DNA from: an uncultured archaeon
Lineage (GTDB): Archaea; Micrarchaeota; Micrarchaeia; Micrarchaeales; CABMGC01
Assembly (NCBI GenBank): GCA_963704435.1
Contig: OY969902.1
Span: 780,001 to 812,000, forward strand
Reading direction: 5' to 3'
Length of the DNA stretch: 32,000 nt
A model generated the notes under the pieces. It did no database searches, had not been told where the DNA came from, and saw nothing but the letters and a program-made list of their open reading frames with translations. Every line of letters starts with the position of its first letter. Positions within the stretch are counted from its first letter, which is position 1. A program made the position numbers and the translations under genes. Positions 1-32,000 of the stretch are shown here, one piece after another.

Positions 1-14
1 CTGCATAGCATCAC

Positions 15-1109
15 CTATTGCCAGAAGTCCGATGACATCGCGTCATCGAGCTCACTCTTCAGGATATCTGGCATGTAGCCGTAGACGTTCTCGTACATTG
101 ACCTCGGGTCCGGCTTGAACTCCTTGGCCTTCTCGACCGCCTCGTCTATCTTGGCCAGCTGCTCCTCAGCCATCTTCTTCTCAGAATCATCATTCCAGAG
201 TCCCTTCCCAACGAGATACTTCCTAAGACGGTCTATCGGGTCCTTCTTGGCCCATTCAGCGACCTCGGCGTCTTCCCTGTACCTCGTCGGGTCGTCTGCA
301 GTTGTATGCATGCTCATCCTGTAAGTCACGCACTCTATCAGCGTAGGCCCGTCCTTGGCATTCTCTATCGCCTCTTTTGTCGCCTTGTATACCGCTATCA
401 CGTCGTTGCCGTCGACCTGTATGCACCTTATCCCGGCTGCGATGCCCTTCTGCGCTAGCGTCGCGGCAGCCGTCTGCCTGCTCCGCGGCACGGATATCGC
501 CCACTGGTTGTTCTCTATTATCGTGACGAGCGGCACCTTCCACACGCCAGCGAAGTTGAGCGCCTCGTAGAAATCGCCCTCAGAAGTTCCGCCGTCACCC
601 ACATAGGCGACGACCGCGGAATCCTCCCCGGCGTACTTCATCGCGAATGCCATCCCTGTGGCGTGCGGCATCTGCGTGGATACGGGCACGCATACGCACG
701 TCCCGTTAACGTCTTCGGGGCATCTGCTGCCGTCTTCGAACCCGCGCCAGTATATGAAGAAATTTTCGAGCGGGAAACCGCGGACCAGGAAGACGCCGTG
801 CTGCCTGAAGTTCGGGACGAAGAAGTCCTGTTTCCTCATGGCGAGCGCGCTCCCTATCTGGGTGGCCTCCTCGCCCACCAGCGGCGCATACGTTACAGCT
901 ATGCCCTGCCGCTGCAGGCTGAGCGCCTTGGCGTCCAGCGCCCTTGCAAACAGCATGTACTTCAGCATCTCAGTGAGCTTCGCGTCGTCCAGCTCCTTCG
1001 GAATGAGCGAGACGTTGGGAGTGCCGTTCTCGTCCAGCACCTGGAGATAGTCTATCGATCCCTCAAAGGCCTTGCCTGCCAGCGAAACACCGATTAGCAA
1101 TTGCAACAA
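15..1109 (-). CDS. 2-oxoacid (pyruvate/branched-chain) dehydrogenase E1 component, alpha subunit (TPP-dependent)
   Basis: 364-aa ORF. It has the thiamine-diphosphate motif GDGGTSEGDFYEALNFAGVWKVPLVTIIENNQWAIS (GDG...NN), a YRMSMHTTADDP loop and overall E1-alpha character. The longest start is TTG at 1109, with other TTG/GTG options in the first 25 codons. An ATG at 6..4 (minus), 8 nt after the TAG stop, looks like the E1-beta gene running off the window. Confidence 0.9.
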   Translation of the reverse strand: MLQLLIGVSLAGKAFEGSIDYLQVLDENGTPNVSLIPKELDDAKLTEMLKYMLFARALDAKALSLQRQGIAVTYAPLVGEEATQIGSALAMRKQDFFVPNFRQHGVFLVRGFPLENFFIYWRGFEDGSRCPEDVNGTCVCVPVSTQMPHATGMAFAMKYAGEDSAVVAYVGDGGTSEGDFYEALNFAGVWKVPLVTIIENNQWAISVPRSRQTAAATLAQKGIAAGIRCIQVDGNDVIAVYKATKEAIENAKDGPTLIECVTYRMSMHTTADDPTRYREDAEVAEWAKKDPIDRLRKYLVGKGLWNDDSEKKMAEEQLAKIDEAVEKAKEFKPDPRSMYENVYGYMPDILKSELDDAMSSDFWQ

Positions 1110-1156
1110 AGGGATATATTGATTACTGTGAAGCCAGATCTGCGCCCAGAATAACT

Positions 1157-1169
1157 GTTATTTAATAAC
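1157..1169. promoter_or_regulatory. Palindromic TATA-like element GTTATTTAATAAC between divergent E1-alpha and SET genes
   Basis: Perfect 13-bp odd palindrome. Its centre is 25 nt upstream of the SET ATG (1188), which fits leaderless geometry. An adjacent ATAAC-T-GTTAT palindrome lies at 1151-1161. Confidence 0.4.
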
Positions 1170-1187
1170 GATATGTAATATCCTTCC

Positions 1188-1745
1188 ATGAAAGGAAGCA
1201 AACTTCCCGAATCTGATCTTGAGGTAAGGCCTTCCAAGATATCTGGCAAAGGTATTTTTGCAAAAGTCGATATCAAAAAGGGTCAAACGATTTGCTTTCT
1301 TTCGGGCGAAAGAATATCTTTTGAAGAGGCAATAAAAAGGGGAAACGCTGGGACCGAAAATTTATCCGATTCATTACAAGTAGGCGAAGAGGAGTATATC
1401 GACCTTGACGAATTCTCAAGAATATTTAACCATTCTTGCAATCCAAATTCTTTTATTAGAGGCCAGAGTGAATTAATCGCCCTTAGAGATATAAAACGCA
1501 ACGAAGAGATAACTTACGATTATTCATCTACGATGGACGACAATTATAGGAACGCATCTAGAAGCATATGGACAAATAACTGCAATTGCGGCGCTAAGAA
1601 TTGCAGAAAGTCGATAGATCAATTCAGGGAACTGCCTAGAAAGATACAGGACTTTTATTTAAAGAATAGATACGCGCCCGACTTTATTCTAAGAAAGTTC
1701 AGGCTCAGCCCCCGCCGCTCTCGTATGAACGCATCATGCGGTTGA
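1188..1745 (+). CDS. SET-domain protein-lysine methyltransferase
   Basis: 185-aa ORF with an ATG start. SET motifs are present: GKGIFA, NHSCNPN, EEITYDY, and a post-SET Cys cluster CNCGAKNCR. The gene is about 40% GC against about 60% in the flanks. Its last 41 nt overlap the convergent permease gene. Confidence 0.85.
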   Translation: MKGSKLPESDLEVRPSKISGKGIFAKVDIKKGQTICFLSGERISFEEAIKRGNAGTENLSDSLQVGEEEYIDLDEFSRIFNHSCNPNSFIRGQSELIALRDIKRNEEITYDYSSTMDDNYRNASRSIWTNNCNCGAKNCRKSIDQFRELPRKIQDFYLKNRYAPDFILRKFRLSPRRSRMNASCG

Positions 1746-2499
1746 ACAGCTTGTAGAACGCATATATGAAGAACACCGACAGCGCGAGCAGAGCCACATA
1801 CACCTCAGGGGTAACGTTTCCGAGCAGCACCTGCAGCGGGTAGTAACCCGCTATGCCTATCGGAACGAAGAGCGTGAAGAACAGCTGGGCTATCCCGCCG
1901 TATATCGTGAGGGGGTAGGCAGTCAGCGTATCCATCGTGCCCGTGGCCTGGTTGATGAAGCTGCCGCTCTTCATCAATTTGTAGGACAGCACTGCCAGGG
2001 CCTGAAGGAACATAATCAGCGCCGCCACGCCCAGCAGGTAGAGCGGCAGGAACGCCGCGAATAGCAGCGGTGACAGCTGCAGGTGCTGGGCCGCATATGC
2101 CAGGAACAGGATGCTGCCAACCACGTTGGAGAGCAGCGAATAGACCTGGATGTCGTTGGCGAAGGACAGGTTCAGCACGCTGAGCGGACGGGTCATGTAG
2201 CTGTCCAGCTGCCCGTTCCTCAGGGTGTACGGCACGTGCGACGGGTTCGCTACGAAGCTGGCTATGCCGAACGTGAGCGATATCAGGTATGTGAGGAAGA
2301 GGAGCTGCCAGTAGCTCCACCCCGCTATGCCGCTGGATATGGAATAGATCACGGTTATCGCGATGAAGCTGAAGAACAGCGAAAGCACCGCCTGGCCCAC
2401 CCACAACCAAGCTTGCGTCCTGTACAGGAAGAATATCTTGGTCTTGTAGTAGACCGAGGCCAGGTAGTACGACAGCTCGTTAGATATGTTCGATACCAT
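1705..2499 (-). CDS. ABC-2 type transporter permease (DUF990-like, uncharacterised substrate)
   Basis: Polytopic hydrophobic protein of 264 aa counted from the ATG at 2499. The ORF track extends to 2592, but that part overlaps the upstream gene. The start lies 1 nt after the upstream gene's TGA (2501-2503), which suggests operon coupling. Confidence 0.75.
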   Translation of the reverse strand: MVSNISNELSYYLASVYYKTKIFFLYRTQAWLWVGQAVLSLFFSFIAITVIYSISSGIAGWSYWQLLFLTYLISLTFGIASFVANPSHVPYTLRNGQLDSYMTRPLSVLNLSFANDIQVYSLLSNVVGSILFLAYAAQHLQLSPLLFAAFLPLYLLGVAALIMFLQALAVLSYKLMKSGSFINQATGTMDTLTAYPLTIYGGIAQLFFTLFVPIGIAGYYPLQVLLGNVTPEVYVALLALSVFFIYAFYKLFNRMMRSYESGGG

Positions 2500-2500
2500 G

Positions 2501-3301
2501 TCAGCCACCCGCGGACCCCATGTCCCTTGAGACCCTCTTCCACCAGACATATGCCAGCACCGCAAGCGCAGCTGCCCACGCGAGCGCCACAAGTATCCCG
2601 CTCGTCATCTGGGCGACGCTCAGCGTCCCGAGGAGCGTTGCCACGGGAAGGTAGCACATTACGGGGAAGGGCGAAAGCATCAACAATTGCTGCGCATATG
2701 GGGGGAAGAAGTTCAGCGGCATCATCATCCCCGAAAGCAGCCATGCCACGGTCCAGACCGCAGTGTAGAGTCCGTACACATTCGTGAGGCGTATCGCCGA
2801 CGTCCCTATGAAGAACCCGATCAAGTTCACGATTACCGCGCCCACCAGCACCTCGACGATGAGCAGCGCCAGCGTGGTCAGCGTAAGTGTAAGGTGGAAA
2901 GCGAAGAACGTGAGTGCGAAGAGCGGCACAGCCAGCAGCACCATGTCCACGGCCCCCACTGCAAACGCCCGGGAGAGCACGTTGAGGGGATAGCTCATGG
3001 GCTTCACGCGCGCGGAGGCGACTGCGCCTCCCTGTACATCATCCTGTATCACGTCCGTTACCAGATCATCGATCAGGAGCATGACCGGCATCGTGAGGAA
3101 GAAGTATGCCAGGGTCTCAGGAAGCGTGAATCCGCCGATCGTGGCAGCGCTGGTGTTCAGGTATATGGCTGTCCACACCATCAGCATTATCAATGGCCTG
3201 GCTATCCTGAAGACGAGGTACACCACGTAGTCAGCCTTGTACGCCAGCTGGCTCTTGATTCCAGTCTTGAAAACAGCGATGTACCCTGATGCGTTGGCCA
3301 T
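2501..3301 (-). CDS. ABC-2 type transporter permease (second subunit, DUF990-like)
   Basis: 266-aa polytopic membrane protein. Its ATG at 3301 is 1 nt from the ATPase stop (3303-3305). It is a paralogue-like partner of the downstream permease; both end in a Gly-rich tail. Confidence 0.75.
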   Translation of the reverse strand: MANASGYIAVFKTGIKSQLAYKADYVVYLVFRIARPLIMLMVWTAIYLNTSAATIGGFTLPETLAYFFLTMPVMLLIDDLVTDVIQDDVQGGAVASARVKPMSYPLNVLSRAFAVGAVDMVLLAVPLFALTFFAFHLTLTLTTLALLIVEVLVGAVIVNLIGFFIGTSAIRLTNVYGLYTAVWTVAWLLSGMMMPLNFFPPYAQQLLMLSPFPVMCYLPVATLLGTLSVAQMTSGILVALAWAAALAVLAYVWWKRVSRDMGSAGG

Positions 3302-3302
3302 G

Positions 3303-4295
3303 CTACGCGCCCTTCAGGGGAGGTTTCGCGCGCCGCACCTTGTACAGCTTCATCAGTATCTCGTTCAGGCCCTGCTCGCCCACCTTGTAGTCGGTCACGT
3401 CACCCTTGGACAGCAGGCGCGTGAATCCCTTGCTCGTGAGCGTGCGCGGCTCGACCTCCATCTTTATGTAGTTGCCCTCTACCTCCACGACCTTGCCAAG
3501 CTTCGCGTACTGCAGGTAGTCGGGGGTCTTTCCGAATTCGAGCTCAACCGTCTTCTTGTTGCCGAATAGCGTCTCCAGCCTGCGCCTGGGGCCGTCGAAT
3601 ATCACCCGCCCGTTGTCGAGCGCCAGTATGCGCTCGGCCATGGTTATGTCCTCGATTATGTGCGTCGTGAGCAGGAATGTGGTGCCGTTCTCCTTCCTGG
3701 TCTCCAGTATCGCGGTCCTAAGCGCCTGCTTCGACGGGAGGTCGACGCCTATGGTGGGCTCGTCCAGTATCACCAGCTCGGGCGCGTGCAGCATCGAGGC
3801 CACGAAGTTGCATTTCATCTGCTCCCCGAGCGAGAGGGTGCGCACCTGCCTCTTGTAGACTCCGCGCAGCTCCAGCATGTCGAGGAAGTAGTCCAGCCTG
3901 TTTGCGAAATCCTGGCGGGGAACGTTGTATATGCTCCTCATCAGGTTGAAGCTGTCCAGCGCGGGAAGGTCCCAGTACAGCTGCCCGTGCGCGCCGAGCA
4001 CGATGCCCATGCGCCTGACCAGGTCGATGCGTTGCTCCCATGGGTCGAAGTCGAGTATCCTTGCGCTCCCCGAAGTGGGGAAGAGTATGCCGCACATTAT
4101 CTTTATCAGCGTGCTCTTGCCGCTGCCGTTCTTGCCGAGCAGCGCGACTATCTCTCCCTTGTCCACGGTGAAGCTTACTCCATTCAAGGCGTGCTTGGTG
4201 TAGGACTTCCTCCGGAAAGAGAACAGGTCGGAGCCCTTGCTCTCGTAGGCCTTGAAGTCCTTCTTGATTCCTTTTACAGATATCAGGTGTTCCAT
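3303..4295 (-). CDS. ABC transporter ATP-binding protein
   Basis: Walker A GKNGSGKST, signature LSLGEQMK and Walker B LVILDEPT are present, followed by a C-terminal extension of about 100 aa. I chose the ATG at 4295 (MEHLISVKGIKKDF...). The ORF stays open to a TTG at 4331. Confidence 0.9.
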   Translation of the reverse strand: MEHLISVKGIKKDFKAYESKGSDLFSFRRKSYTKHALNGVSFTVDKGEIVALLGKNGSGKSTLIKIMCGILFPTSGSARILDFDPWEQRIDLVRRMGIVLGAHGQLYWDLPALDSFNLMRSIYNVPRQDFANRLDYFLDMLELRGVYKRQVRTLSLGEQMKCNFVASMLHAPELVILDEPTIGVDLPSKQALRTAILETRKENGTTFLLTTHIIEDITMAERILALDNGRVIFDGPRRRLETLFGNKKTVELEFGKTPDYLQYAKLGKVVEVEGNYIKMEVEPRTLTSKGFTRLLSKGDVTDYKVGEQGLNEILMKLYKVRRAKPPLKGA

Positions 4296-4398
4296 GAGCG
4301 TCAACCCGAGATTGTCCGCGCGGACAAGCAATGCTAACTCGCATTTCTGTGTGGTATGTGTCAGAATAGGAATAAATCCCTTGCGGGCGCGCTTAGTC

Positions 4399-4405
4399 TT
4401 AAAAG
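4399..4405 (+). promoter_or_regulatory. TATA-like box (TTAAAAG) for the NFACT gene
   Basis: Centre is about 26 nt upstream of the ATG at 4428, consistent with a leaderless archaeal mRNA. Confidence 0.35.
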
Positions 4406-4427
4406 CTTCACAAACTCAATGTACTTT

Positions 4428-5573
4428 ATGAGGGACATAGCCTCCCTAGAGGTAAGCGTCGTGGTAGCTGAGCTTCGCGACCGGCTCGCCTCTGCGTTCT
4501 TCAAGAACTTCTACGAGCTGGGCGACGGCGCGTTCCTGCTCGCGCTGTCCAAGGAGCGCAAGGAGACCGACATCTACATCCGGCTCAACAAGACAGTGAA
4601 CGCCACATCGTTCAAGGAGCGGCCCCCCGAGCCGACGCAGTTCGCCAAGTCGGTCAGGGCGAAGCTCAGCGGGACGAGGATGAAGTCCCTGGAGCAGCAT
4701 GGATTAGATAGGATAGTGGTGATGGACTTCGAGGGGTCTGGTGGCGAGAGGCGGCTCGTGATAGAGCTCTTCGGCAAGGGCAACCTGCTCATCGTGGCCG
4801 GCAAGGACAGCATCACCGAGCTCGCCTACCGGAATGTGAGCTTCAGGGAGCGCGAGACCAGGAGGAACATGGTCTACGGCTTCCCCAAGAGCGGGTCCAT
4901 AGGGCCTGAGGAGATGACCCCAGAGGGCGTGGCGCACGTCGTGAAAGAGGTCAAGGGGTCGGAGGGCAAGCTGATATCAGAGCTGTCGAGGCGCATAGGC
5001 ATCGGGCCCATCTACATCGAGGACGTAATAGCGAGGGCGGGCCTGGACCCTAACGCGCCGGCGTCGGGTCAGGACATCGAGCGGAGCGGCATAATCAAGG
5101 AGATCCTAGCGCTGTTCAAAGCAGTTAAGGAGCCGTCGCCCCTGATTTACGTGAGCAGGCCGGACAACGCGTACGTTGACTTCGCGCTACTGCCGCTGCA
5201 GAAGTACAAGGGCAACAACGGCCTTGAGGAAATGGCGTTCCATGGCAAGTCCCAGCTGAACGACCTGCTGGACGAGCTCTACCTGAAGGAGAGGTCAACA
5301 GGCCTGGACAGCGCGAAGGCCGGCAAGATAAAGGAGCTTGAGTCGAGCATAGGCAAGCTTAGGAAACAGGCAGAGGAGCTGGACGGAAAGGCGGCGGAGT
5401 ACGCGGCCATTGGGAACCGGATATTCGAGCGCATGAACGACATCAACGCGCTGATAGCGCAGGCCAGGGAGTCAAGGCCCAAGAGCGCAAAGGACCTAGA
5501 GGGGATGCCAGGCATTATGGTCAAGTCCGTGGACCCCAAAAGCAAAACGATTAAAATAGAGCTTGCAGACTAA
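4428..5573 (+). CDS. NFACT-N/FbpA-family protein (Rqc2/NEMF-like), short form lacking NFACT-R
   Basis: The N-terminus has NFACT-N character (MRDIASLEVSVVVAELRDRL..FFKNFYELGDGAFLLAL...IYIRLN). A helix-hairpin-helix-like segment (SRRIGIGPIYIEDVIARAGLD) and a coiled-coil-rich tail follow. The ORF track starts at 4356, but ATGs at 4419 and 4428 fit the TATA spacing better. Confidence 0.7.
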   Translation: MRDIASLEVSVVVAELRDRLASAFFKNFYELGDGAFLLALSKERKETDIYIRLNKTVNATSFKERPPEPTQFAKSVRAKLSGTRMKSLEQHGLDRIVVMDFEGSGGERRLVIELFGKGNLLIVAGKDSITELAYRNVSFRERETRRNMVYGFPKSGSIGPEEMTPEGVAHVVKEVKGSEGKLISELSRRIGIGPIYIEDVIARAGLDPNAPASGQDIERSGIIKEILALFKAVKEPSPLIYVSRPDNAYVDFALLPLQKYKGNNGLEEMAFHGKSQLNDLLDELYLKERSTGLDSAKAGKIKELESSIGKLRKQAEELDGKAAEYAAIGNRIFERMNDINALIAQARESRPKSAKDLEGMPGIMVKSVDPKSKTIKIELAD

Positions 5574-5591
5574 TACCAGAGGCTGCTTTGA

Positions 5592-6482
5592 ATGATCAAG
5601 ACCGTAATCCTCGGGACTTCGGGCTCCGCGCCCACGAAGGAGCGCCATCTTCCCAGCGTGGTGATGGTGCGCGAGGGCGATATGCTCATGTTCGACTGCG
5701 GCGAGGGTACGCAGTTCCAGATGCTGAAGTACGGGCTCAACGCGGTCAGGATAAAGGCGATATTCATCAGCCACGCCCACGGCGACCACATCATAGGCAT
5801 AGCCGGCCTCGTGAGGACGATGGCCCTGAACTCCAGGAAGGCGCCGCTCTACATCTTCGTGCCCGAGGGCTACGAGAAGACCGTGAACGCGCTGCTGGTG
5901 TTCGACAAGGCGGTCATCCCATACCGCGTAGTTGTTAAGGGCGTCAGGTCTGGCGTAGTGTGCAGGGGGAAGGGCTATTCCGTCACCGCATTCAGGCTGA
6001 ATCACACAATACCCACCTATGGCTACGCGCTGAAGGAGGACGACAGGCTCAGGTTCAACAAGGACTTGGCGAAGCGGTTCGGCATAAAGGGCAGGATGTT
6101 CAAGGAGTTGCAGGAGAAGGGCAAAATAAACATTGGAGGAAGGACCGTGAGGATCGGGCAGCTGACCAGAAAGCAGACGGGAGTGAAGGTAGTGTATGCA
6201 ACGGACACAAGGCCAACAAAGGCGACTGAGATCGCGGCGAAAGGAGCCGACCTGCTGATACATGAGGCAGCGTACTCGGAAGCCGAGAAGAAGCTGGCCG
6301 TGCAGAGGAAACACTCCACATCAAGTGAGGCAGCGGAGCTCGCAAAGAAGGCAGAGGTAAAGAGGCTCGTGCTGACACACGTAAGCGCAAGGCACAGGGA
6401 TGCGTCCGCGCTTCTCATACCTGCGAAGAGGATATTCAGGAACACGTCAGTAGCGAACGACGGCGACACGATAACTGTCTAG
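5592..6482 (+). CDS. rnz: Ribonuclease Z (tRNA 3' endonuclease, metallo-beta-lactamase fold)
   Basis: 296 aa. It has the N-terminal LGTSGSAPT motif, the HxHxDH motif (SHAHGDH), and the C-terminal THVSARH typical of short-form RNase Z. Confidence 0.9.
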   Translation: MIKTVILGTSGSAPTKERHLPSVVMVREGDMLMFDCGEGTQFQMLKYGLNAVRIKAIFISHAHGDHIIGIAGLVRTMALNSRKAPLYIFVPEGYEKTVNALLVFDKAVIPYRVVVKGVRSGVVCRGKGYSVTAFRLNHTIPTYGYALKEDDRLRFNKDLAKRFGIKGRMFKELQEKGKINIGGRTVRIGQLTRKQTGVKVVYATDTRPTKATEIAAKGADLLIHEAAYSEAEKKLAVQRKHSTSSEAAELAKKAEVKRLVLTHVSARHRDASALLIPAKRIFRNTSVANDGDTITV

Positions 6483-6484
6483 TT

Positions 6485-6492
6485 TTTTATAC
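6485..6492 (+). promoter_or_regulatory. TATA-like box (TTTTATAC) upstream of tRNA-Val
   Basis: A/T box centred about 31 nt upstream of tRNA position 1, which is slightly further than the canonical -26/-27. Confidence 0.3.
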
Positions 6493-6519
6493 TATTAGCG
6501 AGCAATCAGATAACCGCAA

Positions 6520-6590
6520 GGAGGCATAGTCTAGTGGTAGGACGGCAGATTGACATTCTGCAAGCCGGGGTCCGATTCCCTGTGCCTCCA
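6520..6590 (+). tRNA. tRNA-Val (anticodon GAC), no encoded CCA
   Basis: Hand-folded 71-nt cloverleaf. Acceptor GGAGGCA/TGCCTCC plus discriminator A. D arm GTCT-AGTGGTA-GGAC. Anticodon arm GCAGA-TTGACAT-TCTGC, giving GAC. Variable loop AAGC. T arm CGGGG-TCCGATT-CCCTG. It is followed by TTTT. The T-loop has C where U55 is expected. Confidence 0.9.
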
Positions 6591-6670
6591 TTTTAACAAC
6601 CTACGATTACCAAGTGGGAGACTTTTCCTTCTTAAAGGGCTATGGTCCGAATATCCCGACCAGCTCAAAC

Positions 6671-7480
6671 CTACTGCCTGAGCTCCAGCAGCATCGCCGA
6701 GTGGTCGCTGAGCCCGGACTCCCTCACTCCGTGCAGGTAGGAGCAGCTACTTACAAAGGGCAGAATGCTATCTGTCGCGAACGCGTGGTCGAAGCGGTAG
6801 CCAATCCCCTCCCTGCTGATCCATGAGTGGTCGGTCTCCTTCGGGTGCATAAGCTTGAACAGGTCGGTGAACCCGTGTTTTCCAAATGCGCTGTAGAAGC
6901 CCTCCATGCCCTTGTACGAGGGGTGGTAGGGGACGTGGTTTGGCTCGAGGAAGTTCATGTCCCCCAAGATCAGCCAGGCCTTGAACTTCCTCCTGATCTT
7001 TGCGTCGGAAATCAGCTCCTCGAACGCGCCCATTAACTCGGCCTGCGTGCTGTGCGCGTGAGGCCCCGGCACGTAGGCGCCGGTCACGAGGACGCTCCTG
7101 CCGAAGAGGTCGCACTCGAGCGACGGGACCCTGTAGGTCAGTTTGGCGATGCGCAAATCCGAGACCCGCTCCGAAACGCCCCTCGCGGCCAGGATGGTGC
7201 AGTAGTCGCCGCCCTCCGGCTTCGGGAAAACGACGGTGTACCCGAGGCTGGCGAGCCTGTCCTTTATGTATGCGCAGCCCCTCGAGTGCTTAGCCTCTGA
7301 CAGCGCGACGATGTCGAAACCTTCCTCCTCCAGCCACACCATCTGCTTCACGGCCCTCTTCAACGACGGGTTCTGTATGTTCCATCCGAGGCACATTATC
7401 GTGTCCGAGCCTGTCGCCTTCCTTTCGGTGGGAGAATCAAGGAATATCTGCTTTCCCGCGCCGGAGACCCTGAAAGCCAT
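6671..7480 (-). CDS. Endonuclease/exonuclease/phosphatase (EEP) family nuclease, ExoIII-like
   Basis: The protein resembles ExoIII at both ends. The N-terminal core reads CLGWNIQN...DIVALSEAK, and it also has GDMNF and the C-terminal GYRFDHAF...LSDHSAMLLEL. Homology suggests the start may be M29 (7396), but the longest ATG is 7480. Confidence 0.8.
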   Translation of the reverse strand: MAFRVSGAGKQIFLDSPTERKATGSDTIMCLGWNIQNPSLKRAVKQMVWLEEEGFDIVALSEAKHSRGCAYIKDRLASLGYTVVFPKPEGGDYCTILAARGVSERVSDLRIAKLTYRVPSLECDLFGRSVLVTGAYVPGPHAHSTQAELMGAFEELISDAKIRRKFKAWLILGDMNFLEPNHVPYHPSYKGMEGFYSAFGKHGFTDLFKLMHPKETDHSWISREGIGYRFDHAFATDSILPFVSSCSYLHGVRESGLSDHSAMLLELRQ

Positions 7481-7489
7481 GCCAAACCG

Positions 7490-7822
7490 CTATTCTATCT
7501 TGTAGACCGCGCTGCCCCGCTGCACGGGATGGTTGACCATTATCCCCACGTCGTCGCCGTCGGACGCCTCACTGACGTCCTTCCTGTCTATCTGCATGCT
7601 AGACACCTTCTGCCTTATCGCTACCTCCTCATTCTCTATCTCTATGGTATCGCCGACCCTCAGCGTGCCGCTGAGCCTTATGGCCGCGACCCCCAGCTTG
7701 CTGAAGAAGTGCTCGACATTGCCGATGGGCGTCCTTTCCATGGCTGCCTTAGGCTGCTGCGCGCCCCTCGCCCTCTCCTCCTTCAGGTTCGCGACCTCCA
7801 TCTCGTTGTCGATGTCGTCCAA
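7490..7822 (-). CDS. Stand-alone EF-Tu domain-2-like beta-barrel protein
   Basis: The core IGNVEHFFSKLGVAAIRLSGTLRVGDTIEIEN...MQIDRKDVSEA..GDDVGIMV resembles translation-GTPase domain II. The start is uncertain: TTG 7822, ATG 7801 or ATG 7741. The stop is 9 nt before the EEP gene ATG. Confidence 0.6.
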   Translation of the reverse strand: MDDIDNEMEVANLKEERARGAQQPKAAMERTPIGNVEHFFSKLGVAAIRLSGTLRVGDTIEIENEEVAIRQKVSSMQIDRKDVSEASDGDDVGIMVNHPVQRGSAVYKIE

Positions 7823-7946
7823 GCAATCACCAACGCCACGCGAATACCATGGCTGCGTGTTTTTATATGCCTTTCAGCGCAGCCTTGCAAGCGAAACATT
7901 TGGCAATCTATTTAAGCTGGACCTGCCAATCTTACCTCGTCAAGCG

Positions 7947-8333
7947 ATGATCCGTGATATGATGCCTGAAAAGACGCCTGAGAAGAAGCAGATGTGGAAA
8001 TACGTCAAGATATTGGGAATAGTCGTTCTCGTACTGGGAGTGGCGCTGCTGGGCTATTCGGCCTACACCCTGCTGGCAGGCCCCGCGAGCTACTCGCAGC
8101 ACGCTTTTACCATGAACGCGACCGCGCGCGCGGCTTTCAACGCCACGCGAGCTGCCGCAGGCGCCCGCCTCAACCAGTCGCGATACACGGCAATTGCTGC
8201 AACCGGTGCGTACGGAGCGCGCGGAGGGATGGGCAACGTGCTGTCCGGCATACTCCTGATACTGCTGGGCGCGCTGCTGTTCAAGTACGCGCAGCTCAAG
8301 GAGACCATACGCCTGCACACTTCCAAGAAGTAG
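7947..8333 (+). CDS. Small two-TM membrane protein, unknown function
   Basis: 128 aa from the ATG at 7947. Two hydrophobic helices (ILGIVVLVLGVALLGY and VLSGILLILLGALLF) flank a loop with three N-x-S/T sequons. The upstream part of the ORF-track entry (7533-7946) overlaps the opposite-strand gene and is discounted. Confidence 0.55.
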   Translation: MIRDMMPEKTPEKKQMWKYVKILGIVVLVLGVALLGYSAYTLLAGPASYSQHAFTMNATARAAFNATRAAAGARLNQSRYTAIAATGAYGARGGMGNVLSGILLILLGALLFKYAQLKETIRLHTSKK

Positions 8334-8397
8334 GGCGGAACCCCGACGTGCCATGAGAAGTCTTATATCTTGTGCAGTTCAGGTTTTACCCGATGGC

Positions 8398-8778
8398 ATG
8401 AAGCTGCGGAAGCTCACCCAGGAGGAGAAGCGCGTAATAATCAACAGGGACACCGAGGCGCCCTTCTCAGGCGAGTACGACCGCAATTTCAAGCAGGGGA
8501 CCTATGTCTGCAAGCAGTGCGGAGCCCCTCTCTACAGGTCCGAAGACAAGTTCGACGCCAGATGCGGCTGGCCCAGCTTCGACGACGAGATAAAGGGGGC
8601 CGTGAAGAGGACCCCCGACCCGGATGGCATGAGGGTGGAGATTCAGTGCGCCAGGTGCGGTGCTCACCTGGGCCACGTGTTCTTTGGGGAGATGCTGACT
8701 CCGAAGAACGTCAGGCACTGCGTCAACTCCATATCGCTGCTGTTCATTCCCAAGGGGCGCGTCAAGGATGAGAAGTGA
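8398..8778 (+). CDS. msrB: Peptide-methionine (R)-S-oxide reductase MsrB
   Basis: Zinc CxxC pairs (CKQCGAPL and CARCGAHLGHVF), CGWPSF, and the catalytic RHCVNS motif are present. The ATG at 8398 is preferred because a CTTATATC box lies about 32 nt upstream. The ORF is open from 8353. Confidence 0.9.
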   Translation: MKLRKLTQEEKRVIINRDTEAPFSGEYDRNFKQGTYVCKQCGAPLYRSEDKFDARCGWPSFDDEIKGAVKRTPDPDGMRVEIQCARCGAHLGHVFFGEMLTPKNVRHCVNSISLLFIPKGRVKDEK

Positions 8779-9301
8779 GACCGAAACGATAGTCTTCGGA
8801 GGTGGCTGCTTCTGGTGCACTGAAGCTGTGTTCAAGCTCATCAAGGGGGTCTCCAAGACCGAGCCCGGCTATGCCGGAGGCACAGCGAAAAATCCCACCT
8901 ACGAGCAGGTCTGCTCCGGGAAGACGGGGCACGCCGAGGTCCTGCGAGTGGAGTACGAACCCCAGACGATACCGCTCGGGAAGCTGCTTGAGGTCTTCGT
9001 GGGCATGCACGATCCCACGTCGCTCAACAGGCAGGGCCCAGACACCGGCAACCAGTACCGGTCGATCATACTCTACAGGTCAGATGCGCAGAGGAAGGAG
9101 ATAGAGTCCTTCCTTAAGAAGGCCCAGGCGGATTTCGACAAGCCAATCGTCACCGAGGTCAAGAAGCTCGACGCATTCTATCCCGCCGAGGAGTACCACA
9201 GGGATTACTACCGCAGGAACCCGCTGCAGCCTTACTGCCTGATCGAGATCGGGCCGAAGATAGCCAAAGTCAAGAGGAAGTTCGCCAGCCTTATGAAGTG
9301 A
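8768..9301 (+). CDS. msrA: Peptide-methionine (S)-S-oxide reductase MsrA
   Basis: The catalytic GCFWC motif and the GHAEVLRVEYDP-like and YHRDYY motifs are present. The start overlaps the msrB 3' end by 11 nt. Confidence 0.92.
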   Translation: MRSETETIVFGGGCFWCTEAVFKLIKGVSKTEPGYAGGTAKNPTYEQVCSGKTGHAEVLRVEYEPQTIPLGKLLEVFVGMHDPTSLNRQGPDTGNQYRSIILYRSDAQRKEIESFLKKAQADFDKPIVTEVKKLDAFYPAEEYHRDYYRRNPLQPYCLIEIGPKIAKVKRKFASLMK

Positions 9302-9313
9302 ACACGTGGTCGC

Positions 9314-10372
9314 ATGCGATACCATCTAGAATGCCTTCAGTGCGGTGAGAGGTACGCCAGCGGCTACGACAGGCAGGTGTGCACGAGGTGCGGCGGCATA
9401 CTCGAAGTCACATATGATGGGAAGATCCCTGCAATCAGGGACGCGTCAGGTTTCTGGGACTTCGAGAGAGTGCTGCCCGACTGCAGGTACGCGCGCTATG
9501 AGCTCGGGTCGACCCGGCTCGTCAGGAGCCGCGACCGCGACAACGTATTCCTCAAGCTGGAGCTTGAGAACCCTACTAGGTCCTTCAAGGACCGCGGATC
9601 TGTGGTCGAGGTCGCTAAGGCGCTGGAGTATGGGAAGAAGGAGATAGCGCTAGCCTCAACAGGCAACATGGCGTACTCGGTGGCCTACTATGCGAAGCTG
9701 GCTGGCCTGAAAGTGAAGGCGTTCATAGGCAGGGGAGCCAACAGGGACAAGGTGCAGAATATAAGAGGAGTGGGCGACGCGTCTATGGACTTCGTCAACG
9801 GCGACTTTACCAAGGCGCAGATGCTGGCGATAAAGTACGCGAGGAAATCGGGAGCGTTCCTCGCAGGCGACTACTGCTACAGGAAGGAGGGCCAGAAGAC
9901 CGTCGCGTACGAGATAATCAACCAGCTGCCTAGCGTCACGCACGTCATCGTCCCGGTCGGGAACGCCACGCTGATAAGCGGAGTGTTCAAGGCGCTGAAG
10001 GAGATGGAATCATCAGGCAGGATCGCGAAATTGCCGAAGATAGTCGCAGTCCAGGCAAAGGGCAGCGACCCTCTTGTACGCGCGTTCAAGTCGCGCAAGG
10101 CAATAAAGTACATTACGCCGAAGACGGCGGCGGATGCTATAGCCGTCGGCTTCCCCACCTTTGGAGATCAGGCGTTAGTCGCGCTGCAGGAGACGAAGGG
10201 CACTGCGGTAGCGGTCAGCGACTGGGAGATGGCGCTTGAGCAGCGAGCGTTCTACAAGAATTACGGCCTTATAGCCGAGCCCGCGGGGGTCGCGAGCCTT
10301 GCCGCGCTAAGGAAGATAAGGTTCGGGCCGAGGGACAGGATAGTTGCCGTGATAAGCGGCGGGAACTTCTGA
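9314..10372 (+). CDS. thrC: Threonine synthase (PLP-dependent, short archaeal type with N-terminal zinc ribbon)
   Basis: Zinc ribbon CLQCG...CTRCGG. PLP-lysine motif NPTRSFKDRG. Also ASTGNMAYSVAYYA and a C-terminal ISGGN. Confidence 0.85.
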   Translation: MRYHLECLQCGERYASGYDRQVCTRCGGILEVTYDGKIPAIRDASGFWDFERVLPDCRYARYELGSTRLVRSRDRDNVFLKLELENPTRSFKDRGSVVEVAKALEYGKKEIALASTGNMAYSVAYYAKLAGLKVKAFIGRGANRDKVQNIRGVGDASMDFVNGDFTKAQMLAIKYARKSGAFLAGDYCYRKEGQKTVAYEIINQLPSVTHVIVPVGNATLISGVFKALKEMESSGRIAKLPKIVAVQAKGSDPLVRAFKSRKAIKYITPKTAADAIAVGFPTFGDQALVALQETKGTAVAVSDWEMALEQRAFYKNYGLIAEPAGVASLAALRKIRFGPRDRIVAVISGGNF

Positions 10373-10393
10373 GATCTACATTACAGATCTTTT
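10372..10393. terminator. Hairpin plus T-tract between convergent thrC and GNAT genes
   Basis: AGATCT(10372-10377)-ACATTAC-AGATCT(10385-10390), followed by TTTT. It overlaps both stop codons. Confidence 0.4.
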
Positions 10394-10815
10394 GAAAACC
10401 ATACTTCACGCGAAGGAGCAAATCCAATATGCTCATAGAAGCTTTGTGCATCTTTCATATGGCTTCCTACCGCTACATATATCGTCCTTATTCCTGCCTT
10501 TCTTATCAGATCAATTGCGTGTGTAATTAGTGCTTTTCCTATTCCTGAAGACCTTTGTTCATCCATCACATATAATTCTTCAAAATAGGCCACTCCCTTT
10601 TCTTTTATGTGCTCATACAGTACAAACCAAAGGTACCCTACTAGTTTACTATCCTGTTCTGCAACAAGGATGGTTTGTTTTGCTCTAAAGTTATTTAGGT
10701 TGAGTTCTGACCCATAAAAAGCCTGCTTTTCATCTCCTCTATAAAGGCTATGATATTGTTGAGTTATCTTCTCAATATCCCGGGCTTCGGCCTCTCTTAT
10801 ATCAATATTACTGAT
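10381..10815 (-). CDS. GNAT-family N-acetyltransferase (full-length homology region lacks a canonical start; possible pseudogene)
   Basis: My translation of the frame upstream of the 70-aa track ORF gives ISNIDIREAEARDIEKI...LVAEQDSKLVGYLWFVL...VAYFEELYVMDEQRSSGIGKALITHAI..., which is a complete GNAT fold with the Q/RxxGxG/A acetyl-CoA motif. There is no ATG/GTG/TTG between the in-frame TGA at 10816-10818 and the GTG at 10593. ATC sits where the Met codon is expected. Confidence 0.6.
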   Translation of the reverse strand: MSNIDIREAEARDIEKITQQYHSLYRGDEKQAFYGSELNLNNFRAKQTILVAEQDSKLVGYLWFVLYEHIKEKGVAYFEELYVMDEQRSSGIGKALITHAIDLIRKAGIRTIYVAVGSHMKDAQSFYEHIGFAPSREVWFSKDL

Positions 10816-11100
10816 TCAAACACCTTCAATCTGCCCTTTTATTTTATCGTATATGTGATTGTATATTTTATAAGTAGAGCAGTCTTCGTTTGTTTTAAAA
10901 TTTCCATTCTGTTTGTACTGTTTTCTATCAAACGTGCATGCGCCCTTGCAATACTCTAGCCAGTTGCATCCTTCGCATAACTTCAAAGTGTCGATCTGGT
11001 CACTCATTAGTCTCTTATGCGCACCTGAAGAAAGCAGGTCGTTCATCGCATTTATGTTTCTTATATCAGACGCATCTTTTTCTACTATACACCACCGCAA
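10816..11100 (-). CDS. SPASM-domain C-terminal fragment of a radical SAM enzyme (frameshifted)
   Basis: Contains a perfect CX2CX5CX3C motif (CEGCNWLEYCKGAC). It overlaps the upstream rSAM ORF by 16 nt in another frame. Confidence 0.7.
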   Translation of the reverse strand: MRWCIVEKDASDIRNINAMNDLLSSGAHKRLMSDQIDTLKLCEGCNWLEYCKGACTFDRKQYKQNGNFKTNEDCSTYKIYNHIYDKIKGQIEGV

Positions 11101-11978
11101 GCGCGTGGGAACTTATCACATAGACTTAGCGTATTATCTGGATAGAAGGTAAACGCCGTATTTGCACAAGTCGAATGTCCTATTTGACATATGTTAGATC
11201 CCTTTTTTAGAATAGTTTTGATTATTTCTTCAAATAGAACTATGTGTATGTCCGGATCATCATTGGCATACCATATATCGAAAAGAGCATCTGTAAACCT
11301 CACATATTCTTCCATTGGGTATACGTAGTCCGTTACTTGATTTCCTTTGCTGTCTATTATGGGCTCTTGGGGTAGAAAATCGAAGGTCTTCATCTCATTT
11401 TCAATAAAAAAATCAAATAATTTTTGTGCGCCGAAATTTATCGTATTTTTAGTGATCACTGCTAACGCTCCAAAAGGCACATTCTGCTTCTGCAATATAC
11501 ATATTCCTTCCATTGTTTTGGCGTAACTGTTTCCGTATACCGAAATGCGTTGGGAATTATTTAAAACCTCAGGTCCGTCTATGCTAACTCCGATATTTAC
11601 TTCATTCTTTTTAAAAAAACTAGCCCATTCGTCATCTATCAAAGTGCCATTGGTTTGAATACAATTCCTTATTTTTAGATCGTCGCGTGTCATTTCTTTC
11701 TGGCTAGCTATTAGCTTTTTGAAAGCTTCTTTTCCAAATAATAAGGGTTCGCCACCATGCCATATGAAATCCACACTGTGAATGCCCTTAGAGTTAAAAA
11801 GCATCTGATATAGAAGGTTAACTTGTGCAGGTTGCATCTTCTCGGGCTTAAGCTCTTGGCGTACTTGTAGTCCAGAAACTCCACAGTATTTGCATGCGTT
11901 AGTGCAAGCATTGGTCAGCTTAACAATAACTACGATTCCTGATGATTTCGCCAGCCTAGGCTCGACATTATTTGACAA
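11085..11978 (-). CDS. Radical SAM enzyme, AslB/anSME-like core (N-terminal 297 aa; frameshifted from its SPASM domain)
   Basis: CX3CX2C motif (CTNACKYC), FIWHGGEPLL, IQTNGTLIDDEW and VSIDGP are present. The start is TTG at 11978, and there is no in-frame ATG before the cluster motif. The ORF ends at TAG 11085-11087 immediately after ...LSLCDKFPRACGGV. Confidence 0.8.
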   Translation of the reverse strand: MSNNVEPRLAKSSGIVVIVKLTNACTNACKYCGVSGLQVRQELKPEKMQPAQVNLLYQMLFNSKGIHSVDFIWHGGEPLLFGKEAFKKLIASQKEMTRDDLKIRNCIQTNGTLIDDEWASFFKKNEVNIGVSIDGPEVLNNSQRISVYGNSYAKTMEGICILQKQNVPFGALAVITKNTINFGAQKLFDFFIENEMKTFDFLPQEPIIDSKGNQVTDYVYPMEEYVRFTDALFDIWYANDDPDIHIVLFEEIIKTILKKGSNICQIGHSTCANTAFTFYPDNTLSLCDKFPRACGGV

Positions 11979-12372
11979 AGTGCCCTCTCGGTTTCGCAGT
12001 AAAGCTCAACCTTTGCCACAATAGGTTCAAATCCTTAAGCTGTTAGAAAGTAAGCTATGACCTCTCCAGTCAGTAGTCAATACCGGAGGCGCCTGCAATA
12101 GTGTAGCTACTATTCTACTCCCACCAACCTTTTCATTCCCAACCATTTTACCACAACTATATTTATTGTAGGGTATTATATAAGAGTTTCTGCTGCCTTC
12201 GTCAAAAACAAATCCCCACCTGCTGGAGTTAGGCCAGATTTGACGTAATATTCTCTAAGAGAAAACCCCCTTCTTGTCCTTAGGATAAGTGATAACCCCT
12301 TAGAGGCTGCAGAATGCCTTCCGAACAAGGTTTTTATTACTTGAATCCACATCATATGCATCAGGTGCATCA

Positions 12373-14730
12373 GTGCTCGGCAAATACGACCCCAAGGAGT
12401 CGGAGAAGAGGACCGCGGATTTCTGGGAGAAGAAGGGGGTCTACAAATTTACAGGGACGAAAAGGAGCGAGGTCTATTCCATAGACACTCCCCCGCCCTA
12501 CGTGTCGGGAGCGCTCCATGTGGGCCACGTGTTCTCATACACGCAGGCTGACTTCATAGCGCGCTACAAGAGGATGAGGGGCTACAGCGTCTTCTACCCG
12601 ATGGGCTTCGACAACAACGGCCTGCCCACCGAGCTGAGGGTGGAGAAGGACTTCAACGTCGTCGCATCGCATCTCGGCAGGGAGAAGTTCATAGGCCTAG
12701 TGGAGAAGACGGCAGATGGTTACGAGGAGGGATACCGCAAGGCGTGGAAGTCCATCGGCCTGTCGGTGGACTGGTCCCTCCTGTACAGGACCATAGACAA
12801 GAACGCGCAGAAGGCGTCGCAGCTGTCGTTCATAGACCTCTACGAGATGGGAAGGGTCTACAGGAAGGAGACGCCGACGATGTGGTGTCCCAAAGAGAAG
12901 ACCGCCGTCTCGCAGATGGAGCTGAAGGACAAGAAGGTGAAGTCGAAGTTCGTTTACCTGCGCTTCTCGAAGGACGTCGAGATCGCGACCACGAGGCCCG
13001 AGCTGCTGCCTGCCTGCGTGGCAATCTTCGTGAATCCCGACGATGGCAAGCACAAGAAGCTCATAGGCAAGTCCGTCAAGGTGCCTCTCTTCGGCAACGA
13101 GGTCAAGGTAATAGCAGACAAGAGGGTTGACCCTGCGAAGGGCACCGGAGTCGTTATGTGCTGCACGTTCGGAGACCAGACCGACATAGAGTGGTACAAG
13201 GCATACGACCTGGAACTGCGCATCGCAATGGACAAGGAGGGCAGGATGCTTGTCGGGGAATACAAGGGCATGAAGGCGAAGCAGGCCCGCGAGGCGATCA
13301 TCGAGAAGCTCAGGCAGGGCGGCAACGTCATCAAGGAGGAGGAGATAGAGCACGACGTGAACGCGCACGACAGGTGCGGCACTGAGGTTGAGTTCCTAGT
13401 CACTCCGCAGTGGTACGTGCGGATCCTTGATCTGAAAGAGGAGCTGCTCAGGCGCGGCGAGGAGATCGAGTGGCACCCCGACCACATGAGGCACAGATAT
13501 GCGAACTGGATCACCGGCCTGCAGTGGGACTGGGGAATATCCAGGCAGAGGTTCTTCGGGATCCCGTTTCCGGTTTGGTACTGCGCAAAGTGCGGCGAGA
13601 TAAAGCTGGCGGAGCGGGAGCAGCTGCCTGTGGACCCGCTCGAGGGCAAGCCGAAGGGCAAGTGCGCTAAGTGCGGCTCTTCAGAGTTCAAGCCCGAGGA
13701 GGACATCATGGACACCTGGGCCACGTCATCACTTACCCCACTGATAAACGCGAGGTGGGCCCTTGACGGGAAATACATGAAGACCATATATCCTATGGAT
13801 CTTCGACCCCAGGGCCACGACATAATCTCCACATGGCTCTTCTCGACCATCGTGAAGTGCCAACTGCACACGGGCAAGCTGCCATGGCGCAGCGTCCTCA
13901 TAAACGGCCACGGTCTCGACTCGAAGGGAAGGTCGATGCACAAGTCGATTGGCAATGTAGTCGACGCGAACGAGGCGATGGAGAAGTACAGCGCGGACGC
14001 GCTCAGGTACTGGGCGGCGTCCTCAACTATTGGCGAGGATTCGTCCTTCCAGGAGAAGAACATGGTGAGCGCGCAGCGGCTGGTGAACAAGCTGTGGAAC
14101 GTCGCGAGCTTCATTGAGCAGAACTGCAAGACCTTTGATGGCAAGCATGACAGTGTGGTCGACAGATGGATATCCGCCCGAGCCGCGCTAGTGGCAAAAT
14201 CTGCGACAGACAGCTTAGACAACCTGGATTTTGCATCGGCGAAGAGGGTCGTAGAGGAGTTCTTCTGGTTCTTCGCGGACAACTACCTGGAGTTCGTGAA
14301 GTACAGGATCTACGGGAAGGACGACTCTCCAAACCGCGCGCTCGCGGAGACTTATCTCTCAATATTGAAGATGTTCGCGCCGTTCCTGCCGTTCGTCACC
14401 GAGGAGATATACCAAAAGGTCTTCAAGGGGAAGCTCGACAGCGCAGCATCGATACACCTATCGGAATGGCCGGTTCCTGACCTGGAAGAAATTGACAAGA
14501 AGAGCCTAGAGGAAGGGGACAAGGCGCAGAAGGTCATCGCCTTCGTCAGGAAGTGGAAGCACGACAATTCCATGGCGCTCAATGCAGAACTCCAGGGCCT
14601 GACGATAAGCGAGGATCTGGGAGAACTGAAGGAAGACATAAAGGGCGCTATGAACGTAAAAAGGATATCTGAGGGCAAGGGGAGCCTGCAGGTTCCCGAG
14701 ACCGATATAAAAGTGGAAATGGCGAGATAG
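12373..14730 (+). CDS. valS: Valyl-tRNA synthetase
   Basis: 785 aa. It has PPPYVSGALHVGH (HIGH region), a CP1 editing-domain-like insertion, zinc-like CAKCG...CAKCG, and a KMSKS-loop variant GRSMHKSIGN. The GTG start is forced, because an in-frame TAG lies at 12301 and there is no other start before it. Confidence 0.88.
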   Translation: MLGKYDPKESEKRTADFWEKKGVYKFTGTKRSEVYSIDTPPPYVSGALHVGHVFSYTQADFIARYKRMRGYSVFYPMGFDNNGLPTELRVEKDFNVVASHLGREKFIGLVEKTADGYEEGYRKAWKSIGLSVDWSLLYRTIDKNAQKASQLSFIDLYEMGRVYRKETPTMWCPKEKTAVSQMELKDKKVKSKFVYLRFSKDVEIATTRPELLPACVAIFVNPDDGKHKKLIGKSVKVPLFGNEVKVIADKRVDPAKGTGVVMCCTFGDQTDIEWYKAYDLELRIAMDKEGRMLVGEYKGMKAKQAREAIIEKLRQGGNVIKEEEIEHDVNAHDRCGTEVEFLVTPQWYVRILDLKEELLRRGEEIEWHPDHMRHRYANWITGLQWDWGISRQRFFGIPFPVWYCAKCGEIKLAEREQLPVDPLEGKPKGKCAKCGSSEFKPEEDIMDTWATSSLTPLINARWALDGKYMKTIYPMDLRPQGHDIISTWLFSTIVKCQLHTGKLPWRSVLINGHGLDSKGRSMHKSIGNVVDANEAMEKYSADALRYWAASSTIGEDSSFQEKNMVSAQRLVNKLWNVASFIEQNCKTFDGKHDSVVDRWISARAALVAKSATDSLDNLDFASAKRVVEEFFWFFADNYLEFVKYRIYGKDDSPNRALAETYLSILKMFAPFLPFVTEEIYQKVFKGKLDSAASIHLSEWPVPDLEEIDKKSLEEGDKAQKVIAFVRKWKHDNSMALNAELQGLTISEDLGELKEDIKGAMNVKRISEGKGSLQVPETDIKVEMAR

Positions 14731-14742
14731 CAGGTTTCGCTA

Positions 14743-14958
14743 TCAGATTGCCTGCAGTTCGTACGCCATCTTATGAGCGTAAAGATGCGCCAGGAGCGCG
14801 GTCTTGCTTCCGCAGTCGGCATTGCAGAGCCAGCAGACATACTGCCTCTCCTTCACGGCGGCCTTCGTTACCGATTTCTCCTCAATGACGCAGTGCGCTG
14901 CCTTTTCCCTTCCCCACATAACACAATCAGCCATATATCCCTTCTTATGTTTTGGCAT
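14743..14958 (-). CDS. Small C2H2-type zinc-finger protein
   Basis: YVCWLCNADCGSKTALLAHLYAH matches C-x2-C-x12-H-x3-H with a preceding aromatic residue. An ATG at 14958 gives 71 aa. The ORF stays open to 15117 through AT-rich sequence that contains a TTTTATATTT box (minus, about 15036-15045). Confidence 0.55.
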   Translation of the reverse strand: MPKHKKGYMADCVMWGREKAAHCVIEEKSVTKAAVKERQYVCWLCNADCGSKTALLAHLYAHKMAYELQAI

Positions 14959-15286
14959 TATCTTCAGCTCTTCGCCTGCAGGCGTAAACGCAATGTGCCG
15001 CTTCCCCAACAATACACCACTCCTAATGATGTTAAATATAAAAGGTGCGCGGAGGGATGGGCTACTTGAGAATCGCTTCTCAAAGGTCCACGCACCTAAA
15101 GATTTCCTGTCCTTCAAAGGAGTATTACACTGTCTGCCTATTTAAGAATAGCCTGATTATCTTTGGGAAAGGGTTAACCATACGCTACCAAAATCAGATA
15201 ACTTGCATATTTGTTTATATTCATTTTGTTATAATTAGTAAGCTATAACAAAAGATTAAAGAATAAGGACTATCAGTATATAACAT

Positions 15287-16669
15287 ATGAAAGGAGTGCC
15301 GCCGAGAGTGGCGAAGGCGTTCGGAAGGCTCAGGGGGGAGAGCGCCGGCAGGGTGTACCTGAAGCTGATAAACGGCAAGCACTACGTATACAGGGAGTCG
15401 GGCACGTGGGACAAGGAGAGGAAGCGGGCGAGAGTGAAATCGGAGTACCTCGGAAGGATACTCGACGATGGCACCTACATAAAGAAGATCTCTTCGTACG
15501 GCGACGAGTTCGAGAGGGCGAAAGCGCTAATCCTCGAGCGGGGTGGGAAGGTGGTCTGGCCAGAGAAGATAGGGGAGACTGCGCTCCCGGAGCAGATTAA
15601 CCTGTCCGCGAGCGGGACGGATGCGAAACTGCTTATGGCGATGAGCATGAACGCCAGGGCCAGCTTCGCCGCGATGGGTAGGCTTGCTGGGCTGAGCCCC
15701 TCCGCGGCATACTCTCGCGTCAAGAACCTGGAGAAGCGTTATGGGATAAAGTACACTGCGGAGGTCGACCTGGACAAGCTCGGGTACATAACCTACCTCG
15801 TGCTGATAAAATTCCAGAAGGAGGTGCCTGGCCTGGAAAGCCTGAAGGCGGCGATGGCAAAGGATTCCAGGATCCAGCTCGCGTTCCTGACGAAAGGGGA
15901 GTATGACCTTATCATCTTTCTGCTCACGGAGAAGGGCGACGAGGGTGGGTTCAACCTGTACAAGACGAGGGAACTGATATTCCCTGATTACGACGCAAGG
16001 TGGTACCGCGCTCCTGTATACATCACATATAATTTCATTCCCCTACGGGAGGAGTTTTTCGAGATATTTAAGGAGCGGATATGGAAAAGATCGAAGGAGA
16101 ACCCGAAGCCGCCGGAAGGCAGCATCTCACACGGAGAATATTGCATCTTGTATGAGCTGGTCAAGAACGGAGTTATAGACTTTAGCGAGATCGACAGGAA
16201 ATACGGCTTTGACAAGGGGATGGCGCAATACACCTATCACCGGCTTAAGGAGAAACAAATCATAAAAAGGATTACGATTTCTATGACTAACCTCCCTCTG
16301 AAGTACTTGGCAGTTCTTTACATGGAGAATACCAACGACAAAAAATGGGAGGAGGCGAAGTCAAAGCTACTGGAGCACATAATCAAGGAAACGGATATGC
16401 CAACCGATCACTATGCCCTTGTGGGGGACGCCGGAACGCCGAATGGCTCTATTTTCGTCGTCCCGATATTCAGAGAAGAGGACCTTGGGAAAGCGGAGGA
16501 GGATCTAAGGTCCACGATAAGGGATTCCAGAGTCACGACTTCAATAGTTGCCGGAACGGTGGTCAATGCGCCTTGCTTCAGGAAGTTCGATAAGACCTAC
16601 TCGACGCAACATAAACGGCTTGTCATAAGCCATGGGCATAGCTCCCAATCCAAAATCAGATACGAATAA
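15287..16669 (+). CDS. Tandem Lrp/AsnC-like transcription regulator with an N-terminal extension of about 110 aa
   Basis: There are two HTH-plus-RAM-like modules. Module 1: TDAKLLMAMSMNARASFAAMGRLAGLSPSAAYSRVKNLEKRYGIKYTAEVDLDKLGYITYLVLIKF. Module 2: GEYCILYELVKNGVIDFSEIDRKYGFDKGMAQYTYHRLKEKQIIKRITISMTNLPLKYLAVLYM. I cannot assign the basic N-terminal segment (GRVYLKLINGKHYVYRESGTWDKERKRARVKSEYLGRI). Confidence 0.7.
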   Translation: MKGVPPRVAKAFGRLRGESAGRVYLKLINGKHYVYRESGTWDKERKRARVKSEYLGRILDDGTYIKKISSYGDEFERAKALILERGGKVVWPEKIGETALPEQINLSASGTDAKLLMAMSMNARASFAAMGRLAGLSPSAAYSRVKNLEKRYGIKYTAEVDLDKLGYITYLVLIKFQKEVPGLESLKAAMAKDSRIQLAFLTKGEYDLIIFLLTEKGDEGGFNLYKTRELIFPDYDARWYRAPVYITYNFIPLREEFFEIFKERIWKRSKENPKPPEGSISHGEYCILYELVKNGVIDFSEIDRKYGFDKGMAQYTYHRLKEKQIIKRITISMTNLPLKYLAVLYMENTNDKKWEEAKSKLLEHIIKETDMPTDHYALVGDAGTPNGSIFVVPIFREEDLGKAEEDLRSTIRDSRVTTSIVAGTVVNAPCFRKFDKTYSTQHKRLVISHGHSSQSKIRYE

Positions 16670-16880
16670 GACACGAATAAAAAGAATATCTCGCTAAAAT
16701 GCCACTAATCATGCAGGCATTCAGTTCCCACATCTATCTTGTTCCGTCCATCCAACTCACATAGAAATTTCAACGTACTATTTTAAAAGACTTTCGAAAA
16801 GCTCCGCGTGATGAAACTCAGCCGCATCCTGCACGATTTTGGGAACTACTTAGCCTTAAATAAGTAAGCGTTCCATAACC

Positions 16881-16895
16881 TATAACTCAGTTATA
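16881..16895. promoter_or_regulatory. Perfect 15-bp palindrome TATAACT-C-AGTTATA (TATA box and candidate operator) upstream of the suf regulator
   Basis: Read directly from the sequence. It ends 9 nt before the TTG start at 16905. An extra ATAAC half-site lies at 16874-16878. Confidence 0.5.
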
Positions 16896-16904
16896 AGTGA
16901 TCCA

Positions 16905-17273
16905 TTGCCGAGCAAGTACGAGACCGCATCAGACGAGGCAGTTCCCATCGCCAGGTCGATAATCGCCAGGGAGCTGGTGGGGAAGTACAAGCTCAATGAG
17001 ACCGAGGTTGCGGGCTACCTCGGCGTCGCCCAGGCCGCGATAAGCAAGTACGTGCGGAAGAAGTACTCGCGCAAGCTCAACAAGAGGATAGCAGAGATCG
17101 AGGCGCAGATCGAAGCCCACCGCAAGCCGATCGATCTCTACATAGAGAAGATCTCTGAGGGCAAGAAGGAGTACGTGAGCATCTGCATCTGCACCCTCTG
17201 CAAGTCGATAAACGGATTCCCGTGCAAGTTCTCCAAGGCGGACGCATATGAGGGGTCGGCGTCCACCACATGA
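16905..17273 (+). CDS. HTH (XRE-like) transcription regulator with a C-terminal Cys cluster
   Basis: HTH segment LNETEVAGYLGVAQAAISKYVRKK. C-terminal CICTLCKSINGFPC (C-x-C-x2-C-x7-C). The TTG start is forced, since the ORF contains no ATG codon. It ends 9 nt before sufB, with a GAGGG Shine-Dalgarno-like sequence in between. Confidence 0.7.
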   Translation: MPSKYETASDEAVPIARSIIARELVGKYKLNETEVAGYLGVAQAAISKYVRKKYSRKLNKRIAEIEAQIEAHRKPIDLYIEKISEGKKEYVSICICTLCKSINGFPCKFSKADAYEGSASTT

Positions 17274-17282
17274 GGGTTCCTG

Positions 17283-18692
17283 ATGTCCAAACGAAGGCAA
17301 GACGCGTTCGGAACTGGAGACTACAAGGAGAAGTACGGATTTTCCACGCGCGCCGAATACTTGGAATTCGAGAGGGGCCTGTCCGAGTCCGTCGTTAGGA
17401 GAATATCAAAGCTGAAGGGGGAGCCGAAGTGGATGCTGGGCAAGCGGCTGCTCGCCTACAAGGTGTTCGAGAGCAAACCGGTTCCCGAATGGGGCGCCGA
17501 CCTGAAGGGCCTCAACCTCCATGGCATGCAGTACTACAAGATGCCGAAAGCGGACGAGACCAATGACTGGGACAAAGTCCCCCTTGAGATAAAGAGGACG
17601 TTCGAGAGGCTGGGCGTGCCCGAGTCGGAGCGGAGATTCTTCGCCGGATCCGAGGCACAGTTCGACTCAGGCGTCGTATATGCGAGCGCGAACAAGATGC
17701 TAAGCGATTTGGGAGTAGTGTTCGTTGATACAGATACCGCGGTAAAGAAATATCCTGACTTAGTGCGGAAATACTTTGGAACTGTCATTCCGCCTACTGA
17801 CAACAAATTTGCCGCGCTGAACACGGCAGTGTGGTCCGGCGGATCGTTCGTTTTCATACCGAAGGGAGTCAAGGTTCCCATACCTCTCAACGCGTACTTC
17901 AGGATAAATGCTGAGCGTTTCGGCCAGTTCGAGAGGACGCTGATAATCGCGGACGAGGGGTCGGAGATTACGTTCGTTGAGGGATGCACTTCCCCCGTAT
18001 ACACGAGCAGTTCGCTGCACGCAGGTGTTGTCGAGTTGATTGCGAACAGGGGTGCGCACATAAGGTATGCGACCGTCCAGAACTGGTCGAAGAACATCTA
18101 CAACCTCGTTACGCAGCGTGCGCACGTTCACGAGGACGCGCACGTCGAGTGGATTGACGCCAACATAGGCAGCAAGACGAACATCAAGTACCCATCCGTT
18201 GTGCTGAAGGGCAGGCGCGCGAAGGGAGAGATACTCTCGGTCGCGCTAGCTGGCGAAGGCCAGGAGCAGGACAATGGCGGCAAAGCCTACCATCTAGCTC
18301 CGGGCACGACGTCGCGGATTGTTTCCCGGAGCGTCTCGAAGGGCAGCGGCGTCGCCACGTTCAGGGGCCTGGTGCATGTCGGCGAGGATGCCGCGAACTC
18401 AAAGTCGAGCACCGAATGCAGTTCGCTGCTGCTCGACCCTCGCGCGAAGGCAAACACATATCCCTACATCGAGGTGGACAGGGACGATGCGCTCGTCAGC
18501 CACGAGGCCAGGGTCGGGAGGATAGGCGACGACGAGCTATTCTACCTGATGTCCAGGGGAATAACTGAGGGCGACGCCACTGCGATGATAATACTGGGCT
18601 TCATAAGCGACCTGACGAAGGCGCTGCCGATGGAGTACTCGCTGGAGCTGAAGAGGCTCATAAAGATGGACATGGAGGGCGGAGTGGGATAG
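17283..18692 (+). CDS. sufB: Fe-S cluster assembly scaffold SufB
   Basis: 469 aa with typical SufB blocks (FVFIPKGVKVPIPL, EGCTSP, NWSKNIYNLVTQR, the C-terminal DELFYLMSRGI..A..MII.GF). Confidence 0.93.
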   Translation: MSKRRQDAFGTGDYKEKYGFSTRAEYLEFERGLSESVVRRISKLKGEPKWMLGKRLLAYKVFESKPVPEWGADLKGLNLHGMQYYKMPKADETNDWDKVPLEIKRTFERLGVPESERRFFAGSEAQFDSGVVYASANKMLSDLGVVFVDTDTAVKKYPDLVRKYFGTVIPPTDNKFAALNTAVWSGGSFVFIPKGVKVPIPLNAYFRINAERFGQFERTLIIADEGSEITFVEGCTSPVYTSSSLHAGVVELIANRGAHIRYATVQNWSKNIYNLVTQRAHVHEDAHVEWIDANIGSKTNIKYPSVVLKGRRAKGEILSVALAGEGQEQDNGGKAYHLAPGTTSRIVSRSVSKGSGVATFRGLVHVGEDAANSKSSTECSSLLLDPRAKANTYPYIEVDRDDALVSHEARVGRIGDDELFYLMSRGITEGDATAMIILGFISDLTKALPMEYSLELKRLIKMDMEGGVG

Positions 18693-18700
18693 GCGGTTGC

Positions 18701-19870
18701 ATGGATCACGAGAGAATGCTTGAATTCGCTGCGCAGGAGCGCTGCAGGATATCCGAGGAGACCGCGGGTCTGTACAAGAGGCACACCCTGCCCGCGGAGG
18801 TGCCAAAGGCAGGGAAGCTCGCGGCTTCGGGAATCCTTGAGGGTCTCAGGAAATCGATTGCCGCGGAGTCGCGGCTGCGCTTCGACCTGGTCTACGACGG
18901 GACGGAGTTCTCTTGCGGCAGCGACCTTGTCAGGGTCATCAGGAAGGCCCGCAAGCCCGGTGCCGGAAGCGCGATAGTAGTGGAGGTGCCAGAGGATGAA
19001 AGGGTCAGGCTCAATTTTCTGATTCTCTGCGGCGTAAGCCTGCCGCTCGAGATTGCCGTGGGCGCCGGACGCGGCTCCACCCTGAGCCTGTTCGAATGGT
19101 ATGGATCAGCGCCAAGTGCCGCCGGGGCCGTCGCGGCGGTGCGCGCTGTCGATGCAGGCAGGGGCTCGAGCGTCGAGATAAGCGCGCTGCACAACGAGGG
19201 GGGAGAAATGTCCGTCGAGTCCACGTGCAGCGTCGTCTCTCACAGCCATGCTCACGCGGTGTTAAACAACGTGCACATCGGCGGGAGCACGACCCGCTCA
19301 GTATCAATCGCCGATGCCGAGGGCGAGGGGAGTTCTGTCTCCGTGAACGACATGGTCTTCGGCGCAGCTAGCCAGAAGTTCGATCTCCTCTCCGTCATCT
19401 CGAACTCCGCTCCAAGGACCAGGGCGCTCATCCGATCGAGCTGCGTGCTTGCCGGAACATCGTCTTCGATGCTCAAGGGGAACGCCAGGGTCGCGAAGTC
19501 CGCAAGGGGCTCGGTCTCGCGCGTCGAGCAGCGGGGCCTGCTCCTTGACCCAGCGTCCCGGGCGCAGCTGCTCCCCGACATGTCCGTGGCCTGCGGAGAG
19601 GTGGAATCCGCATCGCACGGCGCCAGCGTCGCGCCGATCGACGACGACGAGCTCTTCTACATGATGTCGAGGGGCGTGGATGCGGCGAAGGCAAGGCAGA
19701 TGTTCGTCTCCGGCTTCCTTTCCAAAGGCCTCTCCGGCGTGGGAAGCGATACCGTTAAAGAGGTTGCAATTTCAATGATGCTCAACAAGTTCGGCAGCGG
19801 AAGGCAGTCCGGATCCCCGAAGATAAGCGCGAGGGACGTCTGGGCCGCGCCAGCGGGTGGATCGCGATGA
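18701..19870 (+). CDS. sufD: Fe-S cluster assembly protein SufD (SufBD family)
   Basis: 389 aa. The beta-helix-like repeat region and the C-terminal DDDELFYMMSRGVDAAKARQMFVSGFL are characteristic of SufD. There is an ATGA overlap with sufC. Confidence 0.85.
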   Translation: MDHERMLEFAAQERCRISEETAGLYKRHTLPAEVPKAGKLAASGILEGLRKSIAAESRLRFDLVYDGTEFSCGSDLVRVIRKARKPGAGSAIVVEVPEDERVRLNFLILCGVSLPLEIAVGAGRGSTLSLFEWYGSAPSAAGAVAAVRAVDAGRGSSVEISALHNEGGEMSVESTCSVVSHSHAHAVLNNVHIGGSTTRSVSIADAEGEGSSVSVNDMVFGAASQKFDLLSVISNSAPRTRALIRSSCVLAGTSSSMLKGNARVAKSARGSVSRVEQRGLLLDPASRAQLLPDMSVACGEVESASHGASVAPIDDDELFYMMSRGVDAAKARQMFVSGFLSKGLSGVGSDTVKEVAISMMLNKFGSGRQSGSPKISARDVWAAPAGGSR

Positions 19871-20592
19871 TTCTAGAGATAAGGGACCTGCATGCGGGGG
19901 TGGAGGGCCGAGAAGTGATAAAGGGCCTGAGCCTCAAGATACGGAGCGGAGAGTTCCACGTGCTGATGGGCCCGAACGGCTCCGGCAAGACCACGCTGTC
20001 CAACGCGATAATGGGCCATCCGCGAGTGAAGATCACAAAAGGCAGGATACTCGTCGACGGGAAGAGCATACTCGGGCTGGCAACCGACGAGCGGGCAAGG
20101 CTCGGCTTGTTCCTCGAGTTCCAGAATCCCATCGAGATCGAGGGGCTCGGCCTCATGAATTTCCTGAATAGCGCAAAGGCATCCGTGTCCTCAGGCACGT
20201 CTTTCAGGGGACTGATAGAGGAGGCGAGGTCCGCCGCCGCAGGGCTAAACATGAAGGAGGATCTGATGGGCCGGTCGCTCAACTACGGTTTCTCCGGAGG
20301 AGAGAAGAAGAAGATGGAGATTCTCCAGATGCTGCTGCTCAGGCCGAAGATTGCGCTGCTGGACGAGCCCGATTCGGGGCTCGACGTCGATGCCGTGAAA
20401 GCGGTGGCGGAGAACATAAGCAGGTTCCAGAAGGAGACGGGAGCGGGAATCCTCCTCATAACGCACTATGCGAGGATACTCAACTACCTTAAGCCGAGGT
20501 ACGTGCACGTGCTTTCCGACGGAAGGATAGTCAAGGAGGGCGGCCCAGCTCTGGCCGCGGAGATAGAGAAGAAAGGATACATGTTCAAGTGA
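19867..20592 (+). CDS. sufC: Fe-S cluster assembly ATPase SufC
   Basis: Walker A GPNGSGKTT, signature FSGGEKKK, Walker B LLDEPDSGLD and H-loop ITHY are present. Confidence 0.95.
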   Translation: MILEIRDLHAGVEGREVIKGLSLKIRSGEFHVLMGPNGSGKTTLSNAIMGHPRVKITKGRILVDGKSILGLATDERARLGLFLEFQNPIEIEGLGLMNFLNSAKASVSSGTSFRGLIEEARSAAAGLNMKEDLMGRSLNYGFSGGEKKKMEILQMLLLRPKIALLDEPDSGLDVDAVKAVAENISRFQKETGAGILLITHYARILNYLKPRYVHVLSDGRIVKEGGPALAAEIEKKGYMFK

Positions 20593-20624
20593 TATCATGC
20601 CAGGTTTCGGTGCACAGTGATATT

Positions 20625-21869
20625 ATGAATGGTTTCAGCGTAGAGAGGGTTAGGAGGGACTTTCCAATACTAAAGCGGAAGGTGAATGGCAAGAGACTAG
20701 TATACTTCGACAACGCTGCCACATCACAGAAGCCGAGGCAGGTCATAGACGCAGTTACAAGCTTCTACGAGACCTACAACGCCAACATACACCGCGGAAT
20801 GTACAAGATGGCGGAGGAGGCCACCGTCGCCTACACGGACTCGAAAACGCTGGCAGCTAAGATGATAAATGCGGGCTCGTACAGGAGCATAATCTACCTG
20901 AGAAACACGACCGAGGCGATAAACCTCGTGGCCAGGACCTGGGCCGAGGAGAACATATCCAAAGGCGACCGCATACTCCTCACCGAGATGGAGCACCACA
21001 GCAACATAGTTCCGTGGCAGATGCTCGCTAAGAGGAAGGGCGCGGTCATCGACTACGCGAAGCTCGAGGACGAAAAGTTCGTCGACATGGAGGACTACGG
21101 AAGGAAGCTAGAGCGCAAGCCGAAGCTGGTCTCGTTCTCGCACGTCTCGAACGTGCTGGGCACGATAAACGATGCGAAGAAGATGACCGACATGGCGCAC
21201 AAGGCCGGCGCAATCGTCATGGCGGACGCGGCGCAGTCGGTGCCGCACATGCCTGTCGACGTAAAGTCTATCGGCTGCGACTTCATGGCCTTCTCCAGCC
21301 ACAAGATGCTCGGTCCGTCGGGCGTCGGCGTTCTTTATGGGAGGGAGGAGCTTCTTGACGCGATGCCGCCGTTCCTCGGAGGAGGCGACATGATAAAAAG
21401 CGTGACCTTCAGGGGAGCGGAGTGGAACGAGCTCCCGTGGAAGTTCGAGGCCGGGACGCAGAACATAGAGGGAGCGATAGGTTTCGGAGCCGCTGTGAAA
21501 TATCTCACAAAACTAGGGATGGCTAGCGTGAGGCGCCACGAGATCGAGCTGACGCGCTACGCGCTCGGCGAGCTCTCCAAAGTAGATGGCGTTGAGATAT
21601 ACGGCCCTAGCGCGAACGAGATCGATAGGAAGTCGGGGGTAATTGCTTTCAGCGTGAAGAGCGCGCCGTCCCACGACGTCGCGACGATATTCGACAGCGA
21701 GGGCATAGCCATAAGGGCGGGCCACCACTGCGCGATGCCCCTGGTGAAGAGCGTGCTGCACCGCGAGGGAGTGCCGCGGATGAGCTTCTACATCTACAAC
21801 ACCGAGGGCGAGGTCGACAAGGCAGTCGGAGCGATAGCCAAGGTAAGGAAAGTTCTTCGCATAAGCTGA
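20625..21869 (+). CDS. sufS: Cysteine desulfurase SufS (class II aminotransferase V)
   Basis: FDNAATSQKP, HHSNIVPW, the PLP-Lys SSHKMLGPSGVG and the catalytic Cys RAGHHCAMPL are present. The ATG at 20625 is preferred. A GTG at 20589 that overlaps the sufC stop is an alternative start. Confidence 0.92.
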   Translation: MNGFSVERVRRDFPILKRKVNGKRLVYFDNAATSQKPRQVIDAVTSFYETYNANIHRGMYKMAEEATVAYTDSKTLAAKMINAGSYRSIIYLRNTTEAINLVARTWAEENISKGDRILLTEMEHHSNIVPWQMLAKRKGAVIDYAKLEDEKFVDMEDYGRKLERKPKLVSFSHVSNVLGTINDAKKMTDMAHKAGAIVMADAAQSVPHMPVDVKSIGCDFMAFSSHKMLGPSGVGVLYGREELLDAMPPFLGGGDMIKSVTFRGAEWNELPWKFEAGTQNIEGAIGFGAAVKYLTKLGMASVRRHEIELTRYALGELSKVDGVEIYGPSANEIDRKSGVIAFSVKSAPSHDVATIFDSEGIAIRAGHHCAMPLVKSVLHREGVPRMSFYIYNTEGEVDKAVGAIAKVRKVLRIS

Positions 21870-21873
21870 TGCA

Positions 21874-22485
21874 TCATCGCGCTCTGAAGCGCATCGATAC
21901 GATGTCCTCGAAGAAGATGTGCTTCTTGCATTCATCGATGAATTCGAATCCGTCACGCTTTGCCGTCTCTTTTATCTTTCCCAGGTCCGCGAAAGAGCTC
22001 GAAACTATTAGCATTTCGCCTCCTTTTGCCGTTCGCGGGGCCGCCTGATTGATGAAGTCCAGCGCTGTTTTGACTCCGCCCTCTCCGCCGTCCCACGCAG
22101 TTTCGGGAGAGCGCAGCTTGGGGGCCAAGTGCTCGCGCGGAAGATACGGAGTGTTGAAGACGAGAATGTCAAACTTCCTCGCTTTTGGCACATCTGAGAA
22201 AAGATCCGTGCGGATGAACGCGCACTTGGCGCGAAGCCGCGACTGGTTGAGCAGGAAGTTCTTTTGCGCTACCGCGACCGCCGCGTCGCTTATGTCGCAT
22301 AGGAACACCTCACTGACCTTCTCGGATTTTGCTGCGATGAGCCCGAGAATGCCTGTGCCGCATCCCATGTCGATGACTGCGAGCGAGGAGTCCTTGCGCT
22401 CTCGCAGCACGTCCTCCAGCTGCTCCGCGCAAAGGATGGTATCCTCCCCAGGCCCGTAGACACTGGGTACGGTCTCTATCTCCAT
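21874..22485 (-). CDS. HemK/Mtq2-family class I methyltransferase (N5-glutamine MTase-like)
   Basis: N-terminal VYGPGEDT. SAM motif I VIDMGCGTGILG. Motif IV reads FNTPY, where the family normally has NPPY. ATG at 22485, with an alternative TTG at 22503. Confidence 0.75.
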   Translation of the reverse strand: MEIETVPSVYGPGEDTILCAEQLEDVLRERKDSSLAVIDMGCGTGILGLIAAKSEKVSEVFLCDISDAAVAVAQKNFLLNQSRLRAKCAFIRTDLFSDVPKARKFDILVFNTPYLPREHLAPKLRSPETAWDGGEGGVKTALDFINQAAPRTAKGGEMLIVSSSFADLGKIKETAKRDGFEFIDECKKHIFFEDIVSMRFRAR

Positions 22486-22507
22486 TTCCTGCGCGTCAGG
22501 CAAGCGA

Positions 22508-23353
22508 TTACCTGTTCTTTTGATTCAAAAGAACTTGGATGAGTTCATCTGATCGCGAGTCCAGACTGATATTTCCGTCCATACTCTCATCAATCCCGCG
22601 CGTTATGTACCCTTTGAAAGTAAAGTTCTCATTCTTTAGGGTGCTTACGTACTCATAAGGCATTGCAACTGATCCTATTTCTGGAACTTCTTTGACTATT
22701 ACCGTATTCGATTCTGCGCCGATGCTCACGTAGTCAAAGAGATTCTGCAGCTCGGCATCCCTCTTAGCCTTTAAGTTTTCTGCTCCGTTGCTCGATTCCA
22801 GCTTCTCATACCTCCTTAAAAAGACAGGAGGCTTGGCATTCTCGTCGTATGTGGCGAAGATGCCTTTATATCCCATGTTCTTCAGCAGCCTGTTGTATAT
22901 CCCATCAACAACCGCCGTCATGTTTACGCGATTTCCTTTCACATCCTTAATGTAATTCTGCACCGCAATCTTGACTTCAACGATTTTCGATGGAGAATTG
23001 GACTGGCTCGACTCCTTCTTTTCAAAGAATTGCAGCAGATTGCGGTCCCTTCCGGAATACAGCTCTATCAGCGGGTCGCGGTTCATGAGGTGCGCGGATC
23101 TGCCCCTTAAGTTCGCCATCAGCTCGCCGTCGAACTTGCGCGCCAGATGCGTAAGCGCAACGCGCCTGAATCCATTCTCGACTAGCTCCGCCTTGAATGC
23201 CACGCTCTCGCCCTGCCCCTCGATCCCTCCTACCTCGAAGAGAACGCCCCTGACTAATTCGCCACCGCTTAAGCACATAGGCACAGCGCCTATCACATCG
23301 TAATCCTTCCTATGCACCGTTGTCGGCTGGTGCGTTATGCTACTCGCCGCCAT
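22508..23353 (-). CDS. Hypothetical protein (no motif recognised)
   Basis: The long ORF is co-oriented with the methyltransferase gene and 4-22 nt upstream of it. The ATG at 23353 is preferred over the TTG at 23371, given a GTATATATC box at 23386-23394. GC content changes sharply within the gene near 23000-23040. Confidence 0.6.
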   Translation of the reverse strand: MAASSITHQPTTVHRKDYDVIGAVPMCLSGGELVRGVLFEVGGIEGQGESVAFKAELVENGFRRVALTHLARKFDGELMANLRGRSAHLMNRDPLIELYSGRDRNLLQFFEKKESSQSNSPSKIVEVKIAVQNYIKDVKGNRVNMTAVVDGIYNRLLKNMGYKGIFATYDENAKPPVFLRRYEKLESSNGAENLKAKRDAELQNLFDYVSIGAESNTVIVKEVPEIGSVAMPYEYVSTLKNENFTFKGYITRGIDESMDGNISLDSRSDELIQVLLNQKNR

Positions 23354-23418
23354 ATGACTACCCCCAGACAAATTGCGACGCTCAGGTATATATCTACTCT
23401 TTCCGCTTTCTGAGAACG

Positions 23419-23426
23419 TTATATAA
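23419..23426 (+). promoter_or_regulatory. TATA box (TTATATAA) for DNA ligase
   Basis: Centre is about 33 nt upstream of the ATG at 23456 and about 25 nt upstream of the TTG at 23447. The box is itself palindromic and lies in a divergent spacer. Confidence 0.4.
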
Positions 23427-23455
23427 GCTTTGAATCGGAAAGCAGATTGATTTCG

Positions 23456-25234
23456 ATGCTCTTCGAAGAGGTAGCGAAGTGCTATGGCCGCCTTGAGAGG
23501 ATCTCCTCGCGGCTGGAGATGATAGACGTCCTCACCGAGATGCTGAAGAAGGCGCGCAAGGATGAGATAAGGAGCATAATCTACCTTACGCAGGGCGTCC
23601 TCGCCCCTCCTTTCTCTGGGGTCAAGATCGGCATGGCCGAGAAGCTTGCCGAGGAGGCGATAGCGCTCTCCACGGGCGCAGACAAGCGCAGGATTGAGGA
23701 GAGCTTCAGGAAGACCGGAGACCTCGGGCTCACCGCCGAGCAGATGGTTGGGGCAAAGAAGCAGGGCAGGATGTCAGGCAAGAAGTTCGAGGTCAACGAG
23801 GTCTTCGGGATGCTGCGGAAGATAGCCACAACCGGAGGCGAGGGCAGCAAGGACCTCAAGATAAGGATGTTGGCATCGCTCATCGGCGCCAGCACGCCCG
23901 AAGAGGCGAAGTACCTGGTCAGGTTCGCGCTGGGCGAACTCAGACTCGGAGTCGGCGACGCCACTGTCCTTGAAGCGCTTTCCAAGATGGAGACCGGAGA
24001 CAGGAAATTCAAGGACGAGCTCGAGACCGCGTACAATATCTGCAGCGACCTGGGCACCGTCGGAGAGGTCCTAGCGAGGCAGGGCAAGAAGGGCATACTC
24101 GACTTCAGGGTCGAGCTGTTCAAGCCGATAAGGCCGGCGCTGGCCGAGCGGTTGCCCACAGCGGAGGACATACTAGAGCGGATGCGCGGCAGGTGCGCAG
24201 TGGAGAGCAAGTACGACGGACTGAGGGCGCAGGTTCACATCGATAGGAGAAACAGGAAGGTCGAGATATACTCGAGGAGGCTAGACAGGCTCACCGACAT
24301 GTTCCCTGAGATTACGGCGGCGGCTCTGAAGGAGGTCGACGCAAAGGAAGCGATACTCGAGGGCGAGGCCATAGCCTACGACGAGACCACGAACCAGTTC
24401 TACGCGTTCCAGGAGACCATACAGAGGAGGAGGAAGCACGGGATCGCGGAGAAAAGCCAGCAGCTCCCGCTCCGCCTGTTCTCCTTCGACCTGCTCTACC
24501 TCAACGGCGAGAGCTACCTCTCGAAGCCGTACTCGGAAAGGAGGGAGAAGCTCGAGAAGATAGTAAAGGGCGACGGCGTGATACGCCTGTCGGACAGGAT
24601 TGTCACCTCGAAGCCCAAGGACATAGAATCCTATTTCGACAGGGCCATCGAGGACGGCCTCGAGGGCATCGTGGCGAAGGACCTCGACGCACCGTACATC
24701 GCGGGTGCGAGGAAGTTCAGCTGGATAAAGATGAAGAGGAGCTACAAGGGCGAGCTCTCGGACACCCTCGACCTTGTCGTCGTCGGATTCTACGCGGGCA
24801 AGGGCTCGCGGACCGAGTTCGGGTTCGGCGGGATGCTGGCCGCGGTCTACAACGAGAAGCAGGACGTGTTCGAGACAATATCGAAGATAGGCACCGGCTT
24901 CACCGAGGAGGAGATGAGAACCTTCAAGAAGCTCCTCGAGAAGATAAGGGTCGCGAAGAAGCCCGCGAGGGTGGTCGCTGTCATCGAGCCCGACTTCTGG
25001 GTAGAGCCTAGGTACGTCGTAACCGTGAGGGCGGACGAGATAACGAAATCCCCAACGCATACCGCGGGCAGACAGAAGGAAGGGGATGTCGAAGTGGGCT
25101 ACGCACTGCGCTTCCCGAGGATAGTGAGCGACGGAATCCGCAAGGACAAGGGCCCCGAGGAGGCGACGACGACAAAGGAGGTCGTGGAGATGTTCAAGCA
25201 GCAGAGGAAGACGAAAGTCGAGGATGTTTCCTGA
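23456..25234 (+). CDS. lig: ATP-dependent DNA ligase
   Basis: Adenylation motif I ESKYDGLRAQVH (KxDG). Also EGEAIAYD, EGIVAK and WIKMKRSY, plus an OB-fold C-terminus. The N-terminus MLFEEVAKCYGRLERISSRLEM matches the usual archaeal ligase start. Confidence 0.93.
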   Translation: MLFEEVAKCYGRLERISSRLEMIDVLTEMLKKARKDEIRSIIYLTQGVLAPPFSGVKIGMAEKLAEEAIALSTGADKRRIEESFRKTGDLGLTAEQMVGAKKQGRMSGKKFEVNEVFGMLRKIATTGGEGSKDLKIRMLASLIGASTPEEAKYLVRFALGELRLGVGDATVLEALSKMETGDRKFKDELETAYNICSDLGTVGEVLARQGKKGILDFRVELFKPIRPALAERLPTAEDILERMRGRCAVESKYDGLRAQVHIDRRNRKVEIYSRRLDRLTDMFPEITAAALKEVDAKEAILEGEAIAYDETTNQFYAFQETIQRRRKHGIAEKSQQLPLRLFSFDLLYLNGESYLSKPYSERREKLEKIVKGDGVIRLSDRIVTSKPKDIESYFDRAIEDGLEGIVAKDLDAPYIAGARKFSWIKMKRSYKGELSDTLDLVVVGFYAGKGSRTEFGFGGMLAAVYNEKQDVFETISKIGTGFTEEEMRTFKKLLEKIRVAKKPARVVAVIEPDFWVEPRYVVTVRADEITKSPTHTAGRQKEGDVEVGYALRFPRIVSDGIRKDKGPEEATTTKEVVEMFKQQRKTKVEDVS

Positions 25235-25431
25235 GTGTCGAGGGGATTCGGGTCAAAAACCAGCAAAAATCTCCCCTAGACGGTCATGCAATAGCCTATA
25301 CCGAGGTAAAATGCCTGTATTCCGGTAATACTTCCTGTATCGATGTTCTGGACCTTCCACTTACGCAAAATTCTGCACAAGGTATTTAAGCTTTTTCAAA
25401 TCAGCCATAATCAGGCGATCAGGTTGATACC

Positions 25432-26481
25432 ATGGTAGGATACGAGAGCGACATTTTGGGAGCTGGCAGCGAGCAGAACGTACAGAGCAGCGCACAGATA
25501 AAAATTGTGACGCTTGGAGTAGGAGGCGGAGGAAACAACACCGTTAACCGACTGTTGAAGGTAGGAGTGAGGGGAACCGAGCTAGTGGCCGTCAACACGG
25601 ACGTGCAGCACTTCAAGATAATCGACGACAGGATAAAGAAGATACTCATCGGAAAGTCCATAACCCGCGGACTCGGAGCCGGAGGGGCCCCTGACATAGG
25701 AGCCAAGGCTGCCGAAGTCGACAGGCACGAGCTCGAGCAGGTTCTCTCGGGCGCGCAGCTGGTCTTCCTGTGCGCAGGAATGGGAGGCGGCACCGGAACC
25801 GGAGCCCTTCCCGTAATCGCGCAGATAGCGAAGGAGCAGGGAGCGATAGTGGTCTCGATGGTCACCATTCCTTTCGACCTGGAGAGGGTCAGGAAGGTCA
25901 AGGCCGCGGAGGGAATCCAGAAGCTGAGGCAGCACTCAGACAGCGTCATCATCGTGGACAACAACCGCTTGGTCAAGCTGGTGCCTAACCTGCCTATGAA
26001 CGAGGCGTTCGCGGTAGCGGACGACGTCCTGGCGAAGGCCATCGGCGGACTTGTCTGGACCATAACCCAGCCGAGCCTGATCAACATCGACTTCGCGGAC
26101 GTGAGGGCGATCATGGGCAACGGAGGGGTCGGCTTCATATCCGTCGGAACCGGAAAGGGCAACGACAAGGTCACGAGCGCTGCGGAATCCGTGCTCAAGA
26201 ACAAGCTGCTTGACGTGACGTTCGAGAACGCCACCGGCGCGCTGATACACATATCCGGCGCATCGGACCTGACGCTCGGAGACGCCATAAGGGCGGGAGA
26301 GGTCATAACCGAGCAGATGGACCCGAAGGCGAACGTGAAGTGGGGCGCGAGGATAATCCCTGGCTTCGAGGGCCAGATCGAGATCGTCGCCATAGTCACG
26401 GGCGTCAAGGGAGCCAGCGTGCTGGGAGCCTACGAGGAGAAGGAGAAATCAGCTTCCTTCACCGGGCTGGATGCGCTATAG
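25432..26481 (+). CDS. ftsZ: Cell division GTPase FtsZ (FtsZ1-like)
   Basis: GVGGGGNNTVNRL, NTD, GLGAGGAPDIG and the tubulin signature GMGGGTGTGALP are present. The C-terminal peptide is SFTGLDAL. Confidence 0.93.
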   Translation: MVGYESDILGAGSEQNVQSSAQIKIVTLGVGGGGNNTVNRLLKVGVRGTELVAVNTDVQHFKIIDDRIKKILIGKSITRGLGAGGAPDIGAKAAEVDRHELEQVLSGAQLVFLCAGMGGGTGTGALPVIAQIAKEQGAIVVSMVTIPFDLERVRKVKAAEGIQKLRQHSDSVIIVDNNRLVKLVPNLPMNEAFAVADDVLAKAIGGLVWTITQPSLINIDFADVRAIMGNGGVGFISVGTGKGNDKVTSAAESVLKNKLLDVTFENATGALIHISGASDLTLGDAIRAGEVITEQMDPKANVKWGARIIPGFEGQIEIVAIVTGVKGASVLGAYEEKEKSASFTGLDAL

Positions 26482-27506
26482 TGGGTGATCCTGTGACATT
26501 CGACTACGACGCGTTCGCGCCAAAGGTAGCTGTTGTAGGCTGCGGAGGCCAGGGCAGCAACCTGGTCAACCGGCTCTTCGTGAACGGCATACAGAGCGCC
26601 ACGACCATAGCGATAAACACGGACCTGCCGCACCTGAACATGATAAAGGCGCACAGGAAGGTGCTCATTGGCCGCGAGATAACGAACGGCATGGGCTCAG
26701 GAGGCTACCCAATGGTGGCCGCCAAGTGCGCCGAGTGCAGCAAGGCAGATATCGAGAAGGTGCTCTCCGGCTTCGACCTGGTCTTCATAGCTGCAGGCAT
26801 GGGAGGAGGGACCGGAACAGGATCCGCTCCGGTCGTTGCGAAGGTAGCGAAGGAGCAGGGCGCAACCGTCATAGCCGCTGTCACGTACCCGTTCTCGCTG
26901 GAGAGGAGCCGTGCGCAAACTGCGCAATGGGGAATCAACCAGCTTAGCAAGGAGGCGGACTGCGTAATAGTAATAGAGAACGATAAGCTGCTCTCGTATG
27001 TGCCTAACCTGCCGATGGAGAAGGCGTTCGAGCTCTGCGACAACGTGACCGGAAACGCGGTCAAGGGCATAGCCGACTCGATAACGCTGCCCAGCTTGAT
27101 CAACCTGGACTTCGCAGACCTCAGCGCGATAGTCAAGGACACGGGCACTGCCGTGATAAACGTCGGGACGGCGAGCGGCCCGGACAGGGTCAAGCAAGTG
27201 ATAAACTCCACGCTGGCCCATCCGCTGCTTACTGTAGACTACGAAGGCGCAAAGGGCGCACTAGTGCACGTCTCCGGAGGCATGGACCTCAGCATAGAGG
27301 ATGCCACGAAGATAGGCGCGGGAGTCACTGACGGCCTGGCGACGGATGCCAACGTCATATTCGGAGCGAGGCTCATCCCCGAGATGAGGGACCAGATCCG
27401 CGTGATGACCGTTGTAACCGGCGTCAAGGCCAAGTTCGGGGAGAGGAGGAAGCCCCAGGCCGAGGTCGAAGCGCTCCGCGTAGAGGCCATGGGCAGGATC
27501 TTCTGA
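26481..27506 (+). CDS. ftsZ: Cell division GTPase FtsZ paralogue (FtsZ2-like)
   Basis: GCGGQGSNLVNRL, NTDLPHL, GMGSGGYP and GMGGGTGTGSAP are present. The GTG start at 26481 overlaps the last base of the ftsZ1 TAG. The earlier part of the track ORF overlaps ftsZ1. Confidence 0.88.
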   Translation: MGDPVTFDYDAFAPKVAVVGCGGQGSNLVNRLFVNGIQSATTIAINTDLPHLNMIKAHRKVLIGREITNGMGSGGYPMVAAKCAECSKADIEKVLSGFDLVFIAAGMGGGTGTGSAPVVAKVAKEQGATVIAAVTYPFSLERSRAQTAQWGINQLSKEADCVIVIENDKLLSYVPNLPMEKAFELCDNVTGNAVKGIADSITLPSLINLDFADLSAIVKDTGTAVINVGTASGPDRVKQVINSTLAHPLLTVDYEGAKGALVHVSGGMDLSIEDATKIGAGVTDGLATDANVIFGARLIPEMRDQIRVMTVVTGVKAKFGERRKPQAEVEALRVEAMGRIF

Positions 27507-27613
27507 ACCTGTCCGAAAGCCCGAGCAAGCCCCTTACGGTCCGAAGGCAGCTGCGCGCGCCTCCGCGCAGCATATTCGCCCCTGATCCTGGGTTCGTCTC
27601 GCGGCGCGGCAAG

Positions 27614-27621
27614 TATTTAAA
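27614..27621 (+). promoter_or_regulatory. TATA box (TATTTAAA) for the aIF5A-S24e-S27ae operon
   Basis: This is the only strong A/T box in the spacer. It sits directly against the TTG at 27624, which argues against that codon as the start. Confidence 0.4.
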
Positions 27622-27662
27622 CTTTGATTGCGTTTAATCTTAACTATTTTCGTTGTGATCAA

Positions 27663-28073
27663 TTGGCAGATGATGGTAGCTTCACTCGCAAGTCGGTAAA
27701 GGAGATAAAGACCGGCAGCTTCATAATGATCGACGGTGTGGCCGTCAGGGTGGTCGACGTAGAGACCTCGTCCCCTGGCAAGCACGGCTCCGCCAAGATG
27801 AGGATAACAGGCATAGGCATATTCGACGGGCAGAAGAAGACGCTCCTCAGCCCGGCGCACGGGGACGTCGAGGTGCCCGAGATAAAGAAGAGGAGGGCGC
27901 AGGTCGTTTCCGTGACCGGGAACGTGGTGCAGCTAATGGACATGGAGACCTACGACGTGTTCGACGCCGCGCTTCCCGATGATCTGAAGGAGACGCTGAA
28001 ATCAGGCAACGAGGTCGAGACGATGGAGGCGCTCGGCAAGAGGATAATAATAAGGATAACCGGAGGCGCTTAG
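27663..28073 (+). CDS. eif5a: Translation initiation factor 5A (aIF5A)
   Basis: Hypusine-loop motif SSPGKHGSAKMR, an SH3-like N-domain and an OB C-domain. TTG at 27663 is the only plausible start downstream of the TATA box, because the first in-frame ATG lies inside the conserved GSFIMIDG. Confidence 0.88.
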   Translation: MADDGSFTRKSVKEIKTGSFIMIDGVAVRVVDVETSSPGKHGSAKMRITGIGIFDGQKKTLLSPAHGDVEVPEIKKRRAQVVSVTGNVVQLMDMETYDVFDAALPDDLKETLKSGNEVETMEALGKRIIIRITGGA

Positions 28074-28388
28074 ATGGATATCGAGATGAAGAAGGACGTG
28101 AACAACAAGCTGCTGAACAGGAGGGAGATGCTTCTCAGCGTCTCCTATGACGGGAGCACCCCCTCGAGGGATGAGATAAAGACCGATGTCGCGAGGAAGT
28201 TCAACCTTAAGAAGGAGAACATGGTCGTCGTGAGCATAGGCCAGATATACGGCTCCAGGGGCAGCGAGGTCGTGATCCACGAGTACGCCGACGCGAAGGC
28301 GATGGCGATCGCGCAGAAGCACATCCTTGAGAGGCCGAAGAAGAAGGGCGGGAGCGCCCCGAAGGCCGACGCGTCTGCGAAGGAATAG
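28074..28388 (+). CDS. rps24e: 30S ribosomal protein S24e
   Basis: 104 aa: [26 protein letters not shown]...VVIHEYAD with a basic tail. The ATG immediately follows the aIF5A TAG. Confidence 0.9.
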
Positions 28389-28404
28389 CATATTTGGTGT
28401 TTTA

Positions 28405-28566
28405 TTGGCGGGAGACAAGAAGGAAAAGCCTGCGAAGAAGAAGAACGTGAAGGAGTACAAGCCTGCGGCTAAGCTCTGCCCCAAGTGCGGATCACGGATG
28501 GGTGACCACAAGGACAGGTACGCGTGCGGGAAGTGTGGGTACACCGAATGGAAGGCCAAGGCGTGA
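28405..28566 (+). CDS. rps27ae: 30S ribosomal protein S27ae
   Basis: Zinc ribbon [22 protein letters not shown] preceded by a Lys-rich segment. A TTG at 28405 gives 53 aa. The track ORF start (28327) overlaps S24e. Confidence 0.8.
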
Positions 28567-29267
28567 AACGCAGGTCGATCCCATTGAGAAAGCGAGCGGA
28601 AGCCCCCGGCGTGCGCATTCGCCGCGCCATGTACTTCGTTCTCATCCTTATCGCTGCGATGTCCGCGCTGGTCGCGGTGCCGCTCGCGCTGTATGACCTG
28701 GGATGGCTGGGCTATAACTCGTTCGTGTTCGTGTCCGACGCGGCGGTGTCGCTCTCGTTCCTGGCATCGACGCTGCTGTACCTGCGCTTCGTGGACCGCA
28801 GCAGGAAGGGCATCGCGGAGCGCCTGGGCCTCGGAAGGGACGGCCTGTCGCTGCGCAACGTCCTGCTTGGGCTGATGATATTCTCGATAATCCTGACGCT
28901 CGAGCTAATCACCGGGCTGGTGAGCCAGGTGACCGGCGTACAGATAAGCACCAACGTGGACGTGCTCCTGGCTTCCGCGCCGCTGTGGTTCTACGCGTTC
29001 TCGTGCATAGTTGCGCCGCTGTGCGAGGAAGTGCTCTTCAGGGGCCTGATGGTGCCCAGGCTCGGCATCGTGGTCAGCGCCCTCGTCTTCGCCGCGCTGC
29101 ACGCGAGCTACGATTCGACGTTCGCCATAGAGGTCATCGCGGCCCTGATATTCGCGCTGATCGCGGGCTATGTGTTCAGGAAGACGAAGTCGCTGTACCC
29201 GTCGCTCGTCGCTCACATCCTGGTCAACACGCTGACGATAGTCGTCACCTTCATCCCAGGTATCTGA
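28563..29267 (+). CDS. CPBP-family intramembrane glutamic endopeptidase (CAAX protease-like)
   Basis: Motifs CEEVLFRG (EExxxR), FAALH (FxxxH) and HILVN (HxxxN) sit in a polytopic protein. A GTG at 28563 overlaps the S27ae TGA (GTGA). ATG at 28629 is an alternative start. Confidence 0.8.
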
Positions 29268-29299
29268 AATGGCGCCTCGAGTGCGCTTCAAGTCGGTTC

Positions 29300-29725
29300 T
29301 TACTCGAACGGATTCCTTATGCGGATTCCCGGAATCCTGGCAAAGCCCTTCTCGTCTTCCGTTACTATCTCGGTAACGCCGTTCTCCTTCATTGTCTCTG
29401 CAATAAGGGCGTCAAGGAAAGGCGCATTAAGCAATTCCGAACTGTTAAGCGCCCTGTCCACCGTGTCATGGGTGTAGTCTATCTTGCGCCAGCTATCGGA
29501 CACGGCCAGCGATTTCACTATGATTCTTGCCTTATCATCAGGAACGCCCAGCTTTCGCGTCAATGCGTTGAAAAGTTCGACAAGTACTTGATTTGACACC
29601 ACTCCCCGTATCCCTCCCCTGAATGCCTGCTCCACCATCGCCTGGCACGCCTTCCGCTTCACTGGCTCAGATGAGTCATACGCGTAGCACAGCACGCAGG
29701 TATCGAAGAATAGCTCACCTCTCAT
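29300..29725 (-). CDS. vapC: PIN-domain ribonuclease toxin VapC
   Basis: 141 aa. The acidic quartet context is present (FFDTCV, LVELFN, FLDALIAE, VTEDE). Confidence 0.85.
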   Translation of the reverse strand: MRGELFFDTCVLCYAYDSSEPVKRKACQAMVEQAFRGGIRGVVSNQVLVELFNALTRKLGVPDDKARIIVKSLAVSDSWRKIDYTHDTVDRALNSSELLNAPFLDALIAETMKENGVTEIVTEDEKGFARIPGIRIRNPFE

Positions 29726-29951
29726 TCAGTTCGCCCCTCTCGAACCTCCACTTCTTCATCATTATGCCCTTCTGCAGAAGCATCAGCGACTCTGCCTCGA
29801 TGTCGGCATTCCTGCTTTTCACCCATTCCTTCATGGCTTCCGTGAGCGCCCTCCCAAGGTAGCCCTTCCTAATCCCATACCTCTGGCTGGCCCGCTTCCT
29901 GAACTCGTGCTCGACCTCCTCCTCTACGTTAACCGTGATGGTCTTTGACAT
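29715..29951 (-). CDS. vapB: Antitoxin VapB (ribbon-helix-helix/CopG-like)
   Basis: 78 aa. The N-terminal beta-strand KTITVNVEEEV followed by helices fits a ribbon-helix-helix. It overlaps vapC by 11 nt. Confidence 0.7.
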   Translation of the reverse strand: MSKTITVNVEEEVEHEFRKRASQRYGIRKGYLGRALTEAMKEWVKSRNADIEAESLMLLQKGIMMKKWRFERGELNER

Positions 29952-29960
29952 AGCATCAAT

Positions 29961-29990
29961 ACATTTAGATTAATATAAATATTTAAATGT
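29961..29990. promoter_or_regulatory. Inverted repeat flanking the vapBC TATA box (candidate antitoxin operator)
   Basis: The arms are ACATTTAGAT (29961-29970) and ATTTAAATGT (29981-29990), matching at 9 of 10 positions. They flank TAATATAAAT, whose centre is about 25 nt upstream of the vapB ATG (29951). Confidence 0.45.
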
Positions 29991-30138
29991 TTCATTTTTG
30001 CGCATATATCTTTCCCATTGGCGCGGCATCCTGTCGCGTGTTGCGCATAAATTTTTCCATGCCCGCCCTTTCCTCAAAGCATCCGTTTAAATCTGCCTGC
30101 AGCATAATGTAATAGCGTCTGCGCCATGGGTGCGTTTA

Positions 30139-30831
30139 ATGAAGGTAAAAGTGATAACGGTAGAGCCGAAGTACCAGGTCAACCTCGGCTACATCGCCAG
30201 GACCGCGGCCAACTTCGGCGTGGACCGGCTCTACTTCGTGAGCCCGAGGGCCAGGCTCGACGGCAAGACCGCGCTCATGTACGCGAAGCATGCCCGGCCC
30301 CTGCTCGAGAAGGCAACTGTCTACAGGAGCTTCGGGGACGCGGTGCGCGACTGCGACTTCGTCGTCGCGACCAGCGGCATATGGAGGAAGGGCAGGTCCG
30401 GCTCCGGAAAGGTCTGCCTCGCGGAGGACGCGATCGACCGGGTCTCCGCGCTCGGCAAGAAGAGCGTGGTGGGCATGGTCATCGGCAGGGACGACATAGG
30501 CCTGAAGAGGGAGGAGATAGAGAAGTGCGACCTCCTCGCCTACATCGCCACCGATCCTGAGTACCCTGTGCTCAACATATCCCACGCCTTGGCCGTGATG
30601 CTCTACCTCCTGAAAAGGAAGGGCTTGAGCGTCCGCTACAGGGGGATTTCTGCTGAAGAAGGGGTCCTTGACAAGCGGGAGCTGGCGATGCTTTTCAAGG
30701 TGTTCGACGGCCTGGTGGCCGGGAAGAGGATAAGGGACAGGAGTTCAGTGTCCAACGCGTTCAGGAGGATGGTGCGCGCAGCGCAGCCCACAAAGAGCGA
30801 GCTGCACTCGCTGATAACGGCGCTTAAGTAG
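30139..30831 (+). CDS. SpoU/TrmH-class RNA 2'-O-methyltransferase (TrmJ-like)
   Basis: N-terminal VITVEPKYQVNLGYIARTAANFG. SPOUT knot motifs VIGRDDIGLKREEIEKCD and VLNISHALAVMLY. The ATG at 30139 is preferred over the GTG at 30130. Confidence 0.8.
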   Translation: MKVKVITVEPKYQVNLGYIARTAANFGVDRLYFVSPRARLDGKTALMYAKHARPLLEKATVYRSFGDAVRDCDFVVATSGIWRKGRSGSGKVCLAEDAIDRVSALGKKSVVGMVIGRDDIGLKREEIEKCDLLAYIATDPEYPVLNISHALAVMLYLLKRKGLSVRYRGISAEEGVLDKRELAMLFKVFDGLVAGKRIRDRSSVSNAFRRMVRAAQPTKSELHSLITALK

Positions 30832-30839
30832 AGCGGCCT

Positions 30840-31220
30840 TTACCTTGTTGCTGCCTTCTTCCTCTTTATTATCTTGACCTTCGCGGGAGTAATGAGCACT
30901 CTCGTGTCGTCAATCTGCGCTATGTCGCCGTTTATCTTGGAGGCGTAGGTCTTCAGCCTGGCTATGACGTTGTTCCTCGTCGTAGGCCTCTTGGCCAGCT
31001 CCTCTATGCTGAGCAGGATTATGTTCTTCTTGGAGAGCTCCTCCTCGATCAGCTTGACGTCGTCCTCGCTCGATATCGAAACGGGCTTGACGTACATGTC
31101 CGCGGGCTCGTGCATAATGTCGACGTCCGCCATCTCCGCCGAATTCATGTATTCCTCGATGCTCATCTCCTTAGCAGAGGAAACCCCAAACGCATGACCT
31201 AGTCTATCAAAAACTCCCAT
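30840..31220 (-). CDS. sepF: Cell division protein SepF (archaeal FtsZ membrane anchor)
   Basis: 126 aa. It has an N-terminal amphipathic MGVFDRLGHAFG, then a DUF552-like core (YVKPVSISSEDDVKLIEEELSKKNIILLSIEEL...INGDIAQIDDTRVLITPAKVKI). Confidence 0.75.
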   Translation of the reverse strand: MGVFDRLGHAFGVSSAKEMSIEEYMNSAEMADVDIMHEPADMYVKPVSISSEDDVKLIEEELSKKNIILLSIEELAKRPTTRNNVIARLKTYASKINGDIAQIDDTRVLITPAKVKIIKRKKAATR

Positions 31221-31311
31221 TTTTTCACCGTCGTTACCGTGAATATCCTTTCAATAAACATCTTTTTAATACTTTCTTCTTACGTCAGCAACCGGAAGTA
31301 CTATCCTCTCC

Positions 31312-31344
31312 ACAAAAGTGCGGCGCGGAATCGGCCCGCGCCGC
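31312..31344 (-). terminator. GC-rich hairpin plus T-tract downstream of hel308
   Basis: The 9-bp stem GCGGCGCGG(31320-31328)/CCGCGCCGC(31336-31344) has a 7-nt loop. On the minus strand it is followed by ACTTTTG (31313-31317 are A on the plus strand). It begins 14 nt after the stop codon. Confidence 0.5.
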
Positions 31345-31357
31345 GCCCGGAAACCAT

Positions 31358-32000
31358 TCACGCGGTCCCGGGAGGCACCTGGGACAGTATCCTCCCGGCG
31401 ATCTCCTTGCCGAACATCGAGACGACCTTCGCCCTCGCCTCCTCCGACCTCAGGTCCGATACGCGCCTTATCCCGTTGTCGTACATGAGCCTCGCCCTGA
31501 CCCTTCCCACCTGCTCCAGCCTGACGAGGTCTAGCAGCTCCCTCCTTATGCCGTACTTCGCCCTCATCCTTATCTCAAGCAGCCTCATGACGTTCATCCT
31601 GAGCAGCTTCGCCAGCTCCGTGCTCGCGTACAGCAGCCAGTCCGAGTTGTTCAGCTTGGCGAAGAGCGAGCCGGGCGTGGTGTTGTATCTCTTGACCACG
31701 TCGCGCTCCCCTATCTCGCCTATCCAGTCCCGGAGCATGAGCGCCGTGCTCAGCGGCTTGACCGGGTCGTAGTATGAGAAACTGCCGGATTCGGGGTTCG
31801 CGCCGGTGCCCTCGGTCAGGCGGGCGTAGGAGGTCAGAAACAGGTCGTTGGCCTCGTCCGTGGCCTTCACGAACGGCTTCATCTCCTGCGTGTTGCATAT
31901 CATGAAAAGGTAGGAGACGTCGTCCGTCACCTTAGGCAGGGTGTCGACTATCCACTTCGCGGAGAGCGGATCTATGTAGAGCTCGCTGACGCGTGCGCCC
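31358..32000 (-). CDS. hel308: Hel308/Ski2-like DNA helicase, C-terminal part (partial, continues past window end)
   Basis: I translated the frame upstream of the track ORF. It stays open to base 32000 (GARVSELYIDPLSAKWIVDTL...). The ratchet and HhH domain sequences are typical of Hel308 (LMLRDWIGEIGERDVVKRYNTTPGSL, LVRLEQVGRVRARLMYDNGIRRVSDL). Confidence 0.85.
   Translation of the reverse strand, partial: GARVSELYIDPLSAKWIVDTLPKVTDDVSYLFMICNTQEMKPFVKATDEANDLFLTSYARLTEGTGANPESGSFSYYDPVKPLSTALMLRDWIGEIGERDVVKRYNTTPGSLFAKLNNSDWLLYASTELAKLLRMNVMRLLEIRMRAKYGIRRELLDLVRLEQVGRVRARLMYDNGIRRVSDLRSEEARAKVVSMFGKEIAGRILSQVPPGTA

Follow-up and report, generated by a model that had tools for sequence, protein, structure and literature searches.

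The DNA analyzed here (the window, 32,000 nucleotides) carries an AT-rich islet between the threonine synthase gene thrC and the valS gene. Three genes occupy the islet, encoding a precursor peptide, a radical-SAM (rSAM)/SPASM maturase and a GNAT acetyltransferase. The features are as follows.

9314..10372, plus strand: thrC, the native left flank (PF00291, 213 bits; NF006050, 178.6 bits)
10373..12328, no strand: foreign AT-rich islet, bounded by the thrC stop codon on the left and by the native core promoter of valS on the right
10381..10815, minus strand: GNAT acetyltransferase gene, 144 codons, start codon mutated to ATC (10815-10813)
10383-10381, minus strand: stop codon TAA of the GNAT gene, 8 nt from the thrC stop
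10816..11085, minus strand: C-terminal SPASM part of the maturase in a shifted frame, C334-x2-C337-x5-C343-x3-C347 ... C366
10818-10816, minus strand: natural stop codon TGA of the maturase; homologues end at the same position
11085..11090, minus strand: frameshift lesion, GGT GGT GTA / TA / GTA GAA
11088..11978, minus strand: radical-SAM core of the maturase, TTG start, C25-x3-C29-x2-C32
12027..12146, minus strand: precursor peptide gene, 39 aa, MVGNEKVGGSRIVATLLQAPPVLTTDWRGHSLLSNSLRI; leader S-R-I-V..LL, core beginning W-R-G-H
12150..12183, minus strand: putative cassette promoter of archaeal type with a ribosome-binding site, preceding the precursor ATG (12146); the TATA-like element TTATATAA (12183-12176) and the putative ribosome-binding site GTGGT (12154-12150) are both predicted from sequence only
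12329..14730, plus strand: native right flank, consisting of the valS core promoter and ribosome-binding site followed by valS
12373-14730, plus strand: valS, GTG start at 12373 (NF009687, 1029 bits)

The islet is distinguished by its composition. The G+C content of positions 10373-12372 is 38.8%, compared with 56.7% in the remaining window, and 300-nt sliding windows give values of 0.35-0.45 over 10300-12400 and 0.55-0.61 on both sides. Relative to these values, the contrast of 25-33% with about 60% given in the initial annotation was overstated; single 60-nt lines inside the islet range from 23% to 53%, with a mean of 39%. Homology to the closest relative, L007, ends at the thrC stop codon and restarts at ~12329, and the flanking genes of the two genomes are 74% (thrC) and 82% (ValS) identical. 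The ~44 nt upstream of valS (12329-12372), which contain a TATA-like box and an AGGTG ribosome-binding site, are conserved in L007 and are thus native, so the foreign DNA ends at ~12328. The islet had been described as filling the entire interval from the thrC stop to the valS start; thrC and valS do border it, but its last ~44 nt belong to the native flank. All real coding capacity lies on the minus strand in the order small ORF, rSAM/SPASM and GNAT, as originally described, and the islet contains open frames far longer than chance would produce at its composition (297, 144 and 89 codons; p<5e-5, <5e-5 and 8e-4, respectively). A 64-aa ORF at 12176-12370 on the minus strand was rejected as spurious; it has neither a family nor a homologue and overlaps the native valS promoter.

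Where does the islet come from? In L007, the closest species-level genome, thrC and valS are separated by a different, GC-rich ORF of 208 aa, and neither the rSAM nor the GNAT gene is located there. Deviant composition and absence from the L007 junction together identify the islet as horizontally acquired DNA, as had been suspected, and the cassette is also AT-rich in a second GC-rich host (L029; cassette G+C of 0.41, flanks of 0.62 and 0.57). The islet resembles genomic islands and integrative elements in its deviant composition and in its strain- or species-specific insertion between conserved neighbors, and a homologous cassette (L024) is flanked by two tyrosine-recombinase genes. However, it differs from such elements in lacking an integrase, a transposase, a tRNA target and terminal repeats. 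Searches of the islet agree with the initial annotation that it contains no integrase, transposase or flanking direct repeats; direct and inverted repeat matches around it are short and at chance level. tRNA/tmRNA and Rfam scans found nothing in the islet, the sole tRNA being tRNA-Val at 6520-6590. These searches revealed no mobility gene or repeat that accounts for the entry of the islet. The best match in a scan of viral contigs has ~33% identity with partial protein coverage and thus provides no evidence for a viral vector.

Intact homologous cassettes are found on other archaeal metagenome contigs, in DPANN or Marsarchaeota hosts. We examined 13 distinct cassette versions on 16 contigs of different sample origin. 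In 12 of them, the order precursor, rSAM and partner enzyme is retained and the precursor ORF immediately precedes the rSAM gene, whereas L133, with the clade member P0008, has no WRGH ORF and carries a second rSAM gene downstream. The rSAM and GNAT genes are linked in L023, L026-28, L031 and L132, and a divergent GNAT gene is present in L029/30; nucleotide similarity between the window and L023 is collinear over rSAM and GNAT at 67% identity. The pairing that the initial annotation had regarded as a cassette is therefore linked in several intact copies, and these copies are accompanied by a WRGH precursor ORF. No protease or exporter gene was found in the cassette, and a scan of JGI metagenomes with the clade profile returned only second-tier relatives (at most 37% identity) with different precursors. 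The cassette is compact and portable (~1.7 kb), and its promoter, precursor, maturase and modifying enzyme are all readable.

The precursor peptide belongs to a family of homologous short ORFs. In L023-L034, L132 and L134, these ORFs precede the rSAM gene by 26-48 nt, and their consensus combines a KSKIL..LL leader with a W-R-G-H core; six residues (S, I, W, R, G and H) do not vary across the family. The invariant core extends to W-R-G-H-x-[L/V], with H-x-[L/V] invariant or nearly so, and many family cores terminate in H-S-K-S-[Y/F]. Among 131 loci, WRGH ORFs occur only beside the rSAM clade of this islet, and a precursor profile search of 5.8 billion proteins yielded only 11 clusters, all unnamed. 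A RiPP cassette is generally recognized by a short co-oriented ORF whose leader and core are conserved across homologous loci, and this is what we observe. The small ORF, initially listed as only possible, is thus a real precursor gene, given that in nearly all cassette versions its homologues share the leader and the invariant WRGH. Upstream of the ATG, homologous loci also show a recurring TATA-like box at 30-45 nt and a GGTG-like motif just before the start codon. The change of core His7 to Leu was not taken as a sign of decay because this site varies among H, N, S and L in intact loci.

The maturase is a member of the radical SAM superfamily (PF04055, 60.9 bits against a threshold of 29.5), with the CxxxCxxC motif present. 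The SPASM region is split, and its first half (C264, C271 and C287) lies on the radical-SAM core segment. After frame repair, the seven SPASM cysteines are present as C271-x15-C287, C334-x2-C337-x5-C343-x3-C347 and C366; the G position of the motif is N in the window enzyme and G in several homologues. TIGR04085 marginally matches the C-terminal part (27.1 bits, cut-off 27), and Pfam PF13186 does not match the maturase. The proposed rSAM/SPASM classification is thus borne out by profiles, clearly for PF04055 and narrowly for TIGR04085. Among NCBIfam models, the unrepaired N-terminal part scores 183 bits for anSME and 159 bits each for DynA and DarE, and the repaired protein scores 207 (anSME), 185 (DynA), 181 (DarE) and 178 bits (DarW), followed by cyclophane synthases. 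Among solved structures, anSME matches best (4k36/4k37, 209 bits over residues 18-372), and this sequence match already fixes the predicted fold of the maturase. The rSAM clade is very rare, forming one 50%-identity cluster among 1.84 billion representatives. Because the clade reaches none of the curated family cut-offs, the chemistry of characterized enzymes is not transferable to it. The TTG start is not counted as a lesion, because TTG also serves as the start codon in the homologues L025 and L029, and GTG does so in L024. TGA recoding or a natural rSAM-GNAT fusion, as represented by the 221-aa P0032 with W at the TGA position, was likewise rejected. P0032 is a code-4 gene call, and the L135 DNA has the TGA and no matching translation under code 11. 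Moreover, all homologous maturases stop where the window TGA lies, which contradicts a fusion.

The cassette shares features with several known peptide systems and differs in some respects from each of them. Like darobactin and dynobactin clusters, it places one SPASM rSAM enzyme beside a short precursor whose C-terminal core contains Trp and His/Lys as cross-link residues, and the DynA, DarE and DarW profiles cover the full length of the repaired maturase. The H-S-K-S-[Y/F] ends of many archaeal cores recall the W-S-K-S-F sequence in darobactin. An acetyltransferase without an exporter is also a shared feature: a class IV daropeptide cluster (DarE) contains an N-acetyltransferase and lacks the DarBCD exporter/transporter (PMC9055067). 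However, the scores are far below the 450-650-bit cut-offs of these families (181 and 178 bits against 650 for the DarE/daropeptide models NF038005 and NF041300; 184.8 bits against 450 for the DynA model NF041298). The archaeal core is W-R-G-H-x-[L/V] instead of W-x-W-x-[K/R], and the hosts are archaea (DPANN/Marsarchaeota) instead of Gammaproteobacteria. Furthermore, the window-type rSAM enzyme has no DarE-like N-terminal extension, and its alternative partner is a phosphotransferase.

Triceptide or rSAM cyclophane synthases (YhhB, HaaB, HtkB, GrrM/OscB, XyeB and AmcB; ChlB structure 9gm3) are SPASM rSAM enzymes too; they act on short motifs, where they join an aromatic residue to a side-chain carbon. 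Triceptides (3-CyFE) are defined by an aromatic1-X2-X3 motif that is cross-linked by an rSAM enzyme from the aromatic residue to a C-beta, and rSAM His-to-C-beta cyclophanes include His-x-Lys and His-x-Ala rings (PMC11499958). The H-x-[L/V] of the archaeal family fits this motif; W-R-G cannot do so, since its Gly lacks the C-beta needed for a classical three-residue cyclophane. One cyclophane family is tailored by a GNAT enzyme, HaaN, whose model the window GNAT weakly matches. The cyclophane synthases differ in that the profile scores (120-145 bits for the YhhB, GrrM, XyeB and AmcB models) are below the cut-offs of 310-450 and in that the archaeal core has a single motif, not repeats. The W-R-G-H tetrapeptide itself is shared with moroidin/celogentin, which are plant burpitides: the moroidin core is QLLVWRGH, and its second ring comprises W-R-G-H, with Trp-C2 bonded to His-N1 (PMC12056006). 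However, in plants the ring is the product of a copper cyclase of the BURP-domain type, to which the substrate is fused, and the archaeal candidate is a radical SAM enzyme, whose mechanism would differ and perhaps link other atoms. No BURP domain is present, and the system does not match a moroidin-type burpitide, with which it shares only the tetrapeptide. The resemblance is a four-residue sequence match found post hoc and should be taken as a lead only.

The GNAT protein is a clear member of its family (PF00583, 65.9 bits against a threshold of 20.7), and its closest orthologues, one of which is named Micrarchaeaceae, are 77% identical. GNAT, the partner named in the initial annotation, is not the only one in the family; other intact cassettes use a PEP-synthase/rifampicin-phosphotransferase-like enzyme. 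PADLOC found no defense-system match, as the rSAM core shows only generic similarity to viperin (~40 bits) and both the GNAT and the phosphotransferase are without a match.

Both enzyme genes carry a lesion, in agreement with the initial annotation. The maturase gene is frameshifted at 11086-11088, where either the gain of TA (11087-11086) or the loss of 1 nt puts the frame on TAG TAG; at this site, homologues read CDKFPRAFGGVKG... without interruption. Without the TA, the frame encodes a 386-aa maturase with a full-length alignment to its homologues, and none of the 11 invariant Cys residues is missing. The 5' end of the GNAT gene has no ATG, GTG or TTG, and its ATC occupies exactly the position of the ATG in the orthologues of L023, L026, L031 and L132, 1-5 nt past the rSAM stop. 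The proposed decay thus consists of one frameshift and one lost start codon, with the invariant residues otherwise all kept. We find it barely conceivable that the islet is an assembly artefact, that is, a chimeric join or a poor consensus of another organism's AT-rich DNA, as the initial annotation had considered. Contigs do end within the islet (L001 at 11383, L004 at 11585, L005 at 11195 and L006 at 11286), and two contigs of <1 kb are mostly islet. However, two contigs (L002 and L003) cross both junctions and five more (L001, L004-L006 and L135) cross the left one. All of them, although derived from different samples and separate assembly projects, match the window exactly within the islet. 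A simpler explanation of the contig breaks is that AT-rich DNA is less well covered or that the sample contains related copies. Because seven independent assemblies (L001-L006 and L135) are identical over the lesions, misassembly is rejected, and the lesions are fixed in the population. As read from the sequence, the maturase is cut by the frameshift ahead of the second auxiliary-cluster motif. Since the maturase is frameshifted and the GNAT ATG is lost, the window cassette is most probably non-functional, caught early in decay. It would be rather improbable for the cassette still to work here through ribosomal or transcriptional slippage or cooperating rSAM fragments, with GNAT translated from the ATC or by coupling. 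Residual function would be possible because there are only two lesions and both enzyme frames are otherwise intact, with every conserved residue kept. The precursor, TATA-like box and ribosome-binding site are also intact, the lesions are fixed across different samples, and GNAT is in frame with the SPASM part, separated from it by the TGA alone. However, no slippery heptamer is found at the shift site, GTA TAG TAG, where two in-frame stops follow at once, none of 10 intact homologues has a shift here, and the break before CX2CX5CX3C takes away auxiliary-cluster ligands. In addition, ATC is a very poor start codon, and the read-through product P0032 is merely a code-4 gene call.

Two further alternatives concern the roles of the enzymes. 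The rSAM enzyme could be an anSME/AslB that acts on a protein instead of a peptide, in which case the small ORF would be fortuitous. anSME is indeed the top match among both NCBIfam profiles and PDB structures (TIGR03942 and 4k36-4k39; 207 and 209 bits), with equal length and the same three-cluster Cys pattern, and the best E-value of any clade member for TIGR03942 is 2.1e-67. However, the repaired protein reaches only 206.7 bits, far below the equivalog cut-off of 349, and the DynA, DarE and DarW scores are nearly equal. No sulfatase domain was found in the scanned window genes or in any homologous locus, and the WRGH ORF, a dedicated peptide precursor that recurs in 12/13 cassette versions, contains no C/S-x-P-x-R sulfatase motif. 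We consider an anSME function very unlikely, and the initial label "AslB-like" too specific, given the missed cut-off and the absent sulfatase. The downstream GNAT or phosphotransferase might confer self-immunity by inactivating the mature peptide inside the producer, as opposed to tailoring it during biosynthesis. Both partner families include classic antibiotic-inactivating enzymes; the GNAT matches AAC(6') and ArsN-like models and the alternative partner matches a rifamycin-inactivating phosphotransferase model. The same slot is taken by two unrelated chemistries, and an exporter or other immunity gene is absent from homologous loci. However, every model score is far below its cut-off, including the 129 bits for the rifamycin phosphotransferase model, and a tailoring role of GNATs in cyclophane RiPPs has precedent (HaaN, NF041716; 25.5 bits for the window GNAT, under the 250-bit equivalog cut-off). 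Self-immunity is thus a tentative idea, which we regard as possible but somewhat doubtful.

We propose that the islet is probably a horizontally acquired, now inactivated three-gene RiPP cassette in a Micrarchaeota (DPANN) genome. In an intact cassette, the ~40-aa precursor would be bound via its KSKIL..LL leader by the radical-SAM/SPASM enzyme (anSME/DarE/DynA/cyclophane-synthase type, with three [4Fe-4S] sites), which would abstract a side-chain hydrogen in the W-R-G-H-x-[L/V] core. One or two aromatic-to-aliphatic cross-links would be formed with Trp1 and/or His4. The downstream enzyme may then alter or detoxify the product, with amine acetylation expected for GNAT in one sub-lineage and hydroxyl phosphorylation for the ATP-grasp/phospho-His phosphotransferase in the other. 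A bolder version, which we consider unlikely, is a new archaeal RiPP class in which the rSAM/SPASM enzyme closes a W-R-G-H Trp-His macrocycle convergent with moroidin, served by a swappable partner for tailoring or self-immunity. Moroidin-type peptides are antimitotic, and for this reason a product with a moroidin-like ring made by DPANN symbionts might hit tubulin/FtsZ-family proteins of a host or competitor.

Few archaeal RiPPs have been characterized: only two lanthipeptides, from Haloarchaea, had been characterized before one study added more archaeal lanthipeptides (PMC12144867). The literature found on DPANN or Micrarchaeota rSAM RiPPs, archaeal cyclophanes and "WRGH" contains no description of this cassette family, nor of any RiPP from DPANN archaea, and the family is apparently an undescribed archaeal RiPP family. 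The four invariant residues of its core lead to a precise cross-linking prediction that can be tested experimentally. If the WRGH ring is moroidin-like, it would represent a striking convergence in peptide chemistry and offer a bacterial-style expression route to the scaffold. Acetyltransferase and phosphotransferase partners replace each other naturally, which provides a way to ask whether the partner tailors the peptide or protects its producer. The decayed copy in the window suggests that ultra-small Micrarchaeota genomes gain such cassettes and then lose them.

The islet between thrC and valS is, with good confidence, a cassette for a ribosomal modified peptide (RiPP). Its features and borders are the following.

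9314-10372: thrC, PLP-dependent threonine synthase, left border
Immediately past the maturase TGA, minus strand: GNAT gene, 144 open codons, same frame as the SPASM ORF (PF00583, 65.9 bits)
To TGA at 10818-10816, minus strand: SPASM ORF of 89-94 codons, in a different frame from the radical-SAM ORF, CX2CX5CX3C (TIGR04085, 27.1 bits, cut-off 27)
11978-11085, minus strand: radical-SAM (rSAM) ORF of 297 codons, C25-x3-C29-x2-C32 (PF04055, 60.9 bits)
12146-12027, minus strand: precursor ORF of 39 codons
12373-14730: valS, right border (NF009687, 1029 bits)

Profile matches and ORF positions agree with the gene order in the initial annotation, namely a small ORF, rSAM/SPASM and GNAT genes on the minus strand between thrC and valS. 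Chance hardly explains such stop-free frames at islet composition: p is 8e-4 for the frame of 89 codons and <5e-5 for those of 144 and 297. The G+C content is 38.8% in 10373-12372 versus 56.7% in the remainder of the window, and a dip to 0.35-0.45 in 300-nt windows is limited to about 10300-12400. The islet is thus AT-rich as annotated; the accompanying figure of 25-33% describes only its poorest 60-nt lines, while all such lines range from 23 to 53% (mean 39%). At 10370-10400, the thrC and GNAT stops are convergent with 8 nt between them, and AGATCT-ACATTAC-AGATCT-TTTT could form a small hairpin with a plus-strand T-run.

Is the window cassette still functional? At the frameshift point of the maturase gene, ten intact homologues read CDKFPR-A-F-G-G-V-K-G..., versus GGT GGT GTA TAG TAG in the window. 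Removing TA 11087-11086 (or inserting one base) fuses the two frames into a 386-aa maturase that aligns end to end with its homologues at 42-59% identity and retains 11 of 11 invariant cysteines and about 80 invariant positions. The maturase TGA is the natural stop because homologues terminate there; a 221-aa database protein with W at this codon is a code-4 gene call whose underlying DNA reads TGA. In the homologous cassette loci L023, L026, L031 and L132, the GNAT orthologue starts with ATG 1-5 nt past the maturase stop. The window GNAT has ATC at exactly this codon and aligns from residue 2 on, and the first ATG, GTG or TTG in its frame is an internal GTG at 10593. The maturase gene begins with TTG; this was rejected as a lesion, as its homologues in L025 and L029 do the same. 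The lesions total two, and no conserved residue is lost. Function of the window cassette has probably been lost, and this sequence pattern suggests an inactivation that is recent or, less likely, tolerated.

The alternative that this part of the assembly is of low quality does not hold. The exact ThrC protein is present on nine contigs. Of six retrieved contigs, which represent different samples and assemblies, two are from NCBI assemblies, three from ENA metagenome assemblies and one from a Logan assembly. With L135 as a seventh, all equal the window over the covered islet portion, and this holds for the frameshift site and the ATC too. This identity, together with the intact homologues, upholds the annotated lesions in both enzyme genes. 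Contigs L002 and L003 bridge both islet junctions, and all contig differences fall outside the islet. Several contigs terminate within it, which does not point to a chimera; such ends fit poorer read depth over AT-rich DNA or the presence of related copies in the samples.

The cassette was, with high confidence, acquired horizontally. The window ValS shares 82% identity with that of L007, an uncultured archaeon MAG that is the closest relative, and 57-62% with those of several Candidatus Micrarchaeota and Micrarchaeaceae MAGs. L007 and the window have the order thrC-valS-(small ORF)-AsnC-type regulator in common, and the thrC-valS gap of L007 contains an unlike ORF (208 aa, 63-66% G+C) and no rSAM or GNAT relatives. 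Because homology with L007 ends exactly at the thrC stop codon and returns ~44 nt 5' of the valS start, the foreign DNA spans about 10373-12328. The conserved 44 nt carry a TATA-like TTTTTATT and an AGGTG ribosome-binding site, and the insertion leaves thrC and valS both undamaged. Absence from the L007 junction, AT-richness relative to the flanks and the two lesions bear out the earlier reading of an acquired system in decay.

The thrC-valS junction is a variable spot. In L007 (5855-7716), the thrC match is divided over two frames near 6867, which may reflect a frameshift or an altered C-terminus; the GC-rich 208-aa ORF occupies 7090-7716, and a 459-aa IS-like ORF lies immediately upstream of thrC. 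Near the right islet end, 12265-12279 is 93% complementary to 12426-12440 (valS codons 18-23), which makes an inverted repeat of 15 nt; chance alone should give ~0.2 such pairs in the searched region, and the valS arm is not kept in L007. Elsewhere in the window, a further AT-rich stretch at 1001-1800 (minimum 0.37 G+C) coincides with a SET-domain gene (1188-1745) that may be a second foreign gene; it has only 30% identity to a SET gene on L023. In the AT-rich spacer at 14743-15400 (minimum 0.36 G+C), from valS to a 460-aa AsnC-type regulator, the minus strand holds an ORF of 124 aa whose C-terminus is rich in Cys and His. L007 keeps the last ~34 residues of this ORF, and a family search with it returned no match. 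A SufBCD-SufS Fe-S assembly cluster (17283-21869) and two neighbouring, partly overlapping FtsZ/tubulin-family genes (25432-27506) are ordinary host context, and any relevance of Fe-S supply or FtsZ to the cassette is speculation.

A search with the repaired maturase retrieves 11 close clusters (43-61% identity, 331-538 bits), beyond which scores fall abruptly to about 200 bits and generic anSME-like proteins. When 1.84 billion 50%-identity representatives were searched exhaustively by profile, one full-length protein (675 bits) and two fragments made up the clade, and the best protein outside it scored 287 bits. HMM classification confirms the radical-SAM (PF04055) and, marginally, the SPASM (TIGR04085) assignment, and the repaired maturase reaches no curated family cut-off (anSME 207/349 bits, DynA 185/450, DarE 181/650, DarW 178/650). 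The cyclophane synthases YhhB, GrrM/OscB, AmcB and XyeB give 120-145 bits, and the closest solved structures are anSME (209 bits, residues 18-372) and then the triceptide synthase ChlB (116 bits). From these profile and structure scores, the maturase is therefore a three-cluster SPASM enzyme between anSME and the peptide cross-linkers. A second-tier rSAM clade, 33-37% identical to the window enzyme, occurs on JGI metagenome contigs (L035, L036, L037, L042, L046, L051). Upstream lie conserved precursors of its own, in which a leader of ~45 aa, NFRDELEEVWVPKDVGELEGLLLTIQNEPGKKILKHKIQQ, precedes cores rich in Trp, Asp and His, for example WPDWDDLDWPDH; this looks like another archaeal cyclophane-type RiPP family.

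Genomic context was obtained for 10 of the 11 clusters. As in the window, a co-oriented short ORF lies 26-48 nt upstream of the maturase in nine of these 10, and the precursor search is thereby answered by intact cassettes. The encoded peptides have a Lys-rich leader with K-S-K-I-L-x-x-L-L, a variable spacer, an invariant W-R-G-H and x-[L/V]-x-[S/A]; the most frequent core is WRGHNLHSKS[Y/F/C], and that of the window is WRGHSLLSNSLRI. Among 131 loci, an in-frame WRGH adjoins the rSAM gene only in the window maturase clade, in which P0008 (L133) is the exception, with a second rSAM gene downstream and no WRGH ORF. The precursor profile finds only 11 clusters among 5.8 billion proteins, none with a name or Pfam domain. 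A TATA-like box 30-45 nt 5' of the precursor ATG and a GGTG-like motif immediately before it are repeated across loci, including the window. The WRGH precursor of L033 (1000-1130; L034 1-134) has no in-frame start in L033 and one base fewer in an A-run than database peptide P0140 (MVEETKKHESSKLKSKIL...), reflecting either a true frameshift or a homopolymer error.

The annotated rSAM-GNAT linkage recurs in intact copies. An orthologous GNAT (143-145 aa) follows the maturase in the window, L023, L026-28, L031 and L132, and a divergent GNAT (183 aa) in L029/30. The window and L023 are collinear across maturase and GNAT (67% nucleotide identity over 1408 nt), and the cassette therefore travels as a unit. 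In L024, L025, L033/34 and L134, the partner is a 641-659-aa protein that combines a PPDK_N ATP-grasp domain and a PEP-utilizer swivel domain, the latter bearing the phospho-His motif ..GITSH.., with a C-terminal third that is unique. PEP synthase at about 140 bits and, at 129 bits, rifamycin-inactivating phosphotransferase are the top profiles for this protein, both far below cut-off.

Cassette G+C is 0.387 in the window (flanks 0.55/0.58), 0.41 in L029 (0.62/0.57), 0.34 in L023 (flank 0.44) and 0.345 in L024 (0.47/0.46), and matches the AT-rich hosts in L026, L031 and L132. Neighbours are unlike in each locus (gatCAB, Y-family polymerase, TruD, AbiEii toxins). Two tyrosine-recombinase genes (4745-5593 and 9180-10163) flank the L024 cassette, and AbiEii-type toxin genes adjoin those of L029 (8524-9336) and L132 (2281-2961); these surroundings are variable or mobile regions. 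In the window islet, scans for tRNAs, Rfam families and terminal repeats were empty, in agreement with the annotated lack of mobility genes and flanking repeats, and no such element accounts for entry into the thrC-valS spacer. Named relatives belong to Candidatus Marsarchaeota (maturase, MCL5094662.1) and Candidatus Micrarchaeaceae (GNAT). The pattern is that of a small mobile cassette moving among small-genome archaea.

rSAM cyclophane synthases form C-C, C-N and C-O links from an aromatic ring to a side-chain carbon in motifs of 3-5 residues, for example from His-C2 to Lys or Ala C-beta (PMC11499958). By analogy with this chemistry, the maturase would cross-link Trp1 and/or His4 of the invariant WRGH core. 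Candidates are a three-residue ring H4-x-[L/V]6, a four-residue ring W1...H4 and a Trp-Arg link like that made by WprB (PMC11851443); a classical triceptide ring is impossible on W-R-G because Gly has no C-beta. Any specific cross-link is tentative at most. The partner enzyme would then acetylate or phosphorylate the cross-linked product. All five intact GNAT-type precursors have at least one Lys in the core, the window core has none, and HSKS[Y/F] ends every phosphotransferase-type core; these residues may point to the partner's targets. Alternatively, the partner would protect the producer, given that antibiotic-inactivating enzymes occur in both partner families. As a precedent, one DarE cluster has an N-acetyltransferase and lacks an exporter (PMC9055067).

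The invariant tetrapeptide bears a striking likeness to moroidin, a plant burpitide with the core QLLVWRGH, in whose second ring, W-R-G-H, Trp-C2 is bonded to His-N1; bioactivity depends on this ring (PMC12056006). However, the plant cyclase is a copper enzyme unrelated to the archaeal rSAM, and this four-residue match found post hoc may serve as a lead, not a finding. The cassette family has no specific entry in NCBIfam, Pfam or PADLOC, and no description of it was found in the literature searched. It combines a WRGH precursor, an rSAM clade outside curated families, a GNAT or phosphotransferase partner and archaeal hosts, and is probably a kind of rSAM/SPASM cross-linked RiPP rather than a system of an entirely new category. 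Within this family, the copy in the window is a broken member.

Follow-up and report, generated by a model that had tools for sequence, protein, structure and literature searches.

The first gene of the suf operon in a tiny archaeon's genome encodes a small helix-turn-helix (HTH) protein with a cysteine-rich tail, and a palindrome lies immediately in front of it. This arrangement raises the question of whether the protein controls the Fe-S assembly genes that follow it, through which DNA site it might do so, and to what signal it might respond. To our knowledge, the control of Fe-S cluster biogenesis in archaea is essentially unknown, and the regulators that have been characterized (IscR, SufR, RirA, and RisR) are bacterial. 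A first-pass annotation of the window (the whole 32,000-nucleotide stretch of DNA analyzed here), made without database searches, had proposed an Fe-S-sensing repressor. The best explanation of the evidence as a whole is that the 122-aa protein is an autoregulated, Fe-S-responsive repressor of the operon formed by its own gene, sufB, sufD, sufC, and sufS, and we give this reading a probability of about 0.6.

The regulator gene and the suf operon

The regulator gene is followed by sufB, sufD, sufC, and sufS, in that order, in a genome of 853 kb (Table 1). As the annotation had it, the HTH protein is 122 aa long and is encoded on the same strand as sufB; the ORF was confirmed in the window, and 9 nt separate its stop codon from the sufB ATG at 17283. 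The TTG start can also be upheld: the N terminus (MPSKYE) is conserved, and in homologues a TTG or ATG start codon occupies the corresponding position. The Shine-Dalgarno-like GTGATC in front of the TTG presumably acts as a ribosome-binding site through complementarity to the 3′ end of the 16S rRNA, and relatives carry purine-rich GGTGAT, GGAGG, or GGGGA in its place. GAGGG at 17272 to 17276 is a possible ribosome-binding site of sufB. The longest sufS ORF begins at a GTG (20589), giving a 4-nt overlap with sufC; the alignment with homologues does not extend upstream of the ATG at 20625, which is therefore probably the true start.

Table 1. Positions of the predicted promoter, regulator, and suf features in the window
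Feature	Position	Strand	Remarks
Predicted TATA box, TTAAATAA	16856..16863	+	A/T-rich box conserved across 48 aligned promoters
Candidate operator TATAAC-TCA-GTTATA, TATAACTCAGTTATA	16881..16895	.	Covers the predicted transcription start (~16884-16888)
Shine-Dalgarno-like GTGATC	16897..16902	+	2 nt before TTG; read from sequence
Regulator gene	16905..17273	+	XRE-type HTH (residues ~32-50), central helix (56-84), C-terminal Cys helix
Helix-turn-helix, residues 32-50, ETEVAGYLGVAQAAISKY	16998..17054	+	Recognition helix with VAQAA-S-Y
Cys motif C94-x-C96-x2-C99-x7-C107, CICTLCKSINGFPC	17184..17225	+	Presumed metal or Fe-S site
sufB	17283..18692	+	PF01458 SUFBD_core, E = 2.9e-82
sufD	18701..19870	+	PF01458, E = 1e-44
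sufC (ABC ATPase)	19867..20592	+	PF00005 ABC_tran; conserved synteny
sufS (class-V aminotransferase/cysteine desulfurase)	20589..21869	+	PF00266 Aminotran_5, E = 1.1e-140

The product of the gene located 5′ of the regulator (15287 to 16669) is 460 aa long and contains an AsnC-type HTH (PF13404, residues 111 to 149). This gene is conserved upstream only in the two closest relatives (L001 and L002), so we do not regard it as part of the system. The SufB protein of the window has no intein. At locus L005, SufB (L005:4314-6977) carries an intein with Hint and LAGLIDADG homing endonuclease domains, and SufB matches are split in about 10 of 40 related genomes, as they are in the groundwater contig L139.

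Protein family, fold, and conserved cysteines

Scans of the 122-aa protein against Pfam and NCBIfam gave no model at cutoff. The best matches were HTH_3 and Cro (E = 0.016), with a score against HTH_3 (PF01381) of 15.6 bits for a cutoff of 23. Several homologues reached through the family profile do pass the HTH_3 cutoff (P0056, 32.5 bits; P0049, 30.1 bits; P0151, 26.1 bits), which indicates an XRE-type DNA-binding domain. The AF2 model, which is of medium confidence (pLDDT of 76), is all-helical, with helices at residues 4 to 26, 32 to 39, 43 to 50, 56 to 84, and 89 to 103, and the Cys tail is modeled without a metal. The helices at 32 to 39 and 43 to 50 make up an HTH with a conserved recognition helix, in which V41, A42, Q43, A44, A45, S47, and Y49 are invariant among 49 sequences; Q43, S47, and Y49 are nearly invariant across 141 representatives of the wider superfamily. 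Foldseek comparison of the model with the PDB gave no match at an E value of ≤0.001 and no more than a weak local similarity to NsrR (E = 2.4); sequence searches of the PDB with the single sequence and with the profile returned nothing meaningful.

Searching 1.8 billion representatives with the family profile yielded 794 relatives. The close homologues form a compact family and come almost entirely from Micrarchaeota metagenome-assembled genomes (MAGs). Sampling across the phylum showed the family in 49 of the 53 genomes from the window's taxonomic family and in 61 of the 75 from the sister family, with a patchy occurrence elsewhere. No description of the regulator family was found in the literature searched, where COG2522, which we take to be a possible name for it, led to one irrelevant paper.

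The C-terminal cysteines are the feature on which Fe-S sensing was proposed, and the annotation described them as a four-Cys cluster. Three of the four residues bear this out: all 48 Micrarchaeota sequences have C96, C99, and C107, which thus provide at least three conserved candidate cluster ligands, and C96 and C99 also dominate across the wider superfamily. The fourth does not, as C94 occurs in 37 of the 48 sequences and is missing from the other 11, suf-linked ones among them; a four-Cys cluster as originally stated is therefore ruled out. A lack of Cys conservation had been named as grounds for abandoning the proposal, and such variability was found at C94, with the other three residues being invariant. 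Among the same 48 sequences, Y5 and P14 show little or no variation. Across the superfamily alignment of 142 sequences (the 141 representatives plus the window protein), a Cys occupies residue 5 in 84 cases and a Tyr in 37, which suggests that the N terminus of the regulator may contribute to a metal site formed by the C-terminal Cys residues.

A second paralogue of the regulator, of 110 aa, is encoded outside the window in the same genome (G000:C1:470790-471065; L085:3261-3593), just upstream of the glutamate dehydrogenase gene (gdh), and two copies are found in most genomes of the family. The paralogue keeps the HTH and an N-terminal Cys. We ruled it out as a member of the system, as it has no CxxC...C triad and adjoins gdh.

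A conserved putative operator in front of the regulator gene

The annotation's perfect 15-bp palindrome, ending 9 nt before the TTG, is present with the symmetry described (7+1+7), and its conserved core has the form 6+3+6. Taken alone, TATAACTCAGTTATA is not beyond chance, as the window contains four palindromes of the 7+1+7 form compared with 2.3 in shuffled sequences. The decisive evidence is instead the conservation of the motif, which is far beyond chance. Of 48 related loci, 47 contain a single copy of ATAAC-N3-GTTAT, which in every case lies about 50 nt or less upstream of the regulator gene; the expected number across the same loci (400 kb) is 0.38. The operator motif of the 48th locus has a one-base defect. 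Within its own 853-kb genome, the motif occurs a single time. There is no copy between the regulator gene and sufB in any of the 48 loci, which, together with the 9-nt gap, argues for a single transcript running from the regulator through the suf genes.

A second palindrome, ATAACTGTTAT at 1151 to 1161, had been offered as a relative of the operator. The sequence exists and has the same half-sites, but its spacing is N1 compared with the invariant N3 of the operator, and on this basis we judged it to be unrelated. It lies in the divergent spacer between an E1-alpha gene (15 to 1109, minus strand) and a SET-domain gene (1188 to 1745, plus strand), and the SET-domain gene adjacent to it was found in 1 of 25 other genomes of the family.

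Promoter geometry

In the annotation, the palindrome overlapped the only TATA-like sequence, and a dimer bound there was expected to block TBP and TFB. Both statements need to be revised. When 48 promoters are aligned on the operator center, an A/T-rich box appears at −33 to −24 from that center, and its counterpart in the window is TTAAATAA, separated from the operator by 17 nt. The presence of a separate TATA box at a conserved, fixed distance rules out the idea that the palindrome is itself the TATA box. The operator lies 17 to 20 nt downstream of the TATA box or, in some relatives, abuts it on the BRE side; there, some of the trans-acting sites abut a TTTATATA box on its upstream side.

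Archaeal TATA boxes are usually centered near −26, and this places the predicted transcription start inside the operator. Because the operator covers that predicted start, the expected block is to the recruitment of RNA polymerase and not to the binding of TBP. The position of the operator is compatible with repression, given the predicted start, and the promoter geometry read from these sequences is that of repressors that exclude RNA polymerase.

Linkage to suf genes and a candidate regulon

The annotation had called for a survey of other genomes for the family next to suf genes, and the survey bears out the linkage. Among the closest loci, which were identified by tblastn with the Suf proteins of the window, the regulator is followed by sufB, sufD, sufC, and sufS on one strand in 43 of 44. 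When loci were sampled through SufB alone, the regulator was directly upstream in 26 of 30, and the operator was found before 28 of the 30, with one site each (0.12 expected). Two of the SufB-sampled loci without an adjacent regulator have the operator at −35 and −37. Comparative genomics thus shows that the regulator gene, the operator, and the suf genes are linked, just as it shows the geometry of the promoter and the conservation of the cysteines.

The same site is found where the regulator gene lies elsewhere in the genome. In five genomes with an unlinked regulator, all of which encode three-Cys variants, the operator is directly in front of sufB in each. In two of the five, whose suf genes are scattered, the site also occurs separately before sufD-sufC and before sufS; in three of the five it precedes a gene for an Fe/Mn superoxide dismutase (SOD). 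Three suf-linked genomes, in which the count for the reversed-pattern control was 0, have extra sites before a PF01883 Fe-S assembly (SufT-like) gene, a 4Fe-4S ferredoxin gene, and a radical-SAM/SPASM gene. The regulator is thus encoded with Fe-S assembly genes, and the operator is present in their promoters. Because the motif tracks Fe-S assembly genes with or without an adjacent regulator gene, we regard this distribution as the signature of a regulon. The five genomes with an unlinked regulator (G001 to G005) are AT-rich, and the motif is hardly more frequent there than the reversed control pattern, so the remaining sites in these genomes may be partly due to chance.

Two further sets of sites were observed. 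In two distantly related Micrarchaeota (L060 in G003 and L095 in G309), the operator precedes a gene for a protein of 108 to 112 aa without a Pfam match, which contains the conserved stretch FVxDAFKKCNVDxxNPxKEGLxxAMELCxxNTEKMLG and is possibly a member of the regulon. An operator-like site is also kept in G001 to G005 (loci L071, L077, L081, L063, and L072), in the spacer that separates the glycyl-tRNA synthetase gene from Nop5 or from a radical-SAM (HMPTM-type) gene; it may be functional or may have been inherited by chance.

Occurrence beyond Micrarchaeota

The protein and the operator are also found together in other archaeal phyla. In a Thermoproteota MAG (L137), ATAAC-N3-GTTAT is located just upstream of the superfamily gene (L137:87-99), and in a Bathyarchaeia MAG (L138) the site (L138:3971-3983) is upstream of a superfamily gene flanked by ThiF and ThiI. 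The groundwater contig L139 has a site at L139:3978-3990 and the gene order regulator, sufC, sufB (with an intein), and sufD. On contig L140, the site (L140:4044-4056) precedes the regulator and then sufBDCS, and the called start of the gene is overextended across the operator. A Thorarchaeota (Asgard) locus (L086) has two sites flanking the gene, at 4499 to 4511 and 5473 to 5485. Since the protein-operator pair occurs in several phyla, next to suf as well as next to sulfur-transfer genes such as ThiF and ThiI, its reach appears to extend well beyond Micrarchaeota.

These loci raise a broader possibility, which we put forward tentatively: a pan-archaeal XRE family (DPANN, Thermoproteota, Bathyarchaeia, and Asgard) might serve as the long-missing archaeal sensor of Fe-S cluster and sulfur-trafficking status, with a labile Fe-S cluster held by three Cys residues and an N-terminal ligand, as a nonhomologous counterpart of IscR and SufR. 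Its members would share an N-terminal Cys or Tyr, a C-terminal CxxC...C, and one operator, ATAAC-N3-GTTAT.

Comparison with known regulators

The systems closest to this one in function are SufR and IscR, and SufR resembles it in several respects. SufR (COG2345; Rv1460 in M. tuberculosis) is an autoregulated repressor with a palindrome in the suf promoter (PMC6034842; 10.64898/2025.12.26.696629), its [4Fe-4S] cluster is held by three Cys residues and a non-Cys Glu, and SufR-like COG2345 proteins have been predicted upstream of archaeal suf operons (10.64898/2025.12.26.696629, preprint). As in the cyanobacterial and actinobacterial systems, the regulator gene described here is first in or beside the suf operon, a palindrome is located in the suf promoter, three conserved Cys residues are accompanied by a variable fourth position, and negative feedback on Fe-S assembly is proposed. 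The proteins differ in that SufR, at about 220 to 250 aa, is about twice as long and has a winged HTH, a GRP AT-hook, and a separate sensing domain; its operators (CAAC-N6-GTTG or ACACT-N5-TGTGA) also differ from TATAAC-N3-GTTATA. No SufR model was matched at an E value of ≤1 in the NCBIfam and Pfam scans of the regulator, and there is no GRP in its 122 aa. The annotation's remark that an archaeal regulator of this type had not been characterized therefore holds for the family itself, of which the literature searched gave no description, but has to be qualified with regard to the predicted COG2345 proteins, which belong to a different family.

IscR, a [2Fe-2S] protein of the Rrf2 family with three Cys ligands and one non-Cys ligand, is likewise encoded by the first gene of an Fe-S assembly operon. 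Holo-IscR represses its own operon, its regulon includes suf and Fe-S proteins, and apo-IscR activates suf. The labile sensing clusters of both IscR and NsrR are held by three Cys residues plus another ligand position. The regulator shares with IscR its place at the head of the operon and the three invariant Cys residues. Unlike the regulator, IscR is a bacterial Rrf2 winged-helix protein with the motif C-x5-C-x5-C-x2-H; the regulator has C-x-C-x2-C-x7-C, gave no match to Rrf2 (PF02082) or to a TIGR model in the Pfam and NCBIfam scans, and, unlike apo-IscR, shows no sign of activation.

The short HTH, the proposed dimeric binding to a short palindrome, and the proposed autoregulation are features of XRE/Cro-C1 proteins (PF01381), although classical members lack a conserved Cys tail. 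In MqsA (TIGR03830), which belongs to a toxin pair, an N-terminal CxxC...CxxC zinc ribbon precedes the HTH, whereas the regulator has its HTH ahead of a C-terminal Cys triad. The score of the regulator against TIGR03830 was 13.9 bits, in the HTH part only, which is far from the cutoff of 61.8 and does not support membership. No toxin gene is located beside the regulator gene, whose neighbors are suf genes.

With regard to the promoter, the closest parallels are archaeal. The archaeal repressors MDR1, Phr, and LrpA bind at the TATA box or downstream of it. As with these proteins, the operator is located between the TATA box and the start, where TBP and TFB may bind and RNA polymerase would be excluded. 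MDR1, Phr, and LrpA (of the DtxR, wHTH, and Lrp families) are unrelated to the regulator and respond to other signals. Overall, the core of the annotation's proposal, a Cys-bearing HTH regulator of suf with its own operator and SufR- or IscR-like logic on a different, XRE-type architecture, stands up to the conditions set for refuting it, in view of the linkage to suf, an operator that tracks suf, and the three invariant Cys residues.

Proposed mechanism

On the basis of sequence comparison, the protein is very probably a repressor of suf that acts through TATAAC-N3-GTTATA. We infer DNA binding by the regulator, the sign of the regulation, and the nature of the cofactor. An XRE-type HTH dimer, probably formed via the long central helix, would bind the single palindrome. 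Bound at the predicted start, the regulator would keep RNA polymerase from being recruited; in relatives with the site on the BRE side, it would hinder TFB.

Fe-S sensing is suggested by analogy, since three invariant Cys residues with a variable fourth position resemble SufR, IscR, and NsrR, and we place the odds that an Fe-S cluster is the sensed cofactor at about even. The C96-x2-C99-x7-C107 triad would most likely hold a labile Fe-S cluster, with C94 or the conserved N-terminal Tyr5/Glu6 region as the fourth ligand. The cluster-loaded regulator would bind DNA. When clusters are scarce or are destroyed by oxidants, it would lose its cluster and leave the operator, and the suf genes would be derepressed, in relatives along with the genes for SOD, the SufT-like protein, ferredoxin, and radical-SAM proteins. 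One transcript would carry the regulator through the suf genes, with a negative feedback resembling that of SufR and IscR.

Alternative explanations

The three or four Cys residues could equally bind zinc or form a redox-active disulfide, and two alternatives follow from this. A thiol redox switch (a CxxC disulfide or a Zn-thiolate), in which the reduced protein represses and oxidation induces suf and SOD, fits the invariant CxxC pair (C96 and C99) and the operator on Fe/Mn-SOD in three genomes, and thiol-based archaeal regulators such as SurR are known. We consider it unlikely, as a metal site with three or four ligands would account better than a simple disulfide for the invariant C107 and for the presence of Cys or Tyr at residue 5 across the superfamily, and the regulon is centered on Fe-S assembly and Fe-S proteins instead of general antioxidant genes. 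The Cys motif could also be a structural zinc site only, in which case the protein would be an autoregulator or repressor of suf that answers to a ligand, a partner protein, or its own concentration. Cys4 or Cys3 zinc sites are common in small HTH proteins, there is a weak MqsA-type similarity, and neither the sequence nor the fold of the regulator matches any Fe-S regulator. Still, three invariant Cys residues with a variable fourth ligand are more typical of labile sensing clusters, and a regulon so tightly restricted to Fe-S-related genes suggests Fe-S status as the signal, which makes a purely structural role quite improbable. A holo-repressor would provide sensible feedback for suf and SOD. 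It is less obviously logical that Fe-S consumers (ferredoxin and radical-SAM proteins) should be derepressed together with suf. Also counting against an autoregulated Fe-S-responsive repressor are the HTH_3 score of the window protein, which is below the cutoff, the medium confidence of the AF2 model, and the variability of C94.

The remaining alternatives concern the DNA site. The regulator might be an activator or a dual regulator, like apo-IscR at the E. coli suf promoter, as the site is immediately upstream of the TATA box in some relatives, a position that can sometimes recruit TBP or TFB in archaea. This is very unlikely, given that all 48 of the regulator's own promoters place the site downstream of the TATA box and over the predicted start, which is the classical position for a repressor, and that the upstream variants abut the TATA box at the BRE, which favors occlusion of TFB. 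That the palindrome is a mere promoter element or a chance repeat, with the protein being something unrelated such as an XRE-type antitoxin, would be consistent with the near-random number of 7+1+7 palindromes in 32 kb and with the weak matches to antitoxin-type HTH families. The motif and the protein occur together in more than 75 loci from several phyla, however, next to a separate TATA box, and this explanation is effectively refuted. An antitoxin identity is itself ruled out by the lack of a toxin partner alongside the gene and by the strict synteny with suf.

Implications

Judged from sequence, the regulatory link among the suf genes, the operator, and the protein is strong. The protein, the 15-bp site, and the small, coherent regulon are specified well enough to allow a direct test. 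If the Cys triad holds a cluster, the protein would represent a new Fe-S sensor fold built on an XRE scaffold. In that case, feedback by a cluster-sensing repressor encoded at the head of its own operon would be an example of convergent evolution. The system would also offer a way into the study of regulation in DPANN archaea, whose cultivation is difficult.
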